Below are positions 1 to 64,000 of a stretch of DNA of 64,000 bases, in pieces. Below the pieces are notes generated by a model. The model was not told the DNA's origin. It searched no databases and was given only the letters and a program-made list of their open reading frames with translations. How positions within the stretch are numbered: the first letter of the stretch is position 1; each line of letters opens with the position of its first letter. The stretch comes from Fimbriosthenelais zetlandica (lineage: Eukaryota), in contig OZ365113.1 in NCBI GenBank assembly GCA_977030845.1, forward strand, positions 20,832,001-20,896,000, given 5' to 3'. The position numbers were made by a program, and so were the translations under genes.

Positions 1-3000
1 GATGTAGCGTGCGGTGGTCATTTCCTTCCGGCATGCTATGTAAGAGCGTCGGCTATATAAGGCTTCGTTAGCATAGAGCTATCCCCAAGAGGGAATCTTC
101 TCTGTTGGATATTTTATATGGGCAGAGACATGGAGGTGTCAGGAAGAGATGCTAATGCGGGCAAAGCTATTTGACGTGGCAAGCCTGCAGAGGAAACGAG
201 TTTTCAGAGGGTGCTTATTTACAATGCACAAGGTGGTGATTCGAGGAACAATACAAGGCCGCTACGGGTGTTTGAGATCCTAAGTGAGGGCGGTGGGATT
301 TACAGCATGTTTTCATGGCAGACACGATGAGGCACGTTGTAATTCCACTGAGGGGACCACGGACAACTCCGTGATAATGACTTCAATATGGGCCAGAAAA
401 TTGTTGCCTCAAGGAAGCAGCATCCTCGGCTAAACACGGTCGGCGGCAGATTATTCATGGCTAATACTTGATTAGGCCTTTGTCTATTAAGCTATACGTC
501 CTGTAAATTTAATCTTGCGAGAAATCAGGTACATGCCCCAAGCAAGAGATGAGGCTCTCCGAGCACAGGAACACTTTCGAGAAGAAAGGGAAGGAATGCA
601 TTATTTAAGCAAGGTTGGCAGATTTGGACGTTTAAACGAATTGTAAATGTGGGAGGGAAACACGGAAGCTGAGGAAACGAGGGGAATTGATGCAGTAGAT
701 ACATTAAGCTTAGATGGAGGAGGGTGGGCGGATGCCCTCATATTACTGTCCACAAGACCTTCAGTAAAACTTGCTCTCAGTAAGCCAGGCAGTCGATGCA
801 TATATAAGACCATGACTCTGAGGAGAATCGACCTCCTCCCAAAGCAGAGCATACACAAAGTCAGGTAATGACAATAGTGTCTTTCAGAAGCTCCCTTCTG
901 CCACAACTCTCACACAGGGCACAAAACAGAATGGCAAATCAGCACCGTAGGTCATCAGACATTGACAAGCAGAAACTGGTCCTTTACATCTCCATACATT
1001 CCCCCATCTGCCTTTACCCTTTTTTCACATCCAGGGGATTATCTAATGTCTCTTTAGATCACAGAGGGCCCATCACTGATGGTGCTTCTATCGATTCCAT
1101 CTTGCCCGAGCTTTCAAGAACAAATAGGTCCTTCACAATAAAAACTCTTTAATTCCTCTGGGATTGACGCATGTTTTCGAAAGCATTGGCAGAAAGTGTA
1201 AGTGTATAATAGAATGTGTGCTTGACTGTTAGATGGCTGGTGTTGGAACGTTGGCAATGTGTGTAGAAATGCAAGCATATTGGCAAATGGCAGCCTTCAT
1301 GCCTCAAGTCTATTACGGAGTCCAATCAACCTGTCATATTCTCCATAGAATAACGTGAAGTGATTCTTCTCACTGAGCTCAATACTAGATTTTTATGTGG
1401 CAGGACAACAAGGGACAAGTAATCAGCAGAGTAATGTTAGGAGCGTCATGCCTCCCGGGAATTTAGTCTCAAATTACAAATGGAAAAAAACGCATAGCCG
1501 GAGCAAGTGCCAGGTTTGTCCCATTCGCAATGTGCAGAGAGCTTTTTATTCAATTAAAGTGTATTTGCAGCGGACATGTCAGTAAATATTATACTAGTGG
1601 ACTTCTTTCTACAGCCTCTATTGTCAACGCCTGTGGGTGGGAGCAGACGCAGCAAACAATACTACGGGCATCCTTGCTTTACTGTTTTCTATTCAATGCA
1701 AAAAAAGTTCAATTGGCTAGTCTGCATGCCAACTGCTAGATTCGTTAAAATATTCAATATTTGATGAACGGTGAGAACAGATTTTTCAATCTGATATAGA
1801 ATGAACTGCCCGCAATTCTGAAATTCATTTTCTGTTCTTCGGGGAAAACAACTAAGTGGAAATAAAATCAAACATAATTTTGGCCAGGGCCATGTTTTCT
1901 TTCGCCAATAAAGCAAGACAAATCAACCAGCCTTGCAAACAAGACAAAAACCTTCCTATTCATTTCAACTCCCCGGGAGTATTCATCAGAGATTGACCTT
2001 TAAAACTAAAGACCTTCTTCATCAGTGAGATCCCAGCCTAGCCTGAATATATATATATACTATATAGTCTAGGGAGAGCTTATTCCCGTCTGGACTTATA
2101 TTCCTTATCTCTACACTGACACATAGGTTCACGATAGACATCAGCCTGTCGGGACCCAGAAGGGTCATTCTGTGGAAGAGTGAGGAGTCAGGGCACGAGG
2201 AAGAGACGTGGGAGAGGTAGAGTGTCAAATGCTGGTCATGTGCCACTGATTACCAACTGATTACAATCTTCACCAATTCCCTTCATACTCTGACTGCTAG
2301 TTCCGGCCATTTTCCACACTAGTTACTGATGAAGGCTGACCTCAAAGGTCAGACTCATTCAGAAGAGATCTTGGAACTTCTACTTATAATTAAGAGGTAC
2401 TCTGGGCTCTGATCATGTCAGAGAGCTACACTTGTTTCTGTGAGTGTGTCAGTGTATTCGACCAAGCACCACAGACCAATACATATGCCTCAGTTTTTGA
2501 CTTGCATATCAGTCTGGCTACATCGTTCTATTGACCTTGGATTGGAACTTCTTTGGCCCGATTGATGGATCTCTAGGCAGGGCAATATCAGAGTCTCTGC
2601 CATTGCTCATCAATCGTACACAAGATCATATAGGACAAACTGAGATATATCTTTATTATTGACTCCCCGCAGAAGAAACAGACGGGGAGCAGGCTTATTG
2701 GGCCTGGCAGGTCAATTATTACAGCGGCTGCATTCCGAGTTGTCCGAGTCATGCAACATCAAGATACATTTCTCAATTGTTCCACAGTCCCTTTAGCAGC
2801 TGGTCAGGTATAATCAGGGGAACACGAGCAAAAAGATGTGTGAAATATTTGAAAGAGACATATATAATCTTTCCTAGGCAGTGTCTGGAAGGGGATAAAA
2901 AAAAACTTCAGAAAGTTTCGGTCAATTCATATGAATCTCCAACAATGACTTCTGAGTCTACTTTCCCAACTCTTCTCATATCCATTACTACGTGCACTGA

Positions 3001-4511
3001 ACCTGTGAAAATGAAATATTTTTCTTTCAGAAACTTTTCTCCATTTCATAGTTTCTCCATATTTAAGTTTCAATTTTATAGATGATGAAGGACAACCACT
3101 TTCAACGTGGCATCGGGAAGCCATCCATTTTCTTTCATTCTCAAATTAATGAACCCAATAAATACCCCATGACCTTTCATCCAAACTGAGGTGAACAATT
3201 AAAAATTTAATGATTCCTTTTCTTAATCCTCAATTATCATTTTTATGACATCAGTGATTGAGAGGTGGGAAATGGAAAGAATGTGCCATGTTTTACGTTG
3301 GAGCATCCGAAGCAGGCATCTCCAAACCTCATTGGCTTTCATGCTTCATGAGCCTTGAAATTTGACCCTTCGCGAAATAATGTACAATCAGATACTTGGA
3401 ATTTAACCACTTATGTCCCAAAATTGCCCCATGTATTAATCCAAAAATGTCCCATGTATTCATTGCAAGAACTGCCCTGGACAAGACATTTAATGGTACA
3501 ATAGACCTTCCAAAAAACTTTCAAAGTTTGTAGAGGAAAAAACCCCTAGGCACATGCCAACAAAAATGACATGTTGCGTTACCCTGCACATTAAGAACCA
3601 TCACAAAATAAATAAAGCATGACTAACTTAGCAACAAATGGCAGGTGGCGGATCTTGGCAGGATGTAAAAGCCGGCTTTACAGTGATGTAAAGGGTCGCT
3701 TAAAGCGGTCAGTGAAGGCTGGCGATGAGCCATAATTTGGTATTTATGGTCAATAGGAGCCCTGGCGGTCGTTCATGCTAGGGTAGAGGCAGGATTAAAG
3801 GATCAGGAAGCATAGCATGCAGGATAGATGAGAGCTCTGATATCCCCCAGTCAGCCTGCTTCAGGTAAACTATCTTTTCCCAATTACTTTCCACGCCCGA
3901 ACTTCCCTGATCCTCTTTCACGCAATATGAAAACAACACTGCGCAACATCCCAAATGGCAAGTTTCTACTTCACTGAGAAGAAGCTGAGACGTTAAAAGG
4001 ATTTGTCGAAATCATCTCATCCATTCAGATTAAGAATGCAATGAGAAAACAAGAGAGCAATGTATAAGATGGATTTGTGTTGCAGTGTGTGTTGATGCAT
4101 CATGAGAGTGGAGCATCAGTGATTCAGGCCAGCTTAATGAGTCTATGACAGGTCGTTCACAGGTTATAGAATCAAACCCCGGGGAATCCTTCCTGCTCGC
4201 TCCGCATCGTGTGGGGTCCTAACCCTCCCATAAACACTAAGAGTGATGGGCAAGCGTCCTTAACTGCTGACCTCCGTGCACTTAGCGCTTTTCAATTATT
4301 CCTAACAACACACGTGCATTAAGCCATATGATGTGGCTGAATATGCTAAATGTGAATATTTTATCAACTGCGATTACTCACAAGCGTAAGCGTTTGCGAA
4401 ATGATCTACTCAAGTAGAATCTAGACTGGCAACAATCAAGATCATTTCCCATGGCTCCATATATTCAATCACTCAAAATATTGTACACATTATTATTTCT
4501 TTCTGGAGATA

Positions 4512-4718
4512 TGTTGTTGTTGTTGTCGTTGTTGAACGTCGCTTTCAACAATTTTTAAGTTATATCATGACGGGGCCTACTTGTGGTGGTGAGCCCAATG
4601 CTCTTTTATAGTGTTGCCTCACTGAGGTATCATGACGCAGGTATCATATCACCCAGTCACATCATACCGACCCAGGGTTGATCAGTCCTAGTACTGGTCC
4701 TCTTTTTGCAGAGTGCCA
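4512..4718 (-). mobile_element. 5'-truncated SINE remnant (MESC/Meta-core-like, lophotrochozoan type) with (CAA)n tail
   Basis: Minus strand reads ...agtactaggactgatcaaccctgggtcggtatgatgtgactgggtg...cctcagtgaggcaacactataaaagagc...ttgttgaaagcgacgttcaacaacgacaacaacaac. This resembles, from memory, the core and 3' tail of molluscan MESC/Meta SINEs. No tRNA head or TSD seen. Confidence 0.65.
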
Positions 4719-6792
4719 TTTCTTGAGATATTTGTACAGCATTGAAAAATACAAATCTCGGCAGATATTTAGCTTAGATATCTGGTTTATGATACACCAT
4801 AAACCAGATATATATATGAATATAGATAGGGAATTTAAAATCAATGAAGGAGTGAGTTATTCATTGCTTCCAACCCAACAAAAACATCACAAGTGGGGAA
4901 GTCTAGGAAGGTTTTGTTACAACAGTTTGAAAGCAGTGATGGATGACAGTTTGGCATCCGGGAAGAGCAAACATCCCCGGGGCTGTCTATGTATACACAC
5001 AGACTAATACCCCATCTAAATGCATCACAGTCCCAGATAAAGCAACCCTCTCTACCACCAATCCCACCACCCCCTGCTCCAATTCTCTCTCACTTACCCT
5101 CTTTCTATTTTTTCAACCTTTTTCCTTTGGAAGAAAATGGTTAGCAACGGGCCATGATTAAAAATATATATTGGAGATATACAGTAAGTGATATGATGGG
5201 ATTCTCTTTAATGAGCAATGGGAAGGGACCCACTCGCAATCAATGCAATGGCTACATTATATAGGATTTAATGAGGCATGTGAAGTGGTATTACTCGTAC
5301 TGGAATGTAGGCATAGAAGGATCAGAGAGTGGAGTGGAGAGACAATGGAACATTCGGGCTTAATCAGACCTATAGGAATGAAAGCTGATGATCTGGAGGC
5401 GAGTTGGGGGATTATATATAGGCCTGCTTTGGTATAGCATATCAGTATGGATGGAGCTATATAAAGGAGGCTGAATTGATACATCCAACCTCCCCCAGAG
5501 GCTTCCTACTTAATGAGGATGGATGATGAACAGTAAGGGTAATCAGTAGCTGATCAAAAGAGGGTAATTAGAGCGAGATTAATTACCGACTGAAAGTTGA
5601 ACTTAGAGACAGGCTTTTTAGGGGGAGACAGTGTCACATGCTGCGCACACTGATGTTGTGCAAGTTAAGCCAGGGGAGTTCCCTTCTTAAATTTCAATTC
5701 AAACTGGAATCAATTAAAACTTTAACAGCAACTTCGCTCCTTGGACATTATGAAAGAGTTTCAGGTGATTTATGAGGAACGATCCAGGAATTAATACAAG
5801 GACAGTGCGGCAGTCACATGGGATTGATTTTCAGCATGCCCGGGAATATTGAATAATATTCGATTTGATGAAGTTTTAATGAGGAGGTTGGAAAAGGTCC
5901 ATGGGACACAATGACGACCTATTGCGCTGAGGGAAATTATTGCAGTTGCAAGTTTTTTCAGTCCAGGACATGACATTTATCATTCAAACCCCGGGCTGTC
6001 TCCTCTGTTTAAGTTTAAGCCCAATCCTCTAGCCTACATTTGATTATTAGAGGATTTTAACTTCTACAGCCTGCTCAGAGTTGATCAAGGTCCTAGCTTG
6101 AGTTAGAGGTTATATAGCACTTGCAGGGCCACAATTAGCAACATTGGGGGAGGGAGAGAGAGCAGAAAGGAATGATGAAGGGATGAGGGGCTGGTAGGTT
6201 GGTAGGTTCGTGACCAGCCCCAGGCTGAGTGTCCACCTTCATCTGGAGACAGTTCATGCTGTGAGACAGGCGTCTGCTGACCCAGCGAGAAGAGAGTGTG
6301 CTAACAAGCTGAAAGATGCCTTGCCAAACAAGCGGGGAAACATGCCCTGCCAGACCTGCTGTGAAACATACCCTGCCAGACATTCCCGTGTTAATGTAAG
6401 CGCAGGCTTTCCTCTTAATTAATCAATACTTTCCGCCGGTTCTGGTAGTTAAGGGTGCACGATTCTGATGACCTGATCCCTGGGCAAGCCGGTTCCAATG
6501 GCTGCCCAGACAGAGGGCATCATCAGAGCAATTTCTCATCAGGCAAATGGGGTAGAAAAGCAAGAATGTATTCAAGTAAAAGAACTCGCTGGGGAATAGT
6601 TTAAAACCACAAGAGGGCAATTACCATGAGGCTTTAAACCAGAAAAAACAAGCTTTCAATTTAGACTAATAAAACCCACTGCCTTGAAAAGATAGCCAGG
6701 CATTACACGGGCCATTGGAGAATGTGTCGAGGCTCAAAATCACCATGGTTTGTCTGATCTCTAGGCAAACCATTAATGGATTGCATTATAAT

Positions 6793-6884
6793 AAGAGAAA
6801 GAGAGTCAGAGAGGGGAGTGAGGGGGGAGGGAGCGAGGGGGAGGGAGCGAGAGAGGGAGAGAGAGAGAGAGAGAGTGAGGGGAA
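6793..6884. repeat. GA/G-rich polypurine simple repeat
   Basis: Near-pure purine tract containing (GA)n and G runs. Confidence 0.9.
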
Positions 6885-9800
6885 ATACAATCTATCCTAT
6901 ATATAGGAGGTTATTAGTAGAGATTTGGCAGGAAGGAAGATGAGAGCGGTCCACAGCCAGCCCAGATCCTCCTAGGTTAGTCCATACTGGGCCGTCCATT
7001 CACTTGGGTATTATCCCCTCTGCCAGCTGACCAAGCTCCCGTGTGATGCCAATTGCAATTAGAAACTGTTGCAGGAACGCATATGGACATGGCATCTAAT
7101 TTCTAAATCTAGAACTTTTGAAATAGACTTTATATGGGTTTTCAAGAAAACCATATTAACTATGCTAAAGAACCGCAAAGATTCAAGTATCTTACGAATG
7201 ATTCAGCATAAATCCTGTATATATAAGTTGTGAATAAAAGTATACCATATTCCCAATTCGAAACATTCACTTGCAGTAGGACGCATCTACTTCACATAGA
7301 TATCTATATCATACTTGGAACTGGAACATATAGCTCTTAGCAACATTTTGCGTGACTCCGATGCCATCAAAAGACATTTTGTCTCTTGAATCTCTTGAAT
7401 GCACATTCCAACCTCCCAGGTAGGACAGGCCTTTTGATCGCACATCATTTTTCACGGGCCGAGTGTCTGGTATTTGAAGCACACGGAGCTTTTGCACATC
7501 AGACAACCTGTATTGAGACACTACACAAGCATCCCTACTTTCAAGTATAGAGAATACAGGAGGGGCCTTTTCTTGAGAGCTTTGGCAGTTGGTGTAACCA
7601 TGGAAGAGGGGGATCTTTCACCATGGCAGCGGAAGCCTTTTGCACCATACTTAGATGTAGTGTGGCAGGGCGAGCCTCCACCTAATGACAGGATATCGTG
7701 CCGGGGAACATTAATTGTGCTAAGCGCCCACCGTGATACATGTGAGAGCAGTCTAAGTGAGGTGACAGGAGGTTGGGATGGCAGCCCTGGGGTGTATTTA
7801 ATGTGAAAAGCAGACAGCAACACCTTGCTATTCCACTCCTCTCCTCAACAAGACTTGCTACCATTAGCGGTAGAAAATCAAAATTATCCACCCGTAGGGA
7901 AATGCACTGAGATATCTCGAGCTGAAATTATGGCTTGAGTAATCAAGAGTGTGAGCTGGTATTCACCTATAACAGGCTCTATAAAAATTCTAACTAAAAA
8001 ATACAAAAAGAAAAATTGACTCGACAGATGTGTTAGCCGAATTCAGCAGACTATGCAGAAAAAGCTTGAGATGAGTGTAAATATACCCGTGTTTATCTAA
8101 CGGCCCCAGGCGGACATATTATTCACCACGAGCATGTTTATGAGTGAGTGCATACATGGTTATTATTCCACCCACCACACGCACCCCATTGTATAACATG
8201 ATCTATTGATGGATGTGGTAACCAAGATGTAATATTTCATCAGCTCCTGTTTCATGTCCCCCGCATCTTGTTCCTCCCAGGCCTAAATCAGACCAGGGGT
8301 TATTGATTAAAATACTCCACACCCGGCCACTAATCTCAGTGAAGAAAGCAGGACCGTATTTCACAAGCCTGCTGCATAGAGAACATGAATGGGCAATAGT
8401 AAACCTAATCCCAAACCAAGTAAGTGTGGAGGCAGGGCTGCGATGTACTATGAACCTCAAGGTGGATGGATCCATTTATAACAAGAACTCGCATCTGCTT
8501 TACACGTGAGGACTTTGCTGCGCTAATAATTTATTAAAACCTCCTCTAGGCTGGGTCAATGGCGTGTACTTTAAGAACTAGAGGCAAGTTTCTGAGGTAA
8601 TCTCACCTTTTTTCTCTCCCCAGCAACTAAAACCACTGCACTCTTCTCTCGGAATCTGCCAATATTTTTTTTTTACCAAAGCAGAATGCAGCAAATTCAC
8701 GGTCTCCGCAGAGTAGTAGGCTGACAACTCATCAAGGACCAGAGCCAGGTATATACACCTGCCCCGAGGCAATAATGGGAATCCTTAATGGATCTTATTA
8801 AGCAGAAAATGGCAGAGTGGTTGATCCTTTTTGCTGCTTTTGAGCATAATGATCACTAGGGTATATATGTAGGACAATGAGAAGGACAAAAATAACCTAA
8901 AAAAACAAGATTATTTATAGAGTTCCATCAAGGATTTTAATCCAAGTAGAAAGGAAAAACCTTTTGTATTCGCCTAAGAGCTATTTCTATTTCATTCTCA
9001 TTTCCTGTCCTTCTATGTTATAGATATAGCACAGGCGGGCATACAGGGAATACCTTAGACTGAGAAGACCTTGGAGAGGCATTATGGATCACTAGCCTGC
9101 TGAACAGGATTGACTTTAATACCTTGTGAGTGGGAAAATGGATATTAAAGGATTTATCATTATCCTCCGCCAGCAATCATCCCCTTTAGAAAAGCCAGAC
9201 AGTAAGAGGATATAAACGTCAAATGTACTGCTCCTCCTATAGAGGGGCAGAATAAAATGCTGACTCATACACAAATCATCTTCCTCACATTCTTCTCTCT
9301 CTCTCTCTCTCTTTAATATTCTAAGCTCCTTCTCATTCCCCTCTCGCTTTCTCCATCTCATGACTTCATCCCTTCTTAAGTAGGACGCCGGGCTAGGCGA
9401 GAAGGTAAATATAATTAGACCTTGTGCCCTCCTTCTTCCCGGCGATTTATCAGGCAAAAGGTTTGTCCGCACCCCGGGATATTTGCCTGATGCTTTCATA
9501 AACCTGATTTCAATTGCTTCCAGGAATGAGAGTGAGAGGGAGAAAGCTTGGTAGCAGGAAGCTTCAATTGATGTGCCTTCAGATGTTAGAACTTATTGGG
9601 ACAATTACCCTTAACTGCGAACATCAGTTTTTTGTGTTTTTTTTTTGTTTTAGTCCATTTATTTTAAACAGAGCCATATAAATCCATAATACTGTTATAC
9701 ACATTGCAGAATGATTATTCCACTTAGACAGTAACATATACGATAGCCTGTCATGTTCCTATATATCAGGTTTTAGTATACGGTTGCCGCCATGAAAGAT

Positions 9801-10799
9801 TTCATTGCATGTATTTTTAAACGACATGAACATTGCTGGTTGCAATCATCAGCAATTAACAACTTTGAGTAATAGGAGTTGCACTTGATGAATCGATACA
9901 AATCCTATGAAGAAGGTTTTATACCGGGTATATATCCCTGACATCAAAGCCGTTAGCTAAATACATTCCCCACACCCATTGTCAAGAGGCAAGGGGAGAA
10001 ACTCGCAGAAGCAGAGGTTTTCTGTACTCCAGCAATGGTGCAAGTACACCTTCCATATAGAATTGCCCACATAATAGCATCACACCATACTCTTAATAGA
10101 GAGGCACCATGCAGCAAGGCCCAATCAATGAAGCTTCGACGAAGAGCGAGCATTCTATTATAGAAAAGAATCTAATTCAATTAAGTTATATTTTGCTCCC
10201 CATCAATTTCATGCACGAGAGCGCGCCATAATAGACAAGGGCCGAGTGGTAGGCCCTTAAAGAGGATGGGAAATTAATTTACTAATAGCGTTATAGCCCA
10301 GTATCTAATTAGTAGGAAAAGTTAATTATTTTTCCTCCAAGTTCTGCTTAAAAGGAAGGTCTGGAGCTGTGGCGCTACCATCCTGCCTAATGAATAGATT
10401 ATTCATAGAACATAACTAACTGAAAGTTGTTTTTCGGTCGGAGTGAGAATGAATTTTCCAAGTTGCGTCTGCAATATTCTATTTATAGATCCAACCTATA
10501 TGGTTAATATGTGAAGCTATCAGCCAACCAAAGGTCGTAATACGTGGTCAGAAAAAAGTGATATATGGACATGTAACAGTTCGCCAGAAGTCTATAGACA
10601 CTCAGACAGACATAGAAATATATATTACAAAAGAGATCAACAAAATGTGTAATTAATATCTCCCTCACAGTAAGAAATAAATGAGAAACCTGAGGACAAA
10701 GGAAGACGAGATGGCCCTCAACTATAACGACATTTTAAACCTGAAATAATGACTTTTTAATCCTGAAAATCCTGTCTACTAATTTTGAAATTATATAAG

Positions 10800-10917
10800 A
10801 TATTGGAAAACTACATTTTGTTAAGACTTTAATTGATCGGCGATTATAGGGGGTTTTAAAAAGGTAGTTTCATTTTTAAGGACATTTAAGTTTTTTTTAT
10901 GACTCGCGGGAAGCCTG
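10800..10917 (+). mobile_element. Possible 3' fragment of a CAGGGTTC-ended non-autonomous DNA element
   Basis: Ends ...ttttaaggacatttaag...gcgggaagcctg, resembling the right end (tttaaggac...gaaccctg) of the 46205-46430 element. No left TIR found; left boundary approximate. Confidence 0.35.
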
Positions 10918-12278
10918 TATGGAGGGATCAAGCGAGGGCTAGGTTTGACAATTATTCTCCACTCTAGCAGAATAATAAGACGACAGGCTATACATTATAA
11001 ATTAGCTGGGGGAGAACAAAGACTGCCTTCTCCTCTCGTGGAGCACGCTAATTGCCATTCAGTGGTGGACAGTTTGGAAACTGGCTAAATAAGAGCGGGG
11101 AATGAGGCGAGGTGGAGAGGTGGGTGGATGGTTGAGTGGGGTAGGTGGGAGATAAGTGACATCTATAGAGGACTAGAGGAGAGGCCTGTCTCTCCTGACA
11201 ACCTCTTGTCTGATTAACTCGAGGAAAAAGAGAAAAACAAAATAGGAAAAACATCCGAATGGACCAAATAGAGGTCTATTCTTGGCTACAGCTGAAGGTG
11301 AATTAACGGGAGGGCTTCACCAATATTATTCCATCAAGAGGTCTTCGCTTCTCCTTGCTCTTTTAGATGTAACAGATGGAATGAGTGGGTTACCAAAGCA
11401 AATGACCAATTTCGTTGGGATATCAGTGGAACAGTAGAAGACAAAGAAGAAAACGAAGACGAGGAATGGAAGGCGAAGAAGAGGAAGAAGATCTATGATG
11501 CCCAAACAAGATATGAAAAGAAAAAATGGAAGATATTACAGAGCAGCAAGCAAGCACAGGAGCCGGCAGCAGAAAAGTACATGACACAAAAACCCAGTGT
11601 CTTCCATAGAAAACAAAATCCCGAGGAAGAAAGTCAATCTAATACCCTTGCAGGTGCAGGGAGAAGAGGTGGTTTGCATGAAAAGAAAGGCCGCGGCAGA
11701 GATTAGGTGAAGGCCTGGAACACGCTCCCCGCACACAGAAACAGTATCCAAATCACATCAGGGAGAGCCTGGAGATTATCGCTGGATTTTCACCCAGGAT
11801 TAACACACCAAGTGGGTCTTATCAATTATGGCGGAAAACATCCATAACCAAGCCCTCGTCTTCCTCCCCCAGGCGCTCAGCCTGCCGCCACAGTTCCAGG
11901 ACCTTCTCTCTTTCTCTGTCTCTCCTCTCCCAATAATTAGATTCCAACTAGTTTTTCTTCCCATTTTATTCTCTCCCTCAAGCTTTTCAACTGGGATGGT
12001 GAAGTATTTTTTTGTTTATTTTTTGCAGGGAGACTCGCATCAAATGGACCAATTTTGTTATGATGAAGTGATTATTAGTGTGCATTGTAAAACACGGGTA
12101 TCATTAATGAGCTTCAAAAAGTAACCTGCAGGGAGGGAAATAGATTCTTGCTGTCCTATTTATTGTGAGTTAAGGATGGTTTTTTTACGCAATATGAATG
12201 TGACTACTCATTAAGAATATGTCACTTAGTAATTACCGCAAGATGTGCTCATTAACAAGGTTACTTATATATCTAACC

Positions 12279-12518
12279 AGAATCTTTGGACACTTTTCCT
12301 ATATTACTCAAATCATTCCTGAGAAAATTAATACTTTCATTAAACTACTTACATCAGTCCTGAAAAATTTAGTGCTTTCCTTAAACTACTTACGCGTCCT
12401 GTGAAAATTAGCACTTTTCTTAAACTATTTATATGAGTGCTGAGAAAATCAGCACTTTCCTTATACTACTTATATCAGTCCTGCGAAAATTAACACTTTT
12501 TCTATACTACTTCCCTTT
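12279..12518. repeat. Diverged ~41-bp minisatellite, 5 clear copies plus 1 degenerate copy
   Basis: Units start at 12318, 12359, 12398, 12439 and 12480; consensus approx. cctgagaaaattagcactttccttaaactacttatatcagt. Confidence 0.85.
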
Positions 12519-13294
12519 AAAATACAGATTAAGATATGTGAAAATTTCATTGAAGAATGCTCAAAGGTGTCTTCCTGTATCATAGTGGCGCTGGTGTTGC
12601 TATGTATAAACAAGATAAGCATTCAGTGGAGCATGTGATGGGTCAATATTGCCACAAGGAAGTCCACTCATGGCAGGTCCTCACCCGTTTTAAAGCCGCG
12701 GATGATGGATGGAGTGATGGGTAGAGGTGAATGATGGATAGGTTAGAAAATGTATTTTCCAAGTTAACTCCTCCACCTTGGGCAATCACAGGGCTATTTC
12801 TGACCAGGCAATCATAGGCTTTCTCTTCGAAGTAGGGAAGGGGGACTCAAAATCCACATCTCAGATGAGAGAAGGGAGTTCATAGGTAAATGTGGATCGG
12901 TCAAGTATAACTACATTTGGTACTGGGATGTATTGATTTCAATACCGCAATTCAATGCCAGGCCCAGAGGCACCACACTGCCCCCTATTGGATTTTAGCA
13001 GAGCTCATGATGGGAGATGATATAAGGCAGTTGCTTCCACCTAGTGTGGCCTCAAGCAACTATAGTAAACTGAATGGGTGACTGCTGTCCACATCTCGTG
13101 GCCATCCAGGGAACTAAACACCCCATAGAATTGCAATATTGAAGGAATCATTTTTCATGTAATGAAGGACAAATATCACAGGAATGATATTTCAACTGGA
13201 CTAGATATAGAACAGGTTCCTTATATAATTGAGAATATAAGAAGAAGACGAGAAAAGGAAAGGATGGTAAGTAAAGGAATGCAACTGCCATAAC

Positions 13295-13385
13295 CAAATA
13301 CCAGAGGGCAGCAGTGGTCGCAGTACAGAGCGCTGCCATGATGAAACGCCAGAGGGCAGCAGTGATCGCAGTGCAGAGCTGCAGC
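13295..13385 (+). promoter_or_regulatory. 48-bp tandem duplication, each copy carrying a CTCF-like motif (CCAGAGGGCAGCAG)
   Basis: ccagagggcagcagtg(g/a)tcgcagt(a/g)cagagc occurs at 13301 and 13349. The duplication is directly visible; CTCF binding is inferred from motif resemblance. Confidence 0.45.
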
Positions 13386-15496
13386 AGCTCTTCAGTTACT
13401 CATTTGTCAAGTTTCAAAAGTTTGTTATTACACCATTTGAGATTAATAACTTATAGGATAAAAGTAGAATCTAAACGATAGAACTTATTTTTAAATCTAG
13501 TTTAACCGAATTGGTAAGTCTAACTGCAACCTTTCAAGCCTTTCAACCAGTGCCTTTCAAGAGTTGAAATCCAATGTTTCAGCGATAAATAGCTCAAATA
13601 CTAATGAGTGGAAGCAAAGGACATTCTGGGCGAGTCTAATTATCACAGTAATTGAAACTAAATCATGGTCTTTGTGAAGTTAGAGACTAATGGATTCCAG
13701 TGACAAGAATACCAATGAAGGATTTTGTCCAAAACTTCAATGATGCAATATATGTGATGAATGGGTGGTAGATATGCAAAGTCAAAAGACGATTTAGGCT
13801 ACTTCATCAACAATTAATAGTGGCCAAACCTACTCCGGGACTTCCTGAGCTCAGTTAACTTAAAGCACCAACAAAGCCACTCTAAGCCTGATACCCTTAA
13901 TAGGATGGTAATATTCAAAGAATGTCGTCAATATCACCAATGTAGTCAATATCACCAATGCTAATTCCATTACGCAGCTGGAGATTCAATGTGAATTCTG
14001 TTCGCGATAGAAACTCTAACGAATCCAAGTATTGCATTATGTCTGATTTCAATGGCAATGAATCAAAGGAATGATTATTGTATCAATTTTGTTGAAAGAG
14101 TATTAGATTAATTGATCATTTCAATCGAGAATGTCCTCCTGGTATTTCGAAGGATTATCGATGGGGATTTATCGATAGCTGAGGAGCTGCTTGGAGATAT
14201 TAAAAGCATTTGTTACTTAACCAGCCTTAATATCGACAATGTAATAAGTTCTCTCTCTTCTCCAAAGGCAGAATCTGAGGAGGCCTGTCTTTGATAAGAA
14301 GAAATCAAAAGGTTGTATCCATGGCTCTTTAGAGACACAAGAATCCTTCATGGTCATATCTCACAAACTAGTCTCATGACAGCGTTCCTCTTCCCTTTCT
14401 AAAGTTTTGAAACTTATCTTATCTACCTCGTTTGAATCAAGTGAATTGAATAGAGAAAAAGATTAAATGTAAACTTTGAAAAAAAAATCATCGAGAGAAG
14501 CATTCTATTCACCATTTGTATTAAAAAATACATATAGAAATACATATAAAAATACATATAAAAATACAAACATATTAGATATGTAAAGGATGTGATGCAA
14601 AATGTGGATAAAGTGAAATATAGTTGGGGCAGTGGTCAGGGGTGGGTATGGGGGTGTGGTGGGTGGAGTGGGGTGAGACAAGGTAGAATGTCTGTGTGGA
14701 GAAGTATAGCGAGGAGATAATTGATGGGGACATGAGCAAATGGTGGTGACTTGTATAAAACATAACAGTCATCAGACAAGCGTCAGTCAGCATTACATCC
14801 AGCCACTCGCCTATATATGCCGGGGCCAATTCTTCGCCACCCATTCTCCTTCACTCTTCATGTCTATTGAATAACATGGCATTAGTGCTCCTTAGACCAT
14901 AGAATCTACAGCAGGCCTCTGTGAAAAACCCTCATCTGTAATCTATTATATATAATGTATGCCTAAATATAATCATTTCGTATAATGTAAATATACATAA
15001 TACTATGCTTAGATAAAACTAAGCTTTCATTGTTCTTGGCAGATGAACACTGAACCACAAAGCTACAAAAGATAAAAGAGACACTCACAGCCATTAATGT
15101 TTGAAAAGCCTTAAGTGATTTTTTCTTTCTCGTCCCACAACTAAGGTTACAGGAGATTGGCAGCTTTGGCGGGCGTGATGATTCTGAGGTTTTAGTCAGT
15201 GATGATGGAGTATGGGGAGGTACGCGGGGTGCCACCAGAAGCTTTCTCTTCCTTTCCTCAGACAAAAAAAAATGTCACCGCCCTGAAAATGTCACTTAGC
15301 GGTCACTCCTCCATCATCGGACATACATTAACATGGCAGAGTGAGGATGGATGGTGTGTGCAAACGTCACGGACATGGCACTTATGACACAAATTATAGA
15401 CATTTTAGCCACCAATTACTCGGTTTCTTTTGTAATATATATTACCCATGAGCTAGATCTTCAAAGCCAATAACAGTTGAGTAGTCATGTAGACTA

Positions 15497-15661
15497 CCGG
15501 GTTCCCAGAAATTCGTGAAAACAGAATTCCCTGAGTTTTCCCTGATTTTTTTTGCCCGAGTAAGCCCATAAATTCCCCGATTTTTCCAGTTTTTCTCAAA
15601 TTCCCTGATTTTTCCCTGTTTGAAAAAAATGAAACTCGTTTTCCAGTCACCGGGAACCCTG
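15497..15661. mobile_element. 165-bp MITE with C(A/C)GGGTTCCC TIRs and 5-bp TSD (hAT-like or unclassified)
   Basis: Left end ccgggttccc, right end gggaaccctg; GACTA on both flanks (15492-15496, 15662-15666); internal ttccctga repeats. Confidence 0.75.
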
Positions 15662-18600
15662 GACTAGTTCTACCGCCAGCATTGAATATATACAGGACGA
15701 AAATACTAGTCTCTTCAATGGCCTTTTTCAAAAAACAGCTTGCATATCGTGTTCACATGCAATGGCTGGTGGAGCTAAGTGGGGAGTGGGGAAACAACAT
15801 GATCTGCCAGCTGTGTGGCCCACATCAAGCTTCACACCATGTGCGGGAGGTCAGGAGTTAAACATCCGGCCAAGGAGCTATTAATAGACTAAGAGCAGCT
15901 CACGGAGACGTCTGTCACGCAATTCCCCAGTCTTTCATTAGCTACGGTTGCGGCTATTAAAAGCCTATCTGTAAAATCAGGTTGTAGGCCGGGTGCAACA
16001 GGTATTTTTCAAAAATCAATTCCTGCGTCAGTATGGAATTTTGATCGTATATAGAATCAGGAATGAAGTTATTTTAATTATGGCAATTCATGCAGATAAA
16101 ACCGTTTACATCCAGTCTTTTACATGTTGGGTAAAACATGGACGATTGGAATAGTTACTTAATAGCCATACCAAATGATTATGTCAACAGTCGATCCACA
16201 TTATTATTCACTTTTTCAGTTTGTTTGCTCCCTTCTGTGCACGGATGTTTAAAAGCATTTGTTGGAATACAAAAACTAATGACCACACCGAGACAAGAAC
16301 AACTATATACACTTCATGAGGGAAAAATATTGTTCTTCCTCTTGCCGAGTATATGGAAACGATTTCATTTTGCAAGCTCCAAGTATGATGACTGTTCAGG
16401 TTTCATCTACACCATTTCCACTTTACATGAATTTCCTTTCAGGGATGAAAAATGCAGAGAGAGAGATTCAGTGATTTCTCAGAGGATCTCCGTCTGTCGA
16501 AGCCTTATATGTGGAGGTCGTCAAGCCACTTAAGGACATACACGACTCAGCTTTATTAGCAGACGGCGAGAGAACTCTTAAAAGTGACAAATGATGTACA
16601 CACAATACATCTTAGAGGATTCCCTCGATGCGATCCGCTTTAATTAACTTTGGCTATAAGTAAAAATTAACCCATTTTGTCAGAAAAGTTGCTGAGTCGG
16701 CGAAAGTCGAACTTAGTATGTATGACTTGGCAGATGACGAGTCTGAAGGGAGAGACGTTTCATGCCAAAAGGTCAGATGGCAGAATGTTATGAGCGTTGC
16801 GTGAGATGGCAGACAATGTATATATATAATATACATGTATTCTAATCAAATGCCAGAAAATCTCTGTTATACCTAGACAGGCATATGATCACATATAAAT
16901 GTGAGTTGGCCTTAACATTAGAGTCTGTGATATCTTATATGTCCCTGTCCGACAGCAATGGAAAATATCTTGTGATTAAGCATTAATAGTATGGCAACGG
17001 TAAGTAATGGATAGTTTCCACAAAGAAGTGTCCAAATCCATAACAAATGGCAAATAGGATTTCCATGCACTCTAAACTGAATTAAACTGATTAAATTGAT
17101 AGCATAAGTGAAATTAGGGGAAATAATTAGGAAGGTGTATAGTTGAAATTTCAACCATTTGTTTTTCCCATTTAAGATCTGACCAAACAGCTTTTCAATT
17201 TTAAGCAGACCCTAAAGGAAATATCACTTATGAGTTCATATTGAGGCAGTCAATGAACAGAAATTTCAGCCACGATCTGTGTATCAGATTCAATATTTAA
17301 AACCAGGCAAAGAACTCCCCAGATAAGCTCAGATGCATTCAAATTGGCGACAAATATTTGCTCTTGCTTATGAAAGAATGTATTTCACCACTGGCTTCAT
17401 TGAGTTTTCAAAAAGGCCTGTCAGCTTGTACCCAGGTCCCAGACAGCAATCACTTAGGTGCTAATCATCTGCACTTTATTCCATAACAGTGCATGCGGCT
17501 TGAAAAAGCAATAAAATATGGCGACAAGTGCGATGGCTTCCCAGCTAAGTGCCTCAAGTAACCATGCCCAGTCACTGTGTGCAGTGAGCACAAATACCAA
17601 TATTGAAACGACAAGGTGAGATGTCCCAACAACTGATCCAGTAATAGTACCTGTATATACAAACAGGTGGCAGTCTTGGTCTAGACTGATAGGTTCTGAT
17701 AAGCAATGGCTTGACTGATCCACTGAATGCTGATTCTTATCAGACTGAGCAATGAAAATGCATACAATAGCCAAATCAATTTACAATTGACACAACCAGA
17801 CTCAGGGAAATAAATTTAAAGGATTCAAGAATGCGGAGATGTAACAATGATCATAAGGTAGTTGAAGCTGTGAAAAAGTCTTGAACCTTCTGAAATGAAA
17901 ATCATGAGGGTGGGCGTCTGGGGGACAAATAAGGAAGCAGCCACACAATCAGATGAAAAACAGGTGAAGAAGAGAGCCTGATTGTGTGACCAGAACTTCA
18001 GACATGAAATGCCTTGCTCAGTGATTTCAGACAGAACAGCTGTCTTCAAATCTGCTGGATCGGCCAAAGGATAATGAAATTATGTTGCAAATCCTCCTGA
18101 ATCTCACCTAATGATCTAAATAAATGGTTGTTTCAATGCTCAGGTGGGCGGAGAATTGTTCTCAATTAGATGTGTCCATTAGTGGCTTCAGGCTCAATCT
18201 AAGGCCATTCAAAAGTGACTGTCTCCACCAAAGTAGGGCGACCTGGTTGTGCTCAGCATCATCAAATCAAAGGTAATTGCATCAAGTCTGACCTATACGA
18301 AAACTGTCTGTAAAGAAGAGGGAAAATACAGGGCGAAAACATGGCATCTTGAAACTAACTGTCATTTCTTCCTGATATTTTAAATATACAAATGTATGTA
18401 TATTGTGATCTGTTTGTAAGCAAACAAAATAAATAGTTTCTCGCTGGAGAGGCTCGATTTGGAAGACAATCTTGCTTTCTTCATGTGATCCAAAAACGAC
18501 TATTATTTGTAATTTCAGTGGGGATGCAGTGAGGCTAAGAGTTTGCACAAACAGGAGGCGATTACTGTTGCAGTTGGGTGGGGACCTGAAGCCACATATC

Positions 18601-19530
18601 CGCCTCCTTTCAAAGTGGCTTCAAGCATGGCTTCCATTGTGTTTCCTTCCGGCCCCTCACACTGTGAGCCCCCTACTACCAGGGGCTTCCGACTTTACTC
18701 AGGAGGGGGACATTCAGTCCACAAATACAAGCAACCAACTCCATCCACTCATACAAAAATCACTAGCTCCTCATCTTCAATAATGACTTTTATCAACGTA
18801 TCTATTATAATGGTCCCAGGCTAACACAATAGAAGCAGCTCCTTATTCAAGTCCTATATAGGCATGACCTTTGCTCCTTTACATAAGATGCCATAAAGAA
18901 GAAACATGCACTGAAGCTCTACTGGATATATTTCCAACATCTATCCAACTCTTCCCAGTAAAGTGGAAATAAGACATTTCCATAACGTCGCTATATGAAA
19001 GCAAGTCATTCATGATTTTGCTCATTCCCATGAGGTATCAGGAGAAACATAAAAACTTCAAGACTACGAAGGATCTATCAATTAGCCGTTGCTACGCCAA
19101 TTTCTGGCAATCCCTCACTGCAACAATTCTGCTAATAAGGATGGGGATACATTTTTGAACGTTCACTGTCTGCCATCAAAATCTCTTGGTACTAATTATG
19201 TGGCTGGCCATGCTCCCATAGATGCAACAATTAGGCATAGTTCATACTGGGAAAAGTGAACGGTACTCCTTTAAGACTTTCTTATAATGTGCTATATGTT
19301 AGCAAGAGAGCATTGCGTCTTCAAGTACTGAAAACACACGGGTTATAGCATGTACAAGATGATGGCCACAGAAGACCAGCAAACGAGTCCTTCGGAGATT
19401 ATTAGGACTTTTCAAAGAATGCTATGTCACGCATGGAAATGTCAATTTATATTTAGCATGGTATTTTATTCTCAACTGGAGAATAATCATAAAAATTGTT
19501 CTTTTACTTGACAGGTAGATCGAGACTTAC

Positions 19531-19604
19531 CTGTATACCATCAAGAATAGTTCAGAAAGGTGACCACTTACCTGTAAAAAAAAAAAAGAGAGTATATAAG
19601 TCAG
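19531..19604 (-). promoter_or_regulatory. Candidate recursive splice site with 41-nt cryptic RS-exon (19571-19531)
   Basis: Minus strand: CTGAC branch motif (19604-19600), ctctc plus T12 tract, ACAG|GTAAGT at 19572/19571, then a second CAG|GTAAGT donor at 19531/19530. Confidence 0.6.
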
Positions 19605-21027
19605 AATTCTTCATCCAAACTATAACAGATTTCATTTAAAAAAAGATCGGTAAGAAGAAACTCGGGAAGGAATTTCTTTCTCGATCTAGATAAAGTATAT
19701 ATGTACCACACGCTTCTCTTGGGCCTCTGGGGGATATTTGACCTTCGATGACACTGAATGACCTGGTTTGTCCAAACTTGGATTGGATTAGACCTTGTCC
19801 CATTGAAGATTGTTGTAAAGGTCAAGTGGTTACATGAGGGTGCAGTGTCTGGGGAAGGGGACTGGGAAAATGTGGTCCAAGAGGTGGGATATAATGTATT
19901 ATGCACGTCTGACTATAGGGTCAGTATAGAAGTAACATGGGGCCCAATGGTCATGGCTAGAATCATTGACACCTTGGTGTTTGTAGGACAATATGAATGG
20001 CCATGTGACAGTGCGGAAACCTGTTATTAAAGTTAAGGAAAACGGGTGGACAGTCATGCACAGAGCATGAACAACAACTGTTTAATAAATATTAAAATGA
20101 TAAATGTACATAATTGCTCTTATATTTTATATTTATAGGACAACCAGAAAAAAACATTCTTACAATGGTATCGGTTAATGTTAAGTTGCCCTGTTCAATT
20201 AAAAAACACAACAAAATGTCATAGCCCTGAACATTTAAATGAAGATTCTGGGATTATTGCAAAAATCTCCAATAACTCATGAAAGATGATTCAATGAACA
20301 CTTTTTCTTGTAGTATTACTTTTCTAACTTCCATTTGCAGATACGTGAAAACCGATGTGCTTTTACAGGAACATCCCAAAGGATATTTGTCCAGAGAGAA
20401 GCAAGGTAAAAGATACATAATATATCAGTAAGTCGGGCTTGTATAGGAATATATATAAGGCTATTTTGATGGATGTTTCGTTCCCATTTAGTCACACCTA
20501 AGGCGATCCTGGTGGGATGACACATAACTAGAGCGGAAGTAAGCCGGTCACCAGGCTCTGAGATGTGATTTAATATTTATAGCCAGGTATAAGACGGGCT
20601 GATTTTAAGCTATGGCCCAAGTCTTATTATACACTTATAATATATCTATAACCTAATATAGGCTCTTGCAACTAAGAGTTATCATATATTCAGTCCTCAA
20701 GTTATAATTACTTCAAATCAATTTGGTTTAGAAATCTTTTCATATTAAGAAACCAAAAATATCCCTCTTGGAAATCTAAAATATTGTAAAGGTGGCTTAA
20801 GTTGATATATTAATTGATGTGATGGTTATGTTTTTAATAATTGCGCGCCCATGGACCTTTAGGGTGGAAAAAAAGGCGGAGTGCATGGTGGAATGGAATG
20901 GAATGAGTCATGTATTCAGATACAAGTCTTTTCTTTGGCATATTATTCAGGCTGCATTGTATTTGAATCACATCCAAGGGGCCAAGGCAACAATTAAGAA
21001 GTGGTCTTTTTTGCCAGCCTGCATGTC

Positions 21028-21100
21028 CACCAGCCAATCAGAGGGCGGTGAGGGGTCACATGGGATATTGTAGCCAATAAAAAGGTCAGGGCTCACAGGT
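21028..21100 (+). promoter_or_regulatory. Promoter- or enhancer-like motif cluster
   Basis: Two AGCCAAT boxes about 40 bp apart, a GGGCGG between them and an AGGTCAgGGCTCA DR1-like pair. Motif evidence only. Confidence 0.25.
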
Positions 21101-21999
21101 CCCCTCCTGACTTGTCCATCAGCAAGTGGACAGGCAAAGCATCATAAAAACGGTGAACAAAAACAGAAAAATATCCACATCTGATCTAAATAAGGGAAAG
21201 CAATATTATGTCAACTCTGTATTTTACATGGCTTTTATACAGATTTAGCTTGATGGTGTGCTGAAAATTTCATTTTAAAGTACCAAGGTTATTGGGACTG
21301 AAATCCACCCAACATGTGCACCTTTGAAGTGCATGCCACACACATTGCACTCACACACACCTTGGGGAAGGCAGGTGGTGGCATTACGCATACAGCTTTT
21401 TTTTTGTACAGGGCAATCAAAATCTGAAAAAGAGACACCTTGAAGTGGTAGAGATAAAGAGGCCTCAGAAGAATAAAATATCTGAGGAAGAAGACAGAAC
21501 ACCCAAGACAAAGTCAACCGCCTCACTCTAAGTGCCTAAAGTATAAGGGCGGTGGAGCTCATTTTCAAAGTTGTATGGATTTAAGTAACAGATTAGGATT
21601 TCTCATGATTAAGATGGAAACGGCCCATGGTTTTAAATGACAGATGGCTGAGTAGAATTTTCTTTAATCATCTGGCTGGGAGGGGGGAAATCCATCTCCC
21701 ACGTGTATATTTATTAAATACGTACTGCCGTCCACAGCTCAGAGTATTTTCCTTATTCTCTATCATTTCCCTGACTCCATACATTGTAATATTAATATTA
21801 CAATGAGAGGCATGATAGAGGGGATGGTTTCCTCTTCGAATCGTTCATGAAAAAATAATAGCATAATCCACACTCAACATGGTAATGACCTAGGTTGAAA
21901 AATACCTATTTTTACTCCAGTTTCAACTAGAATCAGGCAATCCCACCATACATGGCCATTCATGGTCACAAAGGTCCATAGCTTGTCGTGAAGCTCATC

Positions 22000-22268
22000 T
22001 GATACTTATCCTCGTAAAATCTACAATTTCCGTTTTTTGTGGATTAATTTGGGGTGGTATTTAGATAACCGGAGCCAATAAAAGTATATTAGAAAGTGAA
22101 AATCAAATATCAGATACAGGCAATTATGTATATTTGATACTTATCCTCGTAAAATCTACAATTTCCTTTTTTTGCGGTTTAATTTGGGGTGATATTTAGA
22201 TACCGGGGGCCAATAAAAGTATATTAGAAAGTGAAAAACAAATATCAGATACAGTCAATTATGTACAT
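22000..22268. repeat. 135-bp tandem duplication (2 copies, highly similar)
   Basis: tgatacttatcctcgtaaaatctacaatttcc...aaatatcagatacag(g/t)caattatgta starts at 22000 and at 22135. Confidence 0.95.
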
Positions 22269-22293
22269 AAAAACACTTCAGGGATAGAAGATA

Positions 22294-22369
22294 TAGTCCA
22301 GACGCCTGACCTGGGATGTATACCCGATGGCAATGGCCTCAGACATATCTGGCCAGGCTGTCTAGACCA
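22294..22369. repeat. Short imperfect inverted-repeat element
   Basis: tagtccagacgcctgacc (22294-22311) pairs imperfectly with ggccaggctgtctagacca (22351-22369). Confidence 0.4.
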
Positions 22370-25093
22370 AGCGAGGAAAGGCATTGTGACTGTGACAGAA
22401 GAATGTGACAATAGCAGTCAGGAATTTTAATTTACATGTACATGGACAGCAGTTTGCCGAGCCAATATGACATGTATATTGGTGATATATGATGGGCTGT
22501 TTTATAGACTTCATTATCATCACATTTTGGAGACTCAAAAATCAGGGCAAACAAGCGTCACATGGACGGGAGACTTCTGATGATGACAATGAACACAAAG
22601 CAAGGCTAGAAACAACACATGCTTGGATCCCATCCAACATCATCCCACAAAGTCAAGGGTAAATAGTAGTAGGCTGCCAAACATGTACAGATAACATTGG
22701 CAATAATATATAAAACCTATAATGCCGATAGAAAAATGAAAAATGTAACATCCCAGTGCCCTGGAAGAAATATGTATGATTCTTAATAGGGCTTGAACCT
22801 TTAGATCGAGAAGACACTTTCGAAAGCAAAGAGAGGGATGGGGGATAGGAAGAGACGGTGAATGATGGAACATGGACAAATCCAGATGGAGAGAGAGGGG
22901 GGGGGGGGAGGGGGAGGGGGAGGGCCAACCACCTTTGTCAATCAGACCTTCCTTGCATCACGTCAACTTGTTTACTCTGACCTAACAGTAGCTGCTATCA
23001 GTTCGCCCACTATACAATATCAGCTGTCCAATTCAAGATATATTATTACGGCGTATCACTATCATCCGCCAAATATCTATATCCATATAATGAACAAAAT
23101 GCACAAATATCAAATTACATGGCAAGCTTATTATATGGCAACTACAAAGTATGAATTTACTTTGCCCTTTACCTTTCCTGACCGTTTTTTTCCATTTTTT
23201 TCATTTTGAAAAAAAATAGACAGAAAATACTCAAGAAAATAAAACAATTTTTCCAGGAACATGACCGAGTTTGTGAAAGCGATCTAAGTAAGGTAAGCCA
23301 TTGACGGTCATGCTATATGTACCTGAACTCAGGTGATCAATGGCTGAAATTGTAGCTTCAGAAGTTTGTGATGAAAGTCAGTCTGAAATGAAATCTGAGC
23401 CGTCATATATCTCAGAGCGTTTTTATGTTGTCTGTAATCTATACTGCAGGCCATGATCCTGCGCACACAATGATCAGCTGGCAGGAAGGGTTTGATATTA
23501 CCATTGACAGTATAGGCCAGCACATGCATCAAGCTTTTTCCTGCATTCACAAGATGTAAACAGCTCCAAATATACCCTTAAAGGCTTTGATTTCTAAAAT
23601 ATTTTCCAACATTTAATTGAAAACTAGACCACCTCCAGACAAACAAGTATTTAGGTTACATGCGCAGAATAGAAATTGAAAGAATTGAATGAATGCAATA
23701 TCAGAATTCCTATCTGTAATATAAGCCCTTCACAGCGACTTCCCGGGAGGCCTGGATTTCAGAGGCATTTCCATATACTACAGACGTCAGTGTAGCCTGA
23801 ATAGATGCAGCATTTCCACATACTACTCACTTTCAGTAAACAGGAACATAACTCTCAGTACTGCATATGACTCCATCATGCTGTCTGGCATAACAGGTTA
23901 TATGTCAATGCACTCTTTATGTGACTTTCAGAAACTAATATCACCAGTTATGTGAATAAACAGAATAATCAAACTGGAAGCAAAACAAACAATAATGAAA
24001 AAAGTAAGAGGGGAGTGGAGACACCTTGAGGAACTTCATTAATGCAGACTATTTGAGTAGTGATCGGATATAACATGACATGTTTGATAAATGTCACTCC
24101 AGTAATTGTATCCACACCCATGGACAATAATTGAACAGATTGCTTCTATAATTAATTCAATTTCACAGGTGGTCGTAATCTGCCTGGCTTTTTGGAGGCC
24201 TATTAGGCCACTGAACGACATGGCAAAAGTGAAAGACTATGATTTGTGATGTAGCCATGAGAAAGTATATCTGATATATTGGGATATTACTAGGGAAATG
24301 TTCTTAGGGCCAATGGTGAAGTTCAATTCATTTTACAATCCCGATTTCACTCACCCAATACCATTACTCCACCTTTGAGTACTTCTACGATGCATTAATC
24401 AAGGGATACTTCAGAAAAGTCCATTAATTAAACTTCTGTCTTAAGCGTTTGATTTGTTAGCCGACACCATGATAACAAGCACTAGACACATGATCTTCAA
24501 GAAACTACATCTATCATTTTTATTATTTATACCTCTCCCTCTAGCTTATATAAAGATTAGACTGCCTTTCAATGAAAAGACTTTGATAAGGCAAGTAAAA
24601 GGATCTGTTATCAGTAAGATAGTAAAGAGTGGCTCTTTCATACCTGGATTAGACCTCCTATCACATAATATCACATAGAATACACAGAAGACTAGATACA
24701 AGCTCCCATTACGCCATGACATTGTGATCATCCATCCCAGGCCTTTATGTGCATTATCTTTTTCCTGGTAAAGAGTTCTTCTATCAAAACTAACGTTAAT
24801 ATTCCTTGCTAAAACATCATTCGTATACTTTTTCGATGGACCCTTTCATTTTAAAATCTGGGAGAGTGAGGCAAAAACATGGAGTGATAACTTTTCAATG
24901 GAGGCACAATGCATGGGAAATGAATCAGGCTTGAGACATGTTAGTGCTAGTTGGGCATTCAGGTTTATGCGTAAAAGATGAATATTATTATTCACATAGC
25001 GTTTGAATCGGGCCGGGGGTATTTGAGAAGTTTGAGTAGGTTTAATATTTCTTGGTTTTAGTAGGTGTTTAATATCTCAAGGTTCCTCTGTTA

Positions 25094-25300
25094 GGGCCCA
25101 TCTCCACTGCTGCGATATTGCTAGCGACACTACTGCGACAAAGGTGATGCTTGTGTCGCAATGAAAAAAAAATCCACTTGAGGATGGCCATAAGGTCTTG
25201 GTCACCTCAACTACAATTTTTAAATTTCATTGCAAGACAAACATTGATCAGTTGTCGCAGTAGTGTCGCTAGTAAAATCGCAGCAGTGGAGAAGGAGACC
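25094..25300. mobile_element. Foldback MITE, PIF/Harbinger-like
   Basis: 41-bp inverted repeats at 25101-25141 and 25252-25292 with 2 mismatches, plus an inner IR (ttgtgtcgcaatgaaa / tttcattgcaagacaa). Left end TTA|GGGCCC; right terminus degenerate. Confidence 0.75.
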
Positions 25301-27752
25301 TCGTCATAAAGCTAGTCTTCATGCAGGTAATAGTAGTAGTAGCACTAACTCGCTTAGGTTGCGTTTCACTGCTATATTTATAGAGATGCGTGGTAACATG
25401 AGACATCTCCGACCCACTGGATACTTTAGGTGTCACCCCAAGTCGACGAGCAAAATAGAATATTAATATTCCTCCATGCCACACTCTGTGTACTTGAGGC
25501 TTTGGATGACACAATCTGAGTGTGGGGGACTGTGTATGAGGGGTAGGATGGGGTCGATAAGCCACTTGGAACCTTTCATACCTTCCTGATTTGGGACTTT
25601 TCTATAGAGCTTTGGAGTTAGGTAGATAGAATCAGGATGGGTGGGCTTCTTCAATATAAGGTCTAGCATGAATGGATTCTATATGAGAATAATAAAATTC
25701 TAGACTTATCTGTCAATGATGGGGGAAAAAGAGAGACTGGGAGATGAAAGGTTGGTGCGTGGAAAGCTAACACTGAGATGAACAAAGGGCGAGGCTGTCA
25801 AACCGTGAGGAGCATACATGAGAGACTTTGGTACTAATCGTCACCATGCATTATGCAGATCTCGCTCTGTCATATTTGCAGGTTGACACTGATATCAGAA
25901 TCGGTCCATTATTTGTATGGCCCACGCACACAGTGGGAAAGAAAGGAGCTTCAATTTCTATTACAGAATTTCCCTGCTGTTTTGTTCTATCATCTATTGC
26001 TGTGGGAGCAGTTTGTGCTTGAATTTTGAATACAAAAATACTTCTTTTTCCCATTGAAGAAATCCATTTGACTTGATATTTCCCTGAAAACACATACACG
26101 CTTATGGCAACTTCGAAATGTTTCAGAAATAAGTTCTGCTTTTTCGAGGCAGCTTTCCCGTTGATTAAGCACCCATATGCTTGAGCAAATTTAATCTTCT
26201 TTCAGCTGAAAGGAAAATGACCACAGGAAAAGCTGCTGCCAATGAAAGGTTTCTGCAGCAAGGAAAAACAAGTTTTATCTTTAGAAAACTCAAGGTTTGA
26301 TCGCGATAATGCACTTGGCTGGACAAACCAAAAGAAGACAAACAAAGAAACGATCGTCAAATACTTAATTAGATTACAAATTCCAAAAGATGATCATCCA
26401 ATTTAAATCAAACAGCTTTTATGAAGCAGGAAAAAGCTCATAGTTCTACCAGTACATTTAAGAGTGGGAATTACCTGGTTTAATGGAATCTGGAAAGCTA
26501 TAAGTCCTAATGAAAAACAAGGAAATCACTTCCATTCCAAGTCACTAAAGCCGAAAATTAGAAGACTATATATACGTATTCAGACGATATCCCAGACCAA
26601 GCTAAATCATATGTCTATCCAGAATATGCAATATTGTCCTCCTGAATTTATACCAGATAATATTCCCGAACACAGTACCAAGCAAAAGCTGTCAATTCAT
26701 TCCCGAGGAACGCTTGAGCAATTTCAGAATGGTCCTTCCCACCTCCTAACTCATTGACTGCGGGGTGACTTTTATTAAATGAAGTGAGAGAGACGTGTTG
26801 CGTCAAAAAGCGAATCAAAAACCACATGGAGGGTCTTAAGGCAGCAGCAGGAGAGACGAGTGAGACAAAGTAGCTCATGAACTGTAAAGACCTTTATGAC
26901 CTGCAAATAGGATAGATGCGAGGCGCTCCTAGCCAGGTCTGTGAGCTGCTCAGCTGGCCCCACAAAGCTATAAACATGGCCGATCTCTACACAGATCACC
27001 ACACTCAACACATTAAGCCACAGGTAGTACTGATTGAAAATCTACTTAATGGAATTGGGCGTGGGTGGATCGGGGGCAGGCAGGCAGCAGGAGGGAGACG
27101 CAGGATAATCTAAATATATGAAGACTGTGATTTTGGCTGGCGCTAGTATAGTCACTTAGCCACTGGGTACACTGGTTTAACTGCAAGTGTAGTGCTCACA
27201 GAGACTGTCCATAAAAGACGGTTCAAAGGAGGGTACATGCAAACAAAAGGATATATATGAGTCCAGTTACCATACCAGAATGACAATCAGTGCCGAGAAT
27301 AACAATCATTTTCTCCGCCAGAGTAATATAAATGCCATAACCGACCTTTATATAGGCATATATATATATCCTGATCAACACATCGTGTGCTCCAGTTACT
27401 CTTTCACGATGATCTGATTTTCATGTGAACACCATCTTTCCATTGTTATTCTTCAATGGCATAAACCCAGATAGCAATTAATTTCTATACCAAATCAAAT
27501 TAAAATAGAGCAACTTCAGAGAGGAACCGATCACTGACATCCAGATAAAAGACATCATTTTTAATTTTTACACGTCATTCATTGTACTACTTTGCGTTGT
27601 ATATATGCCCATGCAATTAACTGGCAGTGGCTATCTATCTTCTATTCGTTGATATGAGCAGTTACTAATGTATCCCAAAGTCTGTTTGAGTTAGTGAGGA
27701 GGATGTGAGTGAAATAACTCGGTCCTAAGATAGCTCTGTCCACATGCAGTCA

Positions 27753-28050
27753 CACTCTAAAACTCTGGCGGCATTCAGCGGTCAATTTCTTTTTATAACT
27801 GGTCATATTCCAGTTATTCCTGGCAAGAATCAGCACATGTCGGATGCGTTTTGTGTCGCCATCAATCGGCGGTCACTGCCAGTAATATCTGGTCAAAGTC
27901 GTCCTTATGCGGTCAATGACAGGAGTAGCCATCATAATACGGTCATTGGCTATTTTTCCCTGGCAAGAATCAGCACATGCTGGATGCATATTGCATCGCC
28001 ATCAATCGGCGGTCACTACCAGTAATATCTGGTCAAAGTTTTCCATATGC
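27753..28050 (+). repeat. Left subterminal region: 8 YGGTCA motifs and a 140-bp-period duplication
   Basis: YGGTCA at 27779, 27800, 27870, 27890, 27910, 27940, 28010 and 28030; 27819-27910 repeated at 27959-28050. Confidence 0.9.
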
Positions 28051-28072
28051 GTGGGGTACCAAATGGCAGGAG

Positions 28073-28376
28073 TAGGCCTATCCTATAAGGGCTCAAGACC
28101 TAGGCCTATTATTTTTTAATCATAGGCCCATTTTAAAAAAAAAATTAGTTCCATGATAATTTGCAATCGTAGACCAATAAAAGGTCTATTATGGGGATAA
28201 AATTAGCTTGTAGTTCTAATCTCGGAGGGACGGGATTGCTTTCTTGGCGGGAATTTTTGTCACGTGGGAAGGCGCCATCTTTGTTTTCGTCGCCATCTTG
28301 GATATCTGGTACATAAACAACAGAGAGAGAGAGACAGACCAAAGGAAGGAAGAGAAGATTTTACACCATTTACGCG
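28073..28376 (+). promoter_or_regulatory. Putative element promoter and non-coding first exon
   Basis: TAGGCCTA palindromes (28073, 28101), CACGTG, two CGCCATCTTG (YY1-like) motifs, donor GCG|gtaatt at 28377, and a downstream acceptor ctttctctag at 28952. Confidence 0.4.
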
Positions 28377-28507
28377 GTAATTCCTTTATTTTCTGACATT
28401 ATGATGTTGCTTGACAATCACATTATAACAATGTGATAAATAGAATATCAGATCTGCTTCCAAAACATCACTGTTAGCACCTTGAGCCCGACCGATCGCT
28501 CCCTCGC

Positions 28508-28533
28508 TAATTCATTCATTCATTCATTCATTC
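28508..28533. repeat. (TTCA)n microsatellite
   Basis: aattcattcattcattcattcattcg. Confidence 0.85.
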
Positions 28534-29028
28534 GACATCATTATCGTACGTGCTCTCTGAGACTTAGGCTTAGCTTTTAATATAGTAGGGTGGAAGCACG
28601 AAAAGACACAGGTATTGGTAATTCAAGTCCCAATCATGTGAAAGAACATAGATCTATATGATATAATTATGTTTAGGCCTTTCTAATTTTAATATGGAAG
28701 AAAATCTCCCCCACACCCATTGCCCATGGGCCATGCGGTAAGACCACTGCCGGCTCCTGCTGGAGTGAAGGCGGCAGGGGAAATAGGCCTACCGAGTCTG
28801 AGCGGTCTCAGGCTACATCCTAGTAAAGGCCTATTATTACGATAGAGATTATCAGATAGACCTGCAATTAGCTTATAGGCATACTAGCCAATAATACTGG
28901 GATAGAATATATCTTTTTTAATATTATTAATATTCATTTTAACTTTCTCTAGGCGACCTGCAACATTAACGAATCCGTCGTCGGCTACCAGTTTATGACA
29001 TTACTTATATATCTGATAAGACATCAAA

Positions 29029-32017
29029 ATGTCAGAGGCCGGGACTCCCGATACCCGGTAAGTAATAAGTAAATTTCATGTATTGATTTTTAAGTTTCAT
29101 GGCAGTGGAAAAGTCGTTAAGATTATGGAACCTGTGTATAAACATTGTGGTACAGTCTAAAATCAAAAGGAATTTCAAACAATTATGGGCCAATAGTTAA
29201 AACGCTCTTCTTGAACACTCGCTCGACATCTTAATTTGATTTTCCCGGTCTTAACAAAATAGTCTGTATTATAATTAAATGTATTACAGGCCTCGTGTTG
29301 CACTTAAGTGCCATATCTGCAACACAGTCTTCTATGGAAATGGGACATATACCAAGCATGTTTCATACCATGGCCATGAAGTGGGATACAATTTCCCATG
29401 CCCATATCCCAACTGTGGGAAGCCTCACAACACCTACTCTGGTCTGCATACCCACGTCTATCGTTTTCATCCAGAGCCAAAAGACAACCAACTGAGACCC
29501 ATTGATCCATCAGATGCCACCTGTGATAGAAAGTTCAAGTGTCCAATTGATTTTTGTGGTTTAGAATTAAAGTCAGCAAAAGAATTTTTACTCCACATTC
29601 AATTCCACATTAAGGAAGGTCGCATTATGAGATGTCCCTTCAAAATTTGTAATGGAAAGGAATTTAGAAATTCGTCAACATTTAAGAGCCATGTCTCCAG
29701 ACAACATTCCCATTATGTGACTCAAGATTTTGAGCATCACAGCCTTGTCCATCCTGTGCCTACCAACAGTGATCAAAAAGTGACAGAGGACACAAATATA
29801 TTACATGATGATATAACCATGCCAAGGTCGGCCAACTTTGATGTTGGTGATTATCATGTTGCCGATGGCGGTACTGATGACACTGAATGTGTTGTGACTG
29901 ATGATCAACTAGCCTTACATATGGCCATGTCGTACATGAAGGCCGAAGGTAAACTTCTTGTCCCTGTATCAACTCTCCAGAGATTTATTGTAGATACAAC
30001 TGAATGTGTAAAGTTGGGGAACGAACAACTTGCAGTGACTATCCTTCGAATCACTAAAGATATACCAATGGATGATATCTCGCGTCAAAATCTACATGAT
30101 GCTTTGAAAAAGGGAAATAAAGTGTCACACCTTAATGACAAGCTCTTCAGTACAGACAAACTCAGGAAAAGACATTACCGTGAAAAGTTCAATTATGTGC
30201 CACCATTACAGCTTACAATTGGATCCAATGAAAATAGAGAACCTTGTCATGTTCACATGGTGCCTGTGAAAGACACTTTGCAAGTTGTATGTAAGAATCC
30301 ATCTTTTAAAAAATTGGCAAACACTCATGTCAACTCTTCAGGCTACCTTTCAGATGTGACAGATGGTGAAGTGTTCCGAAAGAAACATTCTGGAAGTACT
30401 GCTCCAGACTGCCTACATTTAATGTTGTACCAAGATTCGTTTGAGGTAGCGAACCCACTGGGTTCAGCAAGGACAAAGCATAAAATATATGCAGTGTATT
30501 TCAATATCTTAAATATTCCTCCAGAGCATCGTTCAACAATTGACAATCTCCAACTTGCCATACTTTGCAAAGAGGTCCATGTGAAGAGACTCGGCATAAA
30601 GACTGTGCTAAGGCCATTGATAGATGACCTCAAGGAGTTGGAAAACGATGGAATTACCATAGATGGGAAGAGATACAAGGTTTGCATTTGTTGTGTATCT
30701 GGTGATAATCTTGGCTCTCACCAAATTGGAGGTTATATTGAAAGTTTTAGCCATGGTTATGTGTGTCGATATTGTGATGTCAGACGTGAGGACTTCCTAC
30801 TAAATCATGAATTGATTGGCACGAGAAGAACTAAAGAGGAATATGACACTGACCTGGAAACTATAGAAAGAGAGCAGTGTGGCTGGTCAAGAGGTGTGAA
30901 AGAAGACTCCATATTAAATGAACTTGAAACTTTCCATGTCTGTGACCCTGGGCTTCCACCTTGTCTTGCTCATGATCTCTTTGAGGGTGTGGTAAACCAA
31001 GATGTATTTCTGATCATTGAAAATTTCGTTAAAAAGAAGAAGTATATTACATTTGAACAAATCAATCGAGAGATCAACCAATTTAAGTACAAAGGACAAG
31101 ATGCACATACCACCCCTGTAAATGTGAATGAGAGAGGTCGGAAGTTGGGAGGTCAAGCTCTACAGAACTTTGCTTTCTTGCGGTTTATGCCTTTTTTCTT
31201 ATTTGACAAAGTGCAGGATGAGAATGATGAAGTGTGGCTCATGTTGAACATGCTTCATGAGATAACTTTGATTGTGATGGCCCCTACAATTGCTGAAGGC
31301 CAACTTGGATATCTGTATCGTCTGGTACACCACTACCTGTCACTCAGAGTGAACCTGTTCCCTGAAACTCCTATCAAGCCAAAACATCATTACATGCTGC
31401 ATTATCCCGAACTGATTCATCAATTTGGCCCTCTTCCAAGGGTTTGGACCATGAGGTTTGAGTCCAAGCACTCTTATTTTAAGAATGTTGCACGAGGCAT
31501 AAAGAACTTCAAGAACCTGACGTCATCTTTAAGTAGCAAACACCAGCTACTGCAGGCACTAATACAAAGTGGAAAAATGTTCAGTAATGACCAAGTTGCT
31601 ACAGGTGAACGTATGTATCATGCCAGACATTTTTCGGAGCAAATGTCAAGTGCTATAGCCCAGGCTATCCCACAGTCACCAGAATGCCCTATAACCATAG
31701 TGGAAAGGGTGGAGTATAAGGGGATAACATACACAACTTCTTCCTGTGTTGTGTTGGCTGTTGAATTTGATGAAATCTCGCAGGTGGGAGAAATCATATG
31801 TCTGCTTAATGCAGGTAGCCAGTGTTACATTGTAGTCGAGATCCACAGTGTAAAGCCTTGTAAACCAACAATGCTTTTGAAATTGAACCCTTGCATACTA
31901 GGACTTGTCTGCTTCCAAATAGCAGAACTTAAAGAGCCTTGGCCCCTTCAGATGTATAGCATCGGCAATGACTCGTATCTGACTATGAAACATGTACCAC
32001 CACTTGTTGAAAATTAA
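29029..32017 (+). CDS. EnSpm/CACTA DDE transposase with four N-terminal C2H2 zinc fingers; join(29029-29057,29290-32017), 918 aa
   Basis: 912-codon ORF with LYQDSFEVANPLGS (D1), VSGDNLGSH (D2), CRYC, HDLFEG, HHYMLHY and WTMRFESKH (E). C2H2 fingers start at CHIC, CPYPNC, CPIDFC and CPFKIC. Upstream exon caaaATG...CG|gtaagt is phase-matched to acceptor tacag|G at 29290. Confidence 0.92.
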
Positions 32018-32285
32018 TATGATCAGTGGTATGCCATGAACTAAGAATGACTTGAAAATTGATATAATCAGTAGTGTGCCATGAACTATATGAATGACTT
32101 GCAAATTAATATGGTCAGTGATATGCCATGAACTATATGAATGACTTGAAAATTAATATGATCAGTGGTATGCCATGAACTAAGAATGACTTGAAAATTA
32201 ATATGATCAGTGGTATGCCATGAACTAAGAATGACTTGAAAATTAATATGATCAGTGATATGCCATGACCTATATGAATGACTTT
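32011..32285. repeat. Six-copy 45/47-bp tandem array overlapping the transposase stop codon
   Basis: Unit aaattaatatgatcagtggtatgccatgaacta(ag/tatg)aatgacttga; copies start at 32011, 32056, 32103, 32150, 32195 and 32240. Confidence 0.95.
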
Positions 32286-32439
32286 TATCATATATTAAAT
32301 GTGATCAAGAATGAATATTCAATTTTTGCTTCCTTGTTTTTACTCTCATCTGTCTCTTTCATAACCTTACATTTAGTATTCTATTCCCGAATATTCTGCT
32401 GATATTTTAGATACTTATGTTTCTCTCCTCTTGTTGTAG

Positions 32440-35316
32440 GTCAATGAATAATGAATTGCTCTGCCTGGTTCATTCTGTCCTGGGAGAGCTACCAAATGAG
32501 AAGATGGTCGCGCTGAAGCTATTATTTGAGAAATATGGTTGCCAGGAAGCAGGGGATGTAGACGTTGTCGATGAAGGCGACCTACAGAAAATTCTCAGCA
32601 TCGTTCATTCTCGACGACTGAAGACTGAGGCTAAGGGTAAAAAGATTTTTTTTATTTAAGTGATGTAATTATAGTTACCATTAATTATAGTGAATAATTG
32701 ACATGATCTGTTCATATCAATATGCCTGTCCATGTATCATTTCAGTGATCTACGGGATCCAGCAACAAAAGCGGATCGAGCGATTCCACTCTATGCAACT
32801 CAGTACCAACTCAGTACAAGCATCTCCCTCACCTGTGAGATTTGCTTCCCCTACTCTCACGGCATCCCCAACCACCCCAACCACCTCAACATCTCTATCG
32901 GTTAGGAGAACTCTCAACAGTGAGCCATCCACTATGTGGTACAACTGTTTTGTACCTGACATACCAGTGTACATAAGGACCAAACTTGAGGCCGATCGGC
33001 GGCTGGATGAATCGATGCGCAGGCAACTTGTGCAATGTGTCATTGACCAGGTTTTGATGGTAATTATTTGTGTTTGTTTTCCTTTAAACCCTAACCAAGT
33101 TATAACTATACTAGGATGGACTGCTTCGGCAATTTTCATAAGGATATTTATATTTCTAAAATTCATTCAAATTTATTATTTGCAGATCAATGAGAAGCCC
33201 AAGTCGTGCGAACTGAGGGCAATAGCAGCGGACATGACAGCGCAATATCCTATATTAATGGACAGGGTAAATGGGACAGTATTAGGGTCGGGTAAATGGT
33301 CCTTCTTTAAACAGTTAAGCAACAGGTATGATTCTGTGGCCCGGAGGAACCGACTGAAGAGTGACGGGAACACAAAAAAGAGACTCGCTGAACAGGATGA
33401 TAGCCCAGTGACTAGAAAGGCGCGAAAAATAAAAGCCAGTGACAGGTAAATTTAAACGTTTATAATCCGACTCTATCACAGATTAACATGTGTGTAATTC
33501 AGTTGATTTAATTGTCTCCATTTCTAAATCTAGTTATGGATGCATAAGGTGGCAAGACAACAGCCCACCGACTGGGGAAACTATGGAGACTCTGGAAGAG
33601 AAGAGAAAGGAGCTCTACAACAAGTACATCGAGTCAGGGGGCTCAGTGTTAACATCTGAGATGGCAGTACTGCAGGAAATCACATATTTCCTGCAGAGAA
33701 ATGAGATCATCGACGATGGTAAGGACTCTACTATATATTAATCTTATTAACACCATCGTTTGATTTTGTCCAGGTCTATTTTTTTTGTGAATAAGTACCT
33801 TTCTTTAATAATATTGCGAAAACTTATAATTACAGGTGCTACAAGTGCTATTGTCATCCAGCGATGGCCGACGCTATACACAGTGGACGGCTGCATACAC
33901 CATTGTGAGATGTTAACAGGCCAGGATTTTATCAAAAACACCATAACAGCTTATGATGACATGGGCAACAGCCTCCTAGACTTCGTCAAACGGTATGACA
34001 AGAAACCGAAGTCAAGAGACCTGATGTGAGTTTAACATTATGTATCATATATTACTCATAGATTACATTTAATTCTGGCACACTTATCCTAAAACGCGCA
34101 TTGTTTAGATGATTTATTATTATTAATATGCAAATTTTAAAAAAGTGATATTCCGATTGAAAAAAAGAAAAATTCATGCAAGAAATTAATGGTAATCCTC
34201 TCTATTCCAGTGATGAACTTTATGAAACAATGATCGCATCAGGAAAACGGGACGCTATCTACCCGGGTCTTTTGCTCCTTCTATGCTCCTGGTTTGGTGA
34301 GGATACTGGTGCAATTCTGATCCCTGGCAAGGTTTGTAGTATATTACTTTTTCCTTGATAAGCATCTTCTTTAAGGGATATGTACGTTTTAAATAATGAT
34401 AAGAGGATTATTTAACAAATTGCATTTTTCATTGTAATGATTTAGCCAATGTCTGTGATTAACTGTGCAAATTATTTATTGTTGTATTGCTAACACGTTC
34501 AATCAATCGACTTGCAGAAAACAGACAATGGCGACGACATGATTGGAAAACTTCCAGCCCACCCGTGTATTGTATACTGTGGTAGGTATTAATTTAATTT
34601 AATATTATGTAAACATGCAAATATTTTAAGATTTCTACTGATATTTGTTGGATACATCAATTTAAATTGACCACGTATGTTTTTGTTTACATTTAAATTG
34701 CATTCAAAAACTAATATTATACATTGAAATTGCAGGTTCATCCCCTCTTACCTCTACGAGGTACATGGTCGGAATTGACGGGCTGGTGGTAAACAACAGC
34801 GTCTTGTTGTTTCCAAGAGCCCTGGCCATGTTTATGGCTCTTCATTTTGTCATGAACGCCGAGTACGCAAAAGCAATACATATGACATTGGACTTGTGTC
34901 AGAGGTAGGTCTTTAAATTCTATAAGTAAACCATCTTTCCTACCCATATTTGCATTTGTGTGCACAGATTCTCAAACTCATTCTCATTCCCAAATCGGTC
35001 AATCATCTCATTTCACAACTCTTTTAGAAATAATTATGACATGTAACCTGTAAGCCATATCCATTCATTCCCATCACTTATTTCGATAGGTAAATCGATT
35101 TAAAAAAACGATTGTATAAATAAAACACTCGCAGTTCTATATGTCGCTACAAGACAAGCAATTAATGCTAAGTCTGTACCTTATATTTTCAGATTATTCA
35201 TGGGTGTGTCGCCTGACGTTGGGAACAAAACGACCACGAAGAAGGGGAAAATGGGAATACCGCAAAGGGTTGGGACATTCATTAGAAAATTTACGACATT
35301 TCAAGAACAAGCTTAA
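32440..35316 (+). CDS. CACTA accessory protein (SAM-like N-terminus, SAMD3-like); exons 32440-32636, 32746-33059, 33186-33445, 33534-33718, 33836-34025, 34211-34331, 34518-34581, 34736-34904, 35193-35316; 550 aa if spliced from 29029-29057
   Basis: All eight GT-AG introns join in phase with no stop until TAA at 35314-35316. Motifs SYGCIRWQ, TYFLQRNEI, QRWPTLY, LPAHPCIVYCG and FVMNAEY...TLDLCQRLFMGVSP. SAMD3 similarity is from recollection, not a search. Confidence 0.82.
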
Positions 35317-35934
35317 ATTATTTAAAGTGGGATACATAACTTTTTTTTATAAATCAGTCATTTCCTAGTCTTCCTCTTTTATATTTTTATTTGAACCAAA
35401 TGGTGTAAATTGAATGTGATATTTTAAAGTTATTATGAGAGTATACGTTTTAAGTTTTTAATTTTGAGACGAGCATTTTAAACCTCTGTGTCATTGGGGG
35501 TTTCATTCATACAGCTTTCTATAATTATTTTACTTAATTATCTCTCTTATTATTCATTTACCTATTATTATTTTATTATTTAATTGTGCCTATTTTACTG
35601 TTTTTTATTTCTAACAAATTTTTTTTATCATGTAATGAATTATTGGTGCTAATAGCAATATACATTATCTAATTATGTTATTTTATTCATTATGTCATTT
35701 TAAGTGTATTGATATAGACTAAATGTGATAATTAAAAGCGATTATGTGATTATCTGTTAGAACGGAATATCACAATTATTTCTACTTTTTAACTATTTTT
35801 ATTATGGGATTCATGTCATGCTAATTTCCTGAGTTTTTCTGAATAAAAGAAGTTTCGAATAAACATGATTTGATTCTTTTACTATTCTATCACATATTGG
35901 AAATTAAAAAAAATATATATAGCCCTATAATGTC

Positions 35935-36018
35935 ACCCGAACCCTGGCCCCGACCCCCGACCCCCGACCCCCGACCCCCGCGTCCCGTACCCTGCCCCCG
36001 ACCCCCGCCCCCACCCCT
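35935..36018. repeat. (CCCCGA)n C-rich tract, G-quadruplex-prone on the minus strand
   Basis: ccccgacccccgacccccgacccccgacccccg...cccccgacccccgcccccacccc. Confidence 0.9.
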
Positions 36019-36039
36019 GGACTGGAAGATTTGTTAATT

Positions 36040-36409
36040 GACGGTCAAATTCAACTATAAACGGTCAAATTAGATAAACGCTATATGGTCACCGACCAGA
36101 ATGTACTGGGAATGTACTCTGTAATAGACGGGAGTTTCCAGTATAAAACGGCAGTGTCTGCCATTATATAACGGTCGCGCGTCCAGTTTATGCTGGCGCT
36201 GTGTTCCAGTAAATACTGGCGCTGCTAGATGCGCGTCCAGTTTATGATGGCGCTGTGGTCCAGTAAATACTGGCGCCGCGTGACGCGTGACCGTCATTTG
36301 ATGGGAGGGGGTGAGGGGCTCCAGCTAATGCTGGTCAACCAGCCGGAGATTAGTTGCAGGTCAAATGACCGTCCAATGCTGGTCATTCGCGGATCTGGGT
36401 CTAAGAGTG
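36040..36409 (+). repeat. Right subterminal region: GGTCA/TGACC motifs in both orientations and a 54-bp duplication
   Basis: GGTCA motifs at 36042, 36062, 36086, 36332, 36358 and 36380; TGACCG at 36288 and 36366; gcgcgtccagtttatg(c/a)tggcgctgtg(t/g)tccagtaaatactggcgc occurs twice between ~36177 and ~36280. Confidence 0.85.
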
Positions 36410-39400
36410 CAGTCCTCTCAGTCATTTAGAGCCATAAATCACTGACCATTGTCTGGTGTGTCCATGGAGCAGAGACTAGTGGGTCTGTCATATAATAGTC
36501 CACCCCCGACCTCATAGTCAGGCATCAGGCCACCTCTTTGTATTAGATGCCCAGTGACCTTTGGATATCCTGTGACCTTTGCTCTTGAATGACCCTCGTT
36601 TAATGAGGCTATTGCGTGAATAGATAAGGACGGGACATGGATTCAACACCATAATGGGCGAGCAGGAGAGATAAGGGAGATGACAGAGTATATATGGCTA
36701 TTTCTGTCTCTAAAAGTAAAACTCTCTAGATAGCTCTGTTCACCGCAAAACTAATCTCGCACAGAAGCTTGCTCTATAAAGCATTAGGCTGGGGATGAGA
36801 AAGAAAGTTCTCATGCCAACTCTATGCTTAATCTCCATAGGATTACCATCAGTAACATTGCATCATATAGGAAAAGCATACAAAAGAAAATATGATAGGC
36901 TTTATCTTCCTTTAGTGAGGACCGAAGGCATAATAAAAGTACCATCACTAATCTTAATGTATCAAGGCAACTTTTAATAAGTATAGCATCCAACGCCCAC
37001 CTGTTGCGCTTTGTAAGACATCTCTATATTCCAGACAGCAGCATCTTAGTCTATTGTTTTCCTTCCTGCCATCAGAGGAGGTGTCAAGGAGTCGCTTAAT
37101 TTCCTCCGTCAATTCACCCGGATTACAATAGAAGGTATGAAAGTTGATCTGAATTGCAAATAGGCTGGCAAGGTCTATCACTCTCTCTCGCGCTCTTTTC
37201 ATATGAACATGTATACAATGTATATGAACACTTTCTCTTCAAAGCAAAGCAGAGGAAATGCCAGTCAATTGATGGTGATGGTGAAGCGGATGGAGGAGGA
37301 AGAGGTGGAGGGAAGATGAGGGGAGGAAAAGGAAGAACTCGTAGTAGTCAGAGAAAGAGAACTATGAATTATTCAGTTGGTTATCCAGTCACAACAGAAA
37401 GTGGGGTTTTCTCAGGCAAGCAGAATGAATTCGACTGATTAGTACAAGGCGTCTTTTCCATAATCCATTTATTCTAATAGAGCTTTGTTTGTCTTGAATC
37501 TTAAAACCATTCACCAAGACGGACAAGCTGTGATTCCCTGCACTCACCAGACATCGCAGCAAAGGTCACAAACATAAAAAGTAGAGTGCAGCATCCGTCA
37601 TCTGTATCATAGCACTTTGTATTAGTTTCATGATAAGTCAGATATTAATAATTCAAAAACTGTATTAGGTCTCTGTAAATTACAAATAATGTCTCCAAAC
37701 GTCCAATATTCAAGGTAGGACATTTTGGTTCATCACAGGGATATTCGTGCTCTGGGAGAAAACTTAAAGACAGTGAGAGCACCCAGCGTTGATGACTTAA
37801 GGCAGTAGCAATACAGGAATGACTGCTGCAGGCTGTGGACCTAATGAAATTAAAACGACCATGGTCATTCATCATGGGCGGCATGTCTGTCACGGTAGGT
37901 CAATCCGGTTTATGGCCCCATAGCGTAACCAGCCATTCAGTCAACAGCGACAAGACAAACGAGACGGCAGACAGCCCACTGTCACCAGCCATACAGCTTT
38001 AATTGATCTACACCCCAATCATACAGCCGCCATTTCATTAGCCCACATTATTGTCCCGTGCTTCTTTTGTTAGTAGGTAATCAAAATGGTGAATGTAATA
38101 GACGACGGTACGGTCATACGCCACCCCGACAACGATGTATCCTTTCCTTGTCCGGAAAGGTGAATTGATCAGAGTTTCCTTTATTGTCCCAGCGGTGATT
38201 TAGAAAAATCTAGATTCGACTCGGAGTATCTGTTCTCTCATGCAATAGTGAACAAAGCAATGTCAGGCTGTTCGGAATTGGCATAAAAAGCGGTCGTAAA
38301 ATGCCAGGTTCTATTTAATGGTAGCACTAAGCTGTGGTAGTCCACAGCGGAAATGGTAATTGTAACTAGGCATTTGTAATGAACAACAGGATGTTACACA
38401 ATATAAAACACTGATTGTTTAGTCTTATTTGGCCATTGCTTATCTTTTCAAAATCATTGTATCAATAATATCCAGCAATGTGAGTTTATGTTGGATAGTC
38501 TGCACCACTTGGTGAAGGCAGATCCAGCTACATTTTCCAAGCGAATCATGAACACTAATCAGATCATAAAATCACAAAGTCTGTCCTCTGGGGCTCAGCA
38601 AGCTGGTATTTATGTGGCTGGCCTTCACTCCATATGGAGATCCCCTATTATCGTCCAGAGCAGCTCCTCAAGAGCAACTCATTCAAGATTCAACAAGGCC
38701 TTCAGAAGACAAGTGCCGCCATCTTAACTGATAGTATGATCGTAAGATTAGCTCACAACAGCTGATAGTAGGAAGGTAAACATGTCATTGTCCAAGCTTC
38801 ATAATATAACGAGTTTAGCAAGGCTAGAATGGGTTTTGTATCAACATCTCATCGAATACAGTGTGAGGGCCTTTTTTTTTCTGGGGAGCCATGAAAAGAT
38901 CTGGCGACATTTCGACAGCCGCAGCCTTTTGTATACTGGTTGGTGGAAGTTGGTGGATTTTGTTAATCCAAATGACTAGGAATGCTGTGATCCATAGTTT
39001 TTTTTCTTTTATCCAGCCACAATTGTATTATGGAGGCTTCAGTATATACAAACTCTGGCTGGTGCCTTTCCTTTTAGACCATTTTTATTACGTTACCAAT
39101 CTAAAATATATATAGAATGCATTTCTAGATGCATTCGTACACAAGCTCCTCTGTCACAATACAAAGGCATGGCAAAATACAAAGAAGCTCAGAGATGTCA
39201 ATGCTGAGCTAAGGGCTTAAGGAGAATCAGCTCAGAGATTCTCAGGTGATCCCTTAATGGTTGACAGCCAAGTAGAACACAGATGTGAACCAGCAGCAAA
39301 CACAAAGAGGGGTCAAGCTTGGGTCAAGTTCCACCCACATGGACATATCTTACCAATACAGAACAACTGGCCTGGGATGGCTTGACCTGCAAATGAAACC

Positions 39401-39965
39401 CAGTAGACTTCCACATGTCTTCAGATTTTTTGTTATTTTTGAAAAGGTGGATATCAGGTGTCCGCCTGATCCCTTTGGTTTTCCGAAAATGACCTCGGAG
39501 CAAAATTGAAGGCACTGTCCGTGTATAGGTAGGGGGGAAATCTCATGATAAGGATTTGACTTGCATGTAGTTGAAAATAAACAATAATTTTGGGGAGGAG
39601 GGCCACTCTAAAACCCAGCTGCTCCATGTGGATTGCTTCCCCCAAATGGGTCAAGTCTTTTAACCTCACTATGAAATAGATTACTTCTTTTTTAAAGTCA
39701 TGAATTCAGAAATGTATGTCTACTGAAAGTCAATACACAGGCCCAGAGATTATCAGTAATCATATATGCAAAATATGAGGAGTGTAGACAAAAAAAGAAT
39801 GTGAAGATATAATCTTAGAGGCAGGAATACTCTAGAGAACTAAAACGCCCAAGGGTTTGGATGTTTCTACAAATGTAATCACTTGGTGAATACCATGAAC
39901 AAAACCAATTCAAACAAACTTAAAGAACAAAGTCATGATAACGGTGATAAAAATGATTAACTTAC

Positions 39966-40031
39966 CCATTCAATGCACCTCAGGAACCCCCGTGGCTCCT
40001 TCAGCGGCGTTAGGTTCATCCCCGAGGCAAC
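39966..40031 (-). CDS. SYP: Synaptophysin/physin-family (MARVEL) coding exon, VASGMNLTPLKEPRGFLRCIEW
   Basis: tttcttttcacag acceptor, 66-nt phase 0-0 exon, gtaagt donor. The KEPxGFxxxxxW motif and 22-codon length match human SYP [22 protein letters not shown] as recalled. Family-level call only. Confidence 0.75.
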
Positions 40032-41937
40032 CTGTGAAAAGAAACATAAACCAGATTTAATAAGACGTCCATGAATCCATGTCACTTTTTATTACAAACT
40101 CCCATGTAATAATCCTGCAATAAAAGACATATCTATCTATACCAAAAGGTGCTCTTTAATATCAGAATGCCTTTCATTTTTACCAGCTGCTCTGAAAAAC
40201 GTATGCAGCATTTGACACTAATTTGTTAGAATGGCATTTGGGCCAAGACACAAGTTTAGCTTTATTACTTGGTTTCGAAGTTCAGATATTTGACCGAATA
40301 AAAGTGGGCGAATGTAACCAAAATATAAGACTGGTAATGAATGTAGTTATACTCGCGTAACCTCGTGGGTGAGGGGAACCTGGGACCATTGTAATGAAAT
40401 GCCCATCACCTGACAGGAGAGGTCACAGGTCAAACTACTAGGGTCCACAGGGATGGGACTTAACTGGGACTGATATGACCACTTGTCAAATTAACTCCAC
40501 AGTCCCACATAGATTCTCCCTGCCTGCAGATAAGACTTGAGTAAATACCAGGGTTTTATGAGATGGCCGATATACTAGCTGGAATTATAGCTACTATAGC
40601 CACATGTACATTGCTTACCTATATGTTTTCATGGTATCTTATTCTATCATGATATATTTTTTAAATTGAATAATTATTTTTTCAGGAGATGGAATGGGGG
40701 TGTCGTTCACGGCTCAGGAATGTTCAACCTCTGTTCTTTTCTTAGGGCAATATTCATTGAGACATTAGTGCGACAAAGTGCATTGCAGGGAAAATGCATA
40801 CCGTGGACACTTAAACCTCAATTCACATCTTTTAATCCCGCACAATTCTATCGCACAAACACTGTGTCGTAAGAGAGAGGGACGGCCTTAACGTCAGAAC
40901 CATGCGTTACTACTAATGTCATATGGTGATGGCTATATAATATAGTTGATACTTAACAATGTTATCCCATCATAAACCAACTCAGCCCTTGCGATTCCCC
41001 CGAGAACACATTCCTCAGGCTTTTTCTGCACCAGAAATGGAGAATAGCTAAATACATATTTATTATAGGCTCCGCAGGAAAATGTTTAGCAAGTGAATGC
41101 AGAAAGCGAAGGCCATGAGTGAATGGTGATCTATGCGATATGGTCATTCAATTGTCTCCTAACAGTGAATAGCAATGAGGAAATGACTACCAATGAGGCA
41201 CAGTGAGTCCGTGAGGAGCAGTACATAAAACAAGAGCAGCTCGGTCATGATCACAGTGAGCTGCTCCCTATGTTGGGGTGACAGTGGTAAGAATATTCAC
41301 TGCTTGACAGAGCCTCTCCTTATGTGCGCTCCACCATGGCTCAGCCGGCCGTCAGTGGTCACAATGGTGACAAGGGGCGTGCAATGCACTGCAGATCAAG
41401 GCACATTTTATGCATATTATGCTCAGATTCCTATTACTGAGATGTAACGGGAGAAATAGAGAATACATTGTGAAGATGGAGTTGTGCCCGAGGGGTGGGG
41501 GGGGGGGGGGAGGGGGGAGGGGGGATGCAATGGATGATAATCCATCTGTGTACTTCTATATTGAGCAATCTACAAGAATCTCTCCAAACGCCAATGACAC
41601 GGCATTAGGTTATCTTATATAAAGTGAATGAAAATATTCATGAGACATAGGACTAATAGAATTTGAGGTCCATTTTACTTTTACCTTCCAATTTGTTCGG
41701 ATGAGGTGTGTTTCCATTTGCACTACTGAATAATGTATGTATATGCAAAATAAAAGGAGGGAACATTGTCAACAGGTTTTGGTGAACAAGTGGTTATATA
41801 GGGCATTTGGTAATCGAATTAAATTACTCTTGTGATCATATGTTATTAAGGCTAATTGGATGGGCAAACTAAAGCAGACATATACAGAGATAATCCCATT
41901 AGCGTCAGTCACTAAGAAATGAAACATGTTAACTTAC

Positions 41938-41963
41938 CATGAAATCCGTCAGAAATTATAAGC
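41938..41963 (-). CDS. Candidate start-codon exon of the synaptophysin-like gene (ATG directly followed by donor)
   Basis: Minus strand ...gacggatttcATG|gtaagtt, phase 0, compatible with the 66-nt exon; in-frame TAA upstream. The 5' boundary (ttttag acceptor or a TSS) is uncertain. Confidence 0.45.
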
Positions 41964-42444
41964 TAAAAGTGGAAATGTGAGCGTTGGGTCGTTTGGAGTT
42001 AATGAACATTCATTTATGGCGATTCAAATATCCTAATTATCTAGAATCAAGGTGGAATGAACAATTCTCGGAATAACTGCCAACTATGTTTCCCGGCAAA
42101 TCACAACTGAAGCTTCCCAGAGAAAACAAGATCAGCTTTTAACAATTCTGCAATCCACAAACATCACTAATTTTTATTTAATATGTTTTCATGTCAGAAA
42201 ATCATGGTCTGCCTCCGGCTATATAATTAGTTCATCTTGGATCGGACAGATCAAAAGCCACGGAAAATGCCATAAAATCAAATGATTCAATTTAGGAGGA
42301 AACTATTCAATGTAGAGGCCTAACCTAATAAGGTAACACTATAAGACTTCCCCCAATCCATTGCTCCTACAGCAGAAAGCTTCAGGAAGTAGAGATTGGA
42401 ATCTATTACTTTTCTGATGCGGAGCATTTAGCAACCTTGTGGGT

Positions 42445-42475
42445 GGGAGGGCTGGGAGAGGGGAGAGGGGGAGGG

Positions 42476-42517
<42 letters not shown>

Positions 42518-42730
42518 AGAGAGAGGGGGGGGGAGAGAGAGGGGGGAGAGAGAGAGGGGGGGGGGAGAGAGAGCGCGAGAGAGGGAGAGAGAAGGAGAGA
42601 GAGAAAAGAGAAGAGAGGCGAGACAGGGAGAGAGAGATAGCAACAGAGAGAGAGAGAGTGAGGGAAAGATAGAAGACAGGGAGGAGAGAGAAAGGGAAGG
42701 GGAAGTCAGGTAGAGTGGAAGGGAGAGAGG
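42445..42730. repeat. ~285-bp GA/G-rich polypurine tract
   Basis: Long (GA)n stretches interrupted by G runs. Confidence 0.95.
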
Positions 42731-43994
42731 ACTAACTGAATTTGTGCAAGCAACAGGTTGTTAATCCTTTTAAAGTAATGGCAGGTTGGAACCACTCGTG
42801 CTTGCAGAGAGGTGTAGGCGTCCAGTTCATTCTCTGTATCATTTAAATTTACATGAATCTACATTGGAAATAAATTTGACATGCCCATAGCATGTGAAAA
42901 TTACATTTTGTCCGCATGTCTTTTCAATAAGAGACAGGCAAGTGATGACATCTTAGTTCACTTTCTAGAATGCAGATTGAAAACATCATCTGTGCCGATA
43001 CATCAACGCCTAGACTTCTACAAATGTTTGTTATGAGGACAGACAGGATCTTACAATGATATTTAAAAATATCTCTTCAAATCTTGCTCAGGCAGTTGAG
43101 TAATTGCCTTCAGGCTGGCATGTCACTTCAAAGTAAATCAACCTATTTCGGTATTTTGGTATTGAGGAAAGAATATAGTAAAAGGCTGCTTCTTAGAAGC
43201 GATTCACAGGCATGTTACACAGATGCAATATCACTATGAAGGAAAACAAAGTTATGTTGCTGCCATGGAAAGAGCCCAGTTTTGGCAAGGTTGAATGACA
43301 GTGGTCTCTCAATGGTCGCTTCACCGTCAAGATGGTGCTGCAAATGGGACTGCAGGGTAACATAATAGTCCGAAAGTCGTAGTTCAAATCTCTGCATGGA
43401 GAGCCATGGATGTCCTTGACAGACATTTAATCATAAATCATAATATCTGACCATTAACCAAAGAATAATGTCAAATGTTGGGGTACACTGAAATTGAAAA
43501 TGGGAATGAAAAAATGTTTAATGCTTTGTACCATGCAGAAATAGAGCAATCCTTAAGCATATATAACATGAAAGGACTTTCGCATATCGATTACATTTTT
43601 CACAACCATATGCTGGTTCCCAGAGAATATTATTGTTTTAAGGCAGTCAAAACCAGCAAATGAAATTTCCATCCGTTTTGAAATGATGAGATTCCTGTTG
43701 ACTTTGCGAGGGAAAAAGGAGACATCAAAGTCTCTTCAACTTTTATTTCCCACTCGGAGTGAAGGTAACATCGGAGAGCATGTGATTAATTGAAGCCAGC
43801 TCAATTTTCATTTGCTACATTTGCTCAGGCGCAGCAAGTCGGCAAACCCGAGCCTCATTAAGTGGACAATTTCTTTCATTTTCTTTTAACTTGAGAAAAT
43901 ATTCCATCCCTGGTATCAAATGAAAATTTCTTACGGTTTCTGCAGTTTAAAAGTGGTATGCATTTAGTTGTTTTGTGAACATGCAAGGCATTCA

Positions 43995-44220
43995 AGTATC
44001 CTTATTACCCAATTATTTTTGATAAAGGGAAATTTAATGCAAAGTGAGTCACTAAGTGGAAAAGGGACCTCTGCAAGTCACTTTGGGTAACTTTGTATGG
44101 ACGGGATAATAATATGTCTTCTATTTAGTATCCTTATTAACCAATTATTTTTGATAAGGGGAAATTTAATACAAAGCGGAAAAAGGACCTGTGGATGACA
44201 ATTTAGGTAATTTTGTATAC
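43995..44220. repeat. Diverged 132-bp-period tandem duplication
   Basis: agtatccttatta(c/a)ccaattatttttgataa(a/g)gggaaatttaat starts at 43995 and at 44127. Confidence 0.85.
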
Positions 44221-45899
44221 CCCCTTACTCATAACATAAAGACACTGGGATGGTGACAAGGTGACAGCCCAGTGGCCGTCCTTTATTAAACAAAGAACAA
44301 AAATATAAAAAGAAAAAAGAAAAGGAAGCGTAGGTGTATGGCGTTTGGCCGCCAGTGTTGCAGTGAGTTCAACATGGCGGGGTTGCTATGACGCGACATG
44401 CTTAACATGCGCGATTACAAAGTAGTCTACTCGTCGACGTATAGATCTATAGCCATGCCTATAGAATCATATATGAGGACGGGAGACTAATATGTTTTCT
44501 ATTTGTCTTGATGATGTTTATATATAGCAGCATGGAGTACAGGTAAAGGCAATCTATGGTGTGTGGGAGTTTGTACTGATGACTGGACGTAATGGGAATA
44601 AGACACGTAGAGAGGCGGACAGGGTTCTCAGATCAGCAGCCAAGAGGTGAGTGAACAGATGAAAGATGAAAGACACATCGACAGACGCTCAGACTCAGAG
44701 GTTACAAGAACTATACAAGCATTGAAGGCCATGAAATTCAGACCTCCAAACTTATAAACACATTTCTATTTGGGGATTTTAAAAAAATTGATCGAGATCG
44801 ACAAGAAAAACTGGACAGATTGCAGTCAGGATTAGAACCTAGATGTAATACTATCGCCTTTTATTACATACAGTTTGAATATTCTGCAATGCACAGAGAA
44901 GAATATGCAACAACGTTTTAGCTATATCATATTTCAGGCATACATGAAAAAATCATCTTTTTCTGTAGTATATGCTGTAATATAAGTCGTCATATTCTGA
45001 AATATATTACACATAGGATAAAACATATGGAAGGGAGAGAATACCAGTATGAATCAATTGTGTTTGTGCAGCTGGGAAATATATGCATGAGCAATCTAGC
45101 AAACACAGTGCCAAGTAGGGGATAGGCACTCCCAAGGGGAAGATGCTGGGGAAGAAGGATGAGGGGATGGAATCTATAGGATTAGTTGAAAATTTCCTAC
45201 AGACGAGGCATATGATTCTTCCCAATGCACCGTGAGAAGAAGGTTCAAATTCCAGAGAGGATTGACTCAACACTATTAATGACAGAGATCAATGACAGTC
45301 TGCGCACCTGCACAATCAGTTTCATATATATATTCCAAGATTAGAAGCACCTGAACATGAAATGACCAGATACCACCGGACGATGCTTAATTGCAGCAAT
45401 GAAGAATATTTTGGCATAAATTAACTGACGCAATCAAAGTTCTCCCATAAACAAGGTATGAGTTAATTTTTGGAGTTTTTACACAAAAAAGTGTCCTGTT
45501 ATTACATAGTAACAGATTTTAATCAGTAAATCATTCCAAAATTCAATATAAAACAAAACATGCGATGCCCACTAGATTTTCCTTCGCATACTGCACAGAG
45601 GGGCAGCCTATAAAAGGCATTATCTCATCTGTGCTTATCATTTTTTCCGGTGAATTATTTATTGGCGCTTGATCATCAACCTCGGCTGTGCTATCAAAGC
45701 TTGCCGTAATAACCAGACACTCGGGATTGGAGCCTTGTTCCAGCTAAAAGCTTTGAACATTATTATTTTTTCCTGACATATCTGTCACAGTGTGGAGTCC
45801 ATCCCGGTACCTTGTGCAGTAGTGGCCGCCATATTTGTTTTAATAACTTCTAGGAATAATACCGTTGGAAGTCGAGGAATGATTGAGACCGTGTTTCTC

Positions 45900-46028
45900 T
45901 ATTTATCATTAGGATTTATCACATCTCCTAGTACTATACATCCTTGAAAAGCTCATAATCTGCTCTACACGAATCTGCAACTAACTGCAGACTTTAGACT
46001 TTAGACTCATTTCGTGAAAACATCTCAC
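45900..46028 (-). mobile_element. Truncated inverted copy of the 52411-52808 element family
   Basis: Reverse complement matches 52411-~52540 (gttgcagat.cgt.tagagcagattatgagctttt...atgtatagtac.aggagatgtga). Terminus ...aaaacatctcac is followed by ATAT. Confidence 0.8.
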
Positions 46029-46204
46029 ATATAGCCAGGTACTCAGTAAGCGGAGTATGACCAGGTGTGATGGTGTGACCAGGTGTGTGTGGTCAAGTCT
46101 GCTGCTCTTAGTGTAGACATAATTGGTCACCATACCCATTGTCTCTGACCAGCCTAGGCCCATTATCTACCGGCAGCACAAATTCAGGAAGGACAAAATA
46201 ACAA

Positions 46205-46430
46205 CAGGGTTCGGACACTTCCAGCAGATCAAAATTTCATGACATGATTTTAAAGGACCTTTTTTCCAATTTTTAAGGACCTATTTAGCTACTTTTTAGC
46301 CCTCAAGTGGACGGGACTGGTACTAGAGTTCAGATTTGTGGGGCTCTGTTCCCAAAATGTGGCAGGAATTTAACTAAATACACCTTTTAAATATATACTC
46401 TTTAAGGATTTTAAGGACGTACGAACCCTG
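46205..46430. mobile_element. 226-bp MITE with CAGGGTTCG TIRs and 5-bp TSD (hAT-like or unclassified)
   Basis: cagggttcg...cgaaccctg; AACAA on both flanks (46200-46204, 46431-46435); internal tt(a)aaggac repeats. Confidence 0.85.
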
Positions 46431-49400
46431 AACAAAGTCAGTGACATTTCAGTCATTCAGCATGCACCCCTCTCGGCAAAGGCCTCACAAACTAAATGAA
46501 GAAAACTTCAGCTTGAAACAAGAGAGTAATTGTTTTGGACTGCATTCGGCCAAACATTCGACAAATAGATGACAACAGATGCTTCTTCTAAGGTCTGATA
46601 GGTATAGGGCGGCCATCAGAGGTGATAGGGCGGGGGGAGAACGAGCTTTTTATGGACAGTAAAGCTGGGTTATGTGCTTCCTGAATGTCACACGCCTCTT
46701 TACGTGTTGTACAGGCGACCGTCACTTAACTTAACTCTAATTCCTCCAACGAGATAAAATAAGCCATTTAACAATACAGACTTTTCCCTCCCCATTCACC
46801 ACAAATTTATTTTAAATTTCTTCATGTGATTATGTGAAAAATGTAACAATCCTGACGTACAGAATGAGAAATGAAAGGCAATCAATGATTATTCCTTATC
46901 GATAATGTGCTTATTACTCTGACATTCCTTAATCATGAACTGAATGTTTGATCGATAGATCCAACTCACTCTTCACTGAAACAAATCAAACTTTTGTGGT
47001 GAAGAAATGGGTGGGCAATGACGAGGTGAATAGATGGGGCAATGCGGGGAGAGTGGGGTATTGTTGGCTGGTAGGAGAGGTGGATTAGGCAGTGTGGCCA
47101 GATGATGGACAGCCAACAGGCACAACAAACAAAGACATGTCATGTACTGTTAGCCACACGTCCCCGCCCTGCTACGAACAATTAATAGCAAGACATGCAA
47201 ACACTTATCCATCTAGTCGGCATTACGTTTCTCTGCTCCCACTCTGGATCCTAACTTACTGAGACTGTAAGTTACCACTTTGAGGAGATGGAAGACATGT
47301 CTGAGACTTTTCTTGGAGACAAATAAAGGGGAGTTTATTTCATAGAATGTCCCCGAAGATATGATTAAAATGTATTTGGAATTTAATGGGCGTTTCCTAT
47401 AGGAACCTCTCCATATCATTCACATAATAAAAAAGCTCCGGAATTTGCCAAACAATGACAATTCAATGGGCCTTTGCTATTCATGTATTGATCTATTTAA
47501 TCAGGGTAATAAACCAAAATTCCCCAGTAAGACAGAAATAATATGTTTGTATATTTTTCCTATAACAAAATGCCACAGCCCTAGACAACCCAATTATCCT
47601 TTGCCAAATCCTATTACTAAAATTTCAGACTTTCTCCAGCCTAAATACGCTCCTGACAGGCAAACAGACATTGTTCCAGATTAAGCGAAGTGCTGAAAGC
47701 TCAAAGGATTCAAAAAGACATCTTTCCCATGCACGTAAAATACATGCTTGGCATTTTACAAAGGGGAGGGAGGTTTTCACATTAGAATTGATTTCCAACA
47801 TTTTCCTAGTGGAGGCAAGCTTGCATTGCTGTCAGCAAAGGAAGGACGGGAAGACAATGAATTATTTTTTTATTATAGTTATTAAAATTCCAGGCTTCCA
47901 ATCCCGCTGATTTAATCTTAATCAATCATACAGCAAATTGACACCGTTGCAATTAAAGAACACAATGTAGATATACATTATATTTGCATCTAAGTATCAT
48001 CTCGTGCACTGATTTGTTATTAATATTGTGTTCTTTTGTTATATATCCCTCTCAGTCTCCCATATTGTCTTCCTCCGCGCATTCATTTTTCCTCGGAGTT
48101 ATTCGATAAGAATTTGTCCACAAAAATAGGCAATCCACTTAAACCTTTGACCGAAAATATCAAAATATGTGGGAAGTGGAGTGCTCCGCGAAAAGATGCA
48201 TTTCAGCAATGTAAACCAATCAGAGTAATACTGTTCATCCATTGGTAGTTGCCACTCGGCAGAAAATGATATGGACCAGTTGAAAGAGGGAAACAAGGAC
48301 TGTGCACTTAAGGCAATTGATGCCTGGATCGAGTAGCAGGCCGCCAATACCAGCCTCCACAACTCACGACAGGCTTTGTATCAATATGGGAGCAGCAACA
48401 GGTGCTGTTCTTTTTAACTCTATTTGTATGAATCAAAAGTGATGTCAGTCCGAATTTAACTGTCAGCGTGTAATGAAATATTACCTCATCCTTGCTTCCT
48501 ACCAGCTGCTTCATACCAGCCTTGAATTGAAGAACATGAACACAAGTGTATTCAACAGATACTTTTAAAGGACAACCAGCCTCGGAAGTCATGAGAAAAC
48601 TTTTACAGCGGAAAGTGTAACATTGTAAAATTGTGCTGGTGATTTTAGCACTGCTACAGACTGCAGTACTAATTCAAGCAATAACTTTCCTTGCAGTGGT
48701 ACGTACTGCAATATTGAGCGAATTTACTAAAACAATTTCGTCAGGATTTTAGCTGCTGGCCTGATCAGAATCTTTTGAAGCAATGAACTAACCCGAGATG
48801 AGTCGCTACGTGTAACACCTTCCATTTCTCATGGCCATGTAACACACGTACTGTGACATATGAGTCACACATGCCAGAGTGACGTGGCAAGGCGTGCGAC
48901 ACGGTCAGCAAGGGCATTCACCTGGTCAACGTCAACTCCCAGGAGGCTTCAATGCCCTGTAGGCGCCTCCAGGAGAAGGGTCAAGCACCCGAGGTGAGCA
49001 GTGACCAGCAAGAATGATCAGGTAGGTTAAAAGTGGGCTGAGGCATTGGCCTGGTGCTGGTGATGGAGGAGAGGTTAACCAAGTATGGCATCATACTAAT
49101 CCCCATTCCCTACCTACCACCTCCCATGCATAACAATGGGTGAGGACCACATGTGGTTGACATGAAACAATGAGCAGTAAGAATACGGGTCAAGGTACAT
49201 ATTGGTGCAAGTACCCTGCGGCATAAGTACTAACTTTATAATAAGGATATCTGAGTCAATGCTGAGGCCAGTATATACCAAGGTCTTCTTCAAGCCATGT
49301 CAAGACAGCAGTTGATGGTTTCCAAGGTTTGTGTGAAGCATATCATGCTGTGGTGGCATTCAGCAAGGCCTCAGATGTTCCCAAGTCTTTTTTTGTTTTC

Positions 49401-52400
49401 AGGGAATCAATATTTATGTCAACTGCCATACATAATTATATAGCACATGCAGCATTGCCATAGCTTCTGCCCATTTCAAACTTATCATGATTATTGCCGA
49501 GCTTCCAACCATTATTCTTTCCCTCCCTTTTCGATAAAAGCAATTTCTTATACAAGCTTTCGTGAAATTCCTTCCACAGTCTGATAGAGTTTCCAGTGCT
49601 GACTGAGATATGCAAAGGTTTCAAAGTTCCAAAGCAAATATCCGTCTCCACTTGCCTATGCTTTCTGAAGATCTGCAGGGAGAGGACAGGTACTTTTTTA
49701 TAAGCAAATAGAAACAGTTCTCGTGTCATGCGACTGTTAATCCATGCCTTTGTTTTGGCAAACAAGACAATGCGAAGGTTTTTAAGCTTCAGGCACTAAC
49801 ATAAAAAAAACATTTCCATTTATTTGGCAATTAAATGTATCAGTAGTTAAGCAGGGAATGGAAAAAAGTACAGCACATGGGAGAAGGGGAGAGAAAGGTA
49901 TGTTAAAGAATTAAATAGGTCATCTGTTCACCAGCAAAGTGTGCTAACGATATTAATTTAATCCGATGAACAGCATAAAAATAATATCATGATATTAATT
50001 ATCATGCTATTCGCCTGATTAAAACATTAAATGGATTATAATATTGTCAATTACTTGTGCTTCATACAGGTGGAAAATCAAATGGATGGAAAATTCTGAC
50101 GCTACATTGAAGGAATCATCTTCCTTACATTCGCTCTGTACCTACTAACAAAGCAGAGACTTTCTGGGTGCCCACATGGAACAGTCCCTGTGGGGTGAGA
50201 TGGTCATTTTTCATTCAGTGCCTCATGCCATGTGACCTTCTCTAAAGATCACTGACTGGATAATGGGTGTAGAATAGCTGTCCATCTTCATCCCCCAACA
50301 CTTCCAGTATCCCTAATTTGATCATGGAAATATTTCGCAATTAATTAAATATGTCTTCACACATTGACCAGAACACGAATTCTGGAGTATCTTTAAGGGT
50401 TTCTTTAAGCATTTCCTCCATTATAAAGAGTTAACCATTGATCCTTCAAATCCAAATAGATCAGTTTGTAATAATTAATTATGTATCATGACCTTTCAAT
50501 TCACCACAATGCATGGTCTTGACTGAGAAGTTTCTTATCAGCCAGATACTTTCTATCATTGGCCAGATACCCAAGCAGGTATAAGGGTAGCCCACCATTG
50601 ACCTGCTTCCAGGATGAGTGTCCATCCAGGTAATGTCCTCATGATGGACTCTCGTAACCAACTACATAGTCCTCCAGGGTGCCACCAACTCACCCCCGGA
50701 CCGCCATATCTCAGCATCTCACCGCCCATAACACTGGTGGAGAACCCGTTGAACCAGGATAGTGATTGCTCTACTGGGATCTAAATAAGGCCATTGGTCT
50801 TCGCCTAATGAAGGTGACATCAGGCAGCCGGGCTCTGGCCAAAAGACATGATCGCCAAAGCGGATATTACTGAGATGTGTCACTAGACTAAAAGAGACTA
50901 CTGGCCCGTGGCATTGTATTTATAGTAGCAAAGACAATGACGCGTTGTGGCTGTGCATGGGAAAATGGTGATGAACTGGGGGCACCAGCGTTTTCTGCAT
51001 ATTTTAACAGGTCACTTCAGATTATGAATACATTAGTATCCAGCAGGACTGGTTTGGAGGTGTTTATGTTTTGGGCTTGCATAAGGAATACTGGGATGAT
51101 TTCGCAAAGGAAATGAAAGAAAATAATAATTTCTCTGCAGCTTTTCAACTACCTACTGTTCCTTTGATGGGAAAGTAATACACAGGTGTATGTGCACCTG
51201 AAATATTAATGGCGGTAATAAGATGGGTCATATACAATGGGTCGTCCACGATAAAGCCCACGGCTGCACCTAATTAACTTAAAGATCAGTACATATTGAT
51301 TTCATATCAAACAACACAATCCCCGACTCCTAAAACGTATTTGATGTGAACCCCTTTATGTAGGACTAAAGGGACAGGATTCACCTTCAGCATTTTAGGT
51401 ATCATGTCAGTTCCAAATACGATGGCCTTAGTTGTAAGAATATTCCATCCACTCAATTGACCGTCACTGTAGGCAATGAACGAGTGGGAAAGGGAAACAG
51501 GGCCATTCAATTCCACAAATGGAATGAGTAAAAATGACTTGCCAAGTCCACAAGTAAAATGAGGAACATTAGGTTCTAAATCTGCGGAAGAAAGAATTTA
51601 CAATTTCTCTTCCTAAAGTTACCGATAGAAATGTCCATTTAAGTTAATTGAGATCAGGGAGTGAATAGCTGCAGTGCTACACTTGTGGGAACATTGAGCG
51701 CTGGAGGGATATGCTCATATATACAGCCTCAATGACATCCTCAAGCCTGAAAAGAGGAAGCAAATCAACTTGGAATTGGTCCTCAACAAATCGGGCTCTT
51801 CAGGCAGATTGCCATGTAATAGGCCATCTTTTCCGGTACCTAATATTCTCAGAAATGGAATAAAAATATAATATACTGGCTCGGATAGCGAGATGGTTTT
51901 GATTTGCCGAGAGAATAAGGGATAATGCAATGAGCTAGATGAGCCGGAGCATTGAGATTGACCCCTTTTTCTGGTCTAATATGATTTTCTATTGCCAATA
52001 TATTTGCACCTGCGTGCTGACATAATATTTTTCTAATAATTTATCAAATAGGCGTACGTTAATTTGCAGGACAATTTTTACGATGGGAAAACAATTTTAG
52101 TCACTTGTAGAACCAAATGTGCAATAAGATCTAGCGTCAGGACAAAACATGAATATTCAAATTGAGGATGGCATCATAACTTGAGGAGAATCAGTAAGCA
52201 ATCAAGTAATCTTTCCCTTTTGAATACAAATTGCATTGGCTACCATGTGCCGGCGTTGGGTGAGGAGTGTTCCCTGAATTCTAGTCATACTTCCACATGA
52301 CTAGCGACAAACAACCTTTCATGCCTTGAAGCAAAGTTTGCCTGATGGAAGTCAATCAGGCTCATGTTATCCTCCATGAGGCCTTTATCTGGCAGATTCC

Positions 52401-52410
52401 CAAGGTATAT

Positions 52411-52808
52411 GTGATGTGTTTTCACGAAATGAGTCTAAAGTCGCAAAAATGGATTTCGAGTGGTTGCAGATGCGTATAGAGCAGATTATGAGCTTTTTAA
52501 TTATGTATAGTACAAGGAGATGTGAAAAATACTGAAAAAATTTCAAAGAATAAAAGTAGTGACTGCAGAAACCAGAGAAAATACCCATTTCAGACAATTC
52601 TCTGTCCAACTGGATGAAAACTTAAAGGGACAACACACACAAAGTAGAACGTTTCTCAATTCCAGTCACAGAAGTAGTAAATATATCAAATACTTGCTTT
52701 TATTGCGAAAATGCTGAAAGAAATAAGTGGTTTGTTTCAAACGCTTTCAGGCCTGTAGCTCTGAATGGCCCTGTGCGACTTTAGACTCATTTCATGAAAA
52801 CACATCCG
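52411..52808. mobile_element. 398-bp MITE with ~33-bp TIRs flanked by ATAT (Sola1-like AWWT target, inferred)
   Basis: gatgtgttttcacgaaatgagtctaaagtcgca versus tgcgactttagactcatttcatgaaaacacatc (1 mismatch); ATAT at 52407-52410 and 52809-52812. Confidence 0.85.
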
Positions 52809-53363
52809 ATATGAGGATCAAAGTGTGAGGACACCATGAACATGTAATACACGTGCACACACAAAATGCACACAGCTGCACATGATGAGTCCATCCACTG
52901 ACTGTTAGTCACTCTCATTATCATGGCATCTACTCATATATCAGAGGTTTCATTACATTTTCACTTTTCTGACTATCACATGCTAGACTGCTAAATGACA
53001 CTGTCACACGCCCAATATTTCTCACAGATCAGCACCTGACTCACTCGCTTATATTCAGTTACTCGCCTGCTCACTCAGTAACTCGCTCATACATTCATTC
53101 AGTCACTCGCCCCTTGTGCCTTTCGGCTAACGTGTCACCTCTCTAGCCGCAGGTAGAAGGAGAAAATTAATGTATAATACCGGCTCCTACTTCAACAAGC
53201 CATGTCATTAAAATGTCCCAAATGTCAACCACCACCTGAGGCTCTTTTTCCTCCACACATAAATCTATTCATGGTGATTCATATTCAGCTTAGATTTCCT
53301 TCATTTCTAAGTTAAACACCATGTTCATTCAACAATACACTTTATCATCTGTCTAATCACAGG

Positions 53364-53405
53364 TTTACTGCTGATTTGATATCATTTACTGTTGATTTGA
53401 TATCA
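53364..53405. repeat. 21-bp tandem duplication
   Basis: tttactg(c/t)tgatttgatatca occurs twice. Confidence 0.85.
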
Positions 53406-56400
53406 GAATATTTTAGCATTCGAGGGATGGCTTTAGACCTGATCTCATGTTAGAAGTTAAGATTTTATTTTATCTTTCCACCCCTCCTTATTGAAATTGA
53501 ACAATTACAGGATGATTTTTTATTCATTGTTTTTTTTTTTAGAAAAAAAAAATTGAAATGTTTTCTGGGAGGACTACAACACATCGCAGTCTAACAGGTG
53601 TGATAAAGTGGGGTTTACTTTTGTAAAACAGATTTGGTGCACATTTGTGGAGGGCATTGGTGGCGGAGCGTCGAGCTTGACGTATTGGTGCTCTAGTTAC
53701 TACAACTAACAGTGATGTAGAACACAAATCGTTCTCGCAAAGTGGGAGGCAATGATTGAGTGGGAGTCTGGGGAGACTTTATTGACCAGGAGAGGGGTGA
53801 AGGACTTGGGAGGACAAGATTCACTGGACTTAATAATGGGAAAGCAAGACGCAGTGGTGGAAGATGGAAAGGTGCTGCGATGCCTATATATATGTGGACG
53901 GAGAATTGGAAGTAAAAGCTTCAATGCAGATTTATTTGATGAAAACCAATTGGTCCTTTCGAGACTTTGGTGCCTCCAATAACCTGGGAAATATTGCTTC
54001 ACCGGTTTTAAATTAAACTATAAACTCAGTACAAGAGAGAATTTATCTATATAGATATTCAATCAAATACAGATGTATGTATCACATTCAAATCATTCCA
54101 GGAGCAGTCTATAGACATAGTGTGACAGGCAATTGTCTTTGACATGACAACTTTCATTGCGACCAATGTCTCAGCCCGCACCAGGAGGAGAAGTTGCACG
54201 TACTGAAGCCAACTTGTCTTGGGAGGCTTTGCAGTATATCTCTGGAGAAGACCGTGGATGCAGTGCATGCAGGTGCAGACAGATACATCGCCATCTATAT
54301 TAAGACAGTGGGGACTATGATGTGATTAGGAAGGGTCAATTTGTGACTATGGGGGGTGAGGCGAGCGGCGGGCTAAGTCGGAAGGGGAGGCAGAGTTGAC
54401 AACTGTACTTTGGATGTGCAGGTAGAGCTTAGATTATATATGCTTTTAGCCTAGAGGGATATACCAGACTGGGTGTGGGTGTGGGGTGGTATATTCCTCC
54501 TTGATCCCTCTCTGGACCAGCATCGTTTATCTGGGTCTAACAAAAAAAATATCATTACTCCGGGCTTGTCGTTTATATTTAACGTCTGGGCGAAACTCAA
54601 TGGAATCAGTTGGGATCCATTGTCACCAGCATCCACTTACAAATTAGGATTCCCACAATATTAGTGAATATATTGGGAAAATATGAATTCAAAGCCCTGT
54701 ATTATTATTAATTAATTTAATCATCAAGCTTAATTTTCTCATTATTTTCTGAAGAAATAATTCTTAAGTTGCAAATAAATCATGGGTCTCTGTACCTTTA
54801 AACAATGTACAAGGCGCAGATCAATAATAAATCTATTTAAATAACAGAGACTAATAACAAGTTGCATCAAAAATGACCCTGACAAAAAATGGCCAATGAT
54901 CAAGGCGGCGGGGGGGCCCGGCAAATAAGAGTATTGATATTGGTTGGCTGATATTGTGGACCACCTCCTGAGAAGGGGCACCCAGTGATTTGCTGCCGAC
55001 TTCCGGTCACATAACCCCACGTGATATATAGTTCCTGACTTATAAAAGCAACAAAGGCTGGAAACGAGGAAGATTGTAGTGGCGGAGGGCTTGCTTATTG
55101 TGACCCTGATCGCCCCTTGTTGTGTTAGGGACTTTATAGTGGCAGCACAAATGAATATAATTCATGGTCGGTAAATCAAATAAGAACTGGCTATGGATAT
55201 TACATAATACACTATACCAATCTCGTTATTGTTGCTATCAATGGAAGGCCAGGTTCCTGTAGTACTTTATAGGGACTAGAAAAGTCCCTCGTAAAACAAG
55301 TTAAGAAGAATACCTGGCTCTCGCCATAGCTGAGGTATCGTAGCTTAAATCTGTCCGAGTTTAGTAAATTAAAGGCAACGTGTATATACGCGTTTCTCCT
55401 GTCTAGACTTTCCCTAGAAGAAGGTTTACCTCTATAGCCATGGGTGACAATGGATTCGGCAAAAGTAATATAACTAGTAATTGGTGTCATTGGGTCGAGA
55501 ATGACAAGTAAAGTCCATTTATCATTTTTGAGAGTGACACATTTTTAAATAGTGAAAAGACTAAAGTTAGTTGAACAAAAAAGAAGAAGAAATTTCTAGA
55601 AGGGAGCATAGAATGACATGCCACAGATGTGACGCAAGTTCAATGGCCACTCCACATTAAGGCTCAGGTAACTTAAGCTGTTGTCCAGGCTGACTCAGCC
55701 CATAGGCTAAGACATGTAGCCACATGATCTCTAAATAAAATGCTCCAATACCTTCCAATAGCCTCCAGCAACTTAAGTGCAAACCTTTGCATATTTATGA
55801 ACTGACAACGAGTATATATATGCTGCTTATTATATGGCAAACATAGTACTTATTAATATTTGTTCATGACACATTACAGTATAAAAGATAATTAGATGAA
55901 GTTTGTAATGAGTTCAGAGATGAGTCATTTACCAGGTAAATAGAAAGCTAAACGAGAAGGTCACGAGGCAACAGTAAGGTAATTACGCAGGGCAGAATTG
56001 CTATGCATTGCGAGACATATTGAAACGAGTTGAACAGGGTAATTATTATCTGTCAATGCTTGTTTGGAGCATTAATAGGAAATCCTCAAGAAATCAATTT
56101 GCACACATAATGGGGAACGTTGCCATAATCACTGGAACATTTCCATATACTGCTAACAAAAGGCAAGCTTATTGACCACACTAAATGACGCATTTCTGTA
56201 TATGCTACTCGGCTGTATTATCTAGTAAGTACCTCCATTATGCGGAATAAGTGTATTTAGCACTGAAAGGTGAGAGACTGGGTGCTGGACTATAACGGGG
56301 TATGTTTAAATGGTTGCGTTGCATTCTCATAATAAGTGTACCCTTTATAATGTCTTTAACAGATAAGAGCGTTTTTGCAGCCACGTTCTTGGCACAGCTG

Positions 56401-59400
56401 ACCTTTTTAGGTGCACCTTTCTGCATCGCTGTACCACTAGCCGAAAGGACGCACATTTGAATTAAAATCTAATTGGCCCGCTCGATTGCTGGCATTTCTT
56501 TCTGAAGTCGCATAAAAAGAAAAAAAACCAACAACTAGAGACGTTCATAGTCTGGTCCAGCCATTTTTAGTCAGGCATTGCACTAATCTACACTGCATCA
56601 CTGCACGCATGCTCGGTACGTTTTTGACAATACAAATTTATTGATACAGTCCACTATAATTTCCAACCAAGTATATATATATATATATAAAAAAAAAAGA
56701 AGAAGAGAACTTGCCACCAGCATATAAAAGAGTGTTTAGAACTTGCATCTAAAATATTTCATCCATCACCCTGGTAATTTTCCTCCCATGGCAATGAGAA
56801 TAAAACATAATGTGATTAATTACACTTTAATCAGCGCCACGGGGGAGTAAAATCTCAAACTGAAGGCGTTAAATGAGTGAGAAACCATCCACCTCTCAGC
56901 CAACAGAAGGGCACTTAGAGTCAAGCTTCATTCAATAGCAGGGATGGGAAGAGAGGGGGCGAGCAAAACAGGGATGGTGATGGGAGGCAGACCTTAAAAA
57001 GATCTGCTTCAATTGACAGAGATGTCTGCTGAAGGAAGGTCAAATTAGTCAACACCGCATCTCCAACACAAGTCATGAAATCAGGAGGTGTCAAGACTTT
57101 GTCGCCATTACTGCGGCAGGGGGCAGTGATTTTCTACTGATTTATAGTCCATCAACTATATACAAGGCAGACATGTATACATGGATCAAGAGGTGAGCAG
57201 AAAAAAGGTATTATGTTAGTTCAAAGGGAGAAAAAATGGAAAATATATCAAGCAAAATGAACTTGTTCTGGAAGGAGCGCACATGCATGAGAGCCATGGG
57301 ATAGGGATGTATGTTGGGATTAGGCTTGAGAGAGGAGAGACAGAAGAGATAAAGTGAGAGGTGGAGTGGGAGAGATGATATGGAAGGCTTGCTGTAAGAG
57401 TGGCTCACCAGTCCAAGGCTACACACCTGTTGCACTCACCACCTCCACACAGACAGTGAGGGGCAGAAGCAGTCTCAAATGTCTCTTACATTTAGTCTCA
57501 AAGGAACATTACATGCGATCCCAAAGGTGTTTCATATTACCTCAATCCTTTCTTCTGTAACAAACAATAATCCAAGACGTGAAGGTAAAAGGCTACGTCG
57601 CAGCTAACATTTCACCAATGTACACGGTTTCAAAGGATAACCAAGGTTGTTTTCTGCATTTTGACATGATCCTATTTGAAATAATCATCGAAATGTCATC
57701 AGTTTAAATTAACATTTATATTATGCAGTAATGCTATATTTTAGCAAAACAAAACAATATATCCACTGCAGCATCTTTTCAAGATAGTACAGAAACAAAA
57801 ATTGCTGCGACTGTAAAACATGCGCAATTAGTGCTCTGTCTCTGATTTCCTGTAAATTACAGTACTCAGCACTCCAGCAGGTGTTTTGCGTGACCTAACC
57901 AACTGAAACCGGATCACTGAATATGTCTCTAGTCTAGATCTATCTGGTATTCACATAGGTCTCTCCACTTTGGCCATTACCGATTTACAGCCTCCAATTG
58001 CAAGAGGAAAAACAAGGTCGAACAACTTTTTTTCAAGCTACAATATTGTGTTCACGAACGAAGAGATGGCTAGCGTTTTAACTTCACTAAACAGCCCAGC
58101 GAAAAAGGACCAATTGCAATTTTTTTCAGCAGGAGACAATTTCCGTTTGTTCATAGAAAACGCATTCCCAAGTCACCTTGGTGTGCCTGAAAAACCACTA
58201 TGCTGGGATTTTCCACACATTTTCGCCATGAATGAATGAATGGATAAATGAATGGAGACGGTAAAAAGGTGAGGGGGGAAATAAGGATCAATCTTAACAA
58301 AGCCTGTGAGGATGATAAACGAGAGAACTTGCCCGAGCCTGCCATGCATGAATAATAGGCTAAAAGTCATTCTTCTCATAAAGACGGCACTTCACTAAAA
58401 CTTAAACCAAGCTTTGTCCCATATGGTGCAACTTAAACAAAACACTTTTAGGGCCATGTTTAAAATCTGTTTCAGACTTTTTGCTATGTCTCTATTAAAA
58501 CTTTTCTGATCTCTATTTAGATTTTTTTACTTTTCAGTAAAGGTTTCTTTACTATAGAAACACACCAGTGTTTAAGCTGACGAGTTCATGTTGAAGGTTT
58601 TGTCTATAATATTGAACACATGTCCATGCCGGGTATTGTGATATTAATGTAAAGAAATATGGTCATTCTATAAATCGGGGGATGGTGTGCAGACCCATGC
58701 AAGCAATTTATTTAGCAACAGGCAAAATAACCAAAAGCAATGATGGAAATTCCTCTATGTAAAATCTAGATAACAAGGTCCTGTTCGAAACTAGAAGCCA
58801 TTTAGTCCAGACGAAGAACATGACTGGAATGCATGCACCCTTGACAAAGCATCATTCACCGAAATTCCTCCCCAGTTTTCCCACTAACGGATTACATAGT
58901 TTGTGCTTAATATTTAGTAAGACTGATGGTGTGTTATATTGGCTGGAGATAATAATAGGGCAATAACCTCAATGCCCATATGTTGTACATGAGCTTTAAC
59001 AATTGCTGGGGAAAAAAGTGAAAATAATAAAGAATAGGGGAAAAAATGAGAATGAGGATAACAGGCGTTAGTCAAATATCTGTTCACCATAGCTCAAAGT
59101 GTTATGTATTAGCCATGCCACCATCCATCTCAAATAATCTCACAAACTATACTACACAGTGAAAAGGCAAGCTGAAGCGGGAGCATTATAAGTACACTGA
59201 GGTGACAATCTATAAGATTGCAATCTATCACCATCTCGGTGTCTTACAGATTACAGAAGTCTAATTCATCTTCATTCTATTTACCTATGCTGATGTTGGC
59301 TATAGATGGAGTGGAAAGAATGAATACAAAAAGGAATACTCGGGCAATTATTTTCCCTCGTATCCCTGCATTTATGTAATCTGGAAGCCAGTACAATATC

Positions 59401-62400
59401 TAGCAATCTATAGCATTCGTTTCCTCGCGCTATCATGGGACGTTTAAATCCTGCAGATGTGTACAACGACAAGCATGTTACCATTGCAAGAGACAATTCC
59501 CAAAGCAACTTGTCTCTTTAGAAGTAGACAGCTCAGTTGATTATTATGCATTGGCAAAGCTCAGTAGACATGTTTTCCAACATGGATTAGTTGGTCGGCG
59601 GATTGCTCTACTCCAGTATCAAAAGTAAGCTTTCTTTTGGCTCATTAATATTTTTGAGGAAGCCACTTTTCAGCCATTTCCTGCAGAGAGTTCAGCCTCC
59701 CCTAGGGACATGCAGAGCTATCTACATAACTATGAACGCTGTCAAATCTCCTGAGGTAATGCCTTCATGGCTCCAGACCCGTCTTGTGATTGTCATCAAT
59801 CGCTGGCTCTATGAGTGGTGGGGGTGGGTGGTGGGTGGTGGGTGGGTGGGTGTGGCATGGTGACTTGCTAAAGGAGCGGGAGAGAAAGTGGAGGACATTG
59901 TTAGTGTTACCTACCAACAATCCGTCCTCACTTAGCCTTCCACACCTCCTCACTCTTCATCAGTCAACTCTTGGACAATAAGAGGACAAGGGCCTAAATG
60001 ATAGGCCCTACTAAGACAATGTATCGTCTGGTAAGGAATGCATGAAGCAGCATCCAGGCCTCCTGTATCGCTGAATGAATTGATGAGGCAAATATTTATG
60101 ATAAAGACAACATTCATCAGAAGTGATAAGTATGGGAAAAGGTGTACATGTATACTTTTTGTCCAATCTAGCCTGAGACACCAAAATTGAAAGAATCTTA
60201 AAGAATTTGAAGTGGCACCATGTGACTGGAATGATCCATACTTACTTCGATGCAAAGTTAATGACAATTATCCAGGTATGAAGGAAACGGGGAGGTGGTC
60301 CAATTACCCTGGCAAGACAAATAAAGTGCGGAAATGCAGGCATTGACGTGGCATTTCCAATCAGGCCCAAAATAGATCTTCACTTTCTCATGAATATTAT
60401 AATATTTCCTGGCCATGAAATGCTGAACTTTCAAAATTCTTAGAAAAAAGTATTAGTTTTCATTTCATATTCATGTGTAATTTAACGCTGGATGGGTCTG
60501 CGTCCGGAAAGAAAGGCGTGTAATTACTAATTCATTCGTTTTTGATGTAGAAAGGGGACTCAGAGAAGGAATTTAAAGGGAAAATAGGACGATTAAAATA
60601 GAATATACAACAAAGGTTCAAATGCCATGATTAAACCGGAGGAGAATAGACTGAAGGTTGACCACCGAGGAGGCTCCATGGCGCCAAGATTAAAGCCCAT
60701 GGTCAGTGGGGAGTAAATATGCAATTTCCCCTCCACCTGAAAACTATTTCCCTCGTGTTAAAACGGAACAAATGAAAATAGAATTCAGATTTTGATGAGA
60801 CAGGGGAACATATGGATATATATATATATGTTTTTGAGGGGAGTATGTCTGTCTTGGGGGATTAGGCCAATCTGGCACATATTTCTGGGGCTCACCATCA
60901 GTCAAGGCGCTAACGTGAAACAAGTCATTTCCTGACTCCAAGTACTTTCAGTAATTAACTGAAAGCAGGCTTTTAATTAGGATGTGTACCGTACTTAAAG
61001 AGCTAGCATATTCCATAAAGGAACTATAGCCTATCCAAAGGAAATAAAATTGTAATAAATTAACTTTAGAACCAGACATGGGACTCAAGATTGATGGGCG
61101 GGTAAGGCCACATCAGTGAGGCAAAATGGAAACCAATTCTTAAAGGAATATTACCTTTTACAGAGTTCAGAAGGTTTTAATAAAGATTCAAAATGGTCTA
61201 GACATGACAATCAACAAGCCTTGAGGAGAATTCTGTGCATTCCTAAACATGTACGTTATCGGGAACAATGGAAAGCTGGAATAGTATGCCTCTCGTCATG
61301 ATAATGAACGCTCGTTCAACGCTTTGTAATTTAATTGTCATATCTTAGCACAGACACTGAAATGTGGTTGGATGCAGAGAGGGATTGCTACTTGACTATG
61401 ATAGATGCACTGTATTATGTAATCTGTCACCACGGTAACATTAATGGGGCAGACGGGGCTGTGCAAAAGGACAAATAATTATTTTCTACTATATTTTTTA
61501 CCATCTTAATGGTCAGTGATTAAATATGGAAGGAAATGGTAGATTTTATGTTGAAACTGCCTTCAGCTCTGCTCTGATTCTAGTACGTGGCTTCATCAAG
61601 GTATGGCTTGGTTCAATAGGGAGTCTCTGATGCTTTGTTTGAATAAGTGAACAATGCACCTAAAATATGGCTCGAAACTTCCCTGATGGCATTGTGAAAA
61701 ACAGGCACACATTAACCTTCATCATATAGGCCACAGCCAGACACTCAAAACAGCATGTATTGCTTCTAGATATTCTCTAATAGTGAACAACACATTATTG
61801 AAGACACAGACAAGAGCATAGTATCCAACTATCTCCTGTGTATACCTCATGGTAATGGATTTTCCATCTTGCTTTCCCTATAATGTCTTCTGTATAGATA
61901 TATACCTTTTGTACATCAGACATGAAAGGTGCATATGGCAGGGGAATGAGTATTTGCTACTGATCTTTTCAATGACATTCAGTTAGCTCTCTTTATTTGC
62001 CCGAGGCCACACACAGAAAACCCTTCATGGAAGAACTATCATGCTGCCAGGCATTGCATGAGATGCTTCAACATAAACAAATGGGAGTAATACGATACCC
62101 TTCTGTCAACATTTCCTGAATTATAAATAAAAAGCCTTTGATCCCAGTTCCACTGCATGTCAGGCATGAGGAGGAAGGCAGGATGGCAGGACACCTGTTG
62201 AGGGGGTGTCTATAAAAAAAGATACCATCAAGGGCCTAATATTGACTTGGTGGGGAGAAGATTGCTGGGCCTGCGTGGATTTGCCACTACTGCACAATTC
62301 TTATTAATTCTACTCTAAAATATTAATATAGGCCGAGTCTAACTTCATAATATGTACAGCATAACGTGGCCCCAGTGCAGGAAAAGCAAAGGTTTTGCTT

Positions 62401-63825
62401 TGACCCAGGTCACAAACCTACTCAAGACCCATCTTATATGTGCAGGGAACTTACGTTAGTCCCTTCTGGGTGAGACTGCAATGTACCCCATCTGGGCAAA
62501 TTTGGCAGGATAATATAGATACAGAGTCAAGGTTTAAGGACCACATATAAATATGAGAGGTTCAGTATATGAGTGAGACAAAGTCTGCATGCACGACTCT
62601 CACCCAGTGTGTGAGAGTACCGAACAATACACTATTGCCTGTCACGGCTTGTTTCAGCAAGCTTCCCTCATCCTAACCCGCATGTGGGGGCTAATTGGCA
62701 GCACTGGCTGATTGGGAATTCCCATGCTCCATAAAAAAGAAGAGAGCAGAGAGTGGATGGTCGAAATATAATAAGCTGCGATTCAGTGCTAATTGCACGC
62801 CACAAACGAAGAGCGATGAATCAAAACTCGGCTATTTCTAAAGGAAAAATTAGATCCGATACGAATATTTCATTCCAAATGGCAAATTATGATAGATTTT
62901 TACATCAGAAAATGCGAGAGGGAAAAAGACAAGCTCAAGGGGAAATAGTTGTGATGGGAAAAAGGGGGAAGGCCTAATAAAATAGTTGATAGATTATGAA
63001 TGAGAGGTTAAAGGTAAGTAAATATGTAGTGTACAGTGGTGGGGAGTACAGGATGGGATGAATGGGTACAGACACCTGTTGATGCCTCTAAATGAGAGGA
63101 CAATATGTTAGGGCCTATACTCTATATCATTATCTGGGACCGAGTGTCTGGCTTGTCCCAATAAGAGCTGCTGGCGGTCCTGTCACACCAGCCCTCCCTC
63201 CCTCCCACCTCACCCCCGCCACCCACTCACTCAGTCACTGAGCGAGTCACTCCTGAGTGAGCGGCTCCTATCCTCTATCAGCCACCCTCCCACATAGAGA
63301 ATGGGACGAGGGAGCCTCCACTGTTAGCTCACTTCTAATTGTCAGCCTTTACAAATAGAAATACTGCCCCACCTTCTCCACGCTCAAGGTGGACAGTCAA
63401 ACAGATGACTGTCAGTTGTTTAGAAGGACGTGCTCCTTATTTGAGCCCAGGAAAAATGAGATAAAGGAGAATAAAACCCTTCCCTTGAACGGAGATGCTT
63501 GAAATTTGAGTACCAAATGGTTTTGGGAGGTATGCAATAACCGATATTGATTAGTTCTTCAAAGGTCTATATCAACATTTAATTATGACTTTTATGATTT
63601 TCAGGTACATTGTATATCATTCCTTCAATAACCAATGGTAGTTTATTGGTATAAACTAATGGTAGGAATAATGACCTTACTCTGTCATGCGAAGGAGCTT
63701 GTAGCCAAGCTCTCCAGAGGCATTAGCAAGGCTTAGTTACCTAGGCGCCTGCCAGACTCTTCAGTTTAAGTTTCAAGAGTTAATATTCAGGGACATAGGC
63801 GAGACTGAGTTGGGACAGGTCTTAC

Positions 63826-63942
63826 CTTGTGAAGTCTAACAGTACGTCTGTACTGTAGAGCTGCCTTGGCACGGGCATACTCCTCCTGGTAGTTGGGGTC
63901 CTTCTCTACAGCCATGTTAATATATACCACGAATACAAAACA
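63826..63942 (-). CDS. Candidate 117-nt internal exon of an unidentified gene, CFVFVVYINMAVEKDPNYQEEYARAKAALQYRRTVRLHK
   Basis: Pyrimidine-rich acceptor ...tttcatccag, strong AAG|gtaag donor, phase 0-0, coding-like codon pattern. No family recognised. Confidence 0.45.
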
Positions 63943-64000
63943 CTGGATGAAACGCCAGAGATGGGTAAGCAAGCAGGTAGGCTATCACCAGGTCAAACAG

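What the first reader, a model, noticed from the sequence alone, without database searches (positions are those of the whole stretch)
19531..19604. Textbook recursive-splicing site with a 41-nt cryptic exon in a giant intron
Seen (minus strand): CTGAC branch motif with its A 29 nt upstream of the junction, T12 tract, ACAG|GTAAGT, and a second CAG|GTAAGT 41 nt downstream. It is the only such strong AG|GT junction I found in the window, and it lies about 20.4 kb downstream of the synaptophysin-like donor. Known: Drosophila ratchet points and vertebrate RS-exons have this layout in long introns, often of neuronal genes. Inferred: recursive splicing in a probable lophotrochozoan, where I am not aware of it being well documented. 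Inclusion of the 41-nt exon would frameshift the message.
Basis: partly seen in the sequence, partly recalled or inferred. Interest (0 to 1): 0.78.

Follow-up and report, generated by a model that had tools for sequence, protein, structure and literature searches.

The report
Recursive splice sites, synaptophysin-like giant intron
A 60-kb intron of a synaptophysin-like nerve-cell gene in an unnamed invertebrate holds two sites built like the "ratchet points" that fruit flies use to cut very long introns out in steps; it is a well-supported new example of a known mechanism, but no RNA data could be examined.

Summary
The motif is real. On the minus strand there is CTGAC (branch A 29 nt upstream), T12, ACAG|GTAAGT at 19572|19571, then a 41-nt unit and a second CAG|GTAAGT. 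These are the only two CAGGTAAGT in the window.

The host intron does span it. It runs 60,383 nt, from the synaptophysin-like exon ending at 39966 to the next coding exon 20.4 kb beyond the window start.

A second site of identical build lies 24.3 kb further down the same intron, on the same strand. It has a pyrimidine tract, CAG|GTAAGT, again a 41-nt unit, then GAG|GTAAGT. The intron is thus cut into 20.4, 24.3 and 15.7 kb.

The strict motif occurs only 50 times in the 447-Mb genome, against 9 for the reversed control. Most unique copies have a donor 25-95 nt downstream (p about 1e-10). Same-strand pairs are enriched (P = 2e-4).

Including either 41-nt unit shifts the frame and gives an early stop.

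Weak points: no RNA runs were listed, no close relative was available, and the hidden-exon donors are not weaker than the ratchet donors.

The scan has already noted many such sites on other DNA of this genome. Verdict: a probable recursive splice site and a new member of a known kind.

The parts
39966..40031 (-). Upstream coding exon of the synaptophysin-like gene. It reads ..VASG-MNLTPLKEPRGFLRCIEW, ends in phase 0 on TGG, and is followed by GTAAGT.
   Evidence: Sequence. tblastn of synaptophysin-family proteins matches it. The same phase-0 intron position is seen in Tubulanus, Tegillarca, Lingula and Capitella.
1..39965 (-). In-window part of the 60,383-nt intron. It continues to G000:C19:20811583; the next exon (ILAIFAFATTT...) starts at genome 20811582, which is window -20418.
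19600..19604 (-). Branch-point-like CTGAC, with its A at 19601, 29 nt upstream of the AG.
   Evidence: read directly
19576..19587 (-). T12 pyrimidine tract. It includes the TT at -6/-5 that is typical of fly ratchet points.
   Evidence: compared with 10.1101/006163
19572..19575 (-). Recursive acceptor ACAG; the last intron base of segment 1 is 19572.
19566..19571 (-). Ratchet donor GTAAGT. After joining to the upstream exon it reads TGG|GTAAGT, the same as the exon's native donor.
19531..19571 (-). 41-nt hidden (RS) exon. It has no stop in frame, but its length is 3n+2, so inclusion shifts the frame.
19525..19530 (-). Donor of the hidden exon, in the context CAG|GTAAGT.

Best explanation
The site at 19572|19571 is a recursive splice site of the fly type: a ratchet point with a short hidden exon. 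It works together with a second site 24.3 kb downstream, at G000:C19:20827259|20827258, outside the window.

Inferred course of events:
1. RNA polymerase transcribes the 60.4-kb intron of the synaptophysin-like gene.
2. The 41-nt unit, flanked by a strong acceptor and a strong donor, is recognised as an exon.
3. The upstream exon (ending TGG at 39966) is spliced to 19571, which removes 20,394 nt.
4. That junction recreates a donor, TGG|GTAAGT. This donor is used to splice on to the second site (24,313 nt removed), and the same happens again to reach the real exon (15,676 nt removed).
5. Both 41-nt units are left out of the mRNA.

Shown: the anatomy, the host intron, the strand, the statistics and the reading-frame consequences. 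Inferred: that the spliceosome uses these sites, and that the units are skipped.
For: - The motif is exact and rare. It is the only one in the window. The strict form Y10NCAGGTAAGT has 50 hits in the 447-Mb genome, against 9 for the reversed control.
- Two of those 50 hits lie in this one intron, both on the gene's sense strand. About 0.003 further hits would be expected in 60 kb of one strand.
- Both sites have a 41-nt unit followed by GTAAGT.
- Their flanks share nothing beyond the motif, and each is single-copy in the genome. They are therefore neither a duplication nor a transposon.
- A relaxed scan of the intron finds 2 sites on the sense strand and 0 on the antisense strand. The full build is expected 0.003 times per intron.
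- Homologues join ...CIEW directly to ILAIFAFATT with no residue missing, so the units are not part of the conserved mRNA. Including either one gives a stop two codons into the next exon.
- The genome-wide class behaves like RS-exons. 17 of 45 unique strict sites have GTRAGT at +25..+95, against 2 of 135 control windows (p = 5e-10). With a wider donor definition the counts are 26 of 44 against 9 of 132 (p = 3e-12). The median spacing is about 51 nt, as in flies (about 50 nt, PMC8605326).
- There are 3 same-strand pairs within 40 kb against 0.11 expected, and no opposite-strand pairs (P = 2e-4). The other two pairs each belong to a three-site, one-strand array.
- TT at -6/-5, the strong pyrimidine tract and the segment sizes (20.4, 24.3 and 15.7 kb) fit fly values: mean 18 kb, range 2.6-63.6 kb (10.1101/006163).
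Against: - No RNA evidence of any kind was available; none was listed for the intron or the exons.
- No conservation could be shown. The nearest available orthologues are only 47-57% identical in protein. Their introns at the same position (Capitella 7.9 kb, Tubulanus 14 kb, Tegillarca 46 kb, Lingula 0.6 kb) hold no AG|GTRAGT site with even a modest pyrimidine tract.
- In flies and mammals the ratchet donor is generally stronger than the hidden-exon donor (PMC8605326). Here the ratchet donors (TGG|GTAAGT) can pair with U1 over 7 positions. The hidden-exon donors (CAG|GTAAGT and GAG|GTAAGTA) can pair over 9. Skipping is therefore not predicted by donor strength alone.
- Part of the genome-wide excess could be ordinary short exons that happen to begin with GTAAGT.
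Confidence: 0.7

Rival explanations
1. The two 41-nt units are regulated 'poison' cassette exons. On this reading their inclusion (frameshift, early stop, mRNA decay) is the functional output that tunes synaptophysin-like expression. The GTAAGT at their 5' ends then only allows them to be removed again.
For: The hidden-exon donors are perfect consensus and pair with U1 over more positions than the ratchet donors. Inclusion gives a premature stop with three exon junctions downstream. Fly work shows that the stronger donor tends to win (PMC8605326).
Against: Two independent exons that both start with exactly GTAAGT, after unusually strong pyrimidine tracts, at 20-24 kb spacing in a 60-kb intron, are what recursion predicts. 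A poison exon needs none of this. This rival also overlaps with the main reading rather than excluding it.
Confidence: 0.15
2. The sites are chance or decayed pseudo-sites that the spliceosome does not use. The 60-kb intron is removed in one step.
For: There is no RNA evidence and no conservation evidence. The 46-kb orthologous intron of a bivalve has no such site.
Against: The full build is expected 0.003 times per intron and is seen twice, only on the sense strand. Two of 50 genome-wide strict hits fall in this one intron. Across the genome the class shows donor enrichment and same-strand clustering.
Confidence: 0.07
3. The units are exons of another, unannotated minus-strand transcript nested in the intron (a non-coding RNA or a transposon-derived gene), not signals of the synaptophysin-like gene.
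Against: Both flanks are single-copy. Neighbouring ORFs have no Pfam match, and there is no Rfam match within 5 kb either side. Nothing explains why exons of another gene should start with GTAAGT twice.
Confidence: 0.05

Closest known systems
Drosophila intronic ratchet points with cryptic RS-exons (for example kuzbanian intron 3, with two evenly spaced ratchet points in about 50 kb; also Ubx and luna)
   Same: Both have a fused acceptor|donor motif, (Y)n-NCAG|GTAAGT, with TT at -6/-5 and a prominent pyrimidine tract. Both have a short out-of-frame hidden exon with its own donor (about 50 nt in flies, 41 nt here). Both show several sites per long intron on the sense strand, with segments of about 16-24 kb, and the host gene here is one expected to act in neurons (10.1101/006163; PMC8605326).
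   Different: The animal is not an arthropod. Use of the sites is not shown by RNA. Conservation is untested for want of a close relative. The hidden-exon donors are not weaker than the ratchet donors, unlike most fly cases (the fly gene hth is an exception).
Vertebrate RS-exons in long neuronal introns, and annotated RS-exons repressed by the exon junction complex (PMC6224609)
   Same: The site is first defined as an exon. Splicing recreates a 5' splice site, which then competes with the exon's own donor. Inclusion would give a faulty, decay-prone mRNA.
   Different: As I recall, cryptic vertebrate RS-exons are few and mostly one per intron, in introns far longer than 60 kb. Here there are two sites at fly-like spacing, and the motif matches the fly consensus closely.
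Poison cassette exons
   Same: They are short and frame-shifting, and they bring in an early stop when included.
   Different: Poison exons need no donor at their own 5' end and are usually conserved in their exonic sequence. Here only the splice signals are shared between the two units.

Membership tests
Intronic recursive splice site (ratchet point with cryptic RS-exon) | [quoted passage not shown] | tested here: met
   T12-ACAG|GTAAGT, one of 50 strict matches in 447 Mb
Intronic recursive splice site (ratchet point with cryptic RS-exon) | TT at -6/-5 and an unusually strong pyrimidine tract (99.5% of fly ratchet points) | tested here: met
   for both sites; 39 of 44 unique strict sites genome-wide; reference values
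Intronic recursive splice site (ratchet point with cryptic RS-exon) | Lies inside a long intron, on the sense strand of the host gene | tested here: met
   60,383-nt intron mapped by tblastn with homologues; 2 sense sites against 0 antisense
Intronic recursive splice site (ratchet point with cryptic RS-exon) | Short cryptic exon with its own donor just downstream (about 50 nt) | tested here: met
   41 nt then CAG|GTAAGT; the second site also has 41 nt then GAG|GTAAGT
Intronic recursive splice site (ratchet point with cryptic RS-exon) | Cryptic exon is out of frame and absent from the conserved mRNA | tested here: met
   Frameshift and stop. Homologues join the flanking exons with no gap. Actual absence from the mRNA was not testable.
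Intronic recursive splice site (ratchet point with cryptic RS-exon) | Ratchet donor stronger than the cryptic-exon donor | tested here: not met
   By U1 complementarity read: 7 paired positions (TGG|GTAAGT) against 9 (CAG|GTAAGT; GAG|GTAAGTA). This is a general tendency with known exceptions, not an absolute rule.
Intronic recursive splice site (ratchet point with cryptic RS-exon) | Removed segments within the known size range | tested here: met
   20,394, 24,313 and 15,676 nt against the fly mean of 17,953 and range 2,596-63,580
Intronic recursive splice site (ratchet point with cryptic RS-exon) | Exon-to-ratchet junction reads, sawtooth coverage, lariats | not testable with these tools
   No sequencing run was listed for the intron or for the exons, so read laying could not be used
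Intronic recursive splice site (ratchet point with cryptic RS-exon) | Motif conserved in related species | tested here: inconclusive
   Only distant orthologues were reachable (47-57% protein identity). Their introns at the same position hold no such site. No close relative was found.

The most novel reading that the evidence does not exclude
The hidden-exon donors here are at least as strong as the ratchet donors, and both hidden exons are exactly 41 nt. The sites may therefore work as a two-stage switch rather than only as stepping stones. At each stage the cell would choose between re-splicing (productive mRNA) and keeping a 41-nt frame-shifting exon (decay). This would give a dosage control on a synaptic-vesicle gene in a lophotrochozoan. 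It would also mean that fly-style recursive splicing is used genome-wide in a third animal lineage, while a bivalve with a 46-kb orthologous intron does without it.
Probability: 0.15. Interest if true: 0.7.

Novelty: new member of a known kind. Interest (0 to 1): 0.45.

Why it matters
Recursive splicing has been shown by experiment in flies and in vertebrates. The open-access full text searched here holds no report for molluscs or annelids.

This genome offers a clean two-site example in a gene that is easy to assay and is expected to be expressed in neurons. It also offers a genome-wide set of about 40 strict sites with the same build. That would let one ask several questions. Is stepwise removal of long introns an old bilaterian habit or one gained repeatedly? 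Why do some lineages with equally long introns lack the sites? How is the choice between skipping and keeping the hidden exon made when the two donors are about equal?

It also matters for annotation. Gene finders may call such 41-nt units as exons and so break the reading frame.

Tried and rejected
- RNA evidence: the look-up of sequencing runs on the site and on the coding exons listed no run, so read laying was never used.
- Genome-wide pattern of two CAGGTAAGT-type sites 20-50 nt apart without a pyrimidine tract: it is swamped by minisatellites, and the reversed control is as high (97 against 140), so it is uninformative. Among the roughly ten non-repetitive matches, two are the sites of this intron.
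- Conservation: two protein searches and comparison of all 311 collected proteins with the exons found nothing closer than Capitella at 57%. I fetched the orthologous loci of Lingula, Tubulanus, Tegillarca and Capitella. The intron position is conserved, but no AG|GTRAGT site with a pyrimidine tract is present. One weak Tegillarca candidate, TTAG|GTAAGA with no downstream donor, was dismissed.
- Duplication or transposon origin of the two sites: rejected.
- Another gene or RNA at the site: no Pfam family among ten neighbouring ORFs except a sub-threshold zinc knuckle, and no Rfam family at 14-25 kb.
- Host genes of the two other multi-site arrays (contigs C21 and C37): six long ORFs gave no Pfam match, so they remain unidentified.
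- Upstream mini-exon encoding the N-terminal residues seen in homologues: not found in the window.

Full report
**Observation.**
Read on the minus strand, the stretch 19604-19525 holds, in order:
- CTGAC, with its A at 19601, 29 nt before the last intron base;
- a run of twelve T (19587-19576);
- ACAG (19575-19572), followed directly by GTAAGT (19571-19566);
- a unit of exactly 41 nt (19571-19531) that ends in CAG;
- a second GTAAGT (19530-19525).

CAGGTAAGT occurs only twice in the 64-kb window on both strands, both times here (0.48 expected). The acceptor|donor fusion with a ten-pyrimidine tract occurs only here (0.03 expected).

**Host gene.**
- The window is G000:C19:20832001-20896000.
- The exon at 40031-39966 (minus strand) reads ..VASG-MNLTPLKEPRGFLRCIEW and ends in phase 0 before GTAAGT.
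- A MARVEL search of the genome found the rest of the gene 20.8 kb beyond the window start.
- I searched the protein library with one of those exons, then ran tblastn with the hits against the window plus 30 kb of added sequence.
- This placed the next coding exon (ILAIFAFATTT...) at window -20418 to -20536, followed by three more exons within 1.5 kb.
- Homologues run from ...EW/F straight into I/V-L/I-A-I-F-A-F-A-T-T with no residue missing.
- The intron is therefore 60,383 nt, and the site lies 20,394 nt into it, on the sense strand.
- The same phase-0 intron position is found in Tubulanus (14 kb), Tegillarca (46 kb), Lingula (0.6 kb) and Capitella (7.9 kb).
- The nearest proteins are lophotrochozoan, with Capitella best at 57%.

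**A second site.**
- A genome-wide search for Y10NCAGGTAAGT gave only 50 matches in 447 Mb, against 9 for the reversed pattern.
- One further match lies in this same intron on the same strand, at G000:C19:20827253-20827272 (window about -4742).
- Read out, it is a long pyrimidine tract, CAG|GTAAGT, again a 41-nt unit ending GAG, then GTAAGT.
- The intron is thus divided into 20,394, 24,313 and 15,676 nt.
- The two sites share nothing beyond the splice signals: local alignment score 22 against a shuffle maximum of 20.
- Each flank is single-copy in the genome, so they are neither a duplication nor a repeat family.
- A relaxed scan of the intron finds these two on the sense strand and none on the antisense strand.
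- In 300 dinucleotide shuffles of the intron, the relaxed motif alone averages 0.35 matches. The motif plus a GTRAGT 25-95 nt downstream averages 0.003.

**Consequence for the message.**
Including either 41-nt unit gives a frameshift and a stop two codons into the next exon. Including both gives a stop inside the second unit. Neither unit can be part of the conserved protein-coding mRNA.

**The class in this genome.**
- After collapsing repeat copies, 17 of 45 strict sites have GTRAGT at +25 to +95. Control windows (antisense, upstream, further downstream) have 2 of 135 (Fisher p = 5e-10).
- With a wider donor definition the counts are 26 of 44 against 9 of 132 (p = 3e-12).
- The spacings run from 27 to 86 nt with a median of about 51 nt. 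This matches the "short, about 50 nt" cryptic RS-exons of flies (PMC8605326).
- 39 of 44 sites have TT at -6/-5, the mark of fly ratchet points (10.1101/006163).
- Three same-strand pairs lie within 40 kb of each other and no opposite-strand pairs do. About 0.11 of each are expected (Poisson P = 2e-4).
- I fetched 100 kb around each of the other two pairs. Each turned out to be a three-site array on one strand, with none on the other:
  - C21 plus strand at 25394392, 25412754 and 25436322;
  - C37 minus strand at 10558273, 10533256 and 10522026.
- Their host genes could not be named.

**Interpretation.**
- The anatomy fits the fly model in which a ratchet point is first defined as a short exon. 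That exon is spliced to the upstream exon and then removed by use of the recreated donor (PMC8605326).
- Segment sizes fit the fly distribution: mean 18 kb, range 2.6-63.6 kb.
- The fly gene kuzbanian, with two evenly spaced ratchet points in an intron of about 50 kb, is the nearest described layout.
- I put the probability that the spliceosome uses these sites recursively at about 0.7.

**What weakens it.**
- No RNA run was listed for the site or for the exons. Junctions, sawtooth coverage and lariats are therefore untested.
- No close relative was reachable. The distant orthologous introns, including the 46-kb one of a bivalve, hold no such site. Conservation is therefore unshown, and the sites are at best lineage-specific.
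- The recreated ratchet donors read TGG|GTAAGT (seven positions able to pair with U1). The hidden-exon donors read CAG|GTAAGT and GAG|GTAAGTA (nine positions).
- In flies and mammals the ratchet donor is generally the stronger one, and the stronger donor tends to win, with exceptions such as hth. Skipping of the 41-nt units cannot be taken for granted. A role as poison exons is a live rival that overlaps with the main reading.

**Novelty.**
- Full-text searches found no paper that treats recursive splicing in molluscs or annelids; the only co-occurrences were incidental.
- The mechanism itself is well known, so this is a new member of a known kind.
- The scan has already noted the same kind of site many times on other DNA of this genome: 26 notes, several followed up.
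- One of my 50 strict hits (C19:32920980) falls inside one of those noted stretches.
- I reached the genome-wide signal independently before reading those notes, and I do not count them as evidence.

Noticed in passing
G000:C19:20827212-20827272 (window about -4788..-4728; L009:5212-5272), minus strand: Second recursive-type site in the same intron: pyrimidine tract, CAG|GTAAGT, a 41-nt unit, then GAG|GTAAGT. It lies outside the window, so it is not listed under parts.
   Followed up: yes
G000:C21:25394392, 25412754, 25436322 (plus strand; L067, L069, L071): Array of three ratchet-like sites on one strand, 18.4 and 23.6 kb apart, each with a donor 39-53 nt downstream. There are none on the other strand in 100 kb. 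The host gene was not identified.
   Followed up: partly
G000:C37:10558273, 10533256, 10522026 (minus strand; L081, L079, L078): Second array of three same-strand ratchet-like sites. The middle one is weaker (TTAG|GTGAGT, no nearby donor). There are none on the other strand in 100 kb. The host gene was not identified.
   Followed up: partly
L028, L053, L055, L057, L058 (C13:23758373, C38:268603, C38:1915552, C39:1931977, C39:2065660): A repeat family carries a perfect CTTTTTCTTTGCAG|GTAAGT with identical flanks and no downstream donor. Motif counts must be collapsed for such copies.
   Followed up: no
G000:C1:69934935-69935521; C29:2059442-2060284; C25:37541907-37542227; C10:55933998-55934385: Minisatellites whose 26-62 nt units each contain CAGGTAAGT. 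They dominate any search for paired donor motifs.
   Followed up: no
window 40020-40031, minus strand: The four codons before the ATG at 40019 are in frame and read VASG. This matches the N-termini of homologues (..EVASNMNL..), so the true start codon may lie in a further upstream exon. None was found within the window, which hints at another long intron.
   Followed up: partly
window 18285-18548, minus strand: An 88-aa ORF has a sub-threshold zinc-knuckle match (PF14392, E = 0.003, 17.6 bits against a cut-off of 27). It may be a decayed retroelement gag about 1 kb downstream of the site.
   Followed up: no
L064:2278-2337 (Capitella teleta KB297391.1): The public Capitella model (P0177) starts with an odd N-terminus. 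A proper first exon (..NMDAAKEPRGFIKFLQF) lies 7.9 kb upstream of the second exon, so that model probably misses its real first coding exon.
   Followed up: partly
L060 (Lingula anatina LFEI02000067.1): The 491-aa Lingula protein P0001 is two tandem synaptophysin-like genes fused into one model.
   Followed up: no
G000:C29:13774033 and C35:317197 (L047, L048): Near-identical ratchet-like sites (38-nt unit) lie on a chromosome-size contig and on a 649-kb contig. This is probably an uncollapsed haplotype copy.
   Followed up: no

Follow-up and report, generated by a model that had tools for sequence, protein, structure and literature searches.

Alternative splicing of transcripts from a single promoter yields tnpA and tnpD in maize En/Spm (Masson et al. 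1989, as summarised in PMC1636069). Among animal CACTA elements, SmTRC1 of Schistosoma mansoni has alternatively spliced transcripts with and without the Transposase_21 part, which were shown by ESTs and RT-PCR and which its authors compared with Spm TnpA-D (PMC1636069). PIF/Harbinger elements represent another two-protein system, in which a transposase is accompanied by a Myb/SANT protein, as outlined in PMC12730594. Our literature search for an animal EnSpm element with a two-gene architecture, or for a link between SAMD3 and transposons, found no description of either.

The window (the whole 64,000-nt stretch of Fimbriosthenelais zetlandica DNA analyzed here) contains what is apparently an intact 8.7-kb CACTA/EnSpm-type DNA transposon of the CMC superfamily, extending from ~27753 to ~36409 and carrying two genes on the same strand, a transposase and, downstream of it, a SAMD3-like accessory gene. 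All features described below lie on the forward strand. The terminal inverted repeats start with CACT: CACTCTAAAAC at 27753-27763 matches, at 9 of 11 positions, CACTCTTAGAC, the reverse complement of GTCTAAGAGTG at 36399-36409, and these ends are provisional because the window holds only one copy. The flanks outside them, TCA and CAG, have just a 2-bp CA in common where a target-site duplication of 2-3 bp was sought, which has a chance of 1 in 16. The true right end is uncertain, since further TGACC motifs continue past the right repeat at 36500-36600; a local alignment of the element ends, seeking better terminal repeats further right, gave nothing convincing. The left subterminal region (27764-28060) is GGTCA-rich and includes two 111-nt repeats (repeat family D2/D4, at 27801-27911 and 27941-28051), and the right one (36040-36398) combines GGTCA/TGACC motifs with two 54-nt repeats at 36177-36284. 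GGTCA occurs 8 times in 500 nt at the left subterminal region compared with 0.56 per 250 nt window-wide, and motifs containing GGTCA show an about sevenfold enrichment in 27751-28250 and 36001-36500, as is characteristic of the subterminal repeats of CACTA/EnSpm elements. Two AATAAA signals at 35842-35863 likely mark the 3' end of the transcription unit, and the whole element is probably one such unit, read from a promoter near its left end.

From our reading of the sequence, the putative promoter and a non-coding first exon occupy 28230-28377, a region that ends GCG/GTAATT and is free of ATG. It carries TTGGCGGGAA, which we take to be E2F-like, one CACGTG and two GCCATCTT motifs, whose identities are likewise assumed. 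A probable second leader exon (28952-29057) follows the acceptor ctctag/G at 28951/28952 and contains the main ATG at 29029, with A at -3. Its coding part, 29029-29057, is only 29 nt long and, as the sequence-only reading had described, ends CG before the GTAAGT at 29058, in phase 2. Over the 1.5 kb that precede the transposase ORF, just two GTRAG donors were found (28738 and 29058), the latter being a perfect GTAAGT. An out-of-frame upstream ATG is also present at 28995, within the same probable leader exon.

The leader exon is separated from the transposase exon by a 232-nt intron (29058-29289, GTAAGT...ttacag), whose acceptor cag/G at 29289/29290 keeps the leader frame open into the listed ORF 29290-32017, with 908 codons after the acceptor and 918 aa including the leader. 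If this intron is retained, the leader ORF ends at the TAA at 29059-29061 and several upstream ATGs precede the transposase ORF. There is no in-frame ATG for ~115 codons downstream of the acceptor, and the sole alternative start, ATG 29279, opens the ORF inside the pyrimidine tract of the acceptor, where it has T at -3 and follows a TAA immediately. In this copy, the transposase is predicted to have no usable start codon other than the leader ATG at 29029. The protein has N-terminal C2H2 fingers and matches Pfam Transposase_21 (PF02992) with E=3.9e-5 and 23.4 bits, under the 28.6 cut-off. Its homologues (111 found, the best 40% identical over 99% of length) include proteins of sea urchin, nemertean, Hydra, fish, and insects, three of which carry a precomputed PF02992 match.

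The acceptor of the accessory gene is tag/G at 32439/32440. No pyrimidine tract of its kind in the window is better, and 0.7% of 25-nt background windows attain its crude acceptor score. Only 4 nt further lies the gene's own ATG (32444), which is conserved across the family. The first of nine exons (32440-32636) includes this ATG and a SAM-like N-terminal domain, and is followed by exons at 32746-33059, 33186-33445, 33534-33718, 33836-34025, 34211-34331, 34518-34581, 34736-34904, and 35193-35316, the last ending in the stop TAA at 35314-35316; these eight were placed by GT-AG borders, open frame, and family alignment. Together with the 29-nt leader exon, the nine exons and their canonical GT-AG introns form an open 550-aa frame of 10 exons. 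The earlier claims thus hold in the sequence: the leader-exon frame runs on from either acceptor, 29290 or 32440, and the results are open frames of 918 aa for the transposase and 550 aa for the accessory protein. Given the transposase junction, the phase match of the second acceptor is by itself a 1-in-3 event.

All nine exons align along accessory members from Asterias, sea urchin, fish, and tick, and the similarity to the family is full-length, including the C-terminal conserved block, with 25-30% identity over nearly the full length by blastp. In these database searches, exon pieces and relatives served as queries in place of the whole spliced 550-aa protein. A profile search places 3,968 clusters in the accessory family; no Pfam family for the protein was found, and the nearest named cluster in the Atlas is SAMD3-like. 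The modelled family member P0114 (pLDDT 85.5), on which the fold comparison was made instead of on the window's protein, matches SAMD3 models nearly full length (Foldseek E 3.5e-14, probability 1.00, residues 18-509 against 2-518), and the fold of this relative suggests that the accessory protein is SAMD3-like. Neither the accessory profile search against solved structures nor the fold search against PDB gave a match.

The spacer between the two ORFs (32018-32439) is AT-rich and 422 nt long. About six tandem copies of a ~47-nt unit (32007-32284) start at the transposase stop, and the donor-like motif GGTATGCC occurs in three of them, first at 32029. The ATTAAA at 32294-32299, which had been proposed as the poly(A) signal of the transposase, is indeed present, but that role is without support, as chance alone would place ~1.5 such hexamers in 420 nt of AT-rich spacer. 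The proposed switch between acceptor choice and polyadenylation, built on this single chance-level hexamer, is unsupported, and donor-like sites after the transposase stop fit exon skipping.

The layout of the element and its relatives suggest that alternative splicing serves both genes from a single upstream leader. The explanation we consider best, with the balance of belief close to even, is a single unit whose small leader exon would be spliced either to the transposase acceptor or, skipping the transposase, to the accessory acceptor. The leader exon, probably 28952-29057, would be joined to the non-coding first exon. Use of the acceptor at 29290 would then give an mRNA whose first long ORF encodes the 918-aa zinc-finger transposase, and use of the acceptor at 32440 would skip the transposase exon and give an mRNA for the nine-exon SAMD3-like protein. 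Translation of the latter could start at the leader ATG 29029, which is also in frame with the accessory gene, for a product of 550 aa, or at the conserved accessory ATG 32444, for one of 539 aa. We infer that both junctions, 29057>29290 and 29057>32440, are used in this copy and that the balance between the two proteins is set by the choice of splice site. The intact state of both ORFs, the GT-AG borders at all nine accessory junctions, the perfect donor at 29058, the high-scoring acceptor at 32440 and the long ATG-free start of the transposase exon favor this reading, whereas the 1-in-3 chance of the phase match, the accessory gene's own ATG, the upstream out-of-frame ATG of the leader exon, and a 422-nt spacer whose tandem repeats could hold a promoter of its own argue against it. 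An isoform joining the zinc fingers to the accessory protein, as in loach, was also considered but is not predicted, because the only two GTRAG sites of the transposase exon are both phase 1. Searches for same-species transcripts or proteins found none, the best transposase match being 40% and the best accessory match ~28% identical; since the nearest relative found is at most 40% identical, no transcript supports this copy.

The order transposase followed by accessory gene on one strand was found in seven relatives: sea urchin (L001), L002, abalone (L007), crinoid (L008), grouper (L009), sea spider (L010), and nemertean (L011). The RefSeq models drawn on for comparison are computational. In the crinoid Antedon (L008), the annotated accessory protein takes its residue 1 from an ATG at 10001-10003, immediately before a gtaatt donor and 41 nt upstream of the transposase start, and residues 2-84 lie 2.9 kb downstream at 12934-13182, so that the 783-aa transposase gene (10042-12393) is nested in the first accessory intron. 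In the loach P0138 and sea-cucumber P0038/P0134 models, the transposase coding sequence is joined in frame to the accessory gene just before its own Met. The spacer between the two genes is reduced to 15 nt in abalone and 32 nt in sea spider. These observations support, at the family level, the view that the first coding exon of the accessory gene is an internal exon into which upstream exons would be spliced across the transposase ORF. In the intron-free accessory contigs L005/L006, of 1.7 kb, another ATG of the same frame precedes the conserved Met by 13 codons, which also favors the single-unit reading. Two sea-urchin Logan contigs (L003/L004) were considered as cDNAs and turned out to be genomic copies, as they retain the leader intron and differ from L001 by 277 nt that lack GT-AG borders.

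The coding exon itself fares differently. An acceptor is situated a few nt before the transposase start in the relatives, and the transposase has its own ATG after it; the candidate leader of L001 is without an ATG. Phase matching, whose conservation in other family copies had been proposed as a check, is absent from L001 and L002, where the transposase and accessory acceptors are in phases 0 and 1 (L001) and 1 and 2 (L002). With unequal phases and a transposase that has its own ATG, a coding exon common to both proteins is not a conserved feature. No short leader peptide common to the transposase and accessory hit sets was found, only the loach fusion, and isoform X1 of the loach gene was sought but not recovered. 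Most relatives score unremarkably by the crude acceptor measure (p 0.17-0.47), and Fisher's method, calculated by hand over the seven accessory acceptor sites, gives ~0.013; the comparative case accordingly rests on annotated models and spacer lengths. The sequence-only reading, in which one leader-ATG coding exon feeds both proteins of a shared upstream unit, may therefore be regarded as partly supported: the En/Spm-like nesting of the transposase in the first accessory intron agrees with the family order, the Antedon model, and the short spacers, but one coding exon serving both proteins was found in no relative.

We consider an arrangement of two separate genes unlikely. The accessory promoter would then lie within 32018-32439, with a start at ATG 32444 or 32417, the AG at 32439 would be unused or would join a local leader only, and the phase match would be the 1-in-3 coincidence noted above. 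The family-wide conservation of the accessory ATG is in line with this, as are the six or so tandem 47-nt repeats, which could be regulatory, and the public annotations of sea urchin, abalone, grouper, and sea spider, all four of which list the accessory gene as a separate gene with a CDS starting at the conserved ATG. However, neither the 15-nt spacer of abalone nor the 32-nt spacer of sea spider could accommodate a promoter, and no other feature of its kind in the window scores as high as the acceptor at 32440. In addition, the Antedon model has a splice that spans the transposase, and the loach and sea-cucumber models use the same acceptor position.

One unit with the transposase as a cassette exon, in place of an acceptor/poly(A) switch, also appears rather improbable. 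Here a donor at ~32028/32029, after the transposase stop, would be spliced to 32440, so that a long mRNA would hold both ORFs and a short one would skip the transposase, the leader ATG exon being optional in the short form. Candidate donors do occur at such positions, exactly at the transposase stop in L002 (TAG/GTAATG), 11 nt after it in L011 (GAG/GTAACT) and in the window (GTG/GTATGC), and 63 nt after it in L001 (TAG/GTATGG), but GTA motifs of this kind are common by chance, and the window donor is weak and lies inside a repeat unit. The candidate accessory acceptor is at or near the transposase stop in abalone and sea spider, too close for transcripts to be cleaved and polyadenylated between the genes, and the Spm tnpD transcript holds both ORFs in tandem (PMC1636069); even so, the short form would still use the 29057>32440 junction proposed earlier. 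Finally, the copy may be silent and its splice pattern moot, the tiny exon being a chance ATG plus donor and the transposase, if ever made, starting at ATG 29279. The window has one copy only, its ends are provisional and its target-site duplication unclear, and ATG 29279 does open the ORF, yet neither ORF is broken and all 18 splice sites are preserved, this ATG is in poor context within the acceptor tract and behind several upstream ATGs, and in relatives the transposase start is preceded by an acceptor within a few nt; we regard silence as very unlikely.

Returning to the single leader with two acceptors, a fuller version may be offered tentatively, at somewhat less than even confidence: the leader exon would hold the only start codon of the transposase and be spliced to either ORF, giving both proteins a common N-terminal decapeptide; 3' splice-site choice or exon skipping would set their ratio; the En/Spm-like strategy would have persisted in separate kingdoms, paired here with another protein; and vertebrate SAMD3 would derive from this partner by domestication. 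Should the junctions prove real, a CACTA member in an animal would use the logic of McClintock's Spm, with one promoter and one leader for both proteins, and splice choice would decide between transposase and a partner unrelated to TnpA, their ratio being a simple control point for transposition. Such a unit would also provide a functional setting for the SAMD3-like family, with its thousands of animal clusters and a vertebrate host gene, and would account for odd nested or fused public gene models at such loci.

Compared with known systems, the element resembles maize En/Spm in its putative Tnp2/Transposase_21-type transposase, provisional CACT termini, subterminal repeats, and many-exon downstream accessory gene, whose first long intron, behind a common leader, would be occupied by the transposase ORF. 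It differs in that the accessory protein is SAMD3-like and unrelated to TnpA (no homology to TnpA was found), the leader would contribute coding sequence, in frame, to both proteins, the transposase is in one exon, and the arrangement is known here from sequence alone. SmTRC1 is 4.5 kb long with a single 1,683-bp ORF and without a SAMD3-like second gene, and its isoforms have been seen as transcripts, whereas the window element is known as genomic sequence only. Like PIF/Harbinger, which belongs to a different superfamily, this is a DNA transposon needing or carrying a second protein; to our knowledge, the two PIF/Harbinger proteins come from separate genes with separate promoters and without a shared exon. 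Vertebrate SAMD3 (human Q8N6K7, mouse Q8C4H2) also has an N-terminal SAM-like domain, at a sequence identity of ~15%, and is, as far as we know, a host gene with no transposase beside it. A further parallel is the Antedon mediterranea RefSeq locus (accessory isoform P0285), where the same two protein families occur in the same order and a tiny upstream first coding exon is spliced in frame 6 nt before the accessory gene's own ATG; unlike the exon proposed for the window, that exon gives the ATG only and does not feed both proteins, because the transposase has its own out-of-frame ATG 38 nt past the donor.

The window element is a CACTA/EnSpm-type (CMC) transposon. Its 908-aa transposase ORF carries C2H2 fingers, gave a weak Transposase_21 (Tnp2) match below the cut-off (E=3.9e-5), and has 111 homologues of ~880-925 aa in sea urchin, nemertean, sea cucumber, Hydra, fish and insects, the closest being 40% identical across 99% of its length. 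Candidate ends were located as CACTCTAAAAC at 27753 and a near-complement finishing at 36409, with GGTCA-rich subterminal repeats inside both. The resulting 8.7-kb span is provisional, because the target-site duplication at these ends is ambiguous and further motifs are found past the right end (three copies of TGACC, i.e., GGTCA on the minus strand, in 36500-36600); the element may continue past 36409 or adjoin an older fragment. A C-rich CCCCGA-type microsatellite (35936-36019) separates the accessory 3' UTR from the right subterminal repeats. Elsewhere in the window, a pair of long inverted repeats (45911-46044 and 52395-52533; 71 and 48 nt, 85-89% complementary, ~6.4 kb apart) is probably another terminal-inverted-repeat element.

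In seven relatives (the sea urchin L001, the environmental contig L002, abalone, crinoid, grouper, sea spider and nemertean), a transposase is likewise followed on the same strand by the accessory gene, which therefore belongs to the element and is not a host gene. No Pfam family was found for the accessory protein; all of its exons are alignable along a large animal family, whose profile search returned 3,968 clusters at 50% identity. The predicted model of one family member (P0114, pLDDT 85.5) matched the SAMD3 of human and mouse along almost its entire length (E 3.5e-14), neither this model nor the accessory family matched solved structures, and in the Atlas the family adjoins SAMD3-like clusters. 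The family and vertebrate SAMD3 (Q8N6K7/Q8C4H2) share a common fold over their full length in the P0114 model. Vertebrate SAMD3 may be a domesticated transposon gene.

The sequence-only reading had proposed that one tiny exon feeds both proteins, with a choice of acceptor and polyadenylation site setting their ratio. The exon itself was confirmed to the nucleotide: opened by the ATG at 29029 (A at -3), it runs for 29 nt to 29057 and ends in CG, followed at 29058 by a perfect GTAAGT; only one other GTRAG donor occurs in the 1.5 kb that precede the transposase ORF. Both proposed acceptors also held, that at 29289/29290 keeping the leader frame into the ORF 29290-32017 (918-aa product) and that at 32439/32440 keeping it into the nine-exon accessory gene, which has canonical GT-AG introns throughout and is open for 550 aa to 35316. 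Since a good acceptor, ctctag|G (28951/28952), precedes the ATG exon, the latter is probably a second exon, following a predicted non-coding first exon that ends GCG|GTAATT at 28377; an upstream ATG at 28995 is out of frame. Just before the possible first exon, the left arm (28230-28320) bears a promoter-like cluster of TTGGCGGGAA, CACGTG and two copies of GCCATCTT, in which we take TTGGCGGGAA to be E2F-like and GCCATCTT YY1-like.

Database neighbours of this copy are at best 40% (transposase) and ~28% (accessory) identical, and gene models from such relatives bear on splicing over the transposase. In the crinoid Antedon, the annotated accessory isoform P0285 has its first ATG at L008 10001-10003, immediately followed by gtaatt, and residues 2-84 at 12934-13182, with the 783-aa transposase gene (10042-12393) nested in between. 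Transcript alignments probably underlie this model, because an ab initio predictor would hardly place a 3-nt exon 2.9 kb off with an in-frame ATG two codons later. In the loach Misgurnus anguillicaudatus, the annotated isoform X2 of LOC129416852 (P0138) has the zinc-finger N-terminus of the transposase (~150 aa, 50% identical to transposase P0018) fused to a complete SAMD3-like accessory protein from just before the accessory's own Met; in some lineages, therefore, the accessory protein could carry the DNA-binding part of the transposase. The same kind of join, from transposase residue 715, is present in two sea-cucumber models (P0038 and P0134). Moreover, the two genes are separated by 15 nt (abalone) or 32 nt (sea spider), leaving no room for a promoter, and in two 1.7-kb intron-free contigs (L005 and L006) the conserved Met of the accessory ORF is preceded, 13 codons earlier, by another in-frame ATG. 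The window acceptor at 32440 is exceptional (crude score matched by 0.7% of background windows), equivalent sites in relatives have unremarkable crude scores, and the combined p by Fisher's method, calculated by hand, is ~0.013. The proposed interpretation is partly supported: splicing of a common leader over the transposase is likely at the family level, in view of the Antedon, loach and sea-cucumber models and the spacers; use of the junction 29057>32440 in this copy has about even chances.

Whether the common exon is also coding is a separate matter. In the window, the leader ATG at 29029 is the most plausible transposase start, because no ATG follows the acceptor for ~115 codons and ATG 29279, the other candidate, is in a poor context within the acceptor tract, preceded by a stop and several upstream ATGs. 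The accessory gene also carries an ATG of its own, at 32444, 4 nt past its acceptor. In both L001 and L002, the two ORFs start at separate ATGs, each a few nt past an acceptor, and these acceptors are in different phases; the candidate leader exon of L001 (9806-9906) has no ATG, and the leader and transposase ATGs of Antedon are in different frames. Phase matching is therefore not kept in these relatives, and a coding exon common to both proteins would be particular to this copy. Its in-frame accessory junction makes functional sense, because an out-of-frame one behind a shared-leader ATG would cost translation, but is by itself a 1-in-3 coincidence. A 277-nt insertion in the 5' region of L001 (9398-9674), missing from the otherwise 99% identical sea-urchin Logan contigs L003 and L004, is not an intron.

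The postulated polyadenylation switch is unlikely: an ATTAAA is indeed found at 32294, but one such hexamer could be expected by chance here, and nothing further speaks in favour of the switch. Donor-like sites past the transposase stop would fit a skippable cassette exon together with a long two-ORF transcript. They are located exactly at the stop in L002 (TAG|GTAATG), 11 nt from it in the nemertean and in the window (GTG|GTATGC), and 63 nt from it in L001. The window site recurs within an array of ~six tandem units of ~47 nt (32007-32284) that begins at the stop codon and occupies most of the spacer, three of the copies bearing the donor-like motif GGTATGCC; no counterpart of these units was seen in L001 or L002.

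In the literature searched, no description was found of this animal two-gene architecture or of a link between SAMD3 and transposons. The strategy itself is already known, as maize Spm produces TnpA and TnpD from one unit through alternative splicing and SmTRC1, an animal CACTA element, is alternatively spliced (PMC1636069). The skippable exon and long two-ORF transcript that would fit the donor-like sites past the transposase stop have their parallel in the maize tnpD transcript (PMC1636069). Unlike in maize Spm, however, the partner here is SAMD3-like rather than TnpA-like, and the leader would itself carry coding sequence, in frame with both products.
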